This document shows positions 1-64,000 of a stretch of 64,000 nt of DNA, piece after piece. The translations under genes were made by a program, and so were the position numbers. Positions within the stretch are counted from its first letter, which is position 1, and each line of letters opens with the position of its first letter. The notes beneath the pieces were generated by a model. That model searched no databases. It worked only from the letters and a program-made list of their open reading frames with translations, and was not told where the DNA came from. This DNA is from an uncultured virus (IMG/VR IMGVR_UViG_3300035520_000941) (Duplodnaviria > Heunggongvirae > Uroviricota > Caudoviricetes): the IMG/VR virus record IMGVR_UViG_3300035520_000941, one strand, 5' to 3'.

Positions 1-1
1 T

Positions 2-451
2 ATAGATTTTACAGAAAGTCATAGATGTAATGCAATAATTAAGAATTATAAACCATATAAAGTTGAATTTCCTATGTTAGAAAAACCATATATATATAAA
101 AGTGAAATGATAGATATGTTATCAAATGATAATATAGAAATACCAAGATTATACAAGTTAGGATTTTCACATAATAATTGTAAAGGATTTTGTTTTAAAG
201 CAGGAATAGGGCATTTTAAAAAACTATACGAAAAAGATAAAAATTTCTATCTTGAATGTGAAAATAGAGAACAAGTATTAATCAATAAAATTGGTAAAGA
301 AGTTGCAATATTAAAAAGGAAAGGTAAACCATTTACTTTAAAACAATTAAGAGAACTAATTGAAAATGAGCCTACACAACTATCTTTATTTGAATGCAAC
401 GATATAGGTGGTTGTGGTTGCTTTGTTGAGGAGGATAACGATGATGAATAA
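2..451 (+). CDS. PAPS-reductase-like (PP-loop) phage protein, C-terminal part, truncated by window start
   Basis: Frame open from position 2 (IDFTESHR...FPML); GFSHNNCKGFCFKAG and terminal GGCGCF motifs. Confidence 0.6.
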   Translation: MDFTESHRCNAIIKNYKPYKVEFPMLEKPYIYKSEMIDMLSNDNIEIPRLYKLGFSHNNCKGFCFKAGIGHFKKLYEKDKNFYLECENREQVLINKIGKEVAILKRKGKPFTLKQLRELIENEPTQLSLFECNDIGGCGCFVEEDNDDE

Positions 452-707
452 AAAAACATTAGAAATGCTTGAAAATGTTTTAAATAACACAAATGAACTT
501 AATAATAAAGTATATGAAATAATTAAGAAAAACAATGAATTAATACAACAATTAGAAGAATATCATGATATAAATGAGTTAAGCATAAGAGCAATAAATA
601 GAGAAATAGCACAATTAGAACAAAAAACTAATATAATAATAATTGTTACTACTGTATTTATTGTAACATTTTTTATAGGTGTAATTGCTTGTACAATTTT
701 TTCGTGA
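441..707 (+). CDS. Coiled-coil protein with C-terminal TM helix
   Basis: GAGGAGG RBS before ATG 441; hydrophobic C-terminus. Confidence 0.6.
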   Translation: MMNKKTLEMLENVLNNTNELNNKVYEIIKKNNELIQQLEEYHDINELSIRAINREIAQLEQKTNIIIIVTTVFIVTFFIGVIACTIFS

Positions 708-892
708 TAATAAAATGGAAAAATGATGAATGTTGCTAAAATAATTAAAATAACTCTATTTTTTGTTAATATGATTGTTATTATATTTCATCATATTTTT
801 GATGAATATGAATATTATTGGTTAATAAATGTTCTTACTTGGTTAATTGTTATTATAAACAGTATTATTATAAATCTGCTATAAAAGGAGTG

Positions 893-1050
893 ATGAAAAT
901 GAAAAACTATGAGGCTTTTTCAGAAGTGTTAAAAACAAATACCCATTTTTTTTGCGAAGATATTGACGATAACACAATTAAAAAATGTATCGTGGAGAAT
1001 TATACTCAATAAGAGAAATTTTAGAAAATTGTAATATAAAAGAAGAATGA
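893..1050 (+). pseudogene. Internally deleted paralog of 7015..7473
   Basis: N-term MKNYEAF resembles MRNFEKY; out-of-frame tail YSIREILENCNIKEE* matches YSIKEILENCKIVD*. Confidence 0.55.
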
Positions 1051-1063
1051 AAGGTAGTTACAA

Positions 1064-1525
1064 ATGATGAATAAATATGTTAATACAGATAACGTTGAAT
1101 TAGAAAAAAGAGAAATTCCAAAAGAAAAATTTGTGCCTAAAATTAAAGATGATTTTTATATTGTTAATTATAATGGAGAAATATATATTGATTGCATTGT
1201 TGATGAAGAAACACTTAAATTTATATTAAAGCATAATTTAGTTTTCAAAAATATAGAGCATGCAGAAGATTATAAGTGGTTTTTAGAGCAACTATATAAA
1301 TACACTTATGATTTTTCTAAAGAGGATTGGAACATAGACAGTGAAATTGCTAAATATTATATTTATTATAATCATTTTGCCCATGAATTAAGAATAGCAC
1401 CAGAATTTACTTTGCATGAAACCATAAATTATTTTAAAAGCAGAAAATGTGTGGAAACATTTATTGATATAGTCGGTGAAGAACGCATTAAGAAATACAT
1501 ACTCAATATTTGGTGGGAGGATTAA
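1064..1525 (+). CDS. Hypothetical phage protein
   Basis: 153-aa ORF with RBS in co-directional run. Confidence 0.7.
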   Translation: MMNKYVNTDNVELEKREIPKEKFVPKIKDDFYIVNYNGEIYIDCIVDEETLKFILKHNLVFKNIEHAEDYKWFLEQLYKYTYDFSKEDWNIDSEIAKYYIYYNHFAHELRIAPEFTLHETINYFKSRKCVETFIDIVGEERIKKYILNIWWED

Positions 1526-1528
1526 ATT

Positions 1529-1984
1529 ATGAAATTAAAAGATTGTATAGAAAATGATTTAGGGGAAATTGAAGTAAATGATGAAACGGGCAAAGCAATA
1601 AACCATCTTTTAAATATTGTATGTCACGTCAATAAAAACTTTTATAAAATTATTAAACTTGAAGATTTAGAATACAATTATGAAATTTATGAAGAAAATT
1701 ATAGATTATATAACACTGATTATATTGATGATTTTTTAGATGTTTATAATGACAGTGTTTGTTCGTTTAGTGATTATAAAAGTGCTATAGAATATTGCAA
1801 AAGAAAGAATAAAAAAGTATTTATATTTTTGCCAAGCAACAAAAGAGATATAGTTAAAAAGGGTGAAGAAATAGCAAAACATGGCAATGGCGTAGTGGAA
1901 CGATTAAGAGTAGACAATCTTAGCAAAGAGAGATTAATTGAAGTATTCAATGAATTGAAAAATACTTTTTATGAAATATTGTAA
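1529..1984 (+). CDS. Hypothetical phage protein
   Basis: 151-aa ORF, GGGAGG RBS. Confidence 0.7.
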   Translation: MKLKDCIENDLGEIEVNDETGKAINHLLNIVCHVNKNFYKIIKLEDLEYNYEIYEENYRLYNTDYIDDFLDVYNDSVCSFSDYKSAIEYCKRKNKKVFIFLPSNKRDIVKKGEEIAKHGNGVVERLRVDNLSKERLIEVFNELKNTFYEIL

Positions 1985-2008
1985 AACATTTAATAAGGAG
2001 AAAAACAA

Positions 2009-2437
2009 ATGAAAATTAAAATTAAATATCATGATAATGAATTAGTTAGATTAGAAAAAATAAATATTGGAGATATGATTGATTTAAGAGCAAGTGAAAC
2101 AGTTGAAATGAAAAAAGGTGATTATGCCTTAATTAGTTTAGGAGTATCAATGGAATTACCAAAAGGATATGAGGCTCATGTGTATCCACGTTCAAGCACA
2201 TTCAAAAATTTTGGAATAATTCAAACAAATTCTGTAGGAGTTATTGATAATTCTTATAATGGAGATAACGATATTTGGAGATATCCTTGTATTGCTATGA
2301 GAGATACAGTTATTCACAAGAATGATAGAATTTGCCAATTTAGAATTGTGAAAAATCAAGAACAAGTAGAATTTGAAGAAGTTGAAGTTTTGGGAAATGA
2401 AGATAGAAACGGGATAGGCTCAACTGGAACAAAATAA
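2009..2437 (+). CDS. dut: Trimeric dUTPase
   Basis: Motifs [30 protein letters not shown]. Confidence 0.95.
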
Positions 2438-2481
2438 AACAAAATAAACAATACAATATTATAGGGAGGTGGCTTGATAAA

Positions 2482-3306
2482 ATGCTAGAATTAATTAGTT
2501 ATGGCTCATCATCAAAAGGAAATTGCCACATATTGTATAATGGTTTTGACAGTTTAATGCTTGATTGTGGTGTGAACATGAAAAAATATAATTATGACGT
2601 TCAAAAATATAATATAAAAGGATTGTTGATATCACATTGTCATTCCGACCATTGTAAAGGATTAAAAAACAAAACATATCTAGGCAATCAAAATGTATAT
2701 GCTAATAAAGAAACACTTGATTTTCTAGGCAATAGCATAATGGAGTATCAAAAAAAAGAGATTAAAGAACTCAAATTATATAAAATAAGCGATAATTGGA
2801 GTATTATTCCAATAAGACTATTACATGATGTTGAAAATTATGGGTTTATTATAAAAGACAATATAAGTGGTATGAAAATTGCTTATTTAACAGATTTAGG
2901 ATTTAGTGAGAATTTAAAAATTAGTGGTATCAATATTTGGATTATTGAATGCAATCACATAAGGAGTGAAGTCGAAAAATCACTAGAGAAATGTTTAGAA
3001 GAAGATGATAGCAAAGTTGCCTATTATAAACGTGTACTAGGCAACAAAGGTCATCTTTCTTTAGAGGATAGTTGCAGATTGATAAATAACAATTATAACT
3101 TAGGATTGAAAGATGTCATATTATGTCATATAAGCAACGCAGAGAAAGATTATAAAAGATATGAAGAATTATACATAAATGATTTAAAAAGCCTTGAAAT
3201 GCCCTTAAATGGTGTTAAAATACATAGTATAAACAATAAAATAGTAAATTTTGAAGAATACATGATTATTGAAAAAAATAAATGGGAAGATGTTATTCTT
3301 GAATAA
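2482..3306 (+). CDS. Metallo-beta-lactamase-fold hydrolase (YycJ/PhnP-like nuclease)
   Basis: GSSSKGN, LDCG, SHCHSDH, HDV, TDLG, IECNH, GHLS, LCHIS motifs. Confidence 0.9.
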   Translation: MLELISYGSSSKGNCHILYNGFDSLMLDCGVNMKKYNYDVQKYNIKGLLISHCHSDHCKGLKNKTYLGNQNVYANKETLDFLGNSIMEYQKKEIKELKLYKISDNWSIIPIRLLHDVENYGFIIKDNISGMKIAYLTDLGFSENLKISGINIWIIECNHIRSEVEKSLEKCLEEDDSKVAYYKRVLGNKGHLSLEDSCRLINNNYNLGLKDVILCHISNAEKDYKRYEELYINDLKSLEMPLNGVKIHSINNKIVNFEEYMIIEKNKWEDVILE

Positions 3307-3327
3307 CGAAAGGAAGTTGAAATAATT

Positions 3328-3633
3328 GTGATTAAATTGATTGATTTTTTAAAAGTTTATAATTTTAGATATTACAATAAAAATTTAGAACCCAATAATG
3401 ATGATATATATAATTGCAAGAGTGTTAGATTATATTATGATGAAAATATTAAAAACAATTGGATTGAAATAGGTATTAATGATTGGATAGGATATCAAGG
3501 TAAAATTAGCATTCTAAAAAACACGATTAAAGAACAAATATTAAATATGTATGTATATAGTTTTTCATACAATGATGATATTTATAGTTTAGAAATATAT
3601 TTAACAGCCAATAAGGATTTTTGCTTTGATTAA
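3328..3633 (+). CDS. Hypothetical phage protein
   Basis: 101-aa ORF with RBS. Confidence 0.65.
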   Translation: MIKLIDFLKVYNFRYYNKNLEPNNDDIYNCKSVRLYYDENIKNNWIEIGINDWIGYQGKISILKNTIKEQILNMYVYSFSYNDDIYSLEIYLTANKDFCFD

Positions 3634-3937
3634 AGTTGAATATACTCTCAATTATGATTATTTAAGTGTAAAAGGACACGCTAATTTTGATATATACGGA
3701 AAAGATTTAATTTGTGCAGGTGTATCGTGTATAACTATTGGATTATGCAATCATTTGTTATTAACGGGTGAAAATAAAGATAATATCAAAATGGAAAACG
3801 GATTTATAGAAATAGACTTAAGAGAAAGACATACAAATAATGTGTTTATTGAAATGGCAATAACGCAATTAAAAACAATTGAAAGTAATTATTCACAATA
3901 TATTAATATTAATGTTGTTGACAATTTAAAGGTATGA
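3626..3937 (+). CDS. prp: Prp-family ribosomal-processing cysteine protease
   Basis: VKGHANF...GKDLICAGVS catalytic His/Cys motif; ~100 aa. Confidence 0.9.
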   Translation: MIKVEYTLNYDYLSVKGHANFDIYGKDLICAGVSCITIGLCNHLLLTGENKDNIKMENGFIEIDLRERHTNNVFIEMAITQLKTIESNYSQYININVVDNLKV

Positions 3938-3950
3938 AAGGGGAATAAAA

Positions 3951-4253
3951 ATGACATTTTATGAATTAATTCAAAATATTTTTAACTTAGAGAATACTTG
4001 GTACGGACTAAGAGTTATATTATGCTTGCTTGGGATTGTTTTTACATTATATATCATTGTTTACATAATTATTGAAATAATGGTATTAATTGAGCAAAGA
4101 AGAGTGTCAATAAAGTTAAGCAAAAGCCTTGAAAACTTGACAAATGATGAAAATTTTATAGAATTGCTTAGAAAAAATAAATCTATATCAGTTGATTTTG
4201 ATGAGGAATTTAAGCCACACATTGAAAAGGATAACGAAAATGAGCGATATTAA
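3951..4253 (+). CDS. Small membrane protein
   Basis: One long hydrophobic segment. Confidence 0.6.
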   Translation: MTFYELIQNIFNLENTWYGLRVILCLLGIVFTLYIIVYIIIEIMVLIEQRRVSIKLSKSLENLTNDENFIELLRKNKSISVDFDEEFKPHIEKDNENERY

Positions 4254-4902
4254 AGATTTTGAAATAGATGACACTTTGAATGATATAGATGTAGAAACTT
4301 TGCTAGATGATATTGAAAAAGTAGAAGTTGAAGAAGAAGATAAGATAGAATACAAAGAATTGGAACATAAAGTCGGTGGACATACGATAAGTGAAAAAAT
4401 CGACCAAAGTATAGATAGAAGTTTATACAAGAAAAATCAAAATGGACTATCTAAAGCACAATTAATAGCAATAGAAATGACTTGCAAAGGGTTTTCGATA
4501 AACAAAATTTCAAAAGAAATTCACGTATCTAGACAAACGATATATAATTGGCAAAACACACAAGAATATCAAAGAATGCTTGAAAAAGTGCAAAAAGAGT
4601 ATTTATCAGCATATAAACAAGCACTTATGAGCGAAATTCCTAAAGCCGTTAAAACGCTTGCTAATATTATGAATGATGATTTAGCAAGTTACAAAGACAA
4701 AATAAACGCAAGCAGGAGCATACTTGAATTTTCTAACATCAAACAAGGTGGTATTAGGGAAAGCAAAGATGATAAAGAAAACTTTGATACTGTAACAATG
4801 ATACAAGTGAACATGATACAACAACAATCAAACGATAACCAATTGAAAAAATCAAATGACATATTAGAAAATGTTGATTATGATGATATTATAGATAATT
4901 AA
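4240..4902 (+). CDS. HTH protein, terminase-small-subunit-like
   Basis: ATG 4240 with AAAAGGA RBS; HTH SINKISKEIHVSRQTIYNW followed by AVKTL...KINASRSIL helices. Confidence 0.55.
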   Translation: MSDIKDFEIDDTLNDIDVETLLDDIEKVEVEEEDKIEYKELEHKVGGHTISEKIDQSIDRSLYKKNQNGLSKAQLIAIEMTCKGFSINKISKEIHVSRQTIYNWQNTQEYQRMLEKVQKEYLSAYKQALMSEIPKAVKTLANIMNDDLASYKDKINASRSILEFSNIKQGGIRESKDDKENFDTVTMIQVNMIQQQSNDNQLKKSNDILENVDYDDIIDN

Positions 4903-4968
4903 AACAAAAGAAAATTAATTATACCAATAAAAATTGAAAATTCATAAAAACAATGTTATAATTCAATT

Positions 4969-5041
4969 GGACAAGTATTGCAATAGCCAATTATCTTTAT
5001 GGTTTTTTTGGCAGACCGAATAATTTTATTTGGTCTTTTTT
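4969..5041 (+). ncRNA. Candidate ~73-nt sRNA
   Basis: TTGAAA-17-TATAAT (4934-4962) with extended TG; terminator 5013-5041; no ORF. Confidence 0.5.
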
Positions 5042-5062
5042 ATTGTCGTAACAAATTAATTA

Positions 5063-5091
5063 TTGATTTTATAACAATAAAATGTTAAAAT
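5063..5091 (+). promoter_or_regulatory. SigA-type promoter for Y-RNA-like elements and Ro60
   Basis: TTGATT-17-TAAAAT with extended TG. Confidence 0.7.
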
Positions 5092-5103
5092 GATATTGTA
5101 AAT

Positions 5104-5197
5104 TAAATAGCGAATGTAATAGTTACTTCAAGTACAAGTAAAAACAGATAACAAACAACATTCTATAAAACAAAACTATTACAGCCAATTCTATTTA
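5104..5197 (+). ncRNA. Y-RNA-like element 1
   Basis: TAAATAG/CTATTTA and TGTAATAGTT/AACTATTACA helices around CGAA//GCCAATT internal loop, TACTTCA motif; upstream of Ro60. Confidence 0.75.
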
Positions 5198-5218
5198 TTA
5201 CATATATATAATAAAATC

Positions 5219-5362
5219 TATAGCGTAGTTAAATGATACTTCATAGATGAATAAGACAAATACTATTATTTTAAATTGAAATTAAAAAATACTCGCTAAA
5301 TTTTCAATGTAATATATATACGCAATTACATACAAAAAAAGTCATTTAACGACAATTCTATA
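5219..5362 (+). ncRNA. Y-RNA-like element 2
   Basis: TATAG/CTATA and GTTAAATGA/TCATTTAAC helices around CGTA//GACAATT loop, TACTTCA motif; covaries with element 1. Confidence 0.75.
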
Positions 5363-5372
5363 AGTTTTATTG

Positions 5373-5408
5373 AAAATGGTGTGATAAATAGTCACACTAT
5401 TTTATTTT
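5373..5408 (+). terminator. Intrinsic terminator-like hairpin between Y-RNA-like elements and Ro60
   Basis: AAAATGGTGTGA/TCACACTATTTT stem followed by U-rich tail. Confidence 0.55.
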
Positions 5409-5438
5409 ACCTAAAAATAGCAAAAAAGGAGAACAAAA

Positions 5439-6890
5439 ATGGCAAAGTTAAATGGAAAACAACAGAGTAATAAGGTCGTTAATGAAAGTGGTGGATATGC
5501 CTATAAGCAAAGTGATAAAATGTTGCTTGTAAGCCAAGTTTTATGCTCATTCTACAATGAGAAGAAATTCTATAAGGATAATTCACAAGAGATTGTCGAA
5601 AACGCAAAGAAACTTATTCAATCTGGAGATGATAACGCACGTTTTGTAGCAAAACTATGCGTATATGCTAGAAAAGAGTTTAATATGCGTACAATTTCAC
5701 AAGTTTTAGCCGTCATCTTGGCAAACGAAAAAAATGGTATCCCATATGCCAAAAATACAATCTCTAGCATATGTTTAAGAGTTGATGATATCATTAATAT
5801 TGTGGCTTTTCAATTGAATGAATATGGACACACAATACCTAATCAAATGAAAAAAGGATTATCAATTGCCTTTAATAATTTTAATGAGTATCAATTTGCT
5901 AAATATAATAGAAAAGGGCAAGTGAAGTTGAAAGATACATTAAGACTTGTACACCCAATCCCAAAAGATGAAGAACAAAGTATATTGTTTAAAAAGATTT
6001 TAAAAGATGATTTAAAAACCCCTTACACATGGGAAGTTGAATTATCTACAAAAGGAAACACTAAAGAAGTTTGGGAAGAATTGATAGCAAGCAAAAAAGT
6101 AGGCTATATGGCTATTTTACGCAATTTAAGAAACATTTTGAAAAATGGTGTAAATAATATAGATGATGTTTATAACTTCTTAGAAAACGAAAATGCGATT
6201 AAAAACAGTAAATTATTACCTTTTAGATATTATACAGCATATAAAGAAGTGGAAAATCTAAATTATGCAACGAACAGAACATTTGAAGTGCTAGAAAACG
6301 CTATGCAAAAATCTTTGAATAACATCGAAAAAATAAATGGATTGTCTTTTGTTTGTGGTGATGTTAGTGGCTCAATGATTTACCCAATAAGTGAAAAATC
6401 AAAGATAAAATGTATTGATATTTCTAATTTGATGGTCGCTATGGCTAATCATATTTGTGAAGACTCAATAACTGGTGTGTTTTCAGAAAGATTTAAAAAA
6501 ATCACAATGAGCAATAAAAAAAGCGTTTTATCAAATGCAAAAAATATACGTTGGAAATGGGGCGGAACTAATATAAATTCAACAATTGAATATTTATTGG
6601 ATAATAATATATACGTTGATAGAATTATCATTTTTAGCGATAATGAGGCTAATAAACAATTCTCATATAAAAGAACGCAAGATTTATTCAATGAATATAA
6701 AAGAAAGATAAATCCTAATTGTTGGGTGCATTCTATAGACTTGCTAGGATATGGAACTGTTCAATTTGATGAAAATGATAAAAACGTTAATTTAATAGCA
6801 GGCTGGAGCGAAAAATTGTTGCAATTTATTCCATTGATTGAACGTGGAGCAAATGGGATTATTCAAGAAATTGAACAATATGAGTATTAA
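5439..6890 (+). CDS. Ro60/Rsr-like TROVE-domain RNA-binding protein with C-terminal vWA domain
   Basis: VNESGGYAY, YARKEFNMR, EYQFAKY, LRLVHP, TWEVELS, GYMAILRNLRNI, LPFRY, MIDAS DVSGSM, GGT, IIIFSDNE, AGWSE. Confidence 0.95.
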   Translation: MAKLNGKQQSNKVVNESGGYAYKQSDKMLLVSQVLCSFYNEKKFYKDNSQEIVENAKKLIQSGDDNARFVAKLCVYARKEFNMRTISQVLAVILANEKNGIPYAKNTISSICLRVDDIINIVAFQLNEYGHTIPNQMKKGLSIAFNNFNEYQFAKYNRKGQVKLKDTLRLVHPIPKDEEQSILFKKILKDDLKTPYTWEVELSTKGNTKEVWEELIASKKVGYMAILRNLRNILKNGVNNIDDVYNFLENENAIKNSKLLPFRYYTAYKEVENLNYATNRTFEVLENAMQKSLNNIEKINGLSFVCGDVSGSMIYPISEKSKIKCIDISNLMVAMANHICEDSITGVFSERFKKITMSNKKSVLSNAKNIRWKWGGTNINSTIEYLLDNNIYVDRIIIFSDNEANKQFSYKRTQDLFNEYKRKINPNCWVHSIDLLGYGTVQFDENDKNVNLIAGWSEKLLQFIPLIERGANGIIQEIEQYEY

Positions 6891-6948
6891 TGGAGTGAAA
6901 ATTATTCACTCTTTTTTTATTTTATTGCAATTAAATGTTATAAAGTTG

Positions 6949-6977
6949 TTGACAAATAAAAGAATATAGTGTATTAT
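6949..6977 (+). promoter_or_regulatory. Strong SigA-type early promoter
   Basis: TTGACA-17-TATTAT just after the Ro60 terminator (6892-6920). Confidence 0.8.
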
Positions 6978-7014
6978 ATAGTAAAGGATAGATAAAGAAA
7001 AGGAGATAGAAAAA

Positions 7015-7473
7015 ATGAGAAACTTTGAAAAATACGAAAGTGCAGTAAAAGATTACGGATTTTATTTTGGCTTAGACAAAAACACAAGAGAATTATTTGA
7101 ATGTTGCACAAAAGATGATTGCGAAAAATGTTCATTCATGAACCATAATTGCCATATTAAAAAAATGGAATGGCTTTATGAAGAGTATAAAGAGAAAGAA
7201 CCTATTCGATTAAGTACAATTGAATATCAATTACTAGAGTTTGCTTTACAGAATAATTATAAATACATGGTAAGAAATAAAAATATCGAAGGGGCTTTTC
7301 TTTATAAAGTAAAACCTGTAAAAGAGGGGAAATTTTGGGACTCAGGTTCTCCAGAATATAATTATTATGATTTTAGCGATTTGCTTAGTGATTTATTCCC
7401 GTTTGTAAAACGTGAAGACACCGAACCTTACAGTATTAAAGAAATTTTAGAAAATTGTAAAATAGTAGATTAA
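7015..7473 (+). CDS. Hypothetical phage protein (Cys cluster; paralog family)
   Basis: AAAGGAGA RBS; C-x4-C-x2-C-x5-C. Confidence 0.75.
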   Translation: MRNFEKYESAVKDYGFYFGLDKNTRELFECCTKDDCEKCSFMNHNCHIKKMEWLYEEYKEKEPIRLSTIEYQLLEFALQNNYKYMVRNKNIEGAFLYKVKPVKEGKFWDSGSPEYNYYDFSDLLSDLFPFVKREDTEPYSIKEILENCKIVD

Positions 7474-7597
7474 TTTGAAATTATAATTAAAGAAACTTAT
7501 ATGTTATGTGAAGTTTATTATAAACCAACTTCTTATGATTATGTTGATGAAATATTTTGTTATTCTAACGAAAATAAAGAATGGGGGGTAGATTAAT

Positions 7598-8035
7598 ATG
7601 GAATTTCAAAAAGTTAATTTAAATCCAAAATTAAGAAGAAGTGCCGATTGTGTCATAAGAGCGTTGGCATATGCAGACGGTAAAGATTGGAATATTGTCT
7701 ATAAGGAACTATGTGAAATAGGTTTTAAATATAAAATAATGCCAGATGAAAAGTCTTGTTTTGAAAGGTATTTAAAAAAGCATGGATTTGTAAAACATAA
7801 AATGCCTAAGCATTATGACGGCACTAGATATACAGTAGAACAATTTTTAGATGATGCGTGGGATTATTGTGGCTTTGAAGATGAAACCCATGCTGTAAAA
7901 ATGGTTATAAGTGTTGCTCAGCATTTAACAAGTGCTGACGTTGATTGTGACTACTCAACATTATTTGACACTTGGGATTGTTCTTATAAATATGTAGGTA
8001 ATTTCTGGACTAAGGAGTATGATATATATGATTAA
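7598..8035 (+). CDS. Hypothetical protein with possible peptidase-C39-like Cys/His/Asp triad
   Basis: DCVIRAL...HLT...DTWD motifs. Confidence 0.55.
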   Translation: MEFQKVNLNPKLRRSADCVIRALAYADGKDWNIVYKELCEIGFKYKIMPDEKSCFERYLKKHGFVKHKMPKHYDGTRYTVEQFLDDAWDYCGFEDETHAVKMVISVAQHLTSADVDCDYSTLFDTWDCSYKYVGNFWTKEYDIYD

Positions 8036-8237
8036 CAGAGATATGATGAACGAAATAATGAGATGTGGTGATATTCTTATGGTGTGTGAAAAAGGCTCAT
8101 ACACCAATAGGATAATATCATATGACAACAAAATATGTTTAATCACAATGGAACGTGGATTGTTTATCCATTATACAGAGGATAAAGAAGAAATGAAAAA
8201 GATTGTGATAGGGAATGAAATTAAATACATTAAATAA
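8019..8237 (+). CDS. Hypothetical protein
   Basis: Short ORF in operon. Confidence 0.55.
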   Translation: MIYMINRDMMNEIMRCGDILMVCEKGSYTNRIISYDNKICLITMERGLFIHYTEDKEEMKKIVIGNEIKYIK

Positions 8238-8249
8238 GGTGGTGAATAT

Positions 8250-8465
8250 ATGGATTATTCAAAAATAAGGATTATTGATTTTCTTGAACTTTATAAGGAT
8301 ATCAACGAAAAAGATAAAATTGCACTATACGTATTTTATGATGAAGAAAATAGTATTAAATGCAATTTAGAGAACTTTAGAATAAAATTAAAAGGAATGG
8401 AATACAAATATTGTTCAACCATTAAATTGAATAAAAATAAAATTATTATTAATATTGAATATTAA
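8250..8465 (+). CDS. Hypothetical protein
   Basis: RBS + ORF in operon. Confidence 0.6.
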   Translation: MDYSKIRIIDFLELYKDINEKDKIALYVFYDEENSIKCNLENFRIKLKGMEYKYCSTIKLNKNKIIINIEY

Positions 8466-8479
8466 GGAGGAAAATATAA

Positions 8480-8881
8480 ATGAATAGAAAAACAAATGAA
8501 AATAAAAACGCTTTTATGGTGAAATACCAAGATAAAGAATATTATGTAATTGCTAAAGACAAGAATGAAGTCTATAGTAAAATGGGATATATCTTAGATA
8601 CCCCAATTAGACAATTGTACGGGGTAATTTCCGTTAGCAAAGTAGATAGATTTGAAAGAACCTATATTGTCATGAATAGAAAGAAAGAAGAACTATTCAA
8701 AGGTAAAATTGATGAGGTAATGCGTGAGTTTAATATAAGCAAACGTAACACATATAAAATCTTACAATGCACTAGAAACGAAAACGACTTCTTCTATAAG
8801 AAAAGAAATGGTGGCATTGTTATCTTTGCTGAAAGAGAAAAAGATTTAATTATGAGTAAACATCAATTTGATGTTGAATAG
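8480..8881 (+). CDS. Hypothetical protein
   Basis: AAGGAGG RBS + 133-aa ORF. Confidence 0.7.
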   Translation: MNRKTNENKNAFMVKYQDKEYYVIAKDKNEVYSKMGYILDTPIRQLYGVISVSKVDRFERTYIVMNRKKEELFKGKIDEVMREFNISKRNTYKILQCTRNENDFFYKKRNGGIVIFAEREKDLIMSKHQFDVE

Positions 8882-8919
8882 AAGTTAAAAGCAAAAAAAT
8901 AGAAAGGTGATGATTAAAA

Positions 8920-9135
8920 ATGAATTTACAAGAAAAAATAAATGAAATTATTGATAGTAATTACGAAGATAAAGAAATGATGGTAGAAATAATCTACTTT
9001 GATATCGTAGTAATTAGGTGCTATACAAATGAATTAAAAGTCATTAAAGATAGTATTTCATATGAACTTTCACTAGAAAAAGTTAGGGGATATGAAGAAG
9101 ATAAAAATGTAGGACTAATAGAAATAAGATTATAA
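8920..9135 (+). CDS. Hypothetical protein
   Basis: RBS + ORF, last gene before terminator. Confidence 0.6.
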   Translation: MNLQEKINEIIDSNYEDKEMMVEIIYFDIVVIRCYTNELKVIKDSISYELSLEKVRGYEEDKNVGLIEIRL

Positions 9136-9172
9136 AAAAAGAAATAGGCTAAAATTAATCAGCCTATTTTTT
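9135..9172. terminator. Bidirectional terminator where early and late blocks converge
   Basis: AAATAGGCT/AGCCTATTT stem flanked by A- and T-runs. Confidence 0.8.
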
Positions 9173-9187
9173 AATTCTTAAAGTTTA

Positions 9188-9877
9188 TTATCTTCTTCTA
9201 CCATAACCATATCTATTCATTGTCATTTGTCCTTGATATTGCCCTCCACGACTTGACATATGACTTTGCGTATCTTCATATACATCTCTATCATACATGT
9301 TATCACGCATACCATAATTTCTAGGATAACCATACATTTCTGTTGTTCTTGTATAAACATTTCCATCTTCATATTCATTATTTTCTTTGCTATCAATGAT
9401 TTTAGCAACATAGCATAAATAATCATATAATTTCATTGAGCCACCATATGGGCTATCTTTGTCCATAAGCCACAATTTAGCGTATGTTACATAATTATCC
9501 ATGTTTGTACCTAATAACTCCTTAAAGTCGCTCTCTGCCATAACAAGAATAATATACCAATCCTCAACAGTAAAAGTGTCCATTTGAATTTTATGTTGCT
9601 TTGCTAATTGTTCTGCTTTTTGATATGTGAACAATTTATCTTTTATGTTGTTCCTATCATAGATTTCATTAACAATCCATTCAGCATATTCTTTATCAAT
9701 TCCACTTAGCATAATATTTTTGCTTTTTAACATTTTTTCTTCAATCCTTTTCATATCACTAGGCGATTTTTCCTCTAAAGTATCAATCACTTCACAAATT
9801 AAATCCATTAAATCATCTTTAACTTTTTTGCTTTCACTAGCATCTTCAATCATTTTTTTAATTTCTTGTTTGTTCAT
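9188..9877 (-). CDS. Conserved hypothetical phage protein, RG/Y-rich C-tail
   Basis: 229-aa ORF; AKLWLMDKD...KLYDY motif. Confidence 0.75.
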   Translation of the reverse strand: MNKQEIKKMIEDASESKKVKDDLMDLICEVIDTLEEKSPSDMKRIEEKMLKSKNIMLSGIDKEYAEWIVNEIYDRNNIKDKLFTYQKAEQLAKQHKIQMDTFTVEDWYIILVMAESDFKELLGTNMDNYVTYAKLWLMDKDSPYGGSMKLYDYLCYVAKIIDSKENNEYEDGNVYTRTTEMYGYPRNYGMRDNMYDRDVYEDTQSHMSSRGGQYQGQMTMNRYGYGRRR

Positions 9878-10118
9878 AATCCTTGTGATTTCCTTTCAAA
9901 TAATCTAAAATTTCATTGTTTTGTTCAATCGTTATATTAAATAGTTTTCTATTATCTTCTAACAATTCCATAACGTCATTATGGAGCATTTCTAAAATAT
10001 CATCATTTGTCGATTGTTGCTTTAATTCTTCATTATTTTGAATTTGCAAAATAAACGATAATATATTGATAATATCAAGTATAGTGATAGAATTTAAGTT
10101 GCTATTTTGATTGTTCAT
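9858..10118 (-). CDS. Hypothetical coiled-coil protein
   Basis: GGAGA RBS before ATG 10118; LDIINILSFILQIQN. Confidence 0.65.
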   Translation of the reverse strand: MNNQNSNLNSITILDIINILSFILQIQNNEELKQQSTNDDILEMLHNDVMELLEDNRKLFNITIEQNNEILDYLKGNHKDYEQTRN

Positions 10119-10314
10119 TTTTGATATCTCCACATTCTAATATAAGAATAATCTTATCTATCTTATTTTCAATATTACTTAATCTTTTTTCCGTACTATC
10201 TTGAAACGCTAAACTTTCATCATTCTTATCACTATTGCTTAATCCTATTGATGTGTTGAACAATGCTATAAATAGAAATAGACTATTTATAAACTCATTA
10301 TAATCATCAAACAT
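10102..10314 (-). CDS. Small membrane/coiled-coil protein
   Basis: ORF coupled to neighbours. Confidence 0.6.
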   Translation of the reverse strand: MFDDYNEFINSLFLFIALFNTSIGLSNSDKNDESLAFQDSTEKRLSNIENKIDKIILILECGDIKNEQSK

Positions 10315-10316
10315 AA

Positions 10317-10745
10317 TTATTCAGTATAATCACTTTGTGTATCATTGCTCGTAGATGTAGTGTTTGTTGTTGAAGTAACTGGTGGATTTAAAGCAGGAAT
10401 TGAAACATTAGCATTTGGCAAACATCTATACCCACTTGCTAACACAAACATTGATGTATCACCTGCATATTTCAATCTGTACATTCTTCTTGTTCTTACT
10501 TGACTTGAATATAAAGCATTTCCATTAGGTAAAATAACTGGGATTGTTTTTCCGTCAATCACAACAGAAACTTTCAAAGGTGTAGAAATTGTTGGTATTG
10601 TTTGAGCGATAATAAGACAAACATATTGACCGTTACATAATGTTTTATTAGGTATAGTTAATAATAAACTTGTGGTATTTGTTGTTACTGTAGTAGTCAA
10701 AGACTTACAATTACAGTTTTCACAACAACTATAATTACAACTCAT
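10317..10745 (-). CDS. Cys-rich hypothetical protein
   Basis: GAAAGGA RBS before MSCNYSCCENCNC; Thr/Ser tail. Confidence 0.7.
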   Translation of the reverse strand: MSCNYSCCENCNCKSLTTTVTTNTTSLLLTIPNKTLCNGQYVCLIIAQTIPTISTPLKVSVVIDGKTIPVILPNGNALYSSQVRTRRMYRLKYAGDTSMFVLASGYRCLPNANVSIPALNPPVTSTTNTTSTSNDTQSDYTE

Positions 10746-10890
10746 TATTTTATCTTCCTTTCTATCTAAACGATAAGAGAGATAATCACATTGTGAATAT
10801 CCCTCAAATATCATTGAATTTTAATCACAATATAAATAATATTGGAATGTTATTAATAATTTTAAATCAATATTAAACAACTAAAATCTC

Positions 10891-11694
10891 TTAAATAAAA
10901 CTATTTCCACAACCACAGCCACCATTTAATGTGTTATATGGATAGATTGCTGTTTGATATGGAGATAGAGTTAAATAGGCTGGTTTTGCCACTGGCAAAA
11001 GTGCATCTAAAATGCTTGTTGTTTGTGCGTTTTGTGAAATTTGATTTAAGTATGCTTGGTTTTGGTCACGCAATTGTTGAATTTCTTGTTGACACATTCT
11101 ATCTAATATTGCTCGTGTATTATCATTGCTTGCTTGAATGATTGCATTTGTATTTTGAGCATTTAGCATATTTTGGTTAGCAATAGCGTTTTCAACACCA
11201 CAGAACCCACTTCCTACTTGCGTACTTAAGTTATTTACAGCCATTTGATTATCAAATTGTGCTTGCATAATTGCCGTTTTATTTTCACAACAACAATCAG
11301 CAAGTTGAGATGATAATTGTTGTATAGCGTTTTGATTTTGATATCCTAATGTTGAAATAGCACTATCAACACCATTAAAACCATTTAATAATGATGTATT
11401 CATTGCATAGAAACCATCACATAATCCTTGTTGGACTCCTCTAACTTGGTTTTCCATATTGCTTTGAGATACAGTGTCGGCAACATCTTGTGGGCTTGCA
11501 ACACCTCTACCAAAATTACTTGCCATAATATCAGCAACACCATTTCCATTATTTCCAAAACCATTATTACCCCATAATGCAAATAAAATTATAATCCAAA
11601 ACCACATATAGCCACCATCACCATAGCAACCATCATTTCTATTTGCGTTTAAATCCATAACTGGTACTACACCAGTACCATAATTTTCCATCAT
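10891..11694 (-). CDS. Q/N-rich coiled-coil protein with N-terminal hydrophobic hairpin
   Basis: WFWIIILFALWG, QQGLCDGFY, QLADCCCENK, GCGC C-terminus. Confidence 0.8.
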   Translation of the reverse strand: MMENYGTGVVPVMDLNANRNDGCYGDGGYMWFWIIILFALWGNNGFGNNGNGVADIMASNFGRGVASPQDVADTVSQSNMENQVRGVQQGLCDGFYAMNTSLLNGFNGVDSAISTLGYQNQNAIQQLSSQLADCCCENKTAIMQAQFDNQMAVNNLSTQVGSGFCGVENAIANQNMLNAQNTNAIIQASNDNTRAILDRMCQQEIQQLRDQNQAYLNQISQNAQTTSILDALLPVAKPAYLTLSPYQTAIYPYNTLNGGCGCGNSFI

Positions 11695-11781
11695 ATGAAA
11701 AACTCCTTTCTAAAATATTCTTTAAATCAATACTGTATTGGCTTTGCAAATTTAAAATAATTACCAAAATAATATCAATCT

Positions 11782-12099
11782 TTATTTATCACCGAATATT
11801 TTATTTGATATTTCATCACTCATTCCTAATTGTTTCATGATATTTTTAGCATTTTCAATTTCTAATGCACTATGTTGTGAAACCATATTTTGTGCAATTT
11901 CGCTAGGTGTCTTTCCACTTTGCATGAGTTGATTTAAACCATTAGCCATTTGTGGGTTATTTTTAGATATCATATTGATTAATTGTTGTTGGTTTATATT
12001 GCCCGTTCTCATCATATTAACCATTTGCATGATTTGATTATTATTCATTATATTATTGACGTTTATATTGCTCATTTTACTTAATAAAGGATTTGTCAT
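11782..12099 (-). CDS. M/N/Q-rich small protein
   Basis: ORF with RBS. Confidence 0.7.
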   Translation of the reverse strand: MTNPLLSKMSNINVNNIMNNNQIMQMVNMMRTGNINQQQLINMISKNNPQMANGLNQLMQSGKTPSEIAQNMVSQHSALEIENAKNIMKQLGMSDEISNKIFGDK

Positions 12100-12100
12100 T

Positions 12101-12724
12101 TTATTTCACTCCTTTTTTGCTTTTGCTATTTTTAGTTGATGTTTTTTGCTCATTTTGTACGTTTTGAGCGTTATTTTCTATAACTTGATTATTTATTCCA
12201 TCTGGTTGAAAACTTGCTTGTAATAAGCCTACAATTTTGTTTAAGGCTATTTGTTGTTCTTTGACTTGCTGTTTGAGATTTTCAAATTCTTTAAAATCCT
12301 TTTCGTTCTCTTTTTCGCCATTTTCATTCTCCTCTGCTATTTCTTCAAATTTATATTTAGTTATGCTCCCATCTAAATTCTTGATATAAAATTTGCTATC
12401 TTCACTTGACATTAGAATAATAGGCAAATTATTATTGAAAACATCTTTTATTTCACTTTCATTTTTTATAAATCTACCATTAAAATCAAAGTTTCCTTGT
12501 GGTTGCGTATTACCATTAGGGCTTATTTGATTGTTAATGTTGATTGGTGGTAAATTGCTTTGCCCTTGTTGACTTTGCAATGCTGAAATTTGATTTTCGA
12601 TATCGTGTTTTTGTTGCTCCAACATAGCAATTCTATTTTGACTACTTCCATATGGTTGTGGGAAGTAAGCATTATTCATATATGGGTTTTGTAAATAAGG
12701 ATTAGAAAAATTGTTATTCATCAT
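12101..12724 (-). CDS. Q/N/P-rich protein
   Basis: NPY repeats at N-terminus, KFYIKNLDG core. Confidence 0.75.
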   Translation of the reverse strand: MMNNNFSNPYLQNPYMNNAYFPQPYGSSQNRIAMLEQQKHDIENQISALQSQQGQSNLPPININNQISPNGNTQPQGNFDFNGRFIKNESEIKDVFNNNLPIILMSSEDSKFYIKNLDGSITKYKFEEIAEENENGEKENEKDFKEFENLKQQVKEQQIALNKIVGLLQASFQPDGINNQVIENNAQNVQNEQKTSTKNSKSKKGVK

Positions 12725-12884
12725 TTGTCAACTCCATTTCTTTCATTGAAATTATTTGTTTAAGTTCGTTTAAATCGTTATTATGATAATATGAGTCGAA
12801 TAGTAAATTTGCTTGTAACTCATCAAAACCTAACAAATACATAATAGAGTGAACATACACATCTTTTATTTGAATATAATTCAT
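12714..12884 (-). CDS. 56-aa hypothetical protein (below ORF-track cutoff)
   Basis: AAAGGAGTGA RBS, MNYIQIKDVYVH...MELTNDE*. Confidence 0.6.
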   Translation of the reverse strand: MNYIQIKDVYVHSIMYLLGFDELQANLLFDSYYHNNDLNELKQIISMKEMELTNDE

Positions 12885-13040
12885 GTACGCTCACTCCTTT
12901 CTAAACGGCTCATATTTCTTATTTACAAGTCAATTATACAATCTTAATTAAATAATCGTAATGTGCAAAAACACGCTTAAAAACGCATAAAAAAAGGAAA
13001 TAAAAGCAAATAAAAAAAGAACGTAACATATATTGCGTTC

Positions 13041-13238
13041 TCACTCTTTTCTATTCTTCATTTTATTTATAGCATCTATAATTCTAATTTCTTCATTTGC
13101 TGATAAATCGTACTTCAATATCTCATATACTTTTCTACTACTCACATTTAATTCTTTCGCTAAATCCTTTTGGGTGATATTTTCTTTTCTCATTATTTGC
13201 TTAATATTAATATTCCCATCATTTAACATATTATTCAA
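13041..13238 (-). CDS. XRE-type HTH protein
   Basis: ITQKDLAKELNVSSRKVYEIL. Confidence 0.75.
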   Translation of the reverse strand: MNNMLNDGNINIKQIMRKENITQKDLAKELNVSSRKVYEILKYDLSANEEIRIIDAINKMKNRKE

Positions 13239-13282
13239 TCTCCCTATATTAAAAAGAGAACATGTTACATTTTATATAATAA

Positions 13283-13570
13283 TCAGTTCTCTATTATTAG
13301 ATTTATATATTCTTTTAAATCTTCACTCATAAATTTATATTCTCTAGTAATTATTTTATTCAATTCTTTCTTTGCTTTTGAAATTTTAACTCCTATGTAT
13401 CTTTCTTCATAGTTAAATTTTTCGCACATTTCATCAATTGTTAATTCATCAACGTATTTTGCAATCAAAATTTCTTTACTATGCTTACTTAAACCAATAT
13501 TTTCTAAAATCATTCTTCTTGAATTAATAGATATGTCTTTCATTCTTTTGTTCAATTCTTTTTCGTTCAT
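13283..13570 (-). CDS. Sigma-70 region-4-like DNA-binding protein
   Basis: LSKHSKEILIAKYVDELTIDEMCEKFNYEERYI...KAKKEL. Confidence 0.65.
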   Translation of the reverse strand: MNEKELNKRMKDISINSRRMILENIGLSKHSKEILIAKYVDELTIDEMCEKFNYEERYIGVKISKAKKELNKIITREYKFMSEDLKEYINLIIEN

Positions 13571-13573
13571 ATA

Positions 13574-13876
13574 TTAAATCCCAACACGGCTTAACATATA
13601 CCCAACAACGGCAGAAACAACGGCGGTTATAACTATCCATACAACTTTATCCCATTTTTGCCCATCTTTGCTTGTCAAAACATCTATCTTATCAGTTAAA
13701 TCATCAACTTTATCACATAAACTTTCAACTTTTTGACACAATAATGCGATATCAATATTAGATTTTTCTTTATGTTCTTCTAGTTCTTTTATCTTGTCAT
13801 CAATGCTAGAAATAGATTTTTCTATAGTCCTAAATCTATGTTCACATTCATGTCTACATTGGTTATTACATTCCAT
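13574..13876 (-). CDS. XhlA/holin-like coiled-coil + TM protein
   Basis: Coiled coil then WDKVVWIVITAVVSAVVGY. Confidence 0.65.
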   Translation of the reverse strand: MECNNQCRHECEHRFRTIEKSISSIDDKIKELEEHKEKSNIDIALLCQKVESLCDKVDDLTDKIDVLTSKDGQKWDKVVWIVITAVVSAVVGYMLSRVGI

Positions 13877-13895
13877 ATATTTTCACCACCAAACT

Positions 13896-14087
13896 TTACA
13901 TGAATTTACCACATGTAGGGCATCTCTTTTTACCATTTCCACTATTATTAGTATTTTTACTACTTTTGTTTTTAGAATTGTTTTTGTTATTTTTGGAATT
14001 TGTTTTATTGACATTTCTATTCTTTTTTCGCCAGTATTTTTTTGCAGTTTTTGTATATTTTATTTTCTGATATGCACTCATAATCAA
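13896..14087 (-). CDS. Small K/N-rich protein ending CPTCGKF
   Basis: RBS + ORF between late genes. Confidence 0.55.
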   Translation of the reverse strand: MIMSAYQKIKYTKTAKKYWRKKNRNVNKTNSKNNKNNSKNKSSKNTNNSGNGKKRCPTCGKFM

Positions 14088-14100
14088 TCACCTTTCCTTT

Positions 14101-14436
14101 TCAATCGTTATGAATAGCATTATCGTTATACTGATTGCCATTTATATTGTTAATTTGGCTATCATCATTTGTTTCTTGCTCAATTTCATAATTCTCTGTC
14201 GTTTCTTCTACATACTCATATTGATTTAATTCATAGATTGTGAAAGCATTTAACAGTAAGGATACAATTAATACTATAGTTATACACACAATGATAATCT
14301 TTTGATTATTAATCTTTTTATTGTTATTTGATATCTTCAATTCAAAAAATTCACTTGTCTTTTGATATCCATTTTCCAACTTCTCAATTCTATCATATAA
14401 TTCTTCAATTTTTTTATTATCCATATTGTTAAACAC
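14101..14436 (-). CDS. Single-pass membrane protein
   Basis: TM segment IIIVCITIVLIVSLLL. Confidence 0.65.
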   Translation of the reverse strand: MFNNMDNKKIEELYDRIEKLENGYQKTSEFFELKISNNNKKINNQKIIIVCITIVLIVSLLLNAFTIYELNQYEYVEETTENYEIEQETNDDSQINNINGNQYNDNAIHND

Positions 14437-14459
14437 CTCACTTTCATTTTATATTTGTC

Positions 14460-14783
14460 TTATTCTTCTGTTTCATCTTCATCTGCTGTATCTTCATCTG
14501 TTTTATCAACATTCATTAATTTAACAATTAAATCATGTACAACATTTGAACCTCTTGACATCAAAATACCAGTACATACAATTCCAAAATAAGGAATAGC
14601 ATTGTTTAATCCTAAAATGCCTAAAATATCAAAATCACAATTGATTGCTAAAACAACACCTAAGATTGCACCACCAATCAATTTTAAATTAGGTGTCTTA
14701 TCATCGTTGATAAATCCTTTTAAAATTTCAATTAATGACTCAACAATAATAGCACCAACAATAATTGCATAAAATTTTTCCAT
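14460..14783 (-). CDS. Holin
   Basis: Three hydrophobic segments, GILMSRGSNVVHDL motif; next to endolysin. Confidence 0.8.
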   Translation of the reverse strand: MEKFYAIIVGAIIVESLIEILKGFINDDKTPNLKLIGGAILGVVLAINCDFDILGILGLNNAIPYFGIVCTGILMSRGSNVVHDLIVKLMNVDKTDEDTADEDETEE

Positions 14784-15026
14784 AATTACACCCCTTTTTT
14801 AAATTATATCCTATTTATGAATATATTTTATCATTTTAATATTATTTTATCAACATAAATTGTAAAAGATAATATTAAAGCAAAAATACTACAAAAATTA
14901 TTAAACTATCTTTTTAAATTAAATACATTTAACGCTTTATTATTGTTCCATTAAAAATAGTTCGTTACCGAACAATTATTTTTTTAATAAAAAATGAGTA
15001 CAATTAAATGTACTCATTAAATAATA

Positions 15027-15875
15027 CTATGATATCATTTTCATTAATGTATTATATCCTACAACACCATCAACAGTTAAACCATTTTTCTTTTGGTAAG
15101 TTTTAACTTTTGCTTGTGTGTCTTTACCATAATGTCCATCTTCGTCTGCTCCAACTTTTCCTTGAACAAACTTAGTAATATTAGGATATTTTTTATTTGC
15201 ACCAACTAAAGGCTTTTTAATGTTTATTTTTTTCATTTGAGCCTTTGTTTTACTTCCACAACTATTATCTTCATCTAGTTTTGGATTAGGTTTAATATCT
15301 AAGTTAATTGCTTTTTGAAGTTTTAAAACATTTTCGTTTCTATCTTTTCCACTTACAACAACTACTACATGATGCCCCTTGCAATTGACAATATCACCAG
15401 TACATAATTTACTAGATGATTGCAAATAATCCTTATCAGTGTAAAAACTAAAATCATCTGGATAATATTTTTTGATATTGTTTTCTAATGTCGATGTTGT
15501 TGTTTGAAGTGGTATTTTTGTGTACCCTAACATATGTAACAAAGTAACAACTAATTGTGAACAATCACATTCACAATCCGTTTTAAGTTTTGAAATTTTT
15601 GAAATATCTAATTTGTATTCTTTTTTCATAGCACTATAGAATGTTGTTCTTTGGTTTTGGTCGTAACCAATATGATTATTATTGCAAGAGTCTTTCATTC
15701 CTTGTGCTAGTTTTTTTGATTTTTCAATATCTTTCAATCTTAATACCATAGTCCAACTAGGATTATGTTTGTACCAATCTTGCATAGATACTTCTTTACC
15801 AGTGCTATCACCTGCTTTACCACCACTAGTCTTTCCGTTTTCATCAATTCTTGCAGAGCCAATTCTTACAGCCAT
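15027..15875 (-). CDS. Endolysin: NlpC/P60-CHAP-like peptidase + peptidoglycan-binding repeats
   Basis: IGYDQNQR, CDCSQLV, GHHVVVV; VKTYQKKNGLTVDGVVGYNT. Confidence 0.85.
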   Translation of the reverse strand: MAVRIGSARIDENGKTSGGKAGDSTGKEVSMQDWYKHNPSWTMVLRLKDIEKSKKLAQGMKDSCNNNHIGYDQNQRTTFYSAMKKEYKLDISKISKLKTDCECDCSQLVVTLLHMLGYTKIPLQTTTSTLENNIKKYYPDDFSFYTDKDYLQSSSKLCTGDIVNCKGHHVVVVVSGKDRNENVLKLQKAINLDIKPNPKLDEDNSCGSKTKAQMKKINIKKPLVGANKKYPNITKFVQGKVGADEDGHYGKDTQAKVKTYQKKNGLTVDGVVGYNTLMKMIS

Positions 15876-15891
15876 TTTAATTCCTCCTTTT

Positions 15892-16248
15892 CTAATCTTC
15901 AATAATTAATTTTTCTAATAGAATTAAGTCATTCATTTCAATATTCATTCCATTTAATTCGCTTAACTTAATTCCACTAAATTCAACTTCATTCTCAAAA
16001 GTAAAAAATTCAACGACTTCTTTATCTTCTAAATCTAATTTAATATAATTGTTTTCGTTATCATCTTCTTTTTTAAATTTTTTAGCAATTGTTTGAAGTT
16101 GTGCTTGTGCAATACCACATAAATCTTTTAATTCCAAGAATTTCTTTGATAACACCCATTTGTCCGTTACCTTTTCTTGCTTATCAACAATTTTGTTAAA
16201 ACTTCCATTGATTTCAATTAAATCTTTGTTTGTTAATTTCACTTTCAT
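15892..16248 (-). CDS. Hypothetical tail-associated protein
   Basis: 118-aa ORF with RBS. Confidence 0.65.
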   Translation of the reverse strand: MKVKLTNKDLIEINGSFNKIVDKQEKVTDKWVLSKKFLELKDLCGIAQAQLQTIAKKFKKEDDNENNYIKLDLEDKEVVEFFTFENEVEFSGIKLSELNGMNIEMNDLILLEKLIIED

Positions 16249-16378
16249 ATTATTTTGTTTCCTTTCTAATTCCGTTTCGTATATATTACATATTATATAC
16301 CAATGTTTAATATTTTTAAATATTTTTACAAAAAATAGTGATAAAAATATACGATTATCACTATTATTTTTGTATTAT

Positions 16379-19300
16379 CTAATTACTTTCTTTTGATAAT
16401 AAATATGTGTTTAATTGTTCTTTTAATTCTTTAACTTCATTTTCTAATTCTTGCACTCTTGACTTAGTTTTTTGAATTTGCCATGTATTCAAAGAAATAA
16501 ATTCAGTATAAATTAAATTATGTTCTTCATTAATCCCTTTATCCAATAGATAATTTGTAGAACTATCTTCAATATCTACCATTTCTCCATTTTCATTTTC
16601 TTCTTGTTCTCTACTTTCAATGGGCATAATATTAACTCCAGCAAACTCTGATGTAGTCATGTTTGCTTTTGCTAAAGCATCTTCTATCTCTTGCGTGATA
16701 TATCCAGCGTGAGGACGTTTTGAAGAACCTAGAATATATTTATATAAACGTGGTTGAATGTTGTCAAAGAATGTATCATATCTATCATCATAATCACATA
16801 TATCTGTCTTTAGATTTTTGTCTGATAAAGTAGTAGTCCCACTTGAATTTTGATATTTACATGTTCTACCTCTTATTTGTGTAATAGTTGCATATGATGA
16901 TGAGCCTGCCCAACCAAAATAACTTATTAAGCCATCTGTTCCTCTTTCGACAATATCATGAACAGTATTGTCTTTATAAAATGCACGTACAGCACATACA
17001 TAAGAACTATTATATCCTGAACCTAAATTTAAAATACCATTAGTCGTATTTCCCGTTCTAAGAATTTGAACACAACCACTAGGATTAGCATATATATTGA
17101 CATTGTTAGGACTACCATATCCAAAGACAACGTTATTACTAACAGATATATTAAGAACGTCACAATTATTTCCATCACTATTTTGCATATATATTCCATA
17201 ATTTTTAGTAAAAAATAATGAAGACTTATTAAGATAAGTTTTGTTATTTTCAGGTGAAAAACTTAAACCAACATTAGCTGACAATGTACTAAATTCAACT
17301 TTATCACTATAACTTTCTATATATAAAGGTGATTTGCTATCATCTGGAACAATAACAAATTTTCCGTTTTGATTATCACCATCCCAATCTGTATATATTT
17401 TTGACTCATAACCAGTGTAATCATGAGCAAACCTTATTTCCGTTGGATAAATATAAATACCATTATTCCTAGAATTTAAGTTTACACTTTGATAATCAAT
17501 CCATACATATTTATAAACATCACCCTCATCATAATTATAAAAAGTTAATCCATCTAAACTATAATCATATTTAGTGCTTAAATAAAGTTGAGTAGTATCT
17601 TCATCTCTTTTAAAAGTTTCAAATGTTAAACACATATTTTCAGAGTCTAACATTATTGATTTTTCATAATTAGAGTCTGTATTATCATATGAAATAATAT
17701 AATTTTTAGATATTCTCCAACCGCCAATAGTACCACCTAAAGATGTTATATTACCATCATTATCAACTTTGAAATTATCACCCATTGAAATACCATCAGT
17801 CCCAATATGAACCTTACTTGCCAATTCATCACTATCATAATAATATATATAATATTTAAAAGAACCATTGCTTGCTATTACATAATCTTGAACGTTGCTA
17901 TTTGTGACTCCTAATATACCTTTTAGCAATTCATATAATGTTAAACTTTCGTCATATTCCGTACTACTTGTTAATGTGAAATTAAAATTCATTTGAATAC
18001 CTTTATAATCGTCATTTGCTAAATAACTATCTGTTTTTTCACAATTTAAGTATTCATAACTAAATGAGTCACTTTGCATTAAATCTACAGTTTCAAGAGT
18101 ACTCCATATACTCTTATCATATTTTCCAAAATTTAAAGTCAATTCATCAAATTTTCCAAAACTAGAAACACCATAATCATAAGTACTATCACTATTTAAA
18201 ACATTTTTTATAAGCGAACCAGTAAATTCATATGTATATGTGTTTGTTTCACTGTTATATGTTTTAGTAAATGTATTTGAAAAAAACATATTTGCATCTG
18301 TAATAGCACCAGTTCCAGAGTTTGCAACAACTGTAAATGTTTCATCTGTTTCCTCTGAATAAGTATACCCATTTATCCCATTTTCACTTAACTTAAATTT
18401 ATTTGAACCACTACCAATAACACCAGTATTCATAGTTATTTCATTTAAGTATAAATCACCGTTATCATCAGCATACAAAACCCTAGTACCATCATTATTT
18501 AGAATTTCAATACCACCATTTTTAATATGCAATCCCTCTTTATCCATTGATAATAGAGTTGACACCGCCTCTGAATTATTGATTGTTTCAGTGAACCATA
18601 CACTCCATTGTTCTGCCGTCAATTTTTCTTCAGCACTTGTTAATCTTGATTGAATAGCCGTTGTCTTTTCTTCAATATCACTTGGAGATGGGGCATAATC
18701 TGTAGCAATAGAACCTATTTCAAGTTGAGGGCATGCCCAATAAATATAAAAGCCTTTTGAACTATCTTCGTAACATGATAGCCAACATGCACTTGCAGGG
18801 TTTCCATTTTGATTTAACATTTCCTCTGTTACTTCAAATGTATAAGAAAATTGTTTCCATTCTTTGCCAATAACTCCAATTTCTTCACCAACAATATAAT
18901 AGTCATACAAATTGTTTATATCATTGCTTTCAGTTTCTTCTTCATCTGTTTCTTCTTTTTCATCTTCTTCATTTTCTGTATCATCACTATCTTCATCTTC
19001 ACTATCTATATCTGTATCTTCATCTTCGTTTTCTGTTTCTTCTTCTAAATCATTATCTAAATCTTCATCAGTGCTTTCATCTGTATTTTCTCTTTCATCA
19101 TTTAACTTAGTAACATACAAACCATACATATGTTTTTCAACTGTATCATTTGTCTTAGCATAAACGCTATATGTCAACTTATCACCCACGCTTGCTTTTT
19201 GAGTTTCAATTATTTGTTGAACAAAATCAAACCCAATATTAGCATTTGCAACGCTAGATTTAAAGATAGTACAATCTTTGAATGTTTCATTTGTCTTTGT

Positions 19301-20737
19301 AACATCAACAAGTTTATTTCCTTTTTCTTCATTTTGTGTCAATGTTCCGTCAAGTAAATTTGTAGCACCTATTGTAATGTTTTGCAATGAGTCCTCTACC
19401 TTTTCATCTACATCATCATTAGAAACATAATTATCACTAACAGTAACTTTGAATTGTTCATAATCTACACTCAATTCCCCTACTTTTGTATTTGTGTCAT
19501 CTATCTTTTGTGACATTGCGGTAAATCTTGCATTGTTTCTATCTACACTTAGTTTAATATTCTTTAATTGAGTTGATGGACTACTTAATTTATTAATAGT
19601 TGTTTCAACTATTTCATTACTAATATTACCCTCATAATCACTTGAAAAGACAGAACTAAAAGTAGTCGCATTGCTCATAATAATAGCACTAAAACTTACA
19701 TTCCCATCTTCGTCCATAAAGTTTACATAATCACCTATTGACAATAACGGATTTCCTTTTACCATATGCAAATCTTCAAAAGATGTAAATTTCAATCCTA
19801 CAACTTGATTATATATGCTATCAACTATTTCTTGCGTGATATATGGGTTATCAGTGTCTAAGTTTAAAACATTTTTGCTATCATCACCCGCTGAATACAA
19901 ATAAAAATTGCTTTCTACTGTAGTTTCGCTATCACTATCACTATCACTTGTACTAGTGCTTGTACTATCACTACTTTCACTAATTCCAGTATAAACGACA
20001 CCACTAATTTCATATGTTTCGCCCAATGATAAATCTGTGGCATAATCAAGTGGTACATTGTATTGTGGTGTATTAACAATCTTTTTAAATGTGAGCATTT
20101 CATTGTCAAATATAACATTGCTTGCGTTTGCCTCTGCAATCCATCCCACATAATTTCTAATTGAAATAGTATTGTCATAAAATTCTATGACTTGGTTTTT
20201 TACAATATCATCAATATTTGAAGTGTCAAATTCAATGCCTACTAATTCACTCATTTCTTTTAATTGGTCTAACACAGTTACTTCACCACTTGAATAACTC
20301 AACTTGCTATCATAAACAACATCTAATTTAGCAATTTTATCATTGCCCGTCATTGATATCTCACCAGTAAATTTTTCTGGATTAGAATATACATTGAACA
20401 TGCCACTATCAAATTTATCATCTTCCGTATCTATCATTTCGCCGTTTTCATCTTCACTTTGGAATTTGAAATATACATTAAAATCAAAATTCAATAAGTT
20501 TCTACCTAGAATACCATCATCATTATTAACACTCAAATTATATTCTTTACTTGGTGTTAAACCAATAATTTGCAAATTACTCCCAACATCAAAATAATGC
20601 TTTTCATCATATGAAGTTATATAATCAGATATTTCTTTATAAAATGTTCCGTTTTCATATACATCTACATATATTCTTTTGCCTATGTCACCATTATATA
20701 TTTTTTCATCAATCTCTCTCATTTCATAATCTGCCAT
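16379..20737 (-). CDS. Large tail spike/central fibre with C-terminal intramolecular chaperone (peptidase S74)
   Basis: Tal-like N-terminus, GATNLL/QLEIGSIATDYAPSP carbohydrate-binding insert, SDKNLK...AGYITQEI...YTEFI chaperone motif. Confidence 0.85.
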   Translation of the reverse strand: MADYEMREIDEKIYNGDIGKRIYVDVYENGTFYKEISDYITSYDEKHYFDVGSNLQIIGLTPSKEYNLSVNNDDGILGRNLLNFDFNVYFKFQSEDENGEMIDTEDDKFDSGMFNVYSNPEKFTGEISMTGNDKIAKLDVVYDSKLSYSSGEVTVLDQLKEMSELVGIEFDTSNIDDIVKNQVIEFYDNTISIRNYVGWIAEANASNVIFDNEMLTFKKIVNTPQYNVPLDYATDLSLGETYEISGVVYTGISESSDSTSTSTSDSDSDSETTVESNFYLYSAGDDSKNVLNLDTDNPYITQEIVDSIYNQVVGLKFTSFEDLHMVKGNPLLSIGDYVNFMDEDGNVSFSAIIMSNATTFSSVFSSDYEGNISNEIVETTINKLSSPSTQLKNIKLSVDRNNARFTAMSQKIDDTNTKVGELSVDYEQFKVTVSDNYVSNDDVDEKVEDSLQNITIGATNLLDGTLTQNEEKGNKLVDVTKTNETFKDCTIFKSSVANANIGFDFVQQIIETQKASVGDKLTYSVYAKTNDTVEKHMYGLYVTKLNDERENTDESTDEDLDNDLEEETENEDEDTDIDSEDEDSDDTENEEDEKEETDEEETESNDINNLYDYYIVGEEIGVIGKEWKQFSYTFEVTEEMLNQNGNPASACWLSCYEDSSKGFYIYWACPQLEIGSIATDYAPSPSDIEEKTTAIQSRLTSAEEKLTAEQWSVWFTETINNSEAVSTLLSMDKEGLHIKNGGIEILNNDGTRVLYADDNGDLYLNEITMNTGVIGSGSNKFKLSENGINGYTYSEETDETFTVVANSGTGAITDANMFFSNTFTKTYNSETNTYTYEFTGSLIKNVLNSDSTYDYGVSSFGKFDELTLNFGKYDKSIWSTLETVDLMQSDSFSYEYLNCEKTDSYLANDDYKGIQMNFNFTLTSSTEYDESLTLYELLKGILGVTNSNVQDYVIASNGSFKYYIYYYDSDELASKVHIGTDGISMGDNFKVDNDGNITSLGGTIGGWRISKNYIISYDNTDSNYEKSIMLDSENMCLTFETFKRDEDTTQLYLSTKYDYSLDGLTFYNYDEGDVYKYVWIDYQSVNLNSRNNGIYIYPTEIRFAHDYTGYESKIYTDWDGDNQNGKFVIVPDDSKSPLYIESYSDKVEFSTLSANVGLSFSPENNKTYLNKSSLFFTKNYGIYMQNSDGNNCDVLNISVSNNVVFGYGSPNNVNIYANPSGCVQILRTGNTTNGILNLGSGYNSSYVCAVRAFYKDNTVHDIVERGTDGLISYFGWAGSSSYATITQIRGRTCKYQNSSGTTTLSDKNLKTDICDYDDRYDTFFDNIQPRLYKYILGSSKRPHAGYITQEIEDALAKANMTTSEFAGVNIMPIESREQEENENGEMVDIEDSSTNYLLDKGINEEHNLIYTEFISLNTWQIQKTKSRVQELENEVKELKEQLNTYLLSKESN

Positions 20738-20853
20738 ATATGATATTTCACCCCTTTTTTATATTTAATAATAAAATTTTTTTATAATAAAATTATATCA
20801 TAACAATTAAAAATGACAAGATAGATAATGTATCATATCTTGCCATAATACGA

Positions 20854-21252
20854 TTATTTTTCAATGAAGTTAAACTTTAAATTCATAACACACATTTCAT
20901 AACTCGTTTTGCCTTTTGGTACAGCCATTCCCCATTCAAACGACTTATCACCAACATACATTTGTCTAGTTATTCTTTCATTTTTATCAATTGCGTAAAA
21001 CTCAACACTGAAAAATTCACTTTTAATTAATTTTAGAATTTTTGATGCTTGTGAAGTTGTAAGCAAATCATATGCAAATTCTAATTTGTAAACGTCATTT
21101 CTAAGGCGATTTCTTGTCATCTTACCACCATTAACTGTACGTCCACTATCATAATCAACATCACTTAAACTACCACTATATTCACTACAATAAGGCAATG
21201 AAGTACCATCTACTTTGACTAAAGATACATTTTTTGTGTCATAATTTGTCAT
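20854..21252 (-). CDS. Distal tail (Dit-like) protein
   Basis: Follows tape measure; DSGRT...MYVGD...FNFIE motifs. Confidence 0.7.
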   Translation of the reverse strand: MTNYDTKNVSLVKVDGTSLPYCSEYSGSLSDVDYDSGRTVNGGKMTRNRLRNDVYKLEFAYDLLTTSQASKILKLIKSEFFSVEFYAIDKNERITRQMYVGDKSFEWGMAVPKGKTSYEMCVMNLKFNFIEK

Positions 21253-21269
21253 TTGATATCACCACTCCT

Positions 21270-24200
21270 TTACCATTGAGATAATGGACTTGAACCAGTA
21301 CTTCTTTTAACTTGTTCATCTTCTTCAACAATTGCTTTATAAAATTCTCTACCATTAAGATTGAAAGTTGCATAAACATATCTACTATCATTATTAGATT
21401 TACTATTATTAGCCTTTTCTTCACTAATAACTTGTTTGATTGTTTCTGTCATCATTCCACTTAATTTACTTAATGGAGAAACAACTTCTGGGTCTGACTT
21501 AGCACCTTGATATTCACCAATTACCGCTAGAGTTTCGCCATAAGCCAAACCACCACTAGCCAATTTTGGAATTTGAGGCACGCTAATTGTTCCAAGCCAA
21601 CTAAAAGGCTTAATACCTAAGATACTTATTTTTTTGATAGTCTTTAACGCTTTATTAATCCCGTCAAATGGAACTTTAATAACTTTATTGATACCACCAA
21701 TTAATCCGTTTATAACAGATTTCAATCCATTCAAGATACCATCTTTAATTCCATTAAATATTTTTCCACCAGTGGAAAAAACGTTCTTAACAGCAGTCCA
21801 TGCCTTGCTAAATTTATCTTTAAACCAACTAACAATATCACCAAATGCACCAGTGATATTTTTCCATATTCCCTTAAAGAAACTTGAAACATTATTGAAA
21901 GCGTTTTTAATATTAGTCCATGCTGTACTGAATATACCACTAAACCATGAGCCAACATTTCCAAAAGCATTTTTTACATTAGTCCAACAATTCCCAAAGA
22001 ATGTGCTAACTGTTGAGAACGCATTTTTAATGCCCTCCCATGCACTTTTGAAAAATCCTACAACAGTATCAACTAAGCCAGATAGTCCATTCACTAATCC
22101 TTGTAATATATTTGTACCCATATCACAGAATACAGTTGATGGTGAATGAATGCCAAAGAAAGATAATATTCCGTCAAGCATATCTTGGAAAAATCCTAAT
22201 ACATTGCTTGCTATATCTTTAAATGGTTGTAAGAACCCTGCTAGTGCTTGTGCACCGACTTCCGCCATACCAGATATAAAATCCCATAAATCACCTAGTG
22301 CATCAATAATAGGACTTATTGTACTTCCAATAGCACTTAAAACAGTCCCTATTGCACTAAATATAGCATCAATGCCTAAACCTATAATTGTTCCAAAAAC
22401 ACCTGCTAATACTTGGAAAGCAACGGAAACAACTGTCATAATTATATCTGCAACAGATGTAAGTATATCAAATATATTTTTAAATACTGGGAGAACGTTA
22501 TTAGCAATAAATGATATAATTGGTGAAATAGCATTCATAACATTCCCAACTACTTTTAATATAACATTTAATGTAGGCTCAATTAATGCCAATGCTGAAT
22601 TTATTAATGTTGTGATTGCAGGAACAATAAGAGTTAATATAAAATTGACTATTGGTAATAGAATGTTTTCAACAAAACTTGCCAACAAACTAATTAAATT
22701 ACCAATAACAGATGATACACCCTCAATGAACGTTGCCAAACCACTACCCATTAAATCACTAACAAATTTTGATATTCCATCCCATAAAGGTTTTATTCCC
22801 TCATCATAAACTGTATTAAATATAGTTATTACACCATTAAAAATGCCTTGTATATGTGAACCAATATCACTAAATATACCATTCATTTTATTTCTAAAAT
22901 CTTCGCTAGTTGTATATAAATATACGAAAGCACTTGCAAATGCAATAATACCTGCTGTTGCTAACGTAAATGGGTTAATTAATCCAACTAATGAAGAACT
23001 CATATTAGGCACTACTGTTTGAAAAGCAGATGTAATCCCCATACCCTCTTGCAATCCTTGAAAGAATACACTAACCGCCGTGCTTACCTCTGTAAATATT
23101 CCAGAAAGTCCACCAAATGATGCTAACAAATTACCGACAGCAGGGAAAAATGTTGTTATTTTTACAACCATTTCAAGCAAACTACCAAAATGAGTTATTA
23201 ACCCACCTGCTGTAAATATTGCTAAAATACCACCTAATATTTGTAAGATTGTATCCATGCTATCAAAATTTATGCCAGAGGCTATCTCTTTTAATTTGTC
23301 TGAAAATTCACCAATCTTTATATTTACATCTTTTATGACTTGCCCTATTTGATATAATACACCACCAGTAAATTCACCAATAACGGGAATAATATATTTA
23401 TTAATACCCTCTAAGAATGGTGTAACAAAATAATCATTAATAGTTGTAGCAAGTTCACTTATTCTAGCACCTAAATTTCCTATTTGAACAAATAAATAAG
23501 CACCACCATTAGTCCATACATCTTTTATTAATTCAGTAATTCCAACAAATACTGTTGAACCAACTGTTTGCATTGAAAAAAACATATCTGTAAAACTACC
23601 AAACCAATAACTCCATTTTGCACCAATAATATCCATTACGCTTGTTCCAACTTGTTTCAAGTTTTCAAATGCCGTTTGAATATTTTCGATTATTTTTCCG
23701 CCGTATTTATCCCAACTATCTTGTAGGGGTTTAAATATATCGGCAAATGCCTTTTCAATTTTTTCTGTTAATGTATCAACCATAGCACTAGGGTCATCAG
23801 TTGTTGGCAAACTCCATTCTAATCCATCTACAATACTGTTTCCACTACCACTACCACTACTACTACTACTAGAGTCACTACTTGTTATATTGTTGATTTC
23901 ATCAAATCCCATCAATTGTTTTTTCAATTTTTTAGCATTATCAGAGGCAGTACCAAGATTGCTTGCGGTATTACTACTAGAGTCATCGGCATCATCTAAT
24001 AAATCTGATATTTCACTATAATCTGTTCCACTCGATGTACTCCAATCACCTATAATATCTTTATAACTATCACCAATTCCAAATAATCGAGCCATAAATG
24101 TTGCAAACGCTTGCCCTACAGCCGTCAAAATTTTAACTAATGAATTTAGATAAGGTATTACAACACTAGCAATAGGCATAAATGCCAACCCCCAATATCT

Positions 24201-26389
24201 ACCTAATGAAGATAATCTTGATTGTAATATTCTTAATTGGTTTTGTGGATTGTTGCTCCACATTCTTATACTTTCATATAAGCCTGACTATCTCTTCCAA
24301 ATCTCTTTTTCAAGATTGTATGAACGGCACTTCCACTTAATGAATTTCACATTAAATGTACGAATTTCATAACCATACCATAAATGGGTTAGGTCGTATA
24401 TTCTAGTCGATACACTTTCATTTTGATTTCTCAAAATGCTTAGCACGATATTGCCATGTGTTTTAATTTTATAAAATTTTCATAATCTTTTTCTTTAATC
24501 CAATAAAACCCTTTATATATTTTTTTAGAATTAACATATTTATTGAATACTTTATAATTAAAATTATATTTATCACAAATTTCTTTTTGCTTATCATAAA
24601 TACATATTATTTCAAAATCTTTATCTAATTTATATATTCTGTTTATAATTCTCGTTTTATCTATTTTATAACGATTATTTTTATTGTATTCTTTTTCATA
24701 AACCCATAAATAACCATTTGCACTATGATATTTTTTATTTGCCACACTTATTATAGATGTTCTGTTTGTTTTTGTATTTTTTGATGCTTCATTTATTGTT
24801 TCAAACTTATTTATAAAATTCCCTTTTAAATCTAATTGAATTATCCCTTTTGATTTAGAATTGTTTTTCTTTTTATATGTGTAATCTTTGTTAATATCAT
24901 ATTCTTCTTTATATAATGCTATATAATTTTTTACTCTTTTGTTTTGCCCTTTTAAACAACATTTTATTCTACTACCAACAAAATCATCGGCATCTTTTAT
25001 TGTGTCAAACTCTTTAACAAAATTATTGTTTAAATCAAGTAATATAACTTTTCTATGCCCGTGGCTACCACCATCACCACCAAAAGATAAATTATATCCA
25101 TTTGAATTTTCGGCATGAACATATGAGTTATAATATTTTATATAAAATTTTTCTTTTTCATTTGCATCTTCTTTAGATAAATTATTTTCTAATATAGTCC
25201 ATTCAAAATTTTCCTCGCCATATTTTAATATTGCTCTATGAAAATATGAACTACTCCTTTTTAAATCATAAATATGTTCTCTTTTTCTTTTTTTAAAATT
25301 ATAAGTTTTACCTATATAAACTTTATTGTTTATAATGTTTCTTGCTTTATATATGACATAAGTTTTCATAAAATCACCTCATGTTATATATTATCATTTA
25401 TTTTTATAAATTAAAACATTTAGGTTTCATCGTTAGCAAACAAATAAAATTTGTTCACACCATATATTTATATGTTCACCGCTTTTATAGACACCCAACA
25501 ATTTAAGTGTCTTTTCCAAATCCCCTATAGTCCTTGTACCATTTTTTGTTTCCTCTGTTGTACTTGCCCAAGAAGATTTAGTCTGGTCTAATATAGCGTA
25601 ATATCTCGCTAATGCCTTTTGTTGTTGTGTCATTCCAGATGTAGATTTAACAATCCCATTATCTAACGCATATTGTTTAATTGTCGTATCATCTATCAAA
25701 ATACCAAGTTGTTTTAAAGGGCGAATTTGCCCTGCCATACCACTACGCAACTTTTCGTAAGCATCTGTTTGTGATATGTTGTACAAAGAACTCATGTTAT
25801 ACGATAATTTTTCTAACTCTGTTGACATTGTATAAGCCGTATTTTCGCCAAATTTCATACTTGTAAACATTGCATTTAGATAAGCCGTTTGTTCCTTAAC
25901 TGGGGTAGTATCAACTCCATATGCAGATTGTAGCATATTTGCAAACTCCTCGGCTTTAGTTGACATATTACCAAATGAAACTTGGAATAAGTTTTCAACC
26001 TCTGCCATATCACTACCAAGAGTGAATAGTGTCTTTCCTAAATTGATAATTTGTCTACCTATATAAGAAAACACGGCAAACCTAATCAAACTTTTCATGC
26101 TAGACAGTATTTTGCTAAAAGAACCTTTAATACTCGTTGTGGCGGTTGCTATCTTTGTCGCACCATTTTTAGCACTTGTAGTTATAGTATTCATAGCACT
26201 TCTAACTCCAGTCGCTTGTTGATTGGCAACAGTAGATACACCACTAAATCCTTTTGAAATTTGAGAACCCATACTACTAGCCTTTGATTGTACTTGATTT
26301 AAGGTATTTAAAATACTATTAATAGTCTGTTGAACACCAGTATCATTTGCCGTGAAATTAATACTAACTGTTCCAACTGTCATATCCAT
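21270..26389 (-). CDS. Tape measure protein, join(25506..26389, 21270..24255), 1289 aa after splicing
   Basis: Splicing restores GDLEKT-L-NNPQNQLRIL; W/F 11-residue repeats; C-terminal PKLASGG...AVIGE. Confidence 0.9.
24256..25505 (-). mobile_element. Group I intron (1250 nt) in tape measure gene
   Basis: P1 GACACU/GGUGUC with U.G at splice site, P10 AUUGUUG/CAACAAU, P7 GACUA/UAGUC within AAGAGAUAGUC, terminal G. Confidence 0.9.
24440..25369 (-). CDS. Intron-encoded GIY-YIG homing endonuclease with NUMOD-like repeats
   Basis: VIYKARNIINNKVYIGKT, E...YI..YNS, NGYNLSFGGDG. Confidence 0.9.
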   Translation of the reverse strand: MKTYVIYKARNIINNKVYIGKTYNFKKRKREHIYDLKRSSSYFHRAILKYGEENFEWTILENNLSKEDANEKEKFYIKYYNSYVHAENSNGYNLSFGGDGGSHGHRKVILLDLNNNFVKEFDTIKDADDFVGSRIKCCLKGQNKRVKNYIALYKEEYDINKDYTYKKKNNSKSKGIIQLDLKGNFINKFETINEASKNTKTNRTSIISVANKKYHSANGYLWVYEKEYNKNNRYKIDKTRIINRIYKLDKDFEIICIYDKQKEICDKYNFNYKVFNKYVNSKKIYKGFYWIKEKDYENFIKLKHMAISC

Positions 26390-26393
26390 GTTA

Positions 26394-26789
26394 TCACTTC
26401 CCTTGTTTATTAAATTTTATGCCCATTTTTTCATAAGCCAATTTTTGCTTGTGTAAAAATTCATATTTATTTTCATCATTAATGACTTCATAAACATTGC
26501 TATCCTTTTTCTTTTTAACATCTTCATCTTTAAAGAAGTCGCTATATTTTGGATATTCAATATTTCTACTTTTTTTGCTAAATGCACTTCTTAAATTTGT
26601 TCCATTCATTGTTGCAATCATTCTCGCTAAAACATACATCTTTTGATTGCTTAACTTCTCGTCAAATTCTTTTTTCTTGCTTTTAGCAATTAGAAAATGA
26701 GCAATATCAGAAAGGGTACACTCCCAAAATTCACTAGGTAGCATACCCCATTGATAACATTCAATCTTTAAACTTTCTATCCATTTTCC
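26394..26789 (-). CDS. Tail assembly chaperone C-terminal extension (probably via -1 frameshift)
   Basis: -1 frame open across the end of 26777..27238 reading GKWIESLKIECYQWGMLPSEFWECT. Confidence 0.65.
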   Translation of the reverse strand, partial: GKWIESLKIECYQWGMLPSEFWECTLSDIAHFLIAKSKKKEFDEKLSNQKMYVLARMIATMNGTNLRSAFSKKSRNIEYPKYSDFFKDEDVKKKKDSNVYEVINDENKYEFLHKQKLAYEKMGIKFNKQGK

Positions 26790-27238
26790 ACGTTTTGTTG
26801 TTGAGTCGCTGTTGCCTTGTTCAATGTCATTTCTGTTTTCATTTGTTCCACCGCATCTCTCAACATCTTTGCCATCTGAAAACCCAAACCACGGTCAATA
26901 ATTCCTTTCACGTCAAATTCTTCAATTATTTTTGCATATAATTCAGTAATTGACATTTTCTTATTAACTTCTAAATAATCATCTAAAAAGTCATATAAAT
27001 CATATTTTTTGTTTCCATCTTCATCGACTTCTTCGCTTATTTTAGGTAATTTGTTTTCGCCTACTTGGAAAAATGAAATAAGGTCAATTAGAAAACCAAT
27101 ATTATTTCTACCCATAGCCTTTTGAGGTAATACGGCTAATAAGTTTTCGTTTTCATTGCATACGCTTTCTTCAAATAATTGTGCTTTTCTTACTTTAATT
27201 TCAATTTCAACATTAACATCTTTTCCTTTTAATAACAT
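26777..27238 (-). CDS. Tail assembly chaperone
   Basis: Position between major tail and tape measure genes. Confidence 0.7.
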   Translation of the reverse strand: MLLKGKDVNVEIEIKVRKAQLFEESVCNENENLLAVLPQKAMGRNNIGFLIDLISFFQVGENKLPKISEEVDEDGNKKYDLYDFLDDYLEVNKKMSITELYAKIIEEFDVKGIIDRGLGFQMAKMLRDAVEQMKTEMTLNKATATQQQNVENG

Positions 27239-27277
27239 ATTTGTTTTCTCCTTTTTGTATAATTAAAATCAATATTA

Positions 27278-27862
27278 TTAATCAACTAAACTACCACTAC
27301 TTGTTCCTAACAAAGCATTAATACTAGTTGTTTTTCCAGTCTGCATACCAACAACTTTATATGTTGCAGTATCACCAGAATAATCTGGACGTACATAGTA
27401 GAATTCATCACTTACTAATGTAGCACTTTGTGTTAATTCTTGTAATCCTTCTGGCTCTTGCCCAGTTGCTGTAATACCACTTACTTTAATTTTGTAAGCA
27501 ATTCCCCAACCTAATTTTTCAGGAGTAGAAGTCATGTTTTCTCTTTCTTCATAAACCCAAATTTCTTTATTAACATATTTTAATTGGTTTTCGATTGTTG
27601 TAGGGTGCATTAATAATGTATATTCAATTTCGCTTGCAGGGAATAAACCACTAACGTTTTCTTCACGAATTGAATTGATAACATTTGCCTCTACTGTATT
27701 TTGTGCATCTCCTAAGTCTGGTGTACTTCTTACACCTAATACAACATCATCTAAGTCGCTAGGCACTACGTCTACACCCATATACATACGATGACCGACA
27801 ACGGCACTACCTAATTGTGATGTTGTATCATCAGCGAATAATTGTAAATTTAATTTAAACAT
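27278..27862 (-). CDS. Major tail (tube) protein
   Basis: Synteny; VRSTPDLG motif; N-terminal LNLQLFA leader. Confidence 0.75.
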   Translation of the reverse strand: MFKLNLQLFADDTTSQLGSAVVGHRMYMGVDVVPSDLDDVVLGVRSTPDLGDAQNTVEANVINSIREENVSGLFPASEIEYTLLMHPTTIENQLKYVNKEIWVYEERENMTSTPEKLGWGIAYKIKVSGITATGQEPEGLQELTQSATLVSDEFYYVRPDYSGDTATYKVVGMQTGKTTSINALLGTSSGSLVD

Positions 27863-27877
27863 ATAGTTTTCTCCTTT

Positions 27878-28288
27878 CTAAATTCTTCTTTCAAATTCAC
27901 CACTCAATAAGTTATAACCAATCTTATAACTTATATCTATCTGGTATTTGTCATAATTAGCGTTCTTGTACGGCATTGATGGTTGACTTCTTGTAAATCC
28001 CATTTCAAGCATACAAGTTGTAACGTCAAATTCTAAGTCCATTAAATCACTTTGATATTCTTCTAACATACTCATTGTAATTGTAATTGTAGTTGTTAAT
28101 TCATTTTGGTAAATATCATATTTATTAGGACTATCATTTATATTTACTATAATTAAAGGGAACTTGGCTTTATCTTTTGGAAAATCATATTTAACATTGC
28201 CGTCTAATCTTTCAATTTTTTCCCTTAATTTAGGAATAACAACTTGCTTTAAGATTAAGTTTCGGTAATTAATTCTTTTCAATTCCAT
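27878..28288 (-). CDS. Tail terminator / tail completion protein
   Basis: Synteny; KFPLII...MGFTR. Confidence 0.6.
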   Translation of the reverse strand: MELKRINYRNLILKQVVIPKLREKIERLDGNVKYDFPKDKAKFPLIIVNINDSPNKYDIYQNELTTTITITMSMLEEYQSDLMDLEFDVTTCMLEMGFTRSQPSMPYKNANYDKYQIDISYKIGYNLLSGEFERRI

Positions 28289-28294
28289 ATAATC

Positions 28295-28765
28295 TTACCC
28301 CGTTCCCCTTGATATAAATTCTCTGTATCTTTCTCTTGCTATAGATATATCCCTAGGATATGCTATTGTTAAAGCATCTTCTAAGAACTTATGTGCTTTT
28401 TGACCTTTCCAATGGTAATAACCTTGACTATCTGGCGTATATCCATATTTACTCATTTTACTTTCAACTAAAGTTGGACTATCTTTAGAAGTTTTCCAAC
28501 TTCCATTTGTACCATAGTAATAATAGCCTAAATAATCAATCCCCTCACCTGCAGAAAGTTTTACAGATGAATAACTACCAGAATTTAATGTAGTTATTCT
28601 ATGTGAATTTGCTAAATCACCACCATTACTACTAATGGTATCTCGTGATACTGTCATTGTATATTGTGCCATTTCAGTTAGCAAAACCACTAAACTTTGA
28701 GTAGATAATTGTTTCATTTTATTCAAATTATTTACTACATTTGTTGAGTCAATAGTAACATTCAT
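28295..28765 (-). CDS. HK97 gp10-like neck protein
   Basis: GDLANS...YYYYGT...KGQKAHKFLEDA. Confidence 0.65.
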   Translation of the reverse strand: MNVTIDSTNVVNNLNKMKQLSTQSLVVLLTEMAQYTMTVSRDTISSNGGDLANSHRITTLNSGSYSSVKLSAGEGIDYLGYYYYGTNGSWKTSKDSPTLVESKMSKYGYTPDSQGYYHWKGQKAHKFLEDALTIAYPRDISIARERYREFISRGTG

Positions 28766-28778
28766 ATATTATCACCCA

Positions 28779-29126
28779 CTAAACTTGTTTTTCAGCCTCA
28801 AATATATATTGTTTTCCAAAGTGAGTTAATGGTTTTGAAATATATGGTGGATTTTTATATAATCCATCCTTTTCATCAACTTGTGGCTCATCAAAATAAA
28901 TACCATCTCCGCCGTCATAATCAATATCAATAGGGGCATTACTACTAAACTTGTAAATTCTGTTTATTTTTTCCCCATATGTTTTATAATCAATATAACC
29001 AGTAGCAGGTACACAATGTATATTTATTTTTCTAAGCCTTGTATAGCCAGTAATTCTAATTTCACCATCATCACTTTTGATTGGTGAAACAATCCATATA
29101 TTCCTTTTATCATTTGTTCTTGCCAT
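28779..29126 (-). CDS. Head closure protein
   Basis: Synteny; PATG...YGE. Confidence 0.55.
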   Translation of the reverse strand: MARTNDKRNIWIVSPIKSDDGEIRITGYTRLRKINIHCVPATGYIDYKTYGEKINRIYKFSSNAPIDIDYDGGDGIYFDEPQVDEKDGLYKNPPYISKPLTHFGKQYIFEAEKQV

Positions 29127-29130
29127 TGTA

Positions 29131-29475
29131 TTAACTCCAATATCCTAGAAATGCTCTAGGGTTTCTTTTTCCCCTAACTTTATTTCTAATGCTTTCTTCA
29201 ATATCTTTATATGAATAAGATGTGCTTACACTTAATTCACTTCTACTTGCCATTCCCTCGTTCCCTTGACGTTGGCAACTTTCAACAGTTGCACTTAAAA
29301 CATAAGGAATAAACTCGGTTGGCAATTCTTTATAGCAAGTTTCAGTACATACAATTTTAGCATATGTATTAACATATAACTTTATACTTTCATCTGTAAT
29401 GTTGCAATCGTCACCAAGCACTGTTTTCACATCACTTATTAATTGCTCGATATCTTGATTTTCCATAATTATCAA
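29131..29475 (-). CDS. Head-tail connector (SPP1 gp15-like)
   Basis: ELP...RQGNEGMASRSE..VSTSYS. Confidence 0.8.
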   Translation of the reverse strand: MIIMENQDIEQLISDVKTVLGDDCNITDESIKLYVNTYAKIVCTETCYKELPTEFIPYVLSATVESCQRQGNEGMASRSELSVSTSYSYKDIEESIRNKVRGKRNPRAFLGYWS

Positions 29476-29483
29476 CTCGATTT

Positions 29484-29798
29484 TTATTCAATATTATCTA
29501 ACTCTAACCCAACATCTAATAAATCACTTTCATTAAATTCTTTATCTTGTTGTTTGTTAGATTTCTTTGTTGTTTTTGTTTTCTTTGCAACATCTGTATT
29601 TTCTTTTTTTAATAATCCATCATTCCTATTTTTTCTTTTTGATTGAAATTGCTTAACTTCATCGGCATTTTCTACATATTCTTCAACAATGCCAACTAAT
29701 TCTTGCGGAATTTCTTTTACATTAAGGTCGAAAGGTACATTAGGAGCGTACCTTTCACCATTGAATTTAATTCTTGTTTTTTTTGAAATTAATTTCAT
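29484..29798 (-). CDS. Hypothetical virion-morphogenesis protein
   Basis: IKFNGERYAPN motif; directly after capsid gene. Confidence 0.55.
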   Translation of the reverse strand: MKLISKKTRIKFNGERYAPNVPFDLNVKEIPQELVGIVEEYVENADEVKQFQSKRKNRNDGLLKKENTDVAKKTKTTKKSNKQQDKEFNESDLLDVGLELDNIE

Positions 29799-29804
29799 AA
29801 CAAA

Positions 29805-30887
29805 TTAAATAACCTTTGCTTGGAATACTTCGTTATAAGCAGGGAATGATGGAATAAATACAGACTCTGCTTTAGTAACTGTTCTTACTGGGTCATCTTC
29901 ATCACGTACTGTTACATGAATATTTCCAAATGAAACATCTTCCATAGTTCCTTTGACACGGCGAATTTCAGTAGGTGTAGCACCATACATTCCATTTCCT
30001 AAATTGTCATCTGGGAACATTACAAATTTATCTTCTGGGAAGAAACGTTCTTTTGTTTGTTTTCCAGTTTCATCTTCTTTACGATATTTTGCATCATATG
30101 TAGCGATAACTGGTAAATCATTCATTTCCATAAAGTTGTTTAATTCATCTAATGTAATTGCTTTACCTTGATAGTTTTCACCATTTACAGAAATTTGAAT
30201 GTTTTTGTTCTTTTGTAATAATCTTAAGATTTTTAATGAAGTTAATGCTCTTGTTGGTCTAACTCCAGTATCATCGACAATTTTGTCACTCCATTCTTGG
30301 ATATCTCCTAATGGGTCTGAATTTTCTGTATCACTCCATTTATCAGTTTCAGTAGTGATAGTTTCTTTATGTTCATCTGGTACACTATAATCAAAAGTGT
30401 ATTTTACGTTGTTTTCATCTACAACGATTTCACCATTAGCAAGAACGTCCATTTTCATTCTTTCTGCTCTAGTTTTAACGGCTAACATCATATTTCTAGC
30501 ATCATCAAAAATTTGTTTTAATGTTTCGTTATATTCAACCTTTGAACGTGGTTGATTTAAGATTAACATTAATTTTTCGTTAATTCTAACTTGTCTTTTA
30601 ATTAAAATCTTTTCAAATTCAAAACTTTCAAATCCATCTCTGCTTGCAACTTGTGTTTTTGTATCAAATGAATGAACACTTGCAGAAACTGGTAATAAAT
30701 TTTTATTTGCAACGAATACGGCTGTCAAAGAAGAAGTTTTTACATCTGGAAATAATGTATCACCTAAAAAATCTGGTAATTGAATATTTCTAGCATAATT
30801 TAACATTTCTTTGTCGCTTAATTCTTGGATTGCAGACTCAATGCTTGCGAACATTTGAATATCTAAATTATATTTATATTTTTCCAT
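29805..30887 (-). CDS. Major capsid protein (lambda gpE-like family)
   Basis: 360 aa, LFP, RAE.M...L.NG, WSD..SDPLGDI, PSFP; leader LDIQMFA. Confidence 0.9.
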   Translation of the reverse strand: MEKYKYNLDIQMFASIESAIQELSDKEMLNYARNIQLPDFLGDTLFPDVKTSSLTAVFVANKNLLPVSASVHSFDTKTQVASRDGFESFEFEKILIKRQVRINEKLMLILNQPRSKVEYNETLKQIFDDARNMMLAVKTRAERMKMDVLANGEIVVDENNVKYTFDYSVPDEHKETITTETDKWSDTENSDPLGDIQEWSDKIVDDTGVRPTRALTSLKILRLLQKNKNIQISVNGENYQGKAITLDELNNFMEMNDLPVIATYDAKYRKEDETGKQTKERFFPEDKFVMFPDDNLGNGMYGATPTEIRRVKGTMEDVSFGNIHVTVRDEDDPVRTVTKAESVFIPSFPAYNEVFQAKVI

Positions 30888-30929
30888 ATTTTACACACTT
30901 TACCTTTCTTAAAATTTTTTTAATTAATA

Positions 30930-31265
30930 TTATTCAGCGGTATTATCAGTATAGAAGTAAATACCTTTTTCATTTAATGCTTTCTTAACTTCATCAGTAA
31001 GTTCTTGTGGTAATCTACTTTCAATAACCGCACCTCTAACTAAAAGTGAACCTGCTGTATCACCATCAGTTACATCAACATCTCTTAAAACAATACCAAT
31101 AGCATCTGTACTATTTGTTGGATATAAAGTACCGCTTTTTAATACTTTTTTACCCTCATCATTGACATCACCTGCATATTGTTGTTTAAATGTATGTGAA
31201 TATTCAACATCAGTAAAATCTTTAAGCCAGTTTACATCGGCTTCACCAATAACGTATTTTTTCAT
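30930..31265 (-). CDS. Head decoration protein
   Basis: GKKVLKSGT...AIGIVLRDVDVTDGD...G.V.ESRLP. Confidence 0.75.
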   Translation of the reverse strand: MKKYVIGEADVNWLKDFTDVEYSHTFKQQYAGDVNDEGKKVLKSGTLYPTNSTDAIGIVLRDVDVTDGDTAGSLLVRGAVIESRLPQELTDEVKKALNEKGIYFYTDNTAE

Positions 31266-31298
31266 GCTTTCATTTTTCCTTTCTTAAATTTTTAATGA

Positions 31299-32021
31299 TT
31301 AGTAACTTTTCCCCCAACCTTTAGATGTGTTGTTTCTTGAAGTTTCTAATTCATTATTTTGTTGTTTGATAAAATAATCACTTGCAAAAGAAGAACCATT
31401 TCCGTCACCATTTTTAGGTGGGTTTTGTTTCAAACTTTCTTTAAGAACGCTTGCTTTTGTATCTTCAATTATTTCTTTGTAAGCATTATAAACAGTTATT
31501 TTATCTTCTTCGCTTAATTCAGCAATGAAAGGGGCAATCTTAGTAGAGAAAATATCTCGTCTAGGTAAGTTATCTTCGTCATATTGAGTCATAATAACTT
31601 CTTTTGCTTGAGAAATTTTAATAACTTTTAATTGTTCGTTTAATTGTTCTTCTCTCTGTCTAAGTTCTTCTTCCTTTTCTTGTCTTAAACGTTCTTGCTT
31701 TTGTTCTTCGGTCATGCTTTCAAAAGATTTTTGCCTTTCTTGTTCTTGCTTGATTTTTTCATCATGTTCTTTTAATGCTTGGGCAATCAATACAGACATA
31801 TTCTCTTGTGCTTTCTTTTCAGCCTCTTGTCTAGCCTTTTCTCTTTCTCTTTCAAGTCGGCTTTCTAATTGACTAGGACTTAAAGTAACTGTTTTATCTT
31901 GCTTTTCTCCTACTTTGTTTTCTGCTGTTGAATTTTCACCACCATTATCACCATCAGTAACATCTTCGGCGAATAACTGAATATCCAACATAAAAACGTG
32001 ATTTAATAATTTTTCTTTCAT
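31299..32021 (-). CDS. Capsid scaffolding protein
   Basis: Coiled coil, MTEEQK motif, leader LDIQLFA. Confidence 0.85.
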   Translation of the reverse strand: MKEKLLNHVFMLDIQLFAEDVTDGDNGGENSTAENKVGEKQDKTVTLSPSQLESRLEREREKARQEAEKKAQENMSVLIAQALKEHDEKIKQEQERQKSFESMTEEQKQERLRQEKEEELRQREEQLNEQLKVIKISQAKEVIMTQYDEDNLPRRDIFSTKIAPFIAELSEEDKITVYNAYKEIIEDTKASVLKESLKQNPPKNGDGNGSSFASDYFIKQQNNELETSRNNTSKGWGKSY

Positions 32022-32191
32022 AAATAATCTCCTTTTTTATAGTCTTTGTTGACTTTTATAGCCTTGCATAGTTTATACACATAAGCATGTTTTGGTGGTA
32101 AAATACAGACTTTGATAAAAATAAAAAAGTACCAAACAAAAGTTAAAGACAACGTTTATTCTTTAAAATTTATTTGATACTCTAGGTATTC

Positions 32192-32317
32192 TTATTTTAC
32201 ATCAACAATCTTTTTACAACGTCCACATTTAATTTGAATACCATATATAGTTGTTTTTTCTAAATACTTAAATAAAAGTTTTCCACAATGTGGGCATTGA
32301 TACTTTAAATATATCAT
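32192..32317 (-). CDS. Mu Com-like zinc-ribbon protein (41 aa, below ORF-track cutoff)
   Basis: CPHCGKLLFK...IQIKCGRCKK; start codon uncertain. Confidence 0.7.
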   Translation of the reverse strand: MIYLKYQCPHCGKLLFKYLEKTTIYGIQIKCGRCKKIVDVK

Positions 32318-32377
32318 ATCATTTTTTTTGCTATTTGCAATACTTTTTTGATAATTTTTTATCATAATGACACCTTT

Positions 32378-33190
32378 TTATAATATTTCTTCATCATAAG
32401 GAACATAATAACATCTACAAAAATCGTGAATAATGACATCTGGTGCATCATTAATATCATAAATTTCTCCATCAAGCATTTCACATTCTTTACAAGTCCT
32501 ATCATCTAATTCTGCAACTCTTATCACTTTTTCAATACCTAAATCCTTGTATAATTCCATTTGACTTAAATTAACAACATTAGTAAATATATTATCAATT
32601 AGATTGGCATATTTCTTTTTTTGCATTTTGTACACTAATAAAAGTGGTATGCTATTCATATTTAGAATTTTATCTTTGCTTTTTTCTTGTTGCATATTTT
32701 CGTTTAATCCATTGCTTATACGATATGCCAAATATTGCGATTGCATTTTTAAATCATCATTATATGATGTTCGCAAGCCCAATATAAACAACGTATTCCA
32801 TAATTCAATCATTTTCTTCTTTATTTTCTTTGCTTTGAATTTTTGTATTTTCTCATCATCTTCATATATTTCTTTTAATTCATTTAAAGCAAATTCATAA
32901 CTATTATTAGCAACATCAACAAGATAAGTTATAGTCAAATTGTTCAATTCATCAAAATATAATACATTAGATTGTTTTTCAAATAGTGATTGTTCAAACT
33001 TGATATCTTTATAATTGATTTTTTTATCTTTTTGTTTTTGAATTTCTTTGTTTAATTGTTCCTTTGCAATCTTTTTGAATTTGAATTTTGATTTTTCAAA
33101 TATGAGATTTTCTTTTTCCATTAATTCTTTTAATTTCTTGTCGCTGTACTCAAAACGCTTGCTATCCCATTTTCTATCCATTATCTTCAT
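32378..33190 (-). CDS. Minor head protein (SPP1 gp7/MuF-like)
   Basis: AELDDRTCKECEMLDG...HDFCRC. Confidence 0.85.
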   Translation of the reverse strand: MKIMDRKWDSKRFEYSDKKLKELMEKENLIFEKSKFKFKKIAKEQLNKEIQKQKDKKINYKDIKFEQSLFEKQSNVLYFDELNNLTITYLVDVANNSYEFALNELKEIYEDDEKIQKFKAKKIKKKMIELWNTLFILGLRTSYNDDLKMQSQYLAYRISNGLNENMQQEKSKDKILNMNSIPLLLVYKMQKKKYANLIDNIFTNVVNLSQMELYKDLGIEKVIRVAELDDRTCKECEMLDGEIYDINDAPDVIIHDFCRCYYVPYDEEIL

Positions 33191-34904
33191 CTACTTTTTT
33201 ATTTTTATTTTTGTTGTTGACTTTTAAATTGCTCGTATTTTTAACTTTTTTTGTGTCTTTTGTATCTTTCGCATTGTCTTTATCTTTTGAATTACTGTTT
33301 TTATCATCAGTATCATTGTTAGCATTTTCATCTTCATCTTCATTTTCATCATCATTATTTTTAACATCGTTTTGATTGTCAATTTTATTGTTAGGATTGT
33401 CGCTTACCATATCTTTATTTGTTGCCTCTGCTAAAATTTCAGCAACTTTTGCATCTAATTTCGCTTGTCTTATTTGGTCTGCCTCATAATCCTTAATCAT
33501 TTGTTTAGGGTCTGTAACAAAACTTAATTCTTCATAAATCTTTTCTAATGGTAATATTTCTCTTGCTTGATTTACAAAGTTTAATTCTTCGTTTGTATTT
33601 GTAGGCAAGTTTCTAAACATAGTCAAGTCGATATTTCGCCAATTGTAATTTTTTCTTTCTGTTGCATTTAACAATTGAGCAATAATTTTATTTCTTCTTC
33701 TCATTGCATCTTTGAATATTTCTTCATATTCACTCATTTTTGTTTCTAATCCATACAACTTAAATACCAATGATAAAGTATTTTGATAAACAGCACTATC
33801 ATTTTCTGGATTGAATAATCCTGCAACCCCATAAATATCATTTTTAAGATTATCTTTATGTGATTGATTTACTCCGTCATTAACTTGCTTAGTCAACCAT
33901 TTAGCCTCTCCACCATCTTCACTATTTCCAGTAAAAATAACTCCTTGTGTTTTATAACGATTGATAACGTCATTAATTTCATCTTCACTTTCACCATTCA
34001 TGAACATGACACCACTAATCATTAAGATAGCATCATCATTATAATTTAATATCTTTTTAGTGTTGTTTGTAACTAATTCATAACCTCTAATTTCACTTAC
34101 TTGTTGTTCAAATAAACCTAAACCATAAGGCATTTCAATAGCAACAATAGGTATTTCCCAATCGTCCATAAAAGGCTTAACATTTCCTTTATAAAGTGGG
34201 TGTTCTTTAACATATCCATCTTCACTTGAATAATAAACTCTTTTAAAATGTGTATAAAGTTCAATGATTGTATATTCTTCATAACTCCATACACCATTAT
34301 CAAGTCTTTGTTTAGTGCTTTTATATTGTCGCATGAACCCAATTGTTGAACTTTCTATATCATCACTTTTTATTAATGCACAATGACCTCTAAGCATTTT
34401 ATATCTAATATCACCATATTCATTAGTATAAATCAATTCATATGCTTTTGATGTGATAAATGCTTGTCGTGTCAATCTTATATTTTCTTTTTGGTCGTGA
34501 TTTAAATCTTGTATATCTGCTAAAATGTTTAAAAATTCATCATTTTCCTTTTGACTATCAGTATTTTTAACATCTTTTTTGAAAGTTACTTCTTTTTCCA
34601 CACCAAATAAAGTTTTCTTTTTAGCAACTGTTTCTTTTTCTTTGTTATAATATGTTGGTTTTTTACCAATAACATAACCTACAGCAACATCAGTAATATA
34701 TTTTTCATAAGCACATATAATATCCATTTTTGTTGGGTCTGTTACGTTTCGCATTTCTTTTAATTCTCTTGAACGTGTATAGCGTTCCAACAAATAATCT
34801 TGTCTAATAAATTCTTCTAGCATTTGTGACATAATTTGACTACATATGTTTCCATCTAGTTTTTTCGTATCTTCAATAGACATTCTAATCTCGTTTATAG
34901 CCAT
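33174..34904 (-). CDS. Portal protein (SPP1 gp6-like)
   Basis: YITDVAVGYVIG, AYELIY, AKWLTK, F.RNLP; follows TerL. Confidence 0.85.
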   Translation of the reverse strand: MAINEIRMSIEDTKKLDGNICSQIMSQMLEEFIRQDYLLERYTRSRELKEMRNVTDPTKMDIICAYEKYITDVAVGYVIGKKPTYYNKEKETVAKKKTLFGVEKEVTFKKDVKNTDSQKENDEFLNILADIQDLNHDQKENIRLTRQAFITSKAYELIYTNEYGDIRYKMLRGHCALIKSDDIESSTIGFMRQYKSTKQRLDNGVWSYEEYTIIELYTHFKRVYYSSEDGYVKEHPLYKGNVKPFMDDWEIPIVAIEMPYGLGLFEQQVSEIRGYELVTNNTKKILNYNDDAILMISGVMFMNGESEDEINDVINRYKTQGVIFTGNSEDGGEAKWLTKQVNDGVNQSHKDNLKNDIYGVAGLFNPENDSAVYQNTLSLVFKLYGLETKMSEYEEIFKDAMRRRNKIIAQLLNATERKNYNWRNIDLTMFRNLPTNTNEELNFVNQAREILPLEKIYEELSFVTDPKQMIKDYEADQIRQAKLDAKVAEILAEATNKDMVSDNPNNKIDNQNDVKNNDDENEDEDENANNDTDDKNSNSKDKDNAKDTKDTKKVKNTSNLKVNNKNKNKKVDEDNG

Positions 34905-34923
34905 TATAAATCCTCCCTCTTTT

Positions 34924-36765
34924 TTATCTTCTATATGGGTCTATATTTGTTTTAACACTTGAATTTTTGATTATATCATAAGAATAAGCATATCTTAAAG
35001 CATCACAATTTTTGACAACCATTCCATTTGCAATATAATTATGATATTTTTCAACATTCATATTGTATACATCTTGTTTATCTTTCTCTTTGTGAATATC
35101 TTTTACTTTTGATGTTGATTTATACATATTGTTATCAACAATAATAACAACATCATTATTATTTATATCAATCAATTCTTTAAATCCATTTTCTGTTAAA
35201 ACTGGGTGATTATATGTTCCTCTTAAAACACTCCCATTTTCTAATTCCAATCTATAAATTTCAGCGTTTTTTTGTGTGAGTGTTACACCATTAAAACATG
35301 AAAACATAAGTTCTTTTCTTTCTAAATCATAACAATAACACATGCCAGTTTTACCCAACAAATTTTTTATAGGATAATCCCCGTAAAAAGTCTTGACAAT
35401 TGTATCACCAGTTAGGCACAAGTGATTGTATTTGTCAATTGGTATTTCTATAGGCTCACCATATTTATTTGTTTTCCATACATAATTTTCTAATTCAAAT
35501 TGCATTTCTTTGCAAGTCTTATCAACTACTATTCTAAAACCTCTTAGCCAGTCAATACCAACTTTAACAGAGTTTTTACCTTTTCTTGCTCTATATGGAT
35601 TAGCCCCACATTCTCTTAATTGCTTTATCATATCTTCGTTTCTATCACAAATGATAGGGTAACTACCAACTTTGCTCCTTATTTGTGTCCATAACTCGGC
35701 TATGCTTATTTCATTCATTTTAAATTCATCAAATATATAAATCGTTTTATTTTTCATATCTAATGAAGTTTTTATATAAGCATGCTCATCAATTGCACCA
35801 CCAAAGTCAAGCCCGTTTCTAAGTATTTTGAAGTCTTTAATCTTATCAGATAAATCTTCAACAAACCAATTCTTGCCTTTTTGATAAACTGTTTTACCTA
35901 AAGAACCCCAATTTCCATTAACATAAACTTCTCTTTGTACTGGGTCTTTTGTGTTTTCTAGTTTAATAATATCGTCTACTGATAAAAATTTATTATCACG
36001 ATAAGTCGTTTTTAAAATGCAAAATGTTTCAACTCCAGTTTCTCTAGTAATTTTTCCGTAATCGTCCATTACATCATATTGCACTTTTTCTTCATAATGT
36101 ACTTCCCTATCATTATCTTCAAAGTGGCTTATGAAAAATCTCTTGAATATCCAATGTGACTTATCAATAGGGTTGAACATCAATGTTGTTCTTTTTGGTA
36201 ATATTTCTTTTGTTTCTTGTTTACCATTTTTCTTATAGCAAATCCCCCTTTGACGTATTCTTAATTGCTCAAAGTCTTTTTCCTTTGTTTCTGTTGCCTC
36301 TTCCACAATTACATCGGTAAATGTTCCGTCTAAAGGTACTATTGACTTGACACTTTCAATATCATCAAGACCAATGAATAATATTTGTCGATTGTTCTCT
36401 TTGCACGTTATAGACATAGGGTTCTTCTTGCATATAAATTTATCTTGCAATCCAAAATCATTTATTTTTCTTAATAATTCTGTATATACAGAGTTTTCTA
36501 GTGTGTTTTTCTTTTGTCGTGCTATTAAAAAATTTCTGCCTTGTAGCCATACATCAAGTATCGTTCTTTGAAATATAAAATGTGACTTACCACTTGAACC
36601 ACCACCAAAGAATATTTGAACATTTGTATTGTCAAATAAAAATCTTCTATAAGGTTCGTTTATTTGTTCCCAAGTAATCCCACCTATTATAATCCCAAGA
36701 CTATTTTTTAAAGCAACTATATAATCTTGTTCATTTTGACTTAATCTTTTATTGCTTGTTGTCAT
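34924..36765 (-). CDS. terL: Terminase large subunit (PBSX-like) containing an intein
   Basis: Walker A GGGSSGKS, IVEEATE, MFNP, GLDFG, NHL/CDALRY. Confidence 0.95.
   Translation of the reverse strand: MTTSNKRLSQNEQDYIVALKNSLGIIIGGITWEQINEPYRRFLFDNTNVQIFFGGGSSGKSHFIFQRTILDVWLQGRNFLIARQKKNTLENSVYTELLRKINDFGLQDKFICKKNPMSITCKENNRQILFIGLDDIESVKSIVPLDGTFTDVIVEEATETKEKDFEQLRIRQRGICYKKNGKQETKEILPKRTTLMFNPIDKSHWIFKRFFISHFEDNDREVHYEEKVQYDVMDDYGKITRETGVETFCILKTTYRDNKFLSVDDIIKLENTKDPVQREVYVNGNWGSLGKTVYQKGKNWFVEDLSDKIKDFKILRNGLDFGGAIDEHAYIKTSLDMKNKTIYIFDEFKMNEISIAELWTQIRSKVGSYPIICDRNEDMIKQLRECGANPYRARKGKNSVKVGIDWLRGFRIVVDKTCKEMQFELENYVWKTNKYGEPIEIPIDKYNHLCLTGDTIVKTFYGDYPIKNLLGKTGMCYCYDLERKELMFSCFNGVTLTQKNAEIYRLELENGSVLRGTYNHPVLTENGFKELIDINNNDVVIIVDNNMYKSTSKVKDIHKEKDKQDVYNMNVEKYHNYIANGMVVKNCDALRYAYSYDIIKNSSVKTNIDPYRR
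35008..35418 (-). mobile_element. 137-aa mini-intein in TerL
   Basis: CLTGDT start, TYNHPV block B, DVYNMNVEKYHNYIANGMVVKN|C end; no endonuclease domain. Confidence 0.9.
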
Positions 36766-37067
36766 AATATAGGGTACGCATTAAATCCTTTTTTTCTATA
36801 TGAGATAACCGCACTAGCCACTTTCTCTTTTGTATAATATTGTTCGTTGATTAACATATACATTTTGTACTTTAATCCCTTATATTTTATTGGCTTAATA
36901 TTTTCAATACAATAAATCATATTGTTATTATTATTCTCAATAAGCAATTCTCTTACATTGCTTAGGTAATTCAGCATATCAAGTTCTGTATCAAAACTAT
37001 ATTGGTCTTTTCCATCATCTAAAATATATAATATTTTATTCCTTGATGGTTTCGCTTTCATAACCAT
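36762..37067 (-). CDS. Hypothetical protein
   Basis: Coupled to terL start. Confidence 0.6.
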   Translation of the reverse strand: MVMKAKPSRNKILYILDDGKDQYSFDTELDMLNYLSNVRELLIENNNNNMIYCIENIKPIKYKGLKYKMYMLINEQYYTKEKVASAVISYRKKGFNAYPIL

Positions 37068-37209
37068 TGTAAAACCCCCTTTTTTGCACTATAATTAACA
37101 ATTTAATGTTATCACAATATTTTATAAAATGAAAGTTTTTACATATTCACGCACTTAATTTTATACATAAATTGTTAAAACATAAAAAAGATTGCAAATT
37201 AATGCAACC

Positions 37210-37467
37210 TTATTTATAGAACATATCTTTTATATCATCAAATTCTGGTCTAGTAGGTTTTTCATATTTATCTTTTTCTTGAACAATATTTGTAAAATAG
37301 ATTGTGGCATTATAACATGATAAATCATACTTTGATGTTATAGTAGCGTAACTATCTTCAAAAGGTTTATGAACGATATAAAGCGTATTATTCTGCAACC
37401 CAAAAGAAATAATATCATTTATTTCTTTACCATTTATAAGAATTTTAATATGCTTTTCGTTTGTCAT
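37210..37467 (-). CDS. Hypothetical protein
   Basis: ATGA-coupled ORF. Confidence 0.6.
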   Translation of the reverse strand: MTNEKHIKILINGKEINDIISFGLQNNTLYIVHKPFEDSYATITSKYDLSCYNATIYFTNIVQEKDKYEKPTRPEFDDIKDMFYK

Positions 37468-37628
37468 TTATTTTTCCCTTTTTTACTTTTAGTTTTGTTC
37501 TTTTTCTTTGATTGCTTTTGAACGCTATATGCTATTGCCACAGATTGTTTTTGACTTTTTCCATTTTCCATTTCTTTTTTGACATTTTCTTTAAATGCCT
37601 TTTTACTACTTGATTTTTTTAACGGCAT
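37464..37628 (-). CDS. 54-aa Lys-rich protein (below ORF-track cutoff)
   Basis: GAGGTGA RBS; MPLKKSSSKKAFKENVKKEMENGKSQKQSVAIAY. Confidence 0.75.
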   Translation of the reverse strand: MPLKKSSSKKAFKENVKKEMENGKSQKQSVAIAYSVQKQSKKKNKTKSKKGKNK

Positions 37629-37639
37629 AAGAAGTCACC

Positions 37640-37828
37640 TCATTTATTTCTTTGTTGGATTGCTTGTGACTCTTTTATTGCTTGTTCTTTTGACTTGCCT
37701 TGTTGCATTTTTGCTTGAACATTATGCTTAAATGCTTTTCGGCTCGCCTTTTGTTTGACTTGCTTATTTGATGACTTTGCTTTAGATGTTCCCTTAGTGC
37801 CTTTCTTAGCACCACCGACTTTAGCCAT
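37640..37828 (-). CDS. 62-aa Lys-rich protein, similar to its downstream neighbour
   Basis: AAAGGAGG RBS; KAFKHNVQAKMQQGKSKEQAI. Confidence 0.7.
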   Translation of the reverse strand: MAKVGGAKKGTKGTSKAKSSNKQVKQKASRKAFKHNVQAKMQQGKSKEQAIKESQAIQQRNK

Positions 37829-37946
37829 TTAAAGCCCTCCTTTCGATTTTTAAACAAATAGTAATAATTTATCTAACTATTATCTTTTGTTTCTCTAATC
37901 TCGTTAAAATCCCAAATATCAATACTTGCTTGTGGACTTTGTTAAA

Positions 37947-38396
37947 TCAAAAATTTTTAAACCATTCAAAGTTTAAATTGTATTTAGTCATTAATAATGT
38001 TTTTGCTAGACTTTCAATTAAAGAATGTTGCTTAATCTCATACTCACAAGATAAGATATCCCTTATATCAAATTCATACATTGGAATTGTAATATGTAAC
38101 AATTCATGTATTAAGATTAATTCATGACATATCTTATAGCAAATTTCACTTTTATTTTCTTTTAAATAGTCTTTGATACTATCATGAGTAGCAATCTCAA
38201 TATAACTAACTTTGCTAACTCTGTCATAACAATTCTTGCCCTCGCATACATCATCATCAATAACGGGCAATTCATTAACTAAACTACATTTAATAATATA
38301 ATCTTTTAGAAATAACTTTTCTTGCCAATATTTAAGGCATTCTTCTAATTCTTCTTGATTTTTAAATTCCATTATAGGTGTTTCCATACTATTCAC
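37947..38396 (-). CDS. HExxH zinc-metallopeptidase-like protein
   Basis: LIHELLH motif with downstream E. Confidence 0.6.
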   Translation of the reverse strand: MNSMETPIMEFKNQEELEECLKYWQEKLFLKDYIIKCSLVNELPVIDDDVCEGKNCYDRVSKVSYIEIATHDSIKDYLKENKSEICYKICHELILIHELLHITIPMYEFDIRDILSCEYEIKQHSLIESLAKTLLMTKYNLNFEWFKNF

Positions 38397-38587
38397 TTCT
38401 CCTATTAATAATCATGCAAGAAAAATATAAAGAACCTTTTTTATCTAACAATAATTGATATTGAAATTCCAAATAGTCAATATCCAATTTTTCTTTATAT
38501 ATATAATCATTTATACTATTTTCCAATCCAGAACGTGAAAAATCAGTAATTAATTTAACTTTCATTATAAATATTTACACATCTCTT

Positions 38588-38848
38588 TCATTCTTTAAAT
38601 AAATTTGATAGTGGTATATTTAAACCATTACTTATTTTTGTTAATGTCAACAGTGAGGGATTATAATTTCCCCATGTAATTCTATATACTGTATTAGGAT
38701 TTATCCCTATTATCTTTGAAAATTCCAAGATAGATAAATTTCTTTTATCTAATTCATATATAATATTTTGTGCAATGACGTTTTCCCATTTTTTATCAAC
38801 ATAATCACTCGCACGGCTTTTCATTTTTTTATCACCACCAATTATCAC
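38588..38848 (-). CDS. XRE-family HTH regulator
   Basis: LSILEFSKIIGINPNTVYRITWGNYNPSLLTL.KI..GLNI. Confidence 0.85.
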   Translation of the reverse strand: MIIGGDKKMKSRASDYVDKKWENVIAQNIIYELDKRNLSILEFSKIIGINPNTVYRITWGNYNPSLLTLTKISNGLNIPLSNLFKE

Positions 38849-39393
38849 TCTAACATTTTCTTTAATTCTGTTTGCAATATTCTAAGAATATGCAATCCAC
38901 TTAATTCACTAGATACAAAATCAATCTTTACATCATATTTCTTTTGAAAACTCAATAAACTATTGTAAAAACTCTTTTCGTTGTATTTTGTATTATATCT
39001 ATGCTTTTGTATATCTTCCCAAGAACCATTTTCAATAATCAAGTGTATATCACAACCACTATTTTTAGCCCTAATAAATTCATTTTCAAAGCGTTCTCTT
39101 GATTGTGTGAAATTGCCACTAATTTCTTCTAGGTTTTGTTTGCATTCAATAACTATATTTTTTTCTAGTGTTATGTCAAATGGTAAGCCTAAATCATCGT
39201 TTTGCTTAATCATACATGAATAATCCCCAAATTCTAACTTTTTTCTTATATATGGTATCTTTCTCTTTTCAAGATACTTGATTATAGGTTTTCCCTTATC
39301 CTCTCTTGTATCTACAATAACAATCATATTTTTAATTAATTTTTCTAAAGTTGGCTTATTAAATTTAATATCAACTTTCATCTTACATACCAC
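38845..39393 (-). CDS. ERCC4-domain nuclease (resolvase-like)
   Basis: VDTRE, KLEFGDY, IECK, RERFENEF.RA, LIIE. Confidence 0.9.
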   Translation of the reverse strand: MVCKMKVDIKFNKPTLEKLIKNMIVIVDTREDKGKPIIKYLEKRKIPYIRKKLEFGDYSCMIKQNDDLGLPFDITLEKNIVIECKQNLEEISGNFTQSRERFENEFIRAKNSGCDIHLIIENGSWEDIQKHRYNTKYNEKSFYNSLLSFQKKYDVKIDFVSSELSGLHILRILQTELKKMLE

Positions 39394-39407
39394 ACCTTTT
39401 TTATGTG

Positions 39408-39824
39408 CTAGAATTGAATATCGTTGTCATTAATAGAAAACGAATTAAAATTATCTAATCCGTTATTTTGGGTAGGTTGTGTCGCTTGTTGCATTCCCCC
39501 GTTTGCACCAAAACCAAGCCCACTATTCAAATTACCATTATTTGTAAGTTGAATTTCTACAATTAAATTATAATAGTAGTTACCATTGTATTCAAATCTA
39601 TCAATACTTTGAATTTTTGTAATAGTGTATTCATCACCATCTTTAAAATTCAATATATCTTGTTGGAATGAAGTACAATTATAATATCCGTTGTTTACCC
39701 ACTTTCCAGAATTATCCTTTTTTGAGTCACCAACTACAAATTTAGTGTAATTGTTCCCTGCCTTTGATGTTAAATGTTCAACCTTAAATCCTTTATATTT
39801 GAACTTTGAATTTGTTGAAATCAT
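39408..39824 (-). CDS. Single-stranded DNA-binding protein-like
   Basis: OB-fold-like core, G/N/Q linker, acidic DNDIQF tail; own promoter 39864-39892. Confidence 0.65.
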   Translation of the reverse strand: MISTNSKFKYKGFKVEHLTSKAGNNYTKFVVGDSKKDNSGKWVNNGYYNCTSFQQDILNFKDGDEYTITKIQSIDRFEYNGNYYYNLIVEIQLTNNGNLNSGLGFGANGGMQQATQPTQNNGLDNFNSFSINDNDIQF

Positions 39825-39894
39825 ATTTTTAAATTCTCCTTTCCTTATGATTATACATAAAATATTATATAACAGTTTATTGTTAAAATCAAAC

Positions 39895-40012
39895 AAAAAA
39901 ATTAGGACGTACATATTATTATACGTCCTATAAAAAAACTGGAGGTAAATTTTTTTTCAACACTCAACCAACGGCAGAAGAAAAAAGTATTAATTAGTAA
40001 TTTTCATTACTA
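39895..40012 (-). ncRNA. Candidate ~118-nt sRNA with anti-Shine-Dalgarno ACCUCC
   Basis: TTTACT-17-TATAAT; TAGGACGTA/TACGTCCTA terminator; no ORF. Confidence 0.55.
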
Positions 40013-40112
40013 CATATATTATATACCTTAAGGAACAAAAAGTAAATATTATTTAAAAAGTAACTTGATATTTGTTATGAAAAGTTTTATAATATAGGTG
40101 AGGTGAGATAAG

Positions 40113-40766
40113 ATGAATGAAAATCAAGAATGGAAAAAGATTAATGGTAAAGACTTTGGATTATTTTTAGGGGATAATGAATACTTTATTTCTAATAATG
40201 GTGATGTATGGAGTGAAAAAAGCCAAAGAATATTAAAAAGAAGTATGAACAATAACAAACAAACTGTAGCAATCACAACAAAGAACGGGAAATATACAGA
40301 AACAAAACATTTATATGTTCATATATTATTGTATTTCTACTTTGTAGAAAAATATGACAAAAGCAAATATTCTATAGGCTTTAAAGATAATGATAGTCAA
40401 AACGTCACTATAGAAAACCTAATCAAAGAAGAAAAATACAGTGGTAGCAAGGAAACAGAAAGAAGAAACAAAATAAGCCTTGCAAATACTGGCAAAAAAA
40501 GAACAAAAAGACAAAAAAGATATATGAGCAAGAGAAAAAAAGAAACAATCACCCAAGAAACAAGAGATAAGATATCTCAATCAAGAATGGGTGCAAACAA
40601 TCCAAAGGCAAAGAAAGTTATAAAAAAGGATTTAAAAGGTAAGATTGTAGAAATCTATGATACTTGTAGAATTGCTGAAGATATGAACAACTTTGCTAGA
40701 AACACATTATCTTCAAAATGTAGAATGAATGCTCAATATAAAGGGTTTATATGGAGTTATAAATAA
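40113..40766 (+). CDS. NUMOD4/degenerate HNH/NUMOD3 homing-endonuclease-like protein
   Basis: EWKKI..Y.ISNNG.V.S, FKDNDSQNVTIENL, ETRDKISQSRMG repeats. Confidence 0.7.
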   Translation: MNENQEWKKINGKDFGLFLGDNEYFISNNGDVWSEKSQRILKRSMNNNKQTVAITTKNGKYTETKHLYVHILLYFYFVEKYDKSKYSIGFKDNDSQNVTIENLIKEEKYSGSKETERRNKISLANTGKKRTKRQKRYMSKRKKETITQETRDKISQSRMGANNPKAKKVIKKDLKGKIVEIYDTCRIAEDMNNFARNTLSSKCRMNAQYKGFIWSYK

Positions 40767-40904
40767 TCACCATGAAAATATTGGTGATTTTTTTATTTCT
40801 ATAGAAAATTGGCACGCAATCAAAAATACTTAGTATACTAATTATTGTAATTATCGTAAATAAAGAAAAACCCCAAATCTTTATCAAGTGCAGACATTTC
40901 TGTT
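40765..40904 (-). ncRNA. Candidate ~140-nt sRNA
   Basis: TTGTTT-17-TATAAT (40911-40939); ends at AATCACCA/TGGTGATT hairpin shared with 40113..40766. Confidence 0.35.
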
Positions 40905-40952
40905 TGCTATATTATAGTTTATATTCATAAAATAAACAAATATATCTTTAAG

Positions 40953-41022
40953 AAAATAAAAATGAGCCTTTATCGGCTCATGCGTAAGGATGATTTTCAA
41001 AAATGAAATACTTTTTTGAAAC
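40953..41022 (-). ncRNA. Candidate ~70-nt sRNA
   Basis: TTGAAT-17-TATAAT with extended TG; 5' hairpin, AAUCAUCCUUACGC linker, AUGAGCC/GGCUCAU terminator. Confidence 0.55.
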
Positions 41023-41240
41023 AAATTCATTATAGCATTTATCTATAACAAATTCAATATCATTTTTAATATAAAATAAAAAAGGGGGATAGTATTTCTA
41101 CTCGCCCTATGCCCCATTAGATAGATTTTTTGTAGATAGATTGAAAAAAGATGAAAGAAATTGAAGAACTACTGAATAATAATACTTCGATTTATAAAAC
41201 CTATCTAGGCGATAACCAAATTATGATTAAATTTTTTTAT

Positions 41241-41329
41241 TGGCGATATGCAATGGACTCGAACCATAACGACAATGAGCCGTCCCATTCCTTAGCAGGG
41301 AAGTCAAGAACCTTTCTTGTTTACATACC
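41241..41329 (-). tRNA. tRNA-Ser(GCT)
   Basis: GGTATGT/GCATATC acceptor + G-CCA, loop CT-GCT-AA, long variable arm GACGG/TTGTC, GGTTCGAGTCC T-arm. Confidence 0.9.
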
Positions 41330-41773
41330 AGATAATGGGTGCAGATTGAGGAGCATCAACAATTATAAACTATCCATCAGCAAATAGTAATAATTTAGCA
41401 CCCATTAAGTATGAGTAATGCACTTGTAGTTACAAGTAGGATAATACGCACGGCAAGAACATATTACCCTAAGACATAATAACATATATATTTTTAAAGT
41501 TGAGAAATACAAAGAAATCTTTTTCTGAATAATCGCCATACACCAACCATTACCACTATATGTAAGTTTAAGAGAAATATATGTATTTATATGTTATTAT
41601 GCTTTACGATAATATCTTTTACAATATCCTTTTACCCTAGTACCTTTGCTTGGTACACGTATATATTAACATTTTATTGTTAAATTGTCAACCATTATAA
41701 CATTAAATTGTTAATTATTTATTTTTTTAAAAAATGTATTGATATTTTTAGAAACAAGGTATACAATAGGTGA

Positions 41774-42280
41774 TGTAAAATAAAATAAAAAAAGACTAAG
41801 CAATACCAGTACTATGCTTAATCTATTAACTATTATACTTAAAATGTTATAAAAGTCAATAGAATAATTCAAATATTGGAGGAATTGCTTAAAAAAGTTA
41901 TTTCTTTTATTTTTTACTTCAAAATCTAATATAATGCTTGATGAGGGTATCTATGAAAATATGTTACTAGAATAGGCAAGTTGTGTTGTAAACCGAGGCA
42001 CATTTTCAAATTTCGGTCGTGTTCATATTCGTCATAGTGGAATTGGGATATGACATAAGGTCAAAGTGAAATCTACGTCACACCACTGAATAAGTAGGGG
42101 AGGAAATGCTTGGTATCGTGAGATACGGCGAGTCACAACGTTTAGTTTATGGGCAAGTATATTAATGTGACCCTACACTCATTCGACGACTTACTGCGAC
42201 GAAAGAGAATAAAGACCCTTTTTTCTAGGGTCTTTTTCTATCCTCTTCTCTAACTCCAACTCTGAAAGAGTTGGGGTTTT
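41774..42280 (+). ncRNA. ~500-nt structured non-coding transcript (candidate replication primer RNA)
   Basis: TTGATA-17-TACAAT promoter; GC-richer than flanks; many helices, GUGA and GAAA tetraloop hairpins; no ORF. Confidence 0.6.
41785..41826 (-). ncRNA. ~40-nt antisense countertranscript to the 5' end of the 41774 RNA
   Basis: TTGACT-16-TATAAT (41832-41859); AGATTAAGCA/TGCTTAGTCT stem + U7. Confidence 0.65.
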
Positions 42281-42455
42281 ATATTATATAATATATACAA
42301 TTAAATATATAATATGTATAATTAAATATATAATATATTACAAATAAATATATGTAAGGATACAAATTATATATATAAATATATATATTTATATTTACAT
42401 TTATAAATAAATAATATATATTTATATTAAATAAAAGAATATATATAATATAGTA
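42281..42455. other. Extremely AT-rich TA-dinucleotide tract (DUE-like)
   Basis: Only a handful of G/C in ~175 nt. Confidence 0.6.
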
Positions 42456-42512
42456 TACAAAAAAACGCAAATTTTGGTATTTACTTTTGCGAAAATGGGG
42501 GCATGGTTAAAT

Positions 42513-43112
42513 ATGAAATATTACGCTGTTATTAATGGTAGAGAAACGGGCATTTTTCTAACATGGGAAGATTGCAAAAAGCAAGTATATAAATTCCCAA
42601 ATCCTATATACAAGTCGTTTTTGACTAGGGAACAAGCAGAGGATTATATAAAAGAATATGGCAAAGATAAAACGACAATCATAAATTTGAAAGATACTTT
42701 AGTGGCATATGTTGACGGTAGTTTCAATAACAAAACTAGGGTATACGGCTATGGCTGTGTTTTGATATATAATGATGAAATAGTCGAAAAATTGAGTGGC
42801 AATGGAAACAACAAGGAATATGCAAGCATGCAGAATGTTGCAGGTGAAGTCCTAGCAAGCCTAAAAGCCACGGAATATGCTATAAAGCATGGTTATAAGT
42901 CCCTTATGATATATTATGACTACATTGGTATAGAATATTGGGTGACGGGGCAATGGAAAGCCAAAAAGCAAGGCACAATTGAGTATAAAGCCACAATGAA
43001 CGCTTATAAGAATTTCTTGAAAATAAATTTTGGAAAAATAAAGGCTCACACTGGCGATAAATATAATGAAATGGCAGATGAATTGGCAAAAATGGGTAGT
43101 GGTGTGATGTGA
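42513..43112 (+). CDS. rnhA: Ribonuclease HI with N-terminal hybrid-binding (viroplasmin-like) domain
   Basis: YYAV..GR..GIF.TW..C..QV; YVDGS, NVAGE, YYDY.GI, KAHTGDKYNEMADELAK. Confidence 0.95.
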   Translation: MKYYAVINGRETGIFLTWEDCKKQVYKFPNPIYKSFLTREQAEDYIKEYGKDKTTIINLKDTLVAYVDGSFNNKTRVYGYGCVLIYNDEIVEKLSGNGNNKEYASMQNVAGEVLASLKATEYAIKHGYKSLMIYYDYIGIEYWVTGQWKAKKQGTIEYKATMNAYKNFLKINFGKIKAHTGDKYNEMADELAKMGSGVM

Positions 43113-43522
43113 AATCACCAAAAAATGGATATTTTACGACAAAATGACGATATTTAGATAGGGTATAATTGAATTTGCCCTATTTTTTATTGCCAAAATG
43201 GGGATATCTTGATAAAAAATTAACAAGCAAGGGTGAAAATGGGCAATATTATTTTAAAATCGACTATTTTTTCTTGGATTGTAGGAAAGGCTAGGGAGCG
43301 TTCAATTAAATTGATTTTATTATATATATAATAATATATATTATTGGGTTTTGAGTTGGGGCAAAAAATACCCAAAGTGAACGTTTTTAGACAATTTGAG
43401 CCGTTTTTGAAAGTTTCCTATAATCTTAATTGCCTTATTTTGGAAAGTGGCTAGGATTGTTTGAAATTTCAATTTTCGATAGAAAAAAATATTTTAAATC
43501 CACTTTTTCCTAAAATCAACAC

Positions 43523-43671
43523 AAAAAAATATAGGAAACCAGTTTTTAGCCAGTCCCCTATATTCCACCAAAAATAGAAAAAAATTAATTGATTGTAGAA
43601 AGATGAGTTATACATAACCATTTTGCCAGTTCTTGACAATGTATTCGATAATGTAATGGTCTAACATTACC
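43523..43671 (-). ncRNA. Candidate sRNA 3 of tandem array
   Basis: TTGCTT-17-TATAAT; AATATAGGGGACTGG/CTGGTTTCCTATATT terminator. Confidence 0.55.
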
Positions 43672-43697
43672 ACTACTATTATATAATATCCCAATAT

Positions 43698-43851
43698 AAA
43701 AAGCAACACATTTTTATACGCAATTTTTTACCCCGTGTTGCTCTCTGCAAACTTATTGCCAACCAGTTACTTGTTTAGGCTCGTTCTCTCAAATTAAAAT
43801 AAAACCTTTCAAAATATTTCGCATTAGGTTCGATTGGCTCTTAATTCGCTA
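43698..43851 (-). ncRNA. Candidate sRNA 2 of tandem array
   Basis: TAGAAA-17-TATAAT with extended TG; AGCAACAC/GTGTTGCT + U-run. Confidence 0.5.
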
Positions 43852-43889
43852 TAAATTATTATACCACACCTTATCCCTATTTTCTATAT

Positions 43890-43986
43890 AAAAAAAATAC
43901 AGAGTATCTTCCGATACCCTATATTTAGCCCGTACCTCAATCAGAGTAGATTGTTCAAATCAAATGGTCGCCAACTCCATTTGATA
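43890..43986 (-). ncRNA. Candidate sRNA 1 of tandem array
   Basis: TTGAAT-17-TATAAT; ATCAAATGG/CCATTTGAT hairpin; GGAA-tetraloop terminator. Confidence 0.6.
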
Positions 43987-44251
43987 TCATATATTATAAT
44001 ATATTAGCCCTTAATATTCAATAGGATTTTTGATTTTATACAGAAAAAAATATTTTGAATTCGATTTTTGAAAAAATAAGAAAAATTGGGTGGGGAACGA
44101 TTAATGTTGGAGAGCGGTTGTCAAGAAAAATACCCCCCTTTTCAAAATTTGAAAAAATAATAAAAAATTATCATAATGATAAAAAATATTTTTATTTTTT
44201 CGAGTGTCATTGTTATACTATGAGTGTACTTTTCATTAAAGACATGTTACA

Positions 44252-44279
44252 ACTTCGTATAATATCTATTATGTGAATT
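44252..44279 (+). other. dif: dif-like XerCD recombination site
   Basis: ACTTCGTATAA-TATCTA-TTATGTGAATT; 23/28 identical to B. subtilis dif as recalled (ACTTCCTAGAA-TATATA-TTATGTAAACT). Confidence 0.85.
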
Positions 44280-44505
44280 TATTAGGGCTATGTTATAACG
44301 CTATTCATTAGAATATATATAGCGTGCCTTTATATAGGCTTTAAATAGGCTTTTTAAGGGCTTTTATAGGGTATCTTTATTAATGTAGGCATAATATAAA
44401 ACGTTGCTTATATCGTAAATATGGGGCTTTTTTAGTACCCTTATAGTAGGCTATATATAGGTATGCAATGGGGCTTATTTAGGATTATCACAAATACAAA
44501 TAAAT

Positions 44506-44524
44506 AATAATGATTATTATTATC
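44506..44524. promoter_or_regulatory. Fur-box-like site
   Basis: AATAATGATTATTATTATC, 16/19 to GATAATGATAATCATTATC; AT-rich background weakens it. Confidence 0.4.
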
Positions 44525-44541
44525 TTGAATATGGAACAATC

Positions 44542-44568
44542 TTAGCACTCACAATAACATAGTGCTAG
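44542..44568. promoter_or_regulatory. CIRCE-like HrcA operator
   Basis: TTAGCACTC-N9-TAGTGCTAG versus consensus TTAGCACTC-N9-GAGTGCTAA. Confidence 0.6.
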
Positions 44569-44616
44569 ATAGTTCGTACACGAACAATCTAATCGCGAGG
44601 GTCTGGAAGTGTCATT

Positions 44617-45310
44617 TTATCCAAAAATATATAATATATAATATATAATATATAATACATTATATAAAACAATATAAATAACTATATAATTATTATATAT
44701 ATAATAATAGTACATATAATACATATAATACATATAAGAATATATACATATATATAATATATTACTACATGTTATATATGTTGCTATATATATAGTAATA
44801 AGATACATATATACCCTATATATACATACATATTATATATAATAGTATTAAATACTATATAATAAAGTTCATTATATTACATATGAATATATCCAGATAT
44901 ATATAGAATATATATAACTCTACATATAATATAAAGCAATATATAATATAGTATGTAATACTACATAATATATATACAATTATATGCCATATATAAGCAT
45001 ATATTATATATTGGAATATTGCATATAATAATATATGTAGTAATATAACATATTATCATATATAAAATATGTCGTAAAATATAATAGTATATAAAATAGA
45101 CTATTATATAAACAAATATAATTGATTATATAATATGGTGTATTTAATCATATATTTAATTTTACAACATATATAAATAAACGATATATATTATAATGCT
45201 ATATATTCAAAAAAGCATATACATATAAAAATGGTTATACATATACTTTTTATACCTATTTAAAAAACATGATACAAATATATGAAAAGTACCATACTTT
45301 TATATATAAA
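44617..45310. other. ~700-bp TA-rich non-coding tract
   Basis: Dominated by TATA/ATAT; no credible ORF. Confidence 0.6.
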
Positions 45311-45416
45311 TACCATGCTTATATTTCAAGCGTGAATTATTTGAATAATTCAAAAGGCTTTATTTTTTGATTTTACAAGGGATATATAAAAAAGGCTCAT
45401 ATATGAGCCTTTAGGG

Positions 45417-45509
45417 TTATTTGATTTCTATAGCCAATTCAAATAAGGCAATAATCCCAAGAATTGGCAAGAACATCATAATAACCAGCATTTTAAGAAG
45501 TGAACGCAT
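45417..45509 (-). CDS. 30-aa hydrophobic peptide
   Basis: GAGGTGA RBS; MRSLLKMLVIMMFLPILGIIALFELAIEIK*; followed by terminator 45388-45412. Confidence 0.6.
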   Translation of the reverse strand: MRSLLKMLVIMMFLPILGIIALFELAIEIK

Positions 45510-46500
45510 TTAATCATCACCTCTTTCCATTTCAAAAATATAAAACATTATATCTTCAATTTTCAAAATATGTAGTTGATAGAGCAATTTAATTACTCTA
45601 TCTTTCAAAATAGCAAAATTCAAAATAACCACTTACAACATTTAATGAAGTAAATAATCTTTCTTGCATATTATTGCATAAAATTAAATTTTCATTTTTA
45701 ACTAATTCAGCATAACTAATTCTTTTAACTTTCATTTTTCCATCCTCTTCTTTCTAGCGATTTCTACCGCTTTTCTATAATACAATCTTATACTATATAC
45801 TGTATAAAGTCAACACTTTTCTAACAAATATTAAAAAAAATAATTTTTTATCACTGTGATAAAATTTTTAAACGAAAAATCACCAATTTTACCAATTTTT
45901 AGGAATTTCATAATAGATTATGTGATTTTAGGATTTTGACAAATAGTCAAAAATTCAAAAAAGCCTTATTATATCTATATTTTTTTAATTTTGTACCCTT
46001 AAAGTGGTAAAAAATCATCACATATTTTTTTCGGCTCAGACTAAAAAATGCGTATAATCGTTGTTTGGAGTTTTTAGGTATTATTTATCACGGAATAGAA
46101 AAAACGCCTTAGAACGCAAATTTAAGCTATTTAGAGCTATATTGGTATATTGCCGACTTTTTGACATTGCTTAAAATTGAAATATGGGCTATTTTTTGAA
46201 AACTACATAAAACAGAAAGGAAAACCATGATAAACAATATCAATATAACGCTATGTAGTATTGAATACTACATATAGATTTGATAGAAAATTATCACATT
46301 GATAATATTTATAAATCGTAAAAATTAAATATCACAATGCAAACAATATATCAAAGTGACTTGAAAATATCACGGCTATAAAAATATATCAATATGATAC
46401 AAACGTATCACGCTTAAAAGAATATATCACGATTATATATTTTTATTTGGATAATATTTTTTTATTACGCTAAGAAATGAAAAAAAAGACTAGATAAAAT

Positions 46501-46857
46501 CTAGTCGATTACGTACCCTCTTTTATTTAACTTATGACCTGCTTTCAAATCATTGTAGATTTGAATAATTCTTGTCTTTGAAGCTGTGATTTGAATAACA
46601 TCTCTTTCTAAATCATAATCGTGATAGAGTTCTCTTGTTTGAACCCCTAAATCATTGAAAGCATGTTTATTAGAGCATTCAATCGTATGATTACTAACTC
46701 TATAATTAACACCATTTATATTGAAATAATAACTATCATTTGTACGACTTGACTGTATCCCGTTATCAATGCAAAAATCTTCTATCTCTTTCATTTTGAT
46801 AGCAAACGCTTTTGCTTTTGATTTTGAAGGTCTATATCTATATGTCATATAATCCAC
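46501..46857 (-). CDS. Conserved hypothetical phage protein
   Basis: SYYFNINGVNYRVSNH motif. Confidence 0.75.
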   Translation of the reverse strand: MDYMTYRYRPSKSKAKAFAIKMKEIEDFCIDNGIQSSRTNDSYYFNINGVNYRVSNHTIECSNKHAFNDLGVQTRELYHDYDLERDVIQITASKTRIIQIYNDLKAGHKLNKRGYVID

Positions 46858-46867
46858 CTTATCACTA

Positions 46868-47089
46868 TTATAATAGTGCCTTTCTTAGATTTTGATTGTT
46901 CCAATCTAAATTTTTTATGTATAGAACATTATGTAAACGTTCTATAGCATACATATTTTTTTTGTTTAATGCTTGATAGAATAAGTCAATTAATCTATCA
47001 TCATCTTTGATTTTTTTACTGATTAATCCACTAATAATAACTAACCTGGCATGTTTTTGTTCAATACTCATTTCATTCCATTTTTTCAT
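46868..47089 (-). CDS. Hypothetical protein
   Basis: GAGGAGG RBS and upstream promoter 47124-47151. Confidence 0.65.
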   Translation of the reverse strand: MKKWNEMSIEQKHARLVIISGLISKKIKDDDRLIDLFYQALNKKNMYAIERLHNVLYIKNLDWNNQNLRKALL

Positions 47090-47408
47090 CTTTCAAATCC
47101 TCCTCATCTATTTCTATACTACCATTATATACTTTTTGAAGTATATTACAAGCATTTTCTTAAATTTTCATAAAATGAAAATGTAACAAGTTTTTATCAT
47201 TGTAATAATTATTTTTATCTTGCATTATATGATTGTATGTACTATCATAATAATGATGTATATTTAGGATTTGAACAATCCAAACAAAATTTATAGTACT
47301 ATGTTATATAGTTTCCAATACAATATTATGTAGTTTTGAATACTACATAAAATGTTAATGGATACTACATCATGGAACATCAACACCACATAAAGTGGTA
47401 TCGAAAAC

Positions 47409-47629
47409 CCGTGGAAGTAGTTACAAGTACCGTGGCATGAGTTACAAGCAGTGGGGGAAGTTACAAGCAGTGGGGGAAGTTACAAGCAGTGGGGGAAGTT
47501 ACAACTCTATAGGCATGCGAAAAGTGAAAGGAAATGTTGCAAGCCCATAGGGAGCGAGAGAGTGAAAGGAAATGTTGCAATTCTGCCGTACAAAATGTTG
47601 CAACTTGTACTTTACAAATGAGTTGCAAG
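47409..47629 (+). repeat. Iteron-like array with GTTRCAA core (9 copies)
   Basis: 3 x AGTTACAAGCAGTGGGGGA (47440-47496), 2 x AGTGAAAGGAAATGTTGCAA, further single cores. Confidence 0.85.
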
Positions 47630-47728
47630 TGATATAATAGGGAGTGCATGGAATGGACAAAATAGGCGAAAACCTATCACACATGCAATATCATCATGGA
47701 AAAAGAGCCTAAATTTATAGACTCTTTT

Positions 47729-47968
47729 TTATTTCTTTTTCTTTTTTGATTTTCCACCTCTTAAGGCATTCTTGATTGTTCCTTGCTTATTGCCAGATTT
47801 ATCAAGTTTTTCCAAAATATCCTTGTCGGTTTTCTTGTTCAATTTTAATCGAACAGATGTAGTGTTTTTTCGGTCATACTTTTCAACAGTATCTCGGTGT
47901 TTTTTGGTAGTCTTATAACCACCACCTTTCTTATTATTTGTGCTTTCATTAGTGCTTTTCTTAGACAT
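47729..47968 (-). CDS. Small basic ribbon-helix-helix-like DNA-binding protein
   Basis: KYDRKNTTSVRLKLNKKTDKDILEKLDKSGNKQGTIKNALR (strand-helix-helix pattern). Confidence 0.65.
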   Translation of the reverse strand: MSKKSTNESTNNKKGGGYKTTKKHRDTVEKYDRKNTTSVRLKLNKKTDKDILEKLDKSGNKQGTIKNALRGGKSKKKKK

Positions 47969-48030
47969 AAAAATTCAATCCTTTCTTTTTAAATTTTCTA
48001 ATTTTCAAAATCATAAATAGTGAAAATATA

Positions 48031-48156
48031 TAAGTATCACTTACGACCAGTATTTGACACGATTATATAAGTATCACTTACAATCACTCTATAACACATA
48101 CATGCGTAAGTATCACTTACTTTTTTAACACGCATGCACACATAAGTATCACTTAC
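48031..48156. repeat. Four exact copies of 14-bp TAAGTATCACTTAC
   Basis: Starts 48031, 48068, 48107, 48143; quasi-palindrome TAAGT-ATC-ACTTA. Confidence 0.9.
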
Positions 48157-48421
48157 ATTTTGTGCGATATAAAGCGATTTATTTATAAATAAAGCATAAC
48201 ACAATCTGGTTTTAAATTAAATAAAAAAGAGCAATAAATGAATATTGCCCTATTAAAATATATAAACCATAGAATAATGTCATATATGCCCTTAAAATGC
48301 GTTTTTAAAGCGTTTCAAGACACTTTGTAATATATCTTGAATAAATTATAGCATACTTATAAATATTCGTTAGAACGCAAATTTAAAGCAAATAACATTA
48401 TACATATTAAAACTCTTTGTT

Positions 48422-48880
48422 TTAATCCTTTGCCTTGTCTTTTTTGACTTTTCTAGTCGTTCGCTTTTTAGCAACTGTTTTTTTGCCTTTGCTATCATCA
48501 TTGTCATTTGATACTGGTTTATTCTCATCTGCTTTTTTTGAACATTTACAGTTACATTTCTTGATTTTTTCAAATTCATCAATAGCATTACTTAATCTTT
48601 CAATTTCATATTTTTGTTTGACTTTGGTTTTTTCTAGCCTTTCAATTTCATTATCTTGTTTGACCTTGATTTTTTCTAACAATACAATTTGTTCATTCTT
48701 TTCTTTCAATTCTCTTTTAAACCTACATCGTCCTTGTTCCACAATGTCATACTGGAGTTGCAAGTCCTCGTATTTTTTCTTAATCAATTCAATCTCTTTC
48801 TCTAATAAATCGTTGTGCCTTTTCAATGACACATTAGCCTTACTTAAATCTTCAATCATTTTTTGCTTTTTGCCTAACAT
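48422..48880 (-). CDS. Coiled-coil protein with basic tail
   Basis: RBS; internal repeat LEK.KVKQ..EIERL. Confidence 0.7.
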   Translation of the reverse strand: MLGKKQKMIEDLSKANVSLKRHNDLLEKEIELIKKKYEDLQLQYDIVEQGRCRFKRELKEKNEQIVLLEKIKVKQDNEIERLEKTKVKQKYEIERLSNAIDEFEKIKKCNCKCSKKADENKPVSNDNDDSKGKKTVAKKRTTRKVKKDKAKD

Positions 48881-49065
48881 TATATAAATTCTCCCTTCCT
48901 ATAAGCATTTTTCCATTTAATGCTATACTTTCATTATAATGCAACTACTATTATATTGTCTAACGTTATATTGTCGTTTTGAGTGCAATTTGACAATTTA
49001 TGTATAAATATGATAACATTTTAATTGTCTACTTGCTAATTAAATAAAAAAGGAGTGAATAACGG

Positions 49066-49704
49066 GTGAAGAATAACACTAGATTTATTAAATCAGTTAT
49101 TGTGATAGGCTTTTTATTTACAACAATAAGATTTAATACAGTAAGCACTTTTGGAGATTATGAATTAAATGATGTAGAAAGAAATAATTATGTAGAAGAA
49201 ACAATAAGTATTGAAAGTGCAAAAGAAGTTACAATAACCAAGCCAAAGATTGAGTTAAAAAAGATAAGCCTTAAAAAGAAATTTAGTGGTGTGAATAAGA
49301 CTTATATGGATTTGAAATGTATTACCAACAAATCATCTAAACAATACAAGATGAAAAGCGATTACAAATTGGATAGCAAAGGACATTACTATATCAATTA
49401 TAAGGACGAAAAATTCTATGTTGTGGCTTTAGGAAATTATTTTGGTAAGATTGGAGATAAGTTTAAAATAACATTATCATCTGGAAAAACCTTTTATGCA
49501 ATTAAAGGTGATACGAAAAGCAATAGACACACAAAAGAGCGTTACGCTCATAAAACAGATGGAAGTGTTATAGAATTTATCATCAATACGAAAGTCGCTA
49601 AGAAATATTATGGGTCGAACAATGGGTATGTATGCAACGGAAATTTAAACAACAGCGACTTGTGGAATGGAAAAATCGTGAATATATCAAAAGTAATTGA
49701 ATAA
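49066..49704 (+). CDS. Secreted/membrane-anchored cell-wall-hydrolase-like protein
   Basis: N-terminal signal; TYMD, YVVALG.YF, GDKF.ITL, IKGDTK, GSVIEFI motifs. Confidence 0.5.
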   Translation: MKNNTRFIKSVIVIGFLFTTIRFNTVSTFGDYELNDVERNNYVEETISIESAKEVTITKPKIELKKISLKKKFSGVNKTYMDLKCITNKSSKQYKMKSDYKLDSKGHYYINYKDEKFYVVALGNYFGKIGDKFKITLSSGKTFYAIKGDTKSNRHTKERYAHKTDGSVIEFIINTKVAKKYYGSNNGYVCNGNLNNSDLWNGKIVNISKVIE

Positions 49705-49730
49705 ATAACAAAAAAACATTATAATAATAA

Positions 49731-49876
49731 TGTGTTATAAGGACTAATTTCATATTGACTTTTTCTTCTTTTTGTATATATTTTTGATTACCTTTATATT
49801 TTTCTGTTGTTTTCCATTTTCCATTTTTAACCTTATAACGCACATGAGATACACATTAATTTGTGTATCTTTTTTT
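49731..49876 (+). ncRNA. Candidate ~145-nt sRNA with 88-nt U-rich loop
   Basis: TTGAAT-17-TATAAT; 12-bp closing stem; AGATACACA/TGTGTATCT terminator. Confidence 0.65.
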
Positions 49877-49949
49877 AATGATTAAAAAAATTTGATATAA
49901 TTGTTAAAAAAGTGTTGACTTTTCATTTACAATAGTTTAACATTAAATT

Positions 49950-50347
49950 GTCAAAGGGAGTTACCTAAGACAAAACGATTGTAAGAGTGACAACTGTATT
50001 ACAATCTATGACAACAAGGATAGACTTGTCGGCTAGGGCTTGCAATAGGTCGTTAAAAGGTGTAGAGCAAGCGAACTTAACTGTGTTGTGAAAGTTGAGT
50101 TGCCGTAAATCGGTGGGAGTGAAAACGTAGTATATTTCCTAAACGGCAGGACGTTATAATGCTTATACATTCTAGTCACTGTATAAGATACGTTTGGATA
50201 AGAGCATTGATTACTAGGCACGTTATAAGATTGGAAATGCAAGTTAGTTGTTCTTGTAGACTAATACCAATTACGTTGTGAGGGCAAATAAAAAAACAAC
50301 CCATTATCGAATTAAGATACACAAATAAAAAATGTGTATCTTTTTTT
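49950..50347 (+). ncRNA. ~395-nt multi-helix non-coding RNA
   Basis: TTGACT-17-TAACAT promoter, terminator 50314-50347, at least 8 helices, no ORF. Confidence 0.7.
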
Positions 50348-50425
50348 GCTTATTTGTTAAAAAAGTGTTGACATATACCACAAAAAGTATTATCATATAG
50401 GTGTAGAAAGAAAGAGGGAAGAAAT

Positions 50426-52315
50426 ATGAGAAAAGAATTAGAAAAAGAATTAAATATCTTAGGTATCAGTTATGATACTATGAAACAGTTTAAAACTGGT
50501 GAAAAAGCAGATAAGAAATTGAAAGAAAGATATTTAAAAAAATTAGATGAATTGGAAAATTCATTTGATACATTACATAAATATCAAATTATCAGTGACA
50601 GAAAATATTATGAATACATTGATATGATTTACGATTTGAGTATGTATATATTAAATGATAAATAATAGAAAAGGAGAGATGAGTAATGGAAACAACAAGA
50701 CAAAAAATTGAAAGACTAGGTAGAGAATACTTAGAAGATGAAAATTATAAAAAGGGGTTTATCAGTTTAGAATGGGTTGAAAAATTAAATAAAGAATTAA
50801 ATTTAACAAAACTTAGCGATTTAGAATTGGCGAATATGTGGGATATGGTTTATCTAACATTAGACCACAAATTCAATTATTATGATGGTAATGAAAATTA
50901 TATAAACGCTATTAAATGGATGGATGTTAAATCAGCATTTGTTGAAGTAGTTAATAAAATAGCAAGAGAAAGAAGATAATCGAAACTAGCCAATGGCTAG
51001 TCCAACAGAGATGACCTACTGTTGCTGATGAGATAGGTTGAGAGGAGATAAAAAAATTATGAAAAAGAAAGAATTAATTAAAAGAATTAAAATTGAAGTT
51101 AGTGAATATTTTGAATATGATGATAGATTTATTGATGAATTTATCCGTTCATTTTCAAAAAACGAATTGAGGAAAATCAAAGAATTTAATTTCCACATGA
51201 AAGATTATGATGACTATTCAAGAAATAGTTGCATGGTTTTTCATGAAGATGATTATAATGATTTTAGAGTCGACTTTGAAGATTAAGGAGGAGAAGAAGA
51301 TGAAAAAAGTATTAATTGGTTTAAGTTTATTTATGATTTTATTGTGGGATAGTTTAGCACTACTTACTATTCAAAAAACAACAACAGAAAGCAAAAATAC
51401 AACTGTTGTTGAAGTGCTTGATTTGATGAGTGATGATGAAAACATTATCATCAAAGACAGCAACTTATGTATTATCTATAATGGTTCTGTAGGTAATACA
51501 AAAGAAGATTTATTCAATAAAGATGTTGATTGCTTAGGCACAAGTGATGATACAGAAATGACAACTTGTATCATAATTAAATAAAATTGAAAGTGAAAGT
51601 ATTTATGATGTTTTAAAAAATTTTAAAAAGGAGTTAAAAATATGAAAGTAATTGATTTGTTTGAAATGGTTGGAGAAAATACAAATATTGATTTAATCTT
51701 TAGCGAAAGTAATGAGGTTGTATCAAGATATGATGGAAGAAATAGCATTGATGAAGAATATAATGATAAAGAAGTTATTTCTTTCAATCCCAATTGGATT
51801 ACAAAAACATTAGAAGTGATTATTGAATTATAAGTAAGTAATACTTACTAAAAAACAAAGGAGATAGAAAAAATGGAAAAATATAAATTAACAAAATTTG
51901 ATTATGAGTTATTAAAAAGATTAACTGGTTGTTACATCGAAATAATTGATAAAGGGATTATTAAGGCATATGACAGATTTAACATATTTGAATTAAAATC
52001 ATCGGGCTTAAATCGTCTTAATAAATTACCGACATATAAATTATTGAAAGTTGATGATATTTTAAATAATTATATATTGGACTATGATTAATTGGAAAAG
52101 TGGTAAAGAAAATGAAATACAGATTTAGAATTAACAATTCACAAAAGGGAAAATATCTCCCAAGAATTAATGGACTTGTTGAAAATGTTGAAGTTTTAGA
52201 TAAAAATGAGATTTATATTACAACTATTGATATAACACAAAACCAGTTGCAAATGATACAAAAAATCTTTTTTGGAATTACAGATAGGTCAAAAAGATTT
52301 GAAGAAATAAAATAA
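50426..52315 (+). CDS. Run of small early hypothetical genes (50426-50665, 50686-50979, 51038-51286, 51300-51584, 51642-51833, 51873-52091, 52100-52315)
   Basis: Tightly packed ORFs with RBS after a TTGACA promoter at ~50368. Confidence 0.65.
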
Positions 52316-52443
52316 AGGAGATACGAAAAATGAAATTGAAAATGAGTTTAAAGATGAAGTTAATGGAGTTATTATTTATAGGTTTATTTAGTGCGTTGTT
52401 TGTAGGAACAATGTACATTATGCTAATAGCAAATTAGAAAGGA

Positions 52444-52788
52444 ATGAAGAAAATGAGAGATTACATAGCAGAATTTAAAGCCTTGACTAAAGGCACTAGA
52501 TATAGTGATAGTGAAGAACTTTACATGGCTTTTAGACACATGGGAGTTGAGGGAGAAAGATTTGTGAACATGGTTATTGAAAACGACTTGAATGTTTCAC
52601 AAAGTCCATATTCCCAAAGTATCTATGCTTATAAAGGTGATGATGATATCACATGGAATTATAAGCCACAAGATAGTTTAAGAATTAGTGACCATTGGAA
52701 TTTTGATGGACACTGTATCACAAGAGATGGTATTAAGCGTTGTCTTATGATTTGCAAATATGACAATGGTATATATACAAGAATTTAA
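52444..52788 (+). CDS. Conserved hypothetical protein
   Basis: QSPYSQS.Y...KP.DSLRISDHWNF motif. Confidence 0.7.
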   Translation: MKKMRDYIAEFKALTKGTRYSDSEELYMAFRHMGVEGERFVNMVIENDLNVSQSPYSQSIYAYKGDDDITWNYKPQDSLRISDHWNFDGHCITRDGIKRCLMICKYDNGIYTRI

Positions 52789-53314
52789 TCATGAAAGAGA
52801 GGAAAAGGAAAAAATGGAAAGAGAAAAGAATTTAAAGAGAATTAAGAATGATTATGGATTGGTTTTAAGATGGACTAATGGCGATGAAACAACGGATACC
52901 AAGTACTTCTTGGAAAATATCCATACACATGGCAACTATTATATTGATGATGTTGTTGCTATTGATTTCATTAAAAGCGTAACTGTAAATGGATTTAGAA
53001 ATGGTGAACGTGTATATGATAATTACATTGAATTGTTCAACATTCTAAACATTGAAAAGTTGCCTACATTTGGTGATGTGTTAAAACTTAATAAAATGAG
53101 TGGTAACAGATTGTCAAAAGAAACAAATACACCACGAATGACAATTTCAAATATTGCATGTGGGAACGTGAATGTTTTAAATTCACAATTTGGTTTTGTA
53201 GTAACGATTTGTGAAGTATTGGGTATCAATCCACAAGATTTATACGATTACTTGACTTTACATAAGTACGAAAAGAATTATTGTAAAATCAATATAATTG
53301 GCATTAAGGGATAA
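52760..53314 (+). CDS. Protein with C-terminal XRE HTH (start probably ~52814)
   Basis: MSGNRLSKETNTPRMTISNIACG...ICEVLGI. Confidence 0.65.
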   Translation: MTMVYIQEFNHEREEKEKMEREKNLKRIKNDYGLVLRWTNGDETTDTKYFLENIHTHGNYYIDDVVAIDFIKSVTVNGFRNGERVYDNYIELFNILNIEKLPTFGDVLKLNKMSGNRLSKETNTPRMTISNIACGNVNVLNSQFGFVVTICEVLGINPQDLYDYLTLHKYEKNYCKINIIGIKG

Positions 53315-53349
53315 AGGATATCTTAAAGCATATAAGTTATACTTAGAAA

Positions 53350-53365
53350 TGTTTCATGTGAAACA
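53350..53365. other. parS: parS site (Spo0J/ParB binding)
   Basis: Intergenic TGTTTCATGTGAAACA, 15/16 to TGTTNCACGTGAAACA. Confidence 0.8.
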
Positions 53366-53371
53366 ATTAAT

Positions 53372-54631
53372 ATGAAAGAGAAGAGAGGAAAATTGATGAA
53401 AGATTGTGAAACTAACTTCTGTATTAATGATGATTATGCTAGAGAAATTTCAATTAGTAGTTTAAATTGTGGCATATCAAAAGCAGAAATTGTAAAATTT
53501 AAAAAGAATGGCTCATTCTCTATAAAATTAGATGGAATAGAATTTGCCAATAAAGTTATTTCATTTGAGATAAAAGAGGGAATAGGTGGAGCAACAGAAT
53601 TAACACTCACATTTCCAATACTAGATTTAGAAATGAGAAGTGAATAAAAATGAATGGGATTAAAATTTTGTGGCTTTTTATATTTATTATAGGTGTGCCA
53701 CTAACAGTTTCATTAATATTATTAATTTATGAATATTGTCAATTGATTAAAGAAAGGTGATGTTATGAACATGATAGATGACGTAATGGAAAGAATATTA
53801 ACGGGGAAAGGAGAAAACAATGATTTTATTACATTAAATAATTATATGTATTATTGTTTTACAAATGAAGAATTAGATTTGATTATATGGAAATTTAAGG
53901 AACTTGAAAGTGTTTTAGGGATGGATGTTTCATTTCTGCTATGGAAGGCAGAACAACAAAAGAAGTTCCTTAAAGAAAGGGAAATGGAAATTGAAGTTGT
54001 TTATTATGATTAATAACAAATTGACTAAACTGATTTAAAAAAGTAGAAAGGATTAGAAGAATGATTAAGACAGACAATTTAAACGAATATATAGCATTAT
54101 CAAGTTTAATCAATTATTGTGAAAGTAAAGATTGTAATAGATGCGTGTTGTATAATGTGGTTTGTAGATTTATTCCAATATCATTTGAAAAAATGAAATT
54201 AGATAAAGAACAAAATGAGATAATGAAAAACACGTTAAAAAATTCTTACAAACAAGAACAAGAAAAACAAAGTGAAGAAAAAAGTGAGGAAAAATCGAAC
54301 AATGAAATTATATGACATGTTAAATGATACGCTTTTTTATCAAAAAACAAGAATATATTATTGCGATTGTTTTGGGAGATACATCCCAATATTTAAAGGT
54401 AAAGTAAACAACGCAAGAGGTGATGTAGATGAAGTATGGAGTCACCTTAAAGATGATATTGATATTTACTTTTGTAAAAATGACACATTAATTATTTTTA
54501 CTAAAGATGAATATTATGAAGTTGGATTAGATAAAAGATACGCAAATTCATCACAATGGAACGAAAAAAATAGACCTTACAAAAAGTATTCAGAGATTAT
54601 GGGAGAAATAAATAATGATGAATTATTGTAG
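53372..54631 (+). CDS. Run of small hypothetical genes (53372-53647, 53765-54013, 54061-54315, 54302-54631)
   Basis: Co-directional ORFs with RBS. Confidence 0.6.
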
Positions 54632-55042
54632 AAAGAAAGGATATGAGGTGAGATGAAATTTAGAAAGAAACCTGTGATTGGTGAAGCATTATATGTATAA
54701 GACATTAATAATATTAGCAATATTAAACATTATTATATTTTTATTAATGATTTTAAATGTTGATAGTTTGGTTATTGAAACATTTTATAAAATTATGAGT
54801 GGCATAACGTTGGCAATTGCTATCTTTGTGCTTTTTTATGAATGGGGTAAACCATAAGAATAGAGGTAAAAATGTATGACACTAGAAGAAATGAATTATT
54901 TACAAGAAAAATATGGCATTGAATTTATGCCAGATATGGACAATTTGGAAAATTTGAACAAAGAGCAAGTAGAAAAGCAAATGCAAACATTAAAAGAGGT
55001 ATTTATGAATATCTATAATGATGAGGGAGAAGATGATATTTA

Positions 55043-55420
55043 ATGGATAAAATGAACAAATATGAAACGGCAATAAATGAACTTGTTAGCATTGCATACG
55101 GAAATTGTAGATTATCTAAAAATGGTATTGCATGTGAAGAATGTTTAGATATAAATAATTGCAAATTTAGAAAAACCATTAATATATATAAAGATATATT
55201 AATAGAACTTATCGACAACCCACCATTAAAAAAAGAAGATTTAAAAGATGGCATGTGGATTTGGGATAACAAAGAAAAAGTTTATATTGAAGTTGGTTTT
55301 GATGATGATAATGATAAATGGGTATTCTATTTCTATGATGACCCTTTGTTTGATGTAATGTATGCTTATCCATTAAAATTAGAAGATGAAAGATACTATA
55401 AGAGAGGAGTGAAACAATGA
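55043..55420 (+). CDS. Hypothetical protein, paralog of 55417 and 58951
   Basis: PLKKEDL..MWIWD...RYYKR. Confidence 0.7.
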   Translation: MDKMNKYETAINELVSIAYGNCRLSKNGIACEECLDINNCKFRKTINIYKDILIELIDNPPLKKEDLKDGMWIWDNKEKVYIEVGFDDDNDKWVFYFYDDPLFDVMYAYPLKLEDERYYKRGVKQ

Positions 55421-55794
55421 AATTGAATGAAGAAGAATACTTAGATATAATTAATTTTATTGAATTTTTTTATGTTGATAATTTGCAAGCAACAGCAGGA
55501 TTGCGCAAAGAAAAATCTAAAAGTTTACAAGATAAAGATACTAAAAGCATGAAAGATAAACTAAATTTATTGAGGGATTTAGTATATGAATACTTTGATA
55601 CCCAACCTTTGACTTTTAAAGAATTAAAAAATATGCTAGGTGAATGCGTTTATGATAGTAAAAAGAAAAAATTAACATCAATTACTTTAGTAGGAACTGA
55701 CCTTTTAATGTTTAAAGATAATGATAGTTTATTTTATATAATCCCTAGTTACGAATGTAATAATAGATTTTATAGAAAAGAGGTTGAAAAATGA
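55417..55794 (+). CDS. Hypothetical protein, paralog of 55043 and 58951
   Basis: MKLNEEE...EYFD.QPLTFKEL...VYDSK...RFYRK. Confidence 0.7.
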   Translation: MKLNEEEYLDIINFIEFFYVDNLQATAGLRKEKSKSLQDKDTKSMKDKLNLLRDLVYEYFDTQPLTFKELKNMLGECVYDSKKKKLTSITLVGTDLLMFKDNDSLFYIIPSYECNNRFYRKEVEK

Positions 55795-55893
55795 AAAATT
55801 TTGAAAAATTTGAAGATGAAATAAAACGTTATGGCTCATATTTTGGTATAAACAAAATAACAGGAAAAATAGGAAAAATAGGAGGAACAAAAA

Positions 55894-56319
55894 ATGGGCG
55901 TAACAATTGAAAACAAAAACAAATCCATTGATATGGGCTATGGCGGTTTTCATCGTCTTAGAACGAAAGTTGCTTATTTGACAAATGAGGAATTGGGAAA
56001 GTTCTATGAAAAATCCGTTGAAGGAATGGGGTTGCTTGATGAAGAAAGAAAAAAATTCTACAAAGAATATGATGAAAGATTAAACCAAATTGATAAAGAA
56101 TTGAATGTTTCACCGTACATCTTAGATTTTTTGTATGCTTCAGATTGTGAAGGAAAATTATCAGCAAAACACTGTAGAAGAATATACAATGTCATCAAGG
56201 ATTATGATGACGATGTCTTATATGGATATTGTGGAAGACCTGATTGTGCCAAATTCAAAGATTTTAAGGCAATAGTCAAGGATTGCGTTGACCATAATAT
56301 TCAAATGCGTTGGTGGTAG
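55894..56319 (+). CDS. Conserved hypothetical phage protein
   Basis: GYGGF..LR..VA; FLYASDCEG. Confidence 0.75.
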   Translation: MGVTIENKNKSIDMGYGGFHRLRTKVAYLTNEELGKFYEKSVEGMGLLDEERKKFYKEYDERLNQIDKELNVSPYILDFLYASDCEGKLSAKHCRRIYNVIKDYDDDVLYGYCGRPDCAKFKDFKAIVKDCVDHNIQMRWW

Positions 56320-56794
56320 AAGAAATATAATAAAAAAAGGAGATAAAAAATGAGTTATTTTAAACATCAAAAATTAATCAGATTAAAATTAACGAACAGA
56401 ATGTTCAAAAAATACCATATAGATGAAATATGTCCCGATAATTTTCTTTTTGATAAGGAGATTGAATATGAGGGAACAGATAAAGAAAGATATTTTAATG
56501 AAAATCCTAGCAAGACTAGAACTAGAAAGAACTTCTTCACAATGCCACCTACCGATTAAAAGATAGAAATAATAGCAAAACAAAAGACGAATATTTACAA
56601 GTCTTAAAAAAATTTAAAATGGACTATATTTATCAAGATAAATCGTATAAAATGGAAACATACATTAATGAAAATTTTGAAAAATTAATGCAAACGATAT
56701 ATTCTATCAATAATATCTATGAACATGATGATTGGATTGATAAATAATCGTTTATAAACATTAAGAAAAGAATAAAAGGAAAAGGGAGAAAAAT

Positions 56795-57910
56795 ATGAAG
56801 ATAAACATTAACAAAGATGAATTACTTGAAAACTTAAGAAAGGCAAATATGATTGTCAATAAAAGCCACCCTAACGAAGTGCTAAAAAACGTATTAATTG
56901 ATATTAAAGGTAGCACAATGGATTTAACGACAAGTGATGGAACAATGCGAACTATATTAAGTATTGAAGAAATAAATAGTGACGAAAATACAAGTTTTTG
57001 TGTCAATAGTCAATTGTTCTTAGATTGTTTGAAGAAGATTAATAAAAATGAAGTAACAATCAATACTAGTGATAAAGATTTTATCATCAAGAGTGGAAAT
57101 AGAAAGTTTAAATTGAATATTATTAGTAGTGATAAATACCCTAATTTTGCTGATAATGAAAATATTGGTATCATAATTATAAATGCAAACGATTTATTAA
57201 GAGGTGCTATGTCAACAGTTAAAACAGCCTCAAGAAATGAAACACGACCTATCTTAACTGGTATCAATCTAAGCAATAGCGAAGATTTAAAAAGCATTGT
57301 CTTAAGTGCAACAGATAGTTACAGATTATCAAAAATAACATTGCCAATTAGTAACAAATTAAATAAAAATATAAACGTTACTATTCCATATCAATTTTTT
57401 GAATATTTAAACAAAGTCATTGATGATAGCGAAGAAGAAGTTACAATCTTATTTAATGATACTGAAATAAAACTTGAATATAAAAATCAATATATCACAA
57501 CAAGATTAATTGATGGAAGTTATCCTAACATTAATAGAATTTTACAAGGTGAAAGAAGAAATAGAGTTAAAATCAACAAAGAGTATCTAAATGATATGAT
57601 TGAATGTTCATTCTTTAAAGATGATAAGAATTATATTATCACAATGGATTTTGATGATAATAAAATGACATTATTAAACAAGAATAACGAAATGGGCGAG
57701 TTTAAAGAAACTTATGAGATTGAACATAATGGAAATAATTTAAGCGTTTCCGTTAATGGTGAATACTTGAAACAAGCATTAAGCACATTTGAGAGTGATT
57801 ATGTCAATTTATATTTTGAGGATACACCTTTAAAACCTTTTGTAATTGTTGGTTGTGAAGATGTTGATAGAACGCTTATTCAATTAATGTTGCCAGTAAG
57901 AACGTATTAG
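56795..57910 (+). CDS. dnaN: DNA polymerase III beta sliding clamp
   Basis: 371 aa; TRPILTG, ATDSYRL, RLIDGSYP, NGEYL, LMLPVR. Confidence 0.95.
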   Translation: MKININKDELLENLRKANMIVNKSHPNEVLKNVLIDIKGSTMDLTTSDGTMRTILSIEEINSDENTSFCVNSQLFLDCLKKINKNEVTINTSDKDFIIKSGNRKFKLNIISSDKYPNFADNENIGIIIINANDLLRGAMSTVKTASRNETRPILTGINLSNSEDLKSIVLSATDSYRLSKITLPISNKLNKNINVTIPYQFFEYLNKVIDDSEEEVTILFNDTEIKLEYKNQYITTRLIDGSYPNINRILQGERRNRVKINKEYLNDMIECSFFKDDKNYIITMDFDDNKMTLLNKNNEMGEFKETYEIEHNGNNLSVSVNGEYLKQALSTFESDYVNLYFEDTPLKPFVIVGCEDVDRTLIQLMLPVRTY

Positions 57911-58046
57911 CGTATATTCAAAAATGCTGTTTTAAGGCATTTTAAGGGTTTTTAATTAAACACTATAAATTTATAAAGGAATAATAAAACGCTTGTCAAA
58001 AGCGTTTTAAACGCTGTTTAAGAGTAAAAAGTAAGGGAGTGGCAAC

Positions 58047-58730
58047 GTGAAAAGATATTATGTTTTAGACAAGAAAGATATTACAAATATTGTTGATGTT
58101 GGAGATAAGAAAACATTAATGAAAAAGTATAATTTTGAAGATGAAAAGAAGTTTATTTATGTAACAACTATAGGAACTGAATTTAATGGATATTATTTTA
58201 TTCCTACAGATGATGACAAGATACAAAGAGATGAGATGTTTGAGGACGTTTTATTTCATGTGAACGAAAAAGCAAATATTAAATATTATGTTAATTGCAA
58301 TGGCTTTTTCTTTTCTATTAATCAAAAAGGGCAAAAAAGAATGTTAAACCCGTGGTATGATAAAAGTTGCGATAAGTTGAAGTTAAAAATAGGCAAAAAA
58401 GGATATTATTGTGCCACGTTGATTGCTAAAACATTTAGAAAAGATGAATATAATGAAAAAGATATTATTTTGTATAAAGACAACAACCCCAAAAACTTAA
58501 ACTATAAGAATTTAGTTTTTGTAAGCAAAAGTTTCTTTGTAAACAATATTGCTAAAAGACATCCAAAAGCACGTAAATTAGGTGTATTTGATGAAAATAA
58601 TAATTTAATTAAACAATATGATAGTATCAGAAAAGCAAGTAAGGATTTATATGTTGATAGAAATTGCATTGTTGCAATCTTAAAAGGAAAAACTAAACAT
58701 AAAATGTTTGATATTAGATATATAGAATAA
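58047..58730 (+). CDS. Degenerate HNH / NUMOD1 protein
   Basis: LIAKTF, YKDNNPKN....NL, YDSIRKASKDL. Confidence 0.6.
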   Translation: MKRYYVLDKKDITNIVDVGDKKTLMKKYNFEDEKKFIYVTTIGTEFNGYYFIPTDDDKIQRDEMFEDVLFHVNEKANIKYYVNCNGFFFSINQKGQKRMLNPWYDKSCDKLKLKIGKKGYYCATLIAKTFRKDEYNEKDIILYKDNNPKNLNYKNLVFVSKSFFVNNIAKRHPKARKLGVFDENNNLIKQYDSIRKASKDLYVDRNCIVAILKGKTKHKMFDIRYIE

Positions 58731-58755
58731 TATTAATCAATTTTATGAAAAACAC

Positions 58756-58931
58756 TTTACATGGTTATATTTTGGTATTATAATAGTAAATGTAAATTAA
58801 ATAAAAAAGTCCAACAAGAATGAATGGGGTCATTCAAGTGAACTTTACAAGAGTATTTTATCATATAGATAATAAATATTCAATGAATTTCTCACTTAGT
58901 GAATACCCTTTCATTTAAGTGAGATTTTTTT
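58756..58931 (+). promoter_or_regulatory. Promoter + attenuator leader of replication operon
   Basis: TTTACA-17-TATAAT; terminator TCTCACTTA/TAAGTGAGA+U7; antiterminator 58819-58841. Confidence 0.75.
58799..58848 (-). ncRNA. ~50-nt antisense countertranscript of the attenuator
   Basis: TTGAAT-17-TAAAAT with extended TG (58855-58883); AAGTTCA/TGGACTT stem + U-run. Confidence 0.7.
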
Positions 58932-58950
58932 GTAGGAGGGAGGAAATTTT

Positions 58951-59277
58951 TTGAAGTTAAACAAGGAAAGGTGTATAGAGGCATTAGAGTTTTATCATAC
59001 TAAAATATCTGGCTATGAAAAAAGCATAACCTCATATACTATCCTAAAAAATTTGATTGATGAGTATTTTAATGATAAGTCTTTGAAATTTGAGGATTTA
59101 GAATTTGAAATGCCTATCTGGGATAGTAAGGATAAGGAATGGTGTATACTCAAAAATGCCACATCTTCATTATTTTTTGGTAAACAATATATTTCATTAA
59201 TTTGTTTTTCAAACACAAATGATATTGTTGACTTGGAATGGGAAGATGATAGATTTTATAGAAAGAAAAAGGAATAA
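58951..59277 (+). CDS. Hypothetical protein, paralog of 55043/55417
   Basis: GGAGG RBS + TTG; LKFEDL...PIWD...RFYRK. Confidence 0.7.
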   Translation: MKLNKERCIEALEFYHTKISGYEKSITSYTILKNLIDEYFNDKSLKFEDLEFEMPIWDSKDKEWCILKNATSSLFFGKQYISLICFSNTNDIVDLEWEDDRFYRKKKE

Positions 59278-59279
59278 AA

Positions 59280-59462
59280 ATGAATTTGACAAAAAAAGAA
59301 ATTGATATTCTCATTGAATTAGCAAGAGAGAAAAAAGATTATTGCGAAAAGAAAATGATATGGTATGAAAAAAATCATGAAATTGAAGAAGAAGAAAAAT
59401 ATAAATGGTTAACAAAAGAATACCTTATCATTATTCAAAAACTAAAAAATATGAAAGGGTGA
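59280..59462 (+). CDS. Hypothetical protein
   Basis: Short ORF in operon. Confidence 0.55.
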   Translation: MNLTKKEIDILIELAREKKDYCEKKMIWYEKNHEIEEEEKYKWLTKEYLIIIQKLKNMKG

Positions 59463-59468
59463 TTGTAA

Positions 59469-60107
59469 TTGTTAGCGATTAATGGATTTAATCAAGATAA
59501 AATGAATATATATAATATTGATGTTGCTGATACTTGCATTATTGACTACATTATTTATATTTATTCATGTGATATTGTGCCAAGTATTATTATTAATGAT
59601 ACAAAGTACATATCATTTAATAAAGAGAAAATTAATAAGAACCTAAACGCTTTAAATCTAAAAGAGCGTGGATTAGAGCAAAGAATTAACAATTTAATTG
59701 CAAGTGGGTTCTTTGAAAGGAATGTTAAATTTGTAGATAAAAAGAAACGTAGTTTCATAAAACCAACTAATTTATGCTTGTTTATTAAAGACTTTAGTTA
59801 TAACATTTATGAAGAATTTGTGAAACATGAATGTGCAGACTATAATAAAGAAGATGTTGAAAAAAGAACTATCAAAGTCAAACATCTTTATAAGGAGTGT
59901 AAACATGTTAAGTTCACTGATGAGGAATTAAGTAAACTTAAACAAGAATTTCCTTTTGATTATGAAACACAAATAATGAATTGCGAAAATTATTGTGAGT
60001 CAAAAGGTAAGAATTATTCCAATTATTTACAAACAATAAGGAATTGGAACAAAGGAAAGAAAAATATGAAAAATACAAATATTGATGTTGGAGGGCTTGA
60101 ATTTTAG
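59469..60107 (+). CDS. Putative replication initiator / replisome organiser
   Basis: INGFNQ N-terminus, wHTH-like segment, HVKFTDEE..KL...Y.ESKGK.Y.NY..TIRNW; upstream of helicase. Confidence 0.7.
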   Translation: MLAINGFNQDKMNIYNIDVADTCIIDYIIYIYSCDIVPSIIINDTKYISFNKEKINKNLNALNLKERGLEQRINNLIASGFFERNVKFVDKKKRSFIKPTNLCLFIKDFSYNIYEEFVKHECADYNKEDVEKRTIKVKHLYKECKHVKFTDEELSKLKQEFPFDYETQIMNCENYCESKGKNYSNYLQTIRNWNKGKKNMKNTNIDVGGLEF

Positions 60108-60110
60108 AAA

Positions 60111-60371
60111 ATGGAAGTGAACAAAATAAAATTAAGTCACGACCAATTAACAAGTATTTTTCAAGAATTACGCTTGTATTATCCTAATAACCCATACAAA
60201 GATTATAATGCGAATGAACTTAAAGTGATTTTAAAAATGTATTATGAGTCTTTGAAATATTATGATGAAAGTATAATACGAAAACGAATGACAAAGTATG
60301 TCGAAAAAGAAAAATTTTTTCCTCAAATTTGTGACTTAATCCCCCAAGAGAGCGATTTTAGAGGATATTAG
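60111..60371 (+). CDS. Helicase loader/inhibitor (SPP1 G39P-like)
   Basis: YYP...L..Y...KFFPQICDL; between initiator and helicase. Confidence 0.6.
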   Translation: MEVNKIKLSHDQLTSIFQELRLYYPNNPYKDYNANELKVILKMYYESLKYYDESIIRKRMTKYVEKEKFFPQICDLIPQESDFRGY

Positions 60372-60373
60372 AT

Positions 60374-61585
60374 ATGAACGAAACTGAATATGAATATGAA
60401 ATAATTTGTATGTTGATATGCAACCCCCAATGTATCAACGAATGTGAATTAGAGAGTAAACACTTTTCAAATGATTTTTATAAAAAGATTTACCCTTTAA
60501 TTGAAAAACAATACAAAGAAAAAGGGATTATAGATTTCTATGAAATAGAAAATAAATTTAGTGGCTTTTATTCTTTTGCGTTAGAATGTATAGAACATTA
60601 TGTTACATCTGCAAATTTACATTATTATATCGAAAAAGTTGAAAACAACTATAAATTAAGGAAATATAATGAAATAATTGATAAATGCAACAATGGTTAT
60701 ATAGATTTTGAAGAAATGCAAAATGAATTAGATAGCGTTAAAAATGAGTTTATTAAAACTGGTGATAAGAATAAATTGAGTGAAGAAGAAATTTATAGAG
60801 TTATCACAAAAGAGAATGAAATGCTTGAATTTGATAATTTTAAGCAATTAGAAAACAATATATCATTTATTAAAAATGGTATTCATGTTATTTCTGCACG
60901 TACAAGTGTAGGTAAAAGTGCTTTGGCAATCAATCTAATGAATGATTTGTCAAAAAAGTACAAGTGTATATATCTCAATATGGAAATGAATGAACAAAAG
61001 ATATATCAAAGAATGATTGCTTGTGAGTCGAATATTCCAATTAGCAATTTTACTAATTTAAGTGAAACGCAATCAAATACTATCAAAAGAACTATTAAAA
61101 ATATTCATAATAGAAATTGGAAAATCATGAACGGCTCAAAAAGTGTAAGAGGTATCAAGTCGATTATTGCTAGAGAGAGCAGAGATGAGCATTTGATATT
61201 ATTTGTCGATTACATTGGGTATGTGACAACTGGCAAAAAACAAAACGATAGAGAGCGTATTGGTGAGGCTGTAAGAGAGATACAATTAATGACAAAAGAT
61301 TATGATGTAACTGTATTTCTATTGGCTCAAATTAATAGAGATGGAAATGATGAGCCTACTTTAGTTAATTTGAAAGATAGTGGAGAAATTGAACAGAGTG
61401 CCGAAACTGTATTGATTTTACACAATACATGCAAAGACTTAAACGAAGAACAGCCAATTTATAGTATACTTGTACCCAAAAATAGAAATGGAAAACAAGG
61501 AAAATTAGAAATAAAATTCAATAAGCCTTGTCAAAAATTTGAAGAAATAGTAGAGGGTTATGGTTATGGAAACAGAGTTTATTAA
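60374..61585 (+). CDS. dnaB: DnaB-like replicative helicase
   Basis: SARTSVGKS, LNMEM, FVDYI, LAQINR, LKDSGEIEQSA, KNRNG. Confidence 0.95.
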   Translation: MNETEYEYEIICMLICNPQCINECELESKHFSNDFYKKIYPLIEKQYKEKGIIDFYEIENKFSGFYSFALECIEHYVTSANLHYYIEKVENNYKLRKYNEIIDKCNNGYIDFEEMQNELDSVKNEFIKTGDKNKLSEEEIYRVITKENEMLEFDNFKQLENNISFIKNGIHVISARTSVGKSALAINLMNDLSKKYKCIYLNMEMNEQKIYQRMIACESNIPISNFTNLSETQSNTIKRTIKNIHNRNWKIMNGSKSVRGIKSIIARESRDEHLILFVDYIGYVTTGKKQNDRERIGEAVREIQLMTKDYDVTVFLLAQINRDGNDEPTLVNLKDSGEIEQSAETVLILHNTCKDLNEEQPIYSILVPKNRNGKQGKLEIKFNKPCQKFEEIVEGYGYGNRVY

Positions 61586-61961
61586 AGAAAATGATAATTA
61601 TATTTTGATTATCCATATCAACGATAATCAAGATGATAATGTTTATGTTAAGTGTGAAAAAGCAAGTATTGAACAAATGTACAAAAATAAAAGTATTGAT
61701 TATGAAAGCCAAAAAAATATTGATTTTATAATGAAAAAAACAAAGTCATTATATTATGAACTTAAAAGCAATTTGGATTTATTAAATAATTTACCAATAT
61801 TACTTGATAAAAATAAAATAAATGATGATGAATATGTCTTTAATCTTATTATTTACATGGTAAAATATTGCACACATGAGGCTTTTGAAATGTATTATAG
61901 TGTTTATAAATCATTAGAAAATATTTGCTATACGCAACACATAAACAAAAAATTCAATTAA
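61560..61961 (+). CDS. Hypothetical protein
   Basis: ORF overlapping dnaB end. Confidence 0.55.
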   Translation: MVMETEFIKENDNYILIIHINDNQDDNVYVKCEKASIEQMYKNKSIDYESQKNIDFIMKKTKSLYYELKSNLDLLNNLPILLDKNKINDDEYVFNLIIYMVKYCTHEAFEMYYSVYKSLENICYTQHINKKFN

Positions 61962-61976
61962 TAAAGGGAGATATTA

Positions 61977-62285
61977 ATGGAAACAGAAAAAACAAAGATT
62001 ATAGAAATAATAAAAGACAAATACAGATGTCAATATTATTATTTAGCAACAACTAAAGACTTCAAATTAGAAGAATTTAAGTTGATTAAAAATGCAAAAA
62101 CGAAAGAAGAAAGATATGGTTGGGTATTTATTGGTTGGTTTTATGGCATTGAAAATGTATTGAAATGGATTATTAAAAATGGGTGCTTAGAAAACGAAGA
62201 TATAAGCACATTAGAGAAATATGTTGAAATGCAACAAAAAATGTTGAACGAATGTTTAAAGTCAAAGAATAATGAGGGCATTTAA
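61977..62285 (+). CDS. Hypothetical protein
   Basis: RBS + ORF. Confidence 0.65.
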   Translation: METEKTKIIEIIKDKYRCQYYYLATTKDFKLEEFKLIKNAKTKEERYGWVFIGWFYGIENVLKWIIKNGCLENEDISTLEKYVEMQQKMLNECLKSKNNEGI

Positions 62286-62288
62286 AAA

Positions 62289-62654
62289 ATGGATGAAACA
62301 TATAAAAAAATTTATTCATTTGATTTTGACGGAACAATTGTAGAAAATAAATATCCACAAATTGGCAAACCAATTAAAGAAGTAGTCGATTTAATAAAAT
62401 GCGTTAAAAGAAATGGTGATTATATAATTTTGAATACAATGCGTGAAGATGAAAAATTAACAGAGGCTGTTGAATTTTGTAAAACATTAGGGATTGAATT
62501 TGATGCAATTAATGATAATCTTGAACATATGAAAAAATTTTATAGGAATAACCCTAGAAAGATTTTTGCAAATTATTATATAGACGACCATAACGCATTT
62601 TTACCAAGCATAAATAATTATTTTGATTTATTTGGTGATGATGTATCATTATAA
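62289..62654 (+). CDS. HAD-superfamily hydrolase
   Basis: FDFDGTIV, ILNTMR, RKIFANYYIDD. Confidence 0.85.
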   Translation: MDETYKKIYSFDFDGTIVENKYPQIGKPIKEVVDLIKCVKRNGDYIILNTMREDEKLTEAVEFCKTLGIEFDAINDNLEHMKKFYRNNPRKIFANYYIDDHNAFLPSINNYFDLFGDDVSL

Positions 62655-62706
62655 TGGTAAATTAAAAGTAAACAATGTAATTAAAAATAACTATAGGAGT
62701 GTAAAC

Positions 62707-63651
62707 ATGGAAGAAAATATTAAGGTATTAGATAGTAAAATAACAGACAAATATGCAATTTATAATGGTGATAGTTGCGAAATACTAAAAGCGTTTGAAA
62801 ATAATTCAATTGATTATGCAATATTTAGTCCACCATTTGCAAGTTTATATACATATAGCGATAGTGCAAGAGATTTAGGAAATTGTAAAAATGATGAAGA
62901 ATTTTATAAACAATTTGAATATATCGTTGAACAATTATACAGAGTTATTAAAGATGGCAGATTAATAAGTTTTCATTGTATGGATTTACCAACAGTAAAA
63001 TCAAGAGATGGATTTATTGGTATAAAAGATTTTAGTGGTAAATTGATTGAATTGTTTGAAAAAAAAGGATTTATTTATCATTCAAGAGTTACAATTTGGA
63101 AAGACCCAGTTGTGGCAATGCAAAGAACAAAAGCATTAGGATTGTTACACAAACAAATCAAAAAAGATAGTTCTATGTGCAGACAAGGGATAGCAGATTA
63201 TGTAATCACAATGAGAAAACGAGGCGAAAACAAAGAAAGAATAACTCATACTAATGAAACATTCCCAGTTGATTTATGGCAACAATATGCTAGTCCCGTT
63301 TGGATGGATATAAAACAATCAAACACTTTACAATCAAAAAGTGCTAGAGATGAAAAAGACGAAAAACATATCTGCCCTTTGCAATTAGATGTAATTGAAA
63401 GATGTGTGAAATTATGGAGTAATGAGGGTGATGTTGTTTTGACACCTTTTATGGGTATTGGTAGTGAAGTTTATCAATCAATTTTAATGAATAGATATGG
63501 TGTAGGAATTGAATTAAAAAGAAGTTATTATAATCAAGCAGTCAAAAATTGTGAAAATGCCGTTAATAAACCTAAACAAATATCATTATTTGATGAATTA
63601 AATGAAGAAGAAAAAGATGAGGTAATAGCATGGAATATAGCAAGTTTATAG
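62707..63651 (+). CDS. DNA methyltransferase, N4-C/N6-A beta class
   Basis: FSPPF motif IV precedes HICPLQ and TPFMGIGS motif I. Confidence 0.9.
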   Translation: MEENIKVLDSKITDKYAIYNGDSCEILKAFENNSIDYAIFSPPFASLYTYSDSARDLGNCKNDEEFYKQFEYIVEQLYRVIKDGRLISFHCMDLPTVKSRDGFIGIKDFSGKLIELFEKKGFIYHSRVTIWKDPVVAMQRTKALGLLHKQIKKDSSMCRQGIADYVITMRKRGENKERITHTNETFPVDLWQQYASPVWMDIKQSNTLQSKSARDEKDEKHICPLQLDVIERCVKLWSNEGDVVLTPFMGIGSEVYQSILMNRYGVGIELKRSYYNQAVKNCENAVNKPKQISLFDELNEEEKDEVIAWNIASL

Positions 63652-64000
63652 AAAATAAAACAAAATATACAATCAATACTGGATTTGATGTGAAAGATGA
63701 AGAATTAAATGAAAATTTATTTGACTTTCAAAGAGCGATTGTAAAATGGGGATTAAAAAAAGGTAAATGTGCATTTTTTGAGGATACTGGATTAGGTAAA
63801 ACAATTCAATTATTATCTTTTTCACAAGCCGTATATGAACATGAGAAAAAAATGACGGGGGGGCAAGATAATTATATTATCACCCCTTGCTGTTGCTGAA
63901 CAAACAAAAAATGAGGGTTTAAAATTTGGAATTGATGTTAATATTTGTGAAAACAAAGATGATGTTAAAGAGGGCATAAACATAACTAATTATGAAAAAA
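63630..64000 (+). CDS. SNF2-like helicase, frameshifted at a G7 tract, runs off window
   Basis: LFDFQ, DTGLGKT; continues in +1 frame GKIIILSPLAVAEQT...INITNYEK. Confidence 0.8.

Follow-up and report, generated by a model that had tools for sequence, protein, structure and literature searches.

An exact copy of a host dif site in a tailed phage genome in which no integrase was found

How might a tailed phage that carries no recognisable integrase persist in its host? The question is raised by the 64,000-nucleotide stretch of DNA analysed here (the window), which is most of the ~72-kb genome of a siphovirus-type tailed phage. CheckV puts the genome at ~72–73 kb, an approximate estimate, of which ~71.2 kb was inspected and ~1–2 kb was unseen. 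A first-pass annotation of this DNA had proposed an extrachromosomal prophage without an integrase or ParA/ParB. That absence is borne out in the window and in 7.2 kb beyond it: no integrase, ParA, ParB or plasmid Rep was found in ~71.2 of the estimated 72–73 kb, and the same 71.2 kb holds no PF00589 match, resolvase or transposase. Recombinase and partition genes are likewise missing from the 97 window ORFs, the 10 ORFs of the extension and the other contigs of the same phage, and searches of the window with Pfam, PHROGs and NCBIfam returned no plasmid Rep, ParA, ParB, ParM or TubZ. The sole replication genes found form a phage-type module at 56795–61585 (+), with a DnaN clamp, a DnaD-like organiser, a G39P-like loader and a DnaB helicase (Pfam and PHROGs) and no plasmid-type initiator. 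No repressor or lysogeny module was identified in the phage with Pfam, PHROGs or NCBIfam. Positions 44000–59000 gave no megablast match among phages and plasmids, the best portal match by tblastn reaches only 27% identity, and relatives of the RNase H (contigs L005–L017) have no other window protein in common. The ends of contigs L001 and L018 do not overlap to close the genome; scans from the contig end recovered the same contig only, and a metagenome scan from the left end of the window gave no match.

What the phage does carry is a dif site. At 44252–44279 (+), a XerC arm, a 6-bp centre and a XerD arm form a sequence that agrees at 28 of 28 positions with a site unique in the genome of Candidatus Onthovivens MAG8465 (G006, contig C46, 11122–11149). 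The dif at 44252 noted in the first-pass annotation is therefore real, and the case for it is stronger than was claimed, being a full match to a host chromosomal dif. Against B. subtilis dif, the phage site matches at 23 of 28 positions, and ~0.0024 sites as good as this are expected per window. The second-best place in the window scores 20/28 and no other site reaches 21/28; a dif module with a second Xer site was rejected on this basis. The phage site also shares with Ca. Onthovivens the TATCTA centre and, at position 6, a G specific to the genus.

The identity could in principle reflect a chance pickup of host DNA, leaving a functionless relic, and phages do pick up host DNA; moreover, the exact site is known from one phage lineage only. 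However, the sequence common to phage and host is confined to ~29 nt (28–29 bp) at dif and has no flanking homology, which argues that dif is not part of a recently captured stretch of host DNA. DNA comparison of positions 40001–60000 with 60 genomes of the genus returned only the dif match and short AT-rich noise, and no convincing CRISPR spacer against this interval was found in those genomes. In addition, single dif-type sites occur in no fewer than four complete genomes of unrelated phages, as compared with fewer than ~2 chance hits estimated for the collection. A relic is thus very improbable.

Through this exact match, an orphan phage can be placed with an uncultured host genus: judged from sequence, the host is likely Ca. 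Onthovivens, one of the Bacilli, with a small genome of low GC content. Exactly one dif match (at most 3 mismatches) is present in 41 of the 60 genus genomes, with no control hits. The matched genome, G006, encodes two Xer-type tyrosine recombinases of 299 and 314 aa, the former 3.8 kb from dif, and an FtsK of 988 aa; an rsmG-soj-parB operon is present in the presumed host. GC content is comparable, at 27.5% for the phage and 29% for the host dif locus. Lacticaseibacillus was rejected as a host, given a site that matches at 26/28 and a GC content of 49–58%. At 11 of 13 host loci, GC skew flips from positive to negative at dif, as expected at a replication terminus (+0.125 on one side, then −0.143).

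An exact host dif in a phage with no integrase suggests that the phage probably persists by exploiting the host XerC/XerD recombinases, with FtsK, at its dif. Upon circularisation of the phage genome, dif would become a substrate of these host enzymes. A crossover between phage dif and chromosomal dif would then place the prophage at the terminus, both of its gene arms being co-directional with the two replichores, and the same Xer enzymes could later release it as a circle. We infer Xer action on the phage site, the temperate habit and the dominant state. Integration by crossover with chromosomal dif is the mode that we tentatively favour; an episomal circle in which dif only resolves dimers is nearly as likely.

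Strand polarity bears on this choice. The GC skew of the phage changes from −0.213 on the left side of dif to +0.213 on its right, which places dif at the origin-like pole of the strand skew rather than at the terminus-like pole. Motifs that point towards dif in the host point away from it in the phage; for one example 8-mer, the towards-to-away counts are 46:0 (host) and 3:17 (phage). A dif-by-dif crossover would yield the skew order + + − −. The polarity of the phage would therefore continue that of the host, and Xer-mediated integration at the chromosomal dif is at least as good a fit as a plasmid state. A point of stability counts against integration: the prophage would lie between two perfect dif sites and, as work on dif-flanked cassettes indicates, should excise readily. 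No genome among the 60 of the genus has the two dif sites expected of an integrated copy, none of 12 metagenome contigs with a dif core carries phage proteins, and the portal protein is missing from 301 genomes of the host family, as well as from the genome contigs and G006. Phage DNA flanks dif on both sides wherever the phage was assembled (the window and contig L004). Because the phage is rare, these missing integrated copies say little.

The first-pass annotation favoured a different arrangement, in which the prophage is a plasmid and acts like a mini-chromosome: dimers would be resolved at dif, host ParB/Soj would segregate the phage via a parS-like site, copy number or immunity would be governed by two countertranscript RNAs, and cells that lose the phage would be killed by a toxin peptide. 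Several elements of this proposal are present, namely the host-matched dif, the lack of integrase and par genes, and the host Xer, FtsK and soj-parB genes. However, a mini-chromosome would need dif at the terminus-like pole, so the origin-like position and the reversed 8-mer polarity count against it, as does the lack of plasmid Rep, ParA, ParB, ParM and TubZ. We consider the mini-chromosome unlikely.

The parS-like near-palindrome TGTTTCATGTGAAACA, in an intergenic gap at 53350–53365, matches the parS consensus at 15 of 16 positions and is improbable by chance (~0.005 sites with at most one mismatch expected per window; shuffle mean of 0.17 at up to two mismatches). In B. subtilis, a single parS stabilises an otherwise unstable plasmid via Spo0J/Soj, and perfect canonical parS occurs in 5 of the 60 genus genomes; both points favour a mini-chromosome. 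The parS-like site noted earlier is present, but it is single, its one mismatch falls in the central CpG, and G006 contains no equivalent: no parS is found there at up to one mismatch genome-wide or at up to four mismatches at the parB locus. The TG centre of the phage site is absent from the listed GTTTCAnnTGAAAC sites of the genus. Sites at up to one mismatch occur in 16 of 60 genus genomes versus 8 of 60 for a control pattern, and none of four other complete dif-bearing phages has a parS-like site. The neighbouring 184-aa protein has no relative in viral contigs.

At 41739–41915 (+), a promoter precedes a ~140-nt hairpin RNA with an A-rich 5′ end (z = −2.2), and at 58756–58935 (+), a promoter scoring 11/12 precedes a ~140-nt rod-like hairpin RNA that folds at −37.8 kcal/mol (z = −5.2; 0 of 200 shuffles fold as well). 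The latter lies just after an HNH endonuclease gene, and its U-run end falls just before the replication genes. The 5′ starts, at 41774 and 58791, are similar and A-rich and both lie just downstream of near-consensus promoters, and the pattern of similar 5′ starts gives four matches versus 0.29 expected. Facing promoters, which would suit a mini-chromosome, are predicted at the first locus only (41739–41767 (+), 10/12; 41859–41832 (−), 11/12). Promoter-like sites as a class are barely above chance, however (184 versus 157.5), neither RNA matches an Rfam family at E up to 1, and no target was found for either, with no rep, ant or toxin gene overlapped. The similar starts noted earlier for the two proposed countertranscript switches are present, without the overlapped target that antisense control calls for. 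Two GC-rich RNAs at 41940–42240 and 49950–50350 are not alike; only the one at 49950–50350 folds better than its shuffles.

The sequence around dif is rich in repeats, in agreement with the repeat arrays of the first-pass annotation. Helically phased ~11-bp TAGGCT-like repeats adjoin dif at 44328–44490 (four copies of period 11 at 44328–44370 by TRF, extended to 44490 by inspection) and may serve as accessory sequence or bind protein. Next, at 44627–45330, comes a low-complexity array of ~700 bp made up of A+T only, with a 17–18-bp period (TRF, 44627–44976); a short-read assembly of the same phage breaks within it, contig L004 ending at 44843. At 47440–47504, a 19-bp unit is repeated perfectly in tandem, 3.4 times (family D4; TRF score of 130, 100% matches); this iteron-like repeat sits within a run of GTTACAA/GTTGCAA boxes. 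An operator-like 15-bp palindrome, TTATCAnnnTGATAA, recurs across 44168–47208, with perfect copies at 44168, 45848 and 46291 and one-mismatch copies at 46859 and 47194; the window holds seven copies versus 1.78 expected, and five of the seven fall at 44.1–47.2 kb. This excess, together with two Cro/CI-type HTH proteins encoded at 38588–38848 and 52760–53314, leaves unconfirmed the earlier statement that no classical cI/cro switch is in view. Two orphan genes at 46501–47089 (−), encoding 118 and 73 aa, are flanked by a 21-bp palindrome (family D11) at 46253 and 47328. Neither product matches a family in Pfam, PHROGs or NCBIfam, and the 118-aa protein gave no tblastn match among plasmids and phages.

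Two small proteins in this region had been read as an RHH-like regulator and a toxin-like peptide. The first, a basic protein of 79 aa at 47729–47968 (−), has four ATAAGTATCACTTAC boxes (families D17 and D18) upstream of its gene at 48027–48161. Among named Atlas clusters, the closest to it are RHH_1, Arc and RepB-RCR_reg at 0.87–0.88, below the Atlas bar of 0.9, whereas PDB gave no match and Pfam at E up to 10 gave DUF7626 only; a possible ribbon-helix-helix regulator is thus a weak lead. The second, a 30-aa hydrophobic peptide ORF at 45417–45509 (−), has a ribosome-binding site read by inspection and a terminator-like hairpin at 45412–45391 (−), but no Pfam family at E up to 10 and no antisense promoter shown. 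It may be a type I toxin or a small membrane protein, and is likewise a weak lead. Both proteins, along with the iteron-like repeats, lie within 4 kb of dif, which accords with a mini-chromosome.

A pattern for Firmicutes-type dif matched 19 viral contigs. Among these, four tailed genomes rated 100% complete by CheckV (G342, G345, G347 and G348) have one dif-type site each, no PF00589 match, and no recombinase, ParA or ParB among their 147 ORFs. Dif-bearing, integrase-less tailed phages may therefore form a wider class. The stronger proposal, that an unrecognised class of integrase-less Bacillota tailed phages hijacks XerCD/FtsK by means of a host dif in order to lysogenise or persist ("tailed IMEXs"), is one that we put forward tentatively. 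The four look like virulent podovirus-type phages with their own DNA polymerase, which suggests that dif may serve a purpose outside lysogeny. A strictly lytic phage, in which dif aids the resolution of circular replication dimers before packaging or draws XerCD/FtsK off the host chromosome, would accord with the DNA polymerase A, MCM or SNF2 helicases and SU10-type structural genes of these four recombinase-less phages, with the lack of a recognised lysogeny module, and with the failure to find lysogens in 60 genus genomes, 301 family genomes and 12 metagenome dif contigs. However, the site matches species-level variants of the host, including the centre, which resolution of phage dimers alone would not need; the operator-dense 9-kb region around dif, where a secreted protein and a small membrane peptide are also encoded, resembles one devoted to maintenance or immunity; and a literature search found no lytic role of dif. 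A strictly lytic habit is accordingly doubtful, slightly more so than the mini-chromosome.

Exploitation of Xer is already known; here the exploiter would be a tailed phage, for which no report of Xer exploitation was found in the literature. IMEXs (the filamentous phages CTX, VGJ and TLC, dif-type double jelly-roll phages and the gonococcal island) have no integrase of their own and use a dif-like site with host XerC/XerD (PMC12715192). The present phage resembles them in having no recombinase in 71.2 kb, a host-matching dif and a host with two Xer-type recombinases. In contrast to the cases described so far, which are non-tailed phages or islands of Proteobacteria, it is tailed, has a genome of 72 kb and belongs to a Bacillota host; its dif is perfect, neither degenerate nor folded, an integrated copy was seen in none of 60 genus genomes, and no XafT-like factor was detected in the phage. 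A XerC/XerD core on an extrachromosomal circle also recalls cer, psi, pdif and dif2, which keep a plasmid or secondary chromosome monomeric. Cer and psi have diverged cores and ~180 bp of accessory sequence, and the two chromosomes of Vibrio avoid identical dif centres, which prevents fusion; in the phage, both core and centre are identical to chromosomal dif. In the account of the phi29 family in PMC2731898, host-type parS sites bind host Spo0J/ParB, so that host segregation machinery is used. Phi29 has five sites, used for spore trapping, versus one off-consensus site here; phi29-like spore entrapment was rejected because Spo0A was found in only 1 of 31 genus genomes searched. Known phage-plasmids (P1, N15 and SSU5 types, and extrachromosomal parABS mycobacteriophages) encode their own Rep and partition proteins, often with a resolvase such as Cre (PMC11652158). 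The present phage shares with them phage structural genes in an integrase-less genome, but no Rep, partition protein or resolvase was found in the 71.2 kb searched.

With a perfect host dif in this 72-kb siphovirus, and others in several complete genomes of podovirus type, the known range of Xer exploitation would widen to include the Caudoviricetes and the Bacillota. Lifestyle classifiers keyed on integrase or Par genes would call such phages virulent. If tailed IMEXs exist, they would explain part of the gut phages that lack lysogeny genes yet act like temperate phages or phages in a carrier state, and matching of phage dif to host dif would provide a sequence rule for host assignment.

The dif element that the first-pass annotation placed at 44252 is borne out and strengthened by comparison with bacterial genomes. 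The segment at 44252–44279 agrees at 23 of 28 positions with the B. subtilis dif; the second-best place in the window scores 20/28, and 0.0024 sites as good as 23/28 are expected. The phage site is also consistent with the dif sequences that Kono et al. 2011 (PMC3025954) tabulated for Clostridia. A scan of one genome per species (185,579 species), in which both dif arms were required and two of the six central bases were left free, returned five matches. Four are from Lacticaseibacillus species (GC 49–58%), whose sites agree with that of the phage at 26/28 positions. The fifth, in the Candidatus Onthovivens genome MAG8465 (G006), lies in a locus of 29% GC and is identical at 28/28 positions. 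This dif is single-copy in G006, with no other match at ≤3 mismatches, and a 299-aa tyrosine recombinase is encoded 3.8 kb from it; a second recombinase (314 aa) and FtsK (988 aa) are encoded as well. Across the 60 genomes of the genus, 41 contain exactly one match at ≤3 mismatches and none contains two, and a control pattern gave no hits. The genus consensus and the phage site have in common a G at position 6 and a TATCTA centre, with G006 the only genus genome that agrees with the phage site at every position. Of 13 host loci, 11 show a GC skew that is positive before the site and negative after it, as expected for a replication terminus. All 12 metagenome contigs containing the site core are host-like, and none encodes proteins of this phage. 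Because the sequence common to phage and host spans only ~29 nt, the phage carries a precise copy of the host dif rather than a piece of chromosome that it has captured. The window contains no further Xer-type site.

The window is the greater part of a single tailed-phage genome (27.5% GC) that has no close relatives in phage or plasmid collections. The late genes occupy 39914 to 9188 on the minus strand and comprise those for an ERCC4 nuclease, an intein-containing terminase large subunit, an SPP1-type portal and an E-type major capsid protein, together with tail genes and genes for a fibre of 1452 aa and an endolysin. Early and replication genes begin at 50426 on the plus strand (DnaN clamp, DnaD-like organiser, G39P-like loader, DnaB, N6/N4 methylase and SNF2 helicase), and the plus-strand operon resumes at the left end of the window with PAPS-reductase-like, dUTPase, MBL-fold, Prp, TerS-like HTH and Ro60/TROVE genes. 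No tRNAs or Rfam matches were detected in the window. Three IMG/VR contigs with 99.98–100% identity to parts of the window extend it to the left by 6.2 kb (a split C5 methylase, a 668-aa SMC/Rad50-like ATPase, RecT and an HD protein) and to the right by 1.0 kb (the remainder of the SNF2 gene). The CheckV completeness of the same-phage contigs, 45% (32,818 bp), 25% (18,236 bp) and 10% (7,071 bp), indicates a genome of ~72–73 kb, of which ~71.2 kb was inspected, all but a gap of ~1–2 kb separating the SNF2 and C5-methylase genes. Searches of these ~71.2 kb (window plus extensions) turned up neither a tyrosine or serine recombinase nor ParA, ParB, ParM, TubZ or a plasmid Rep, and the original statement that an integrase and ParA/ParB are absent therefore holds to that extent. 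With the enzymes coming from the host and none from the phage, the plain reading of the sequence is that the circular phage genome would be a substrate of host XerC/XerD.

Several other genes deserve mention. The intein splicing domain lies in the terminase large subunit gene at 34924–36765, and three free-standing homing-endonuclease genes are present (24440–25369, 40113–40766 and 58047–58730), one GIY-YIG within the tail module and two HNH/NUMOD. The SNF2 helicase (63630–64000 plus L001:1–981) and the C5 cytosine methylase (L018:15142–16156) are each split into two ORFs, for which a frameshift or an assembly error is possible. A Prp-type cysteine protease is encoded at 3626–3937, and the MBL-fold protein at 2482–3306 has a weak match to Anti-Pycsar Apyc1 (E = 7e-4, below the cut-off). 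The phage-encoded Ro60/TROVE protein (5439–6890) has a vWA domain; proteins of this type act together with Y-like RNAs. Two GC-rich non-coding segments of 300–400 nt, at 41940–42240 and 49950–50350, are each flanked by a promoter and a terminator, are without an Rfam match and are dissimilar to each other; the latter folds with z = −2.6. These structured RNAs are candidate partners of the Ro60/TROVE protein.

Crossover with the chromosomal dif would integrate the phage in the manner of an integrative mobile element that exploits host Xer (IMEX), and we advance this role for the site tentatively, as the likeliest of those considered but short of probable. Integration is favoured because the phage copy equals the host dif both in its centre and wherever host species differ from one another, a degree of match that resolving dimers of phage copies would not by itself call for. 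It is also favoured by the GC skew: left and right of dif the phage has −0.213 and +0.213, and the host has the reverse (+0.125 and −0.143). A dif-by-dif crossover would give the skew order + + − −, leaving host polarity intact and both phage gene arms co-oriented with the host replichores. Against integration, neither a phage–host junction nor a doubled dif was seen (none of the 60 genus genomes has two sites, none of the 12 metagenome contigs encodes a phage protein, and the portal protein was found in 0 of 301 genomes of the host family), and a pair of perfect dif sites is expected to recombine out readily.

The phage-plasmid reading proposed earlier is partly supported, and an episome that would use dif for dimer resolution is, in our estimate, nearly as likely as integration and likewise short of probable. 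A 9-kb, mostly non-coding stretch with plasmid-like features at 41.4–50.4 kb speaks for an episome. Against it, the phage lacks Rep and partition proteins, the cumulative skew has its trough, an origin-like pole, at dif, and motifs aimed toward dif in the host aim away from it in the phage (orientation counts for one 8-mer are 46:0 and 3:17, respectively). A lytic-cycle or other role of the site is unlikely, and it is very improbable that dif is a relic.

The repeat arrays noted before are present near dif: 11-bp phased repeats adjoin it and are followed by a 700-bp A+T-only array, and a perfect 19-bp repeat occurs in 3.4 copies. A 15-bp palindrome is found seven times (1.78 expected), five of them at 44.1–47.2 kb, and perfect copies of a promoter motif, AAAAGTGTTGAC, lie at three places: 45809 (minus strand), 49908 and 50361. 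Four ATAAGTATCACTTAC boxes precede the gene for a 79-aa basic protein, the supposed RHH-like protein, for which RHH is a lead only (Atlas score 0.87–0.88, below the bar of 0.9). The toxin-like peptide corresponds to a gene for a 30-aa hydrophobic peptide with its own terminator, and the set is completed by orphan genes (118, 73 and 152 aa) and one for a secreted protein of 212 aa. Within 47611–47735, a strong promoter (11/12, TG extension) drives a ~90-nt RNA ending at a terminator common with the convergent 79-aa gene. The region looks like a dense stretch for regulation and maintenance with a putative DNA-binding protein. Given this regulatory look, the claim that a classical cI/cro switch is lacking cannot be made; two Cro/CI-type HTH proteins are also encoded elsewhere in the window.

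The two presumed countertranscript switches stand as promoter-driven hairpin RNAs with a common start motif (four matches in the window versus 0.29 expected); an overlapped target gene was found for neither. Near-consensus promoters lie at 41739–41767 (10/12) and 58756–58784 (11/12), in an AT-rich window barely enriched in promoter-like sites (184 versus 157.5 ± 11.9). Each locus has an A-rich start followed by ~140 nt forming a single long hairpin, in which the 3′ terminus, rich in U, is base-paired with the A-rich start. The fold is strong for the RNA at 58792–58935 (z = −5.2, with 0 of 200 shuffles as good) and has z = −2.2 for that at 41772–41915. A strong promoter (41859–41832, 11/12) opposes the first RNA, and only weak ones oppose the second. 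An HNH endonuclease gene lies upstream of each; the 58791 element directly follows its gene, and the 41774 element is ~1 kb further on. Both loci are real small-RNA or terminator-like elements, with a switch function putative.

The intergenic TGTTTCATGTGAAACA at 53350 departs from the parS consensus solely at the central C, and ~0.005 sites this good are expected per window. The host has an rsmG–soj–parB operon; parS is absent from G006 at ≤1 mismatch and from its parB locus at ≤4 mismatches. Sites at ≤1 mismatch occur in 16/60 genus genomes versus 8/60 for a control pattern, perfect sites occur in 5/60, and the TG centre of the phage is absent from the genus GTTTCAnnTGAAAC sites listed. Some Onthovivens genomes have two or three perfect sites within 0.6–2.4 kb of one contig (G047:C63:1517–3869 and G020:C25:2089–2675). 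Phages can carry such sites; phi29 is described as having five host-type parS sites that serve spore entrapment (PMC2731898). Spo0A was found in 1 of 31 genus genomes searched. The 53350 site may be a putative ParB target or an operator for a phage protein.

A Firmicutes-type dif pattern matched 19 IMG/VR loci, where we estimate that chance would give fewer than about two over the entire collection. Inoviruses, a known kind, account for two of them (Rep_trans; Zot plus secretin), a Mu-like provirus has its site 72 nt from the end, and one, with Xer-type recombinases at both ends, is probably host flank. Four others, G342 (L075–L076), G345 (L066–L068), G347 (L069–L071) and G348 (L072–L074), are tailed phages of 39–49 kb whose portal, adaptor or capsid genes are of SU10 type. 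All have CheckV scores of 100%, and the last three have assembly end repeats of 114–127 bp. Each contains exactly one dif 28-mer, which is intergenic. None has a PF00589 match or a parS-like site, and no recombinase, ParA or ParB was found among their 147 ORFs of at least 110 aa. The G345 site differs by one mismatch from a dif that several of the sampled Bacillota genomes have in single copy; in this sample, 33 of 401 genomes have a single match at ≤2 mismatches, and the control pattern has none. Runs of 5–7 C or G, present at 44086–44148 near dif in otherwise AT-rich DNA, recur within ~50–200 bp of dif in these four unrelated phages and in locus L051. Another viral contig (L065:4001–4150) has two tandem dif-like sites ~90 nt apart.

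Published work reports IMEX among inoviruses, double jelly-roll phages and islands (PMC12715192; 10.1101/633727), tyrosine recombinases of their own in large Bacillus phages (PMC9703825) and self-encoded partition systems in phage-plasmids (PMC11652158). No report of a tailed phage with a host dif was found in the literature covered, bioRxiv supplements being outside its scope. The overall picture drawn in the first-pass annotation is partly confirmed, with its dif core strengthened. The reading that has the best support is of a tailed phage that lacks an integrase and is built as a substrate of the host Xer system.

Follow-up and report, generated by a model that had tools for sequence, protein, structure and literature searches.

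Structured RNAs of phages are far less charted than phage proteins, and the few large ones that are known (GOLLD, ROOL, phage Y RNAs) pointed to unexpected biology. GOLLD and ROOL are large phage-associated RNAs of unknown function, both longer than the RNA considered here. Y RNAs are bound by Ro60 proteins. In phage T7, tandem early promoters head an early region with a structured leader that is processed by RNase III. Y RNAs are described as RNAs of 80-130 nt whose genes share a strand with the Ro60 gene and lie at most about 4 kb from it; their 5' and 3' ends pair as a long stem, and the internal loop is large (PMC4201824). The 5' strand of the stem bears a GNCGAAN0-1G (CGAA) motif, and a tRNA-like module is described as frequent (PMC4201824, PMC12135203). 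YrlA-like RNAs are reported for 22 phages (PMC4201824), and the Ro60 of a Thermus phage is described with two upstream Y-like RNAs (PMC12135203). A different arrangement is given by the promoter-early stem-loop (PeSL) cassettes of T4-type phages, in which a strong sigma-70-like promoter and a terminator stem-loop are repeated to either side of small, non-essential cargo (PMC2839356, PMC4122927). PeSLs are described as flanking small ORFs and as occurring in many copies in hyperplastic regions, with presence/absence polymorphism (PMC2839356).

The locus described here belongs to an uncultured low-GC tailed phage of the animal gut. The window, i.e. the whole stretch of DNA that was analysed (64,000 nucleotides), holds most of its genome, which we estimate at about 74 kb because a contig of 73,643 bases carries a protein of the same phage. 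For the terminase, the nearest matches are those of Clostridium and Marinitoga phages (about 41% identity). The nearest phage record (G001) is the same phage and spans positions 1-26573 of the window plus 6.2 kb beyond. Between a gene-poor regulatory stretch and the early genes lies a transcription unit at 49915-50347 on the plus strand, directly ahead of the early genes, which are followed by replication genes for a clamp-like protein, a DnaB-like helicase, a DnaD-like loader and a methylase. The features of the surroundings and of the unit itself are as follows.

About 9-40 kb, minus strand: structural and lysis genes.
About 40.8-49 kb: gene-poor regulatory stretch.
47400-47640: GC-rich gene-free island 2.3 kb upstream of the unit, a DNA repeat array of 19-nt iterons.
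49846-49876, plus strand: terminator T1 at the end of the upstream 212-aa gene, 10-bp stem, 6-nt loop and T-run, found by the terminator scan.
49893-49901, plus strand: possible extra promoter P0, an exact match to the extended -10 word TGATATAAT.
49898-49943, plus strand: promoter P1, with a 22-nt motif (49898-49919), -35 TTGACT (49915-49920), 17-nt spacer and -10 TAACAT (49938-49943).
49950-50313, plus strand: body of the predicted non-coding RNA, GC 0.37, coding signal absent in all six frames.
50314-50347, plus strand: terminator T2 at the end of the unit, hairpin 50314-50342 with a 10-bp stem, a 9-nt loop and U7.
50351-50396, plus strand: promoter P2 of the early operon, with the same 22-nt motif and TTGACA-17-TATCAT (50368-50396), consensus score 11/12.
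50426-50665, plus strand: first early ORF, after P2, coding score +0.38.
From 50.4 kb, plus strand: block of small early genes, continuing into the replication genes.

We read the unit as an early RNA gene that stands alone and yields a non-coding transcript of about 370-440 nt, and we give this reading a probability of about one half. The unit probably encodes an orphan phage non-coding RNA, so far the single member of its family, on evidence that is compositional and thermodynamic only. The stretch at 40.8-49 kb contains much other non-coding DNA; a gene-free gap is therefore less remarkable here than it would be in a typical phage.

The first-pass annotation had given the unit a promoter and a terminator of its own, and both were found. 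P1 is a sigma-70-type promoter with a consensus score of 9/12 and a weak -10 hexamer (TAACAT), from which the RNA would start near 49950. P0, if used, would put the start near 49908; its word is at chance frequency in the AT-rich window (14 found, 12.3 expected). The T2 hairpin has a pair probability of 0.98, with G-C pairs at three of ten positions of its stem, and was missed by the terminator scan on account of its 9-nt loop. The 22-nt upstream part of P1 is repeated at 50351-50372 with 21 of 22 positions identical, and a 17-nt promoter core also stands on the minus strand (45809-45825, one mismatch) ahead of a small leftward gene. Altogether this core has four matches at three or fewer mismatches, where 0.74 are expected, a count equalled by none of 100 shuffles. 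From the promoter motif in common with the early operon, and from this only, we infer that the unit is expressed immediately on infection.

The terminators are duplicated as well, the last 15 nt of T2 (50333-50347) being identical to the 3' half of T1 with its T-run. Two terminator-promoter modules, 49846-49920 and 50314-50373, bracket the unit and have in common 15 nt of terminator and 21 of 22 nt of promoter. As in the PeSLs, to the extent that these are described in PMC2839356 and PMC4122927, a composite promoter and terminator motif is repeated on both sides of the cargo. The differences are that only two full modules occur in the 64 kb here, in place of many clustered copies, that the phage is not T4-type, and that the cargo is non-coding whereas the PeSLs flank small ORFs. 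By analogy with the PeSL cassettes as described (PMC2839356), the duplicated modules suggest that the cassette was probably gained, and can be lost again, by recombination between the flanking terminator-promoter repeats.

The unit stands out from its immediate surroundings in composition. The earlier statement that it is GC-richer than its flanks is borne out, with a GC content of 0.35-0.40 inside against 0.19-0.28 in the flanks, and its GC exceeds that of every neighbouring spacer. Coding potential was scored as codon-usage log-odds built from 31 genes of this phage, for which 213 in-frame gene windows give a reference of 0.416 +/- 0.113. Over six frames the unit scores -0.34 to -0.66, with 5-11 stops per frame, whereas the scores of six small early genes a little downstream lie at +0.17 to +0.47. 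The longest plus-strand ORFs in the unit have 34 and 40 aa and score -0.23 and -0.33; a Pfam search of five internal ORFs gave nothing meaningful. The unit codes for no protein.

Whether it is also "highly structured", as the first-pass annotation put it, depends on the standard of comparison. Against shuffled sequences the unit folds well (z = -2.85, a value that none of 100 shuffles equals); the opposite strand reaches z = -2.26. Against its own genome the description is overstated: in a regression of folding energy (MFE) on GC over 518 windows of 370 nt across the window, the unit deviates by only -1.76 sd. The overlapping window 49816-50185 deviates by -2.58 sd and ranks sixth on the plus strand, and several coding windows equal or exceed the unit in GC-corrected structure. 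With GC allowed for, the unit is no outlier in its own genome, and its overall structure is only moderately above chance. Strand asymmetry was discarded as evidence for an RNA, a difference of -23 kcal/mol being ordinary for the plus-strand block (mean -14.6, sd 8.75). This block is G-rich, and a folding advantage of plus over minus is typical throughout. TA-repeat tracts, which are not RNAs, give the strongest "structures" in the window.

The individual elements of the fold, all on the plus strand, are predicted as follows.

49982-50012, plus strand: 5' arm of the closing stem, pairing with 50222-50256.
50222-50256, plus strand: 3' arm of the closing stem, with the second copy of ACGTTATAA at its inner end.
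50014-50209, plus strand: multi-branch head of seven predicted hairpins, from partition-function pair probabilities.
50014-50029, plus strand: head hairpin, P 0.95.
50038-50072, plus strand: head hairpin, P 1.00.
50074-50101, plus strand: head hairpin, P 0.97.
50102-50114, plus strand: head hairpin, P 0.65.
50115-50139, plus strand: head hairpin, P 0.53.
50142-50155, plus strand: head hairpin, P 0.72.
50157-50209, plus strand: head hairpin, P 0.52.

The closing stem is imperfect, with 30 bp in five segments, six of them G-U pairs, and pair probabilities of 0.64-0.99; those of its core stay at 0.82-0.99 across six choices of the RNA ends. Its duplex energy of -24.4 kcal/mol is equalled by 4 of 1000 dinucleotide-shuffled versions of the 5' arm and by none of 202 arm pairs of equal size and spacing across the window. 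That such a long-range stem is improbable by chance is a well-founded conclusion. The best-supported predicted fold is hence an end-to-end stem that closes a head of seven hairpins, unlike the chain of consecutive helices proposed earlier. All eight complementary word pairs of that proposal are present in the sequence. As helices, two of the eight hold at P of at least 0.97 (GCTTGC/GCAAGC at 1.00, AACTTAAC/GTTGAGTT at 0.97) and two reach P 0.35-0.55, whereas the other four, at P 0.01 or less, are outcompeted by other hairpins and by the long-range stem. With pairing restricted to a maximal span of 60, the fold is 10 kcal/mol weaker (-85.3 versus -95.3 kcal/mol), and a chain of hairpins is therefore a close alternative in the model, one that could form first during transcription. 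The word ACGTTATAA, which had been noted as repeated, does occur twice, at 50151 and 50220; the repeat is not significant, because a repeated 9-mer is expected about 0.3 times in 400 nt.

Known RNA families do not account for the unit. None of the 4227 models of Rfam 15 matches anywhere in the whole window at gathering scores, and 49945-50320 has no match even at E<=10; these models cover, among others, group I and II introns, riboswitches and C4-type antisense RNAs. The same threshold applied to 49700-50450 gives two junk matches, both beyond the body, which score 15.9 and 14.6 bits where the cut-offs are 120 and 49. No tRNA or tmRNA gene is detected in the window by ARAGORN. The earlier failure to recognise a tmRNA, RNase P, 6S RNA or intron core is in line with these results. 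The unit resembles GOLLD and ROOL in being an independent phage transcription unit that is non-coding and GC-enriched and has multiple predicted hairpins. It differs from them in that their Rfam models do not match it and in that it does not lie beside tRNA genes, of which the window has none. The relation to GOLLD and ROOL is one of analogy only.

The position of the unit also allows a role in cis. P1, perhaps with P0, and P2 might be tandem early promoters, and read-through of T2 would then give the early operon a long folded 5' leader, in which the 30-bp stem might serve as an RNase III processing site or T2 as a regulated terminator. We consider such a leader unlikely, and these details of it equally so. 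It is true that the first early gene follows the unit directly, shares its strand and stands behind the same type of promoter, that the long imperfect duplex resembles double-strand processing sites such as those of the T7 early region, and that some read-through of T2 is plausible with G-C pairs at only 3/10 positions. The likeness to T7 extends to host-type promoters that head the early region and are followed by a long imperfect duplex. Here, however, a strong terminator (a 10-bp stem at P 0.98 with seven U) and a second full promoter stand between the folded RNA and the first gene, and with P2 in this place (11/12) the operon needs no upstream start. The motif's other two occurrences, at 50356 and, on the minus strand, at 45825, lead straight into genes with no such leader. 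Leaders of the riboswitch type have no further promoter before the regulated gene, whereas here P2 intervenes, and no riboswitch, T-box or leader model of Rfam 15 matches the unit at E<=10.

Relatives of the unit were sought in several collections, and none was found. Distant-mode blastn of 49840-50420 gave no match among 50,697 phage records or 72,556 plasmids, and scans of viral contigs with three neighbouring single proteins gave no relatives. The upstream 212-aa protein is secreted and belongs to a family with 19 relatives, of which the closest (52-57% identity) are on Logan/ENA contigs. An alignment of this family led to 43 viral loci, these being the loci compared, separate from the Logan/ENA contigs of the 52-57% relatives. 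Neither blastn nor nhmmer detected similarity to the RNA in the 43 loci; an ORF-free gap of at least 250 nt follows the match to the 212-aa protein in three of them, none GC-enriched. The whole records behind 40 of the 43 loci, i.e. all except the short contigs L015, L016 and L043, gave chance matches of 14-37 nt only, and three phage records that bear Ro60 gave a single 18-nt chance match. A single-sequence covariance model of the 120-nt core (50037-50156) matches itself at 152 bits and none of these 43 records, the 40 and the three with Ro60.

Four exact-word scans were run with words from three parts of the RNA. RNA 17-mers occur in viral contigs at one and three chance loci. An exact copy of a 26-mer of the unit occurs neither in 185,579 species genomes nor in metagenomes, and an RNA 18-mer occurs at 17 metagenome loci with a GC content of 0.42-0.65, where the match is confined to the word itself. 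The promoter 17-mer is found at 36 loci in viral contigs, with alignment limited to the promoter motif; this word is common in AT-rich phages. An alignment scan of species genomes likewise gave no relatives of the unit. The first-pass annotation had suggested a new large RNA class and a collection of homologues; no second member came to light in the viral, metagenome, genome, phage and plasmid collections searched, and no homologue was found there, the 43 whole related phage records included. Several further leads within the phage were dropped. As an antisense RNA the unit has a best complementary match of 13 nt in the phage, matches to other GC-rich islands or to the Ro60 leader are 12 nt or shorter, and CsrA-type GGA motifs, a DnaA box (8/9) and an 8-nt repeat of a terminator arm are each within chance.

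The lack of relatives is also what one expects of junk, and the unit might be a functionless remnant, either the decayed shell of a foreign gene or a MITE-like insertion, in a promoter-terminator slot at a hotspot of gene swapping. Its GC content is unlike that of the rest of the phage, direct repeats of the terminator-promoter module bracket it in the manner of the cassette slots described for T4-type phages (PMC2839356), and the arms 49982-50012 and 50222-50256 can be read as inverted terminal repeats. A decayed gene is opposed by the coding scores, which show no trace of a frame, and by the fragments, in which Pfam finds nothing. As to inverted repeats, 6 of the 30 pairs are G-U and would be mismatches in DNA, and the stem outperforms 996 of 1000 shuffles. 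MITEs exist in multiple copies, whereas the unit is a single copy in the 64-kb window (best off-diagonal match 13 nt) and its 26-nt word is absent as an exact match from the 185,579 species genomes and from metagenomes. A remnant does not appear to be a likely explanation.

A function at the level of DNA, whether as an array of protein-binding sites, as an attachment site or in replication or recombination, has less in its favour still and is quite improbable in our view. The GC-rich island at 47400-47640 is indeed an array of 19-nt iterons, and the unit is located between the regulatory hub and the replication genes. Direct or tandem repeats in the unit itself, however, are limited to one 9-mer; its promoter and terminator frame it on a single strand, and it contains no tRNA fragment. 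Among the proteins scanned, all encoded outside the structural genes at 26394-36765, there is no integrase, and neither a reverse transcriptase nor a Cas or TnpB partner.

If the unit is a stand-alone RNA gene, as we prefer, host RNA polymerase would transcribe it at the very start of infection, alongside the early genes. The majority of transcripts would end at T2 and be freed as a separate RNA, whose two ends would pair as the imperfect 30-bp stem and close the head of about seven hairpins. The RNA might then act in trans, as a stable scaffold or decoy that binds protein. Its head could bind an RNA-binding protein or nuclease of host or phage, and the long double-stranded stem could be a handle for a double-strand-specific protein, e.g. 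RNase III. This mechanism is weakly suggested by the predicted anatomy alone. If the RNA is real, an uncultured gut phage would devote its very first transcription unit to an RNA, not to a protein, and RNA genes could travel as promoter-RNA-terminator cassettes. As it stands, the unit is a single orphan sequence and a candidate rather than a discovery.

The only hint of expression comes from the sole public run with a piece of the locus, an animal gut metatranscriptome in which 10% of the sampled words of 49600-50700 are present. The run gives one contig of 156 nt (50099-50254, 100% identical, depth 2.8) that lies wholly inside the unit; the rest of the 1101-nt stretch is not covered in it, an absence that carries no weight. 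A random piece of 156 nt would land inside the unit about one time in four, and the contig is weak evidence of expression, with DNA carry-over possible.

A rather doubtful possibility is that the unit founds a new class of phage RNAs that are large and structured, with early host-type promoters, action in trans as scaffold or decoy, and residence in a mobile cassette. In a bolder variant of this proposal the RNA would be an atypical giant partner of a Ro60 protein. The phage does encode such a protein, and a second candidate RNA lies close to its gene.

5097-5203: candidate Y-like RNA, in the 537-nt gap upstream of Ro60 and downstream of a promoter-like site.
5439-6890, plus strand: Ro60 protein of 483 aa with TROVE and Ro60-vWA domains (E 1.7e-35 and 4.8e-11).

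The predicted shape of the unit, a long end-to-end stem that closes a large head, recalls that described for Y RNAs (PMC4201824), and the unit might accordingly be imagined as an oversized Y-like RNA. On the stem, the model gives 30 bp at P 0.64-0.99, with a fold of local hairpins within 10 kcal/mol. The 5' strand at the base of the stem is identical at 14 of 18 positions to the Ro-motif region of the Y-like candidate, yet such an identity is expected about 1.7 times by chance. In distance, length, CGAA motif and tRNA-like module the unit departs from the Y RNAs and YrlA as described. The Ro60 gene shares its strand but is 43 kb away instead of within 4 kb, and the unit measures 370+ nt against 80-130 nt. 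None of the nine GNCGAAN0-1G matches of the window (two pattern forms) falls in the unit, and the corresponding place reads ACGAUUG, with CGAU instead of CGAA. Neither the YrlA nor the Y_RNA model matches it at E<=10, and ARAGORN finds no tRNA-like gene. A partnership with Ro60 is most improbable on these grounds, the more so as a better candidate with CGAA sits immediately upstream of Ro60; a version in which the closing stem would hold Ro60 and the head recruit a second factor, in the way that Y RNAs link Ro60 to PNPase, is just as hard to credit.

The phage described here offers a compact candidate pair of Ro60 and Y-like RNA for study. The YrlA model has no match in G001. For the candidate at 5097-5203 the predicted fold consists of two stems stacked on each other, and CGAA stands on the 5' strand in the internal loop between them. 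The candidate has UUACUUCA in common with three units that precede the Ro60 gene in a related phage, and one of these three scores 37.9 bits with the YrlA model (E 4.5e-5).

The window phage carries a gene for an orthologue of Ro60, a protein that binds Y RNAs, and the gene is preceded by a gap of 537 nt (4902-5438). This gap holds a small unit ending in a terminator (~4963-5040) with a fold z of -3.14, z being the folding energy of a stretch relative to shuffles. A second stretch of the gap, at ~5097-5203, is a predicted Y-RNA-like candidate, in whose modelled fold CGAA sits in an internal loop flanked by two stems. No match to YrlA, the Y-RNA-like family of Rfam, was found in the Ro60-upstream region of the window phage. 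Repeated units lie 5' of the Ro60 gene in related Ro60 phages (loci L094 and L095), and the word UACUUC is common to these units and the candidate.

Ro60 gene of the window and repeated units of related phages
Window 5439-6890 (+), Ro60 orthologue with TROVE and Ro60 vWA domains
L094 2822-2924, repeated units 5' of Ro60
L094 2560-2800, repeated units 5' of Ro60
L095 2790-2960, repeated units 5' of Ro60

One L094 unit scores 37.9 bits against the YrlA model, under the cut-off of 69, and T- and D-arm-like parts are clear in it. In a further Ro60-bearing phage (L096) a phage-encoded tmRNA was detected at 1593-2117 (52.5 bits, cut-off 47), ~0.9 kb 5' of the Ro60 gene.

Several gene-free or repetitive stretches were found elsewhere in the window.

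Gene-free and repetitive stretches of the window
41935-42240, second gene-free island, GC-rich (0.41), longest ORF 34 aa
42280-42450 and 44600-45300, TA-repeat tracts of very low GC (0.11-0.16)
47406-47573, gene-free island, GC-rich (0.46)
48027-48161, four copies of a ~34-nt repeat between two minus-strand genes

The island with a GC content of 0.41 is closed by a bidirectional terminator hairpin (42207-42238) and may be another RNA gene, on either strand; its fold z is -0.55 on the plus and -2.79 on the minus strand, and Rfam gave no match for it. The most negative folding energies of the window belong to the TA-repeat tracts, which contain many long imperfect inverted repeats and are, despite these energies, low-complexity DNA. 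The more GC-rich island comprises five direct repeats of 19-22 nt with a spacing of 19 nt, together with two 38-nt repeats. Its repeats look like iterons, so the island may serve as an origin of replication or as a site for partition or packaging. Each ~34-nt copy contains the inverted word AAGT-N3-ACTT, and this array looks like an operator array.

Further genes of the window include three free-standing genes of homing-endonuclease type. Two of them are of the HNH kind, and the third, a GIY-YIG gene with NUMOD1, is located among tail genes.

Other genes of the window
24440-25369 (-), homing-endonuclease type
40113-40766 (+), homing-endonuclease type
58047-58730 (+), homing-endonuclease type
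42474-43112, RNase H1 carrying a hybrid-binding domain at its N terminus
3626-3937, Prp-type cysteine protease

Follow-up and report, generated by a model that had tools for sequence, protein, structure and literature searches.

The closest described counterpart of the locus reported here is the repC attenuator of pT181, a Staphylococcus aureus plasmid, with its countertranscripts RNAI and RNAII (Novick et al. 1989, as cited in PMC4878617). There the antisense RNA kisses a 5' sensing hairpin in the leader, the antiterminator sits at the base of this hairpin, and interior loops are required (PMC4878617). Reporter fusions in E. coli have served to assay attenuators of this type (PMC4878617). In the Inc18 plasmids pIP501, pAMbeta1 and pSM19035 the 136-nt RNAIII attenuates repR, and the repressor CopR, acting at the sense promoter, is also needed (PMC4981023). 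The satellite phage P4 derives its immunity from the CI RNA, through RNA-mediated premature termination of its own replication genes. CI RNA is processed from a leader transcript of the same strand and pairs with the sequences seqA and seqC (PMC4825925 for both statements).

The phage is an uncultivated, tailed, AT-rich gut phage, of which a stretch of 64 kb (the window) was analysed. The G+C content is 21-32% along the window and about 27% overall. Head, tail, lysis and packaging genes occupy 9-40 kb on the minus strand. The plus strand carries the early and replication genes, which begin at about 49 kb, extend to the window end and continue at 1-9 kb. In the latter group, a gene for the DNA polymerase III beta clamp (56795-57910) is followed by a free-standing HNH/NUMOD homing endonuclease gene (58047-58730) and a 220-nt gap, after which the proposed operon begins (58951-61585, all plus strand). 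Its first gene is orf108 (58951-59277, with a TTG start at 58951), followed by orf60 (59280-59462), orf212 (59469-60107), a G39P-like helicase loader (60111-60371) and a DnaB helicase (60374-61585). More plus-strand genes, among them a DNA methylase gene, lie further downstream. The original prediction had placed an initiator, a loader and DnaB behind the leader, and these genes were recovered with unequal strength. DnaB is clear (E 5.8e-41), the loader lies just over the threshold (23.6 bits vs a cut-off of 22), and the C-terminus of orf212 is weakly DnaD-like, of the replisome-organizer kind (E 2.8e-5). The 5' part of orf212 (59486-59637) also carries a 23-nt direct repeat, the copies 129 nt apart and 87% identical, with overlapping inverted repeats; these repeats are a candidate replication origin within the initiator gene.

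The gap between the endonuclease gene and orf108 holds what appears to be a countertranscript-driven transcription attenuator of the replication operon, a reading that is given an even chance of being correct. A sense promoter, P(+), is predicted on the plus strand from a -35 element TTTACA (58756-58761), a 17-nt spacer and a -10 element TATAAT (58779-58784), with a start at about 58791. It agrees with the consensus at 11 of 12 positions, is intergenic, ranks first among the 29 promoter-like sites in 57500-60500, and is among the 21 best-scoring promoter sites of the window. From P(+) to the TTG at 58951 runs an untranslated leader of about 160 nt. Near its end lies an intrinsic terminator (58890-58931, plus strand) with a stem of 14 bp and one bulged U (58890-58903/58910-58924), a UACCCU loop and a U7 tract (58925-58931). 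At -14.4 kcal/mol it ranks second of 396 hairpin-plus-U-run candidates in a custom scan that covered every U-run on both strands of the window. Sites at or below -14 kcal/mol number 3 in the native window, against a mean of 0.6 in 8 dinucleotide-preserving shuffles of it. The strong leader terminator of the original prediction is confirmed by these values, and all the other elements it named were likewise found where it had placed them.

Immediately 3' of the terminator U-run follow the Shine-Dalgarno sequence AGGAGGGAGG (58934-58943) and the TTG start codon (58951), together spanning 58934-58953 on the plus strand. Besides P(+), the promoter-site scan found no strong promoter between 58931 and the operon genes. 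P(+) is placed upstream of the strong terminator, not behind it; the usual order is seen at 50.3 kb, where a terminator (50308-50348) is followed by a promoter (50368-50396). A second plus-strand promoter-like site is found within the leader (TTTACA-18-GATAAT, 58844-58873). It is weaker (10/12), and its -35 region repeats that of P(+) (direct repeat D2, 72%). If active, this inner site would give an RNA of about 50 nt that consists of the terminator hairpin alone.

On the minus strand an opposing promoter, P(-), is predicted from a -35 element TTGAAT (58883-58878), a 17-nt spacer with an extended TG (58863-58862) and a -10 element TAAAAT (58860-58855), with a start at about 58848. It has 9 of 12 consensus positions plus the TG, scores 11.0 and falls among the best 40 of the 100 sites listed for the window. 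Promoter sites of 9/12 quality are common in such AT-rich DNA (29 found vs 23.1 expected in 3 kb). The predicted countertranscript of about 49 nt (58799-58848, minus strand) is a single hairpin (58846-58805) with the loop CCCCAU, followed by U6AUUU. The hairpin folds at -13.5 kcal/mol on this strand (z -3.9), and none of 200 shuffles is as good. As a terminator it scores -9.6 kcal/mol and ranks 28th of the 396 hairpin-plus-U-run candidates; sites at or below this value number 28 natively vs a mean of 6.75 in shuffles (128 kb of strand), and the chance of such a site per 100 nt of one strand is about 0.5% by our own arithmetic. A simple terminator scan listed neither this hairpin nor the leader terminator, probably because of its stem and loop rules, and both came from the custom scan. 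The claim that an opposing promoter at 58855-58883 yields a hairpin RNA of about 50 nt across the antiterminator thus has its parts present in the sequence, as a predicted promoter and a predicted RNA of about 49 nt.

Pairs of outward-pointing terminators 10-150 nt apart are rare, with 3 in 609 kb (the window and related loci). The two others are not analogues. The pair at 42211-42276 lies upstream of promoter-like sites (42294-42449), which is the usual order of terminator and then promoter, and the pair in L067, a locus with a related DnaB, was inspected and found not to be analogous.

The leader is predicted to have two competing folds. Its 5' part forms the putative sensing hairpin (58805-58848, plus strand), with interior loops and the apical loop AUGGGG (58824-58829), and this hairpin contains both the antiterminator and the predicted target of the antisense RNA. 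The antiterminator, or preemptor (58818-58841, plus strand), pairs with 58892-58916, that is with the 5' arm of the terminator, its loop and the start of its 3' arm. The sequence AATGAATGGGGTCATTCAAGTGA at 58819-58841 has 58892-58915 as its partner, and the full alternative pairing joins 58801-58841 with 58892-58933 through 34 bp. That an upstream segment is complementary to the terminator loop and 5' arm was part of the original prediction and holds in the pair table. The duplex of the upstream leader with this arm and loop reaches -15.6 kcal/mol vs -8.6 +/- 2.3 kcal/mol in shuffles, and 22 of 2000 shuffles attain this energy. Of the natural terminator candidates in the window, 28 in number, none has a stronger such duplex. 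A middle hairpin (58851-58881, plus strand, -6.9 kcal/mol) juxtaposes the competing segments, and the same DNA carries the antisense promoter. Over the whole leader, the long-range fold is the minimum free energy (MFE) structure, with -37.8 kcal/mol (z -3.8; 0/200 shuffles as good).

Folding of growing transcripts, started at 58791, gives the order in which these structures would be favoured. The 5' hairpin is the MFE structure of the nascent transcript until its 3' end reaches about 58906. For 3' ends at 58910-58922 the antiterminator is the MFE structure (-20.6 to -27.5 kcal/mol). A 3' end at 58924 completes the terminator stem, and the energies are then -30.2 kcal/mol for the terminator conformer and -28.1 kcal/mol for the antiterminator. 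Later, when the upstream A-run has the U-run available as a partner, the long-range fold is again the favoured one. If 58800-58848 is masked, as a mimic of the antisense-bound state, only the terminator forms. At the decision point the two conformers therefore differ little in energy, and the antiterminator has a head start, as a kinetic attenuator needs. The barrier from the 5' hairpin to the antiterminator is estimated at 9-11 kcal/mol (findpath, an upper bound). Taken together with the 2 kcal/mol by which the terminator is more stable, this barrier makes much termination possible without the antisense RNA.

Both hairpins are more stable on the strand that has the U-run at their 3' side. The 5' hairpin folds at -8.7 kcal/mol on the plus strand vs -13.5 kcal/mol on the minus strand, in agreement with the earlier remark on G.U pairs in this stretch, and the terminator at -15.2 vs -12.4 kcal/mol. 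The loops AUGGGG and UACCCU and the antisense loop CCCCAU are all G/C-rich within DNA of about 27% G+C, and they are mutually complementary, as kissing-loop systems require. Seen as a whole, 58801-58933 is an imperfect palindrome of 133 nt, the arms of which are similar terminator-type hairpins pointing outwards and the centre of which holds promoter-like sites on both strands. Since the two stems are similar, complementarity between the whole hairpins is automatic, and for this reason the statistics of the antiterminator duplex and of the minus-strand hairpin are not independent.

As a positive control, pT181 (L131) was passed through the same scripts as the phage locus. The attenuator terminator scores -13.3 kcal/mol in pT181 and -14.4 in the phage, the countertranscript terminator -9.5 and -9.6 kcal/mol, and the antiterminator duplex -12.3 and -15.6 kcal/mol, the last being reached by 56 of 2000 shuffles in pT181 and by 22 of 2000 in the phage. 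The strand asymmetry is similar as well: the region of the countertranscript terminator folds at -6.9 (plus) and -14.4 (minus) kcal/mol in pT181 and at -8.7 and -13.5 in the phage, and the region of the attenuator terminator at -14.6 and -9.4 in pT181 and at -15.2 and -12.4 in the phage. On every in-silico measure used, the phage locus equals or slightly exceeds the experimentally established pT181 attenuator.

The layout is also that of pT181. A sense promoter is followed by a 5' sensing hairpin with the antiterminator and then by an intrinsic terminator directly before a replication gene. An opposing promoter inside the leader is predicted to give an antisense RNA that is complementary over its full length and ends at a terminator of its own, and the sensing hairpin has interior loops. 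The differences concern size and context. The phage antisense RNA would be a single hairpin of about 49 nt that serves both as the target-binding element and as the terminator, and 47 nt separate the two terminators, compared with about 170 nt in pT181. Furthermore, the phage unit fronts a multi-gene operon (organizer, loader, helicase), whereas that of pT181 controls one plasmid Rep gene.

RNAIII of the Inc18 plasmids has several stem-loops. The phage locus, as predicted, would share with these plasmids the principle that an antisense RNA makes transcription end prematurely in a replication-gene leader. In both cases the sense and antisense promoters converge, and interference between them is therefore possible. 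Unlike in Inc18, no CopR-type repressor gene adjoins the sense promoter of the phage, the upstream neighbour being the HNH/NUMOD endonuclease gene, and the predicted RNA is one hairpin of about 49 nt, compared with the 136 nt of RNAIII.

The antisense RNA of bacteriophage P1 is reportedly longer, opposing the P53 transcript of this enterobacterial phage-plasmid. An antisense RNA directed at a phage replication operon is the feature that the predicted system would share with the P1 lytic replicon (Heinrich et al. 1995, as cited in PMC9948254). The difference from P4 is that the RNA of the present phage would be transcribed as a true countertranscript, from a promoter of its own; P4 moreover is a temperate element of enterobacteria.

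If the leader works in this way, host RNA polymerase would start at P(+), at about 58791, and the nascent leader would first fold the 5' hairpin (58805-58848). The emerging 5' arm and loop of the terminator (58892-58916) would then invade this hairpin, beginning at a weakly paired AAGUGA toehold and at a GGG:CCC match between the loops. With the antiterminator formed, polymerase would read into orf108 and the genes for the organizer, the loader and DnaB. Meanwhile P(-), present on every genome copy, would make the antisense RNA of about 49 nt. Its CCCCAU loop would kiss the AUGGGG loop, and the antisense RNA would go on to pair with the 5' hairpin. With the antiterminator so occupied, the terminator (58890-58931) would form and a leader of about 140 nt would be released. 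More genome copies, and with them more antisense RNA, would mean less expression of the replication genes per template.

Overall, the pT181-type reading put forward in the original prediction is partly supported. The part that stands is structural: each of the five defining parts is there, correctly ordered and on the expected strand, their scores are like those of pT181, and the folds are switch-like. Promoter firing, pairing of the two RNAs, termination in response to this pairing and the biological role are what we infer from that arrangement. Gene-dosage feedback on phage replication is a reasonable inference by analogy with plasmids; its copy-number logic is less obvious here because no lysogeny or plasmid-maintenance gene was found in 64 kb. 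The ORFs scanned (86 against PHROGs and 70 against Pfam, two largely overlapping sets) gave no match to an integrase, to a partition protein or to a large repressor. The window is without about 10 kb of the longest contig on record (73.6 kb), and these negative results cover the 64 kb.

The further suggestion that the antisense RNA provides superinfection immunity in place of a CI repressor is unsupported, as no integrase, partition or other lysogeny function was seen among the ORFs scanned in 64 kb. The use of an RNA instead of a repressor for immunity has a precedent only in the satellite phage P4 (PMC4825925). A bolder version, possible but doubtful, is that the leader acts as an RNA-only timer, a plasmid-type copy sensor that would shut the replication operon as genomes accumulate and may block superinfecting genomes. 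The terminator hairpin would in that case be a cis-encoded mimic of the antisense RNA, and it may also be produced alone, from 58844-58873, as a second repressor RNA of the same strand.

The leader has no recognisable relatives in the collections searched. Rfam contains ctRNA models for pT181-type plasmids. A search of 57500-60000 against Rfam at E up to 10 returned mir-217 at E 1.7 as the sole match, and the whole window gave 0 matches at the gathering score. Against plasmids, the leader matched 17 records by blastn, all with at most 32% coverage and with a best E shown of 0.05, that is at chance level; no sequence relation to the pT181 or Inc18 leaders was detected by either search. The mechanism would be of the pT181 type, yet the leader is no homologue of those of pT181 or Inc18.

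Phage sequences were no more informative. The region 58000-60400 had no blastn match in phages, and the nearest virus record (G001, a 32.8-kb fragment) had no match to the leader. An exact 24-mer was found in one viral contig only, which is identical (0 differences over 5,938 nt). Both in 85 fetched loci and in an enlarged set of 130 loci (0.97 Mb), nhmmer searches with the leader recovered only the 4 self loci; other blastn matches to the 85 were short and AT-rich, with E of at least 0.008. The terminator stems, with the loop left free, were found in 0 of 185,579 species genomes, and the window itself holds neither a second copy of the leader nor a target-like match to it. The two proteins tested from just downstream of the leader are equally isolated: orf108 and orf212 each matched only itself in a set of 5.8 billion proteins and in viral contigs.

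DnaB, for its part, has relatives. The closest proteins are 69%, 59% and 59% identical, and the closest named relative is that of Clostridium phage Maintenon, with 43.7% identity. The DnaB alignment supplied 80 metagenome loci (at most 51% identical) and 45 genome loci (at most 46% identical). In bacterial assemblies the relatives (at most 46%) are found in Erysipelotrichaceae and other gut Bacilli. The loci that were inspected are organised differently. One (L008) is a temperate phage with an integrase, another (L067) has a hairpin over the ribosome-binding site, and phage Maintenon has no intergenic leader. In L067 (DnaB 31% identical) the segment 1109-1260 follows a different plan: an ORF of 58 codons, ribbon-helix-helix-like by eye, is followed by a bidirectional terminator, and the 3' arm of the next hairpin covers the Shine-Dalgarno sequence of the next gene, before a U-run and an ATG. 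The replication module of this locus is preceded by a leader of another design.

The most serious competitor of the attenuator is control without an antisense RNA, which is unlikely. The promoter-terminator unit would be real, and read-through would be set by a fixed degree of partial termination, by a phage protein (a processive antiterminator or RNA-binding protein) or by folding kinetics, P(-) being weak, incidental or a source of convergent interference. The layout of a strong promoter and an early terminator is that of lambda PR'-tR', where Q acts. It suits this explanation that P(+) and the terminator are the two strongest elements of the locus and P(-) has only 9 of 12 consensus positions, and also that the terminator conformer has a slight energetic advantage at the decision point, with a refolding barrier of 9-11 kcal/mol. 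It leaves unexplained, however, why a minus-strand hairpin and U-run follow the predicted start of P(-) when no minus-strand gene lies nearby, and why the minus-strand form of this hairpin is the more stable by about 5 kcal/mol. Nor was any antiterminator-like protein recognised among the ORFs scanned in the window.

It is less probable still that the locus makes small RNAs which act elsewhere, on host or phage targets, with the replication genes expressed by leak-through. These RNAs could be the P(+) transcript of about 140 nt, or two divergent paralogous hairpin RNAs of about 50 nt, one from P(-) and one running from 58844-58873 to 58931. A palindrome of 133 nt with outward terminator-type hairpins and central promoter-like sites on both strands would fit such a pair, and the window contains further candidate small-RNA units. 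The inner plus-strand promoter, however, has G at the first -10 position and an 18-nt spacer, and the leader has neither a further copy nor a target-like match elsewhere in the window. The position also counts against this explanation: the terminator adjoins the first ribosome-binding site of the operon, and no other strong promoter lies from 58931 to the genes.

Several other features were noted in the window. An orthologue of Ro60 (5439-6890; Pfam TROVE 1.7e-35 and vWA_Ro60 4.8e-11) is preceded by an ORF-free gap of 536 nt (region 4903-6890). Within this gap lie two promoters, one of which (4934-4962) is the best of the window and the other of which is at 5063-5091, and plus-strand terminators (5014-5035, 5377-5399); the gap is a candidate location for Y-RNA-like genes beside a phage Ro, and Rfam gave no match in it. 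The region 40000-50000 has few ORFs and many strong minus-strand hairpin-plus-U-run sites, including the best of the window (45317-45268, -14.8) and those at 43562-43530 and 43923-43898. Within it, 44809-46500 is 1.7 kb without any ORF of 50 codons, and three promoter-like sites spaced 19 nt apart at 46411-46345 suggest tandem repeats. The motif ACTTTACA, considered as an operator, occurs at 7 sites vs 4.5 expected and is not enriched, since 16 of 100 shuffles reach this count.

A role of the palindrome at the level of DNA is improbable. It could belong to an origin, serve as a cruciform or protein-binding site, mark the scar or boundary left by the endonuclease insertion (58047-58730), or be a miniature inverted-repeat element. 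The location is suggestive: this long AT-rich palindrome immediately precedes the genes for the organizer, the loader and the helicase, and it lies 26 nt downstream of the free-standing HNH/NUMOD endonuclease gene. Nevertheless, the leader has no iterons, and better repeats are found inside orf212 (59486-59637). The palindrome is present once in the window, its terminator stems occur in 0 of 185,579 species genomes, and its plasmid matches do not exceed chance. The U-runs, like the strand-specific G.U asymmetry, indicate a function at the level of RNA.

Homing endonuclease genes occur elsewhere in the window. Those of the HNH/NUMOD kind are two (40113-40766 and 58047-58730), and a GIY-YIG gene (24440-25369, minus strand) apparently splits the tape-measure gene (21270-26389), as the ORFs that flank it both match tape-measure families. 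A small-terminase-like ORF (4192-4902, plus strand) lies about 30 kb from the gene of the large terminase (34924-36765, minus strand).

Type I toxins are hydrophobic. Leader-peptide attenuation or a type I toxin-antitoxin pair based on the 32-codon ORF 58820-58918 is very improbable: this ORF does start inside the antisense target and has its stop codon in the 3' arm of the terminator, but its ATG lies within the 5' hairpin stem and has no Shine-Dalgarno sequence before it, and the peptide MNGVIQVNFTRVFYHIDNKYSMNFSLSEYPFI is not hydrophobic. What remains of the probability falls to a chance arrangement of the parts.

Even if the attenuator works as read here, it would reveal no new principle. 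Switches of the pT181 type have until now been studied in small Gram-positive plasmids. If the reading is true, one of them stands before the helicase and loader module of a gut phage that shows no lysogeny genes in 64 kb, and its antisense RNA and attenuator form a compact pair of about 49 nt, unrelated in sequence, which is a possible orthogonal RNA regulator.
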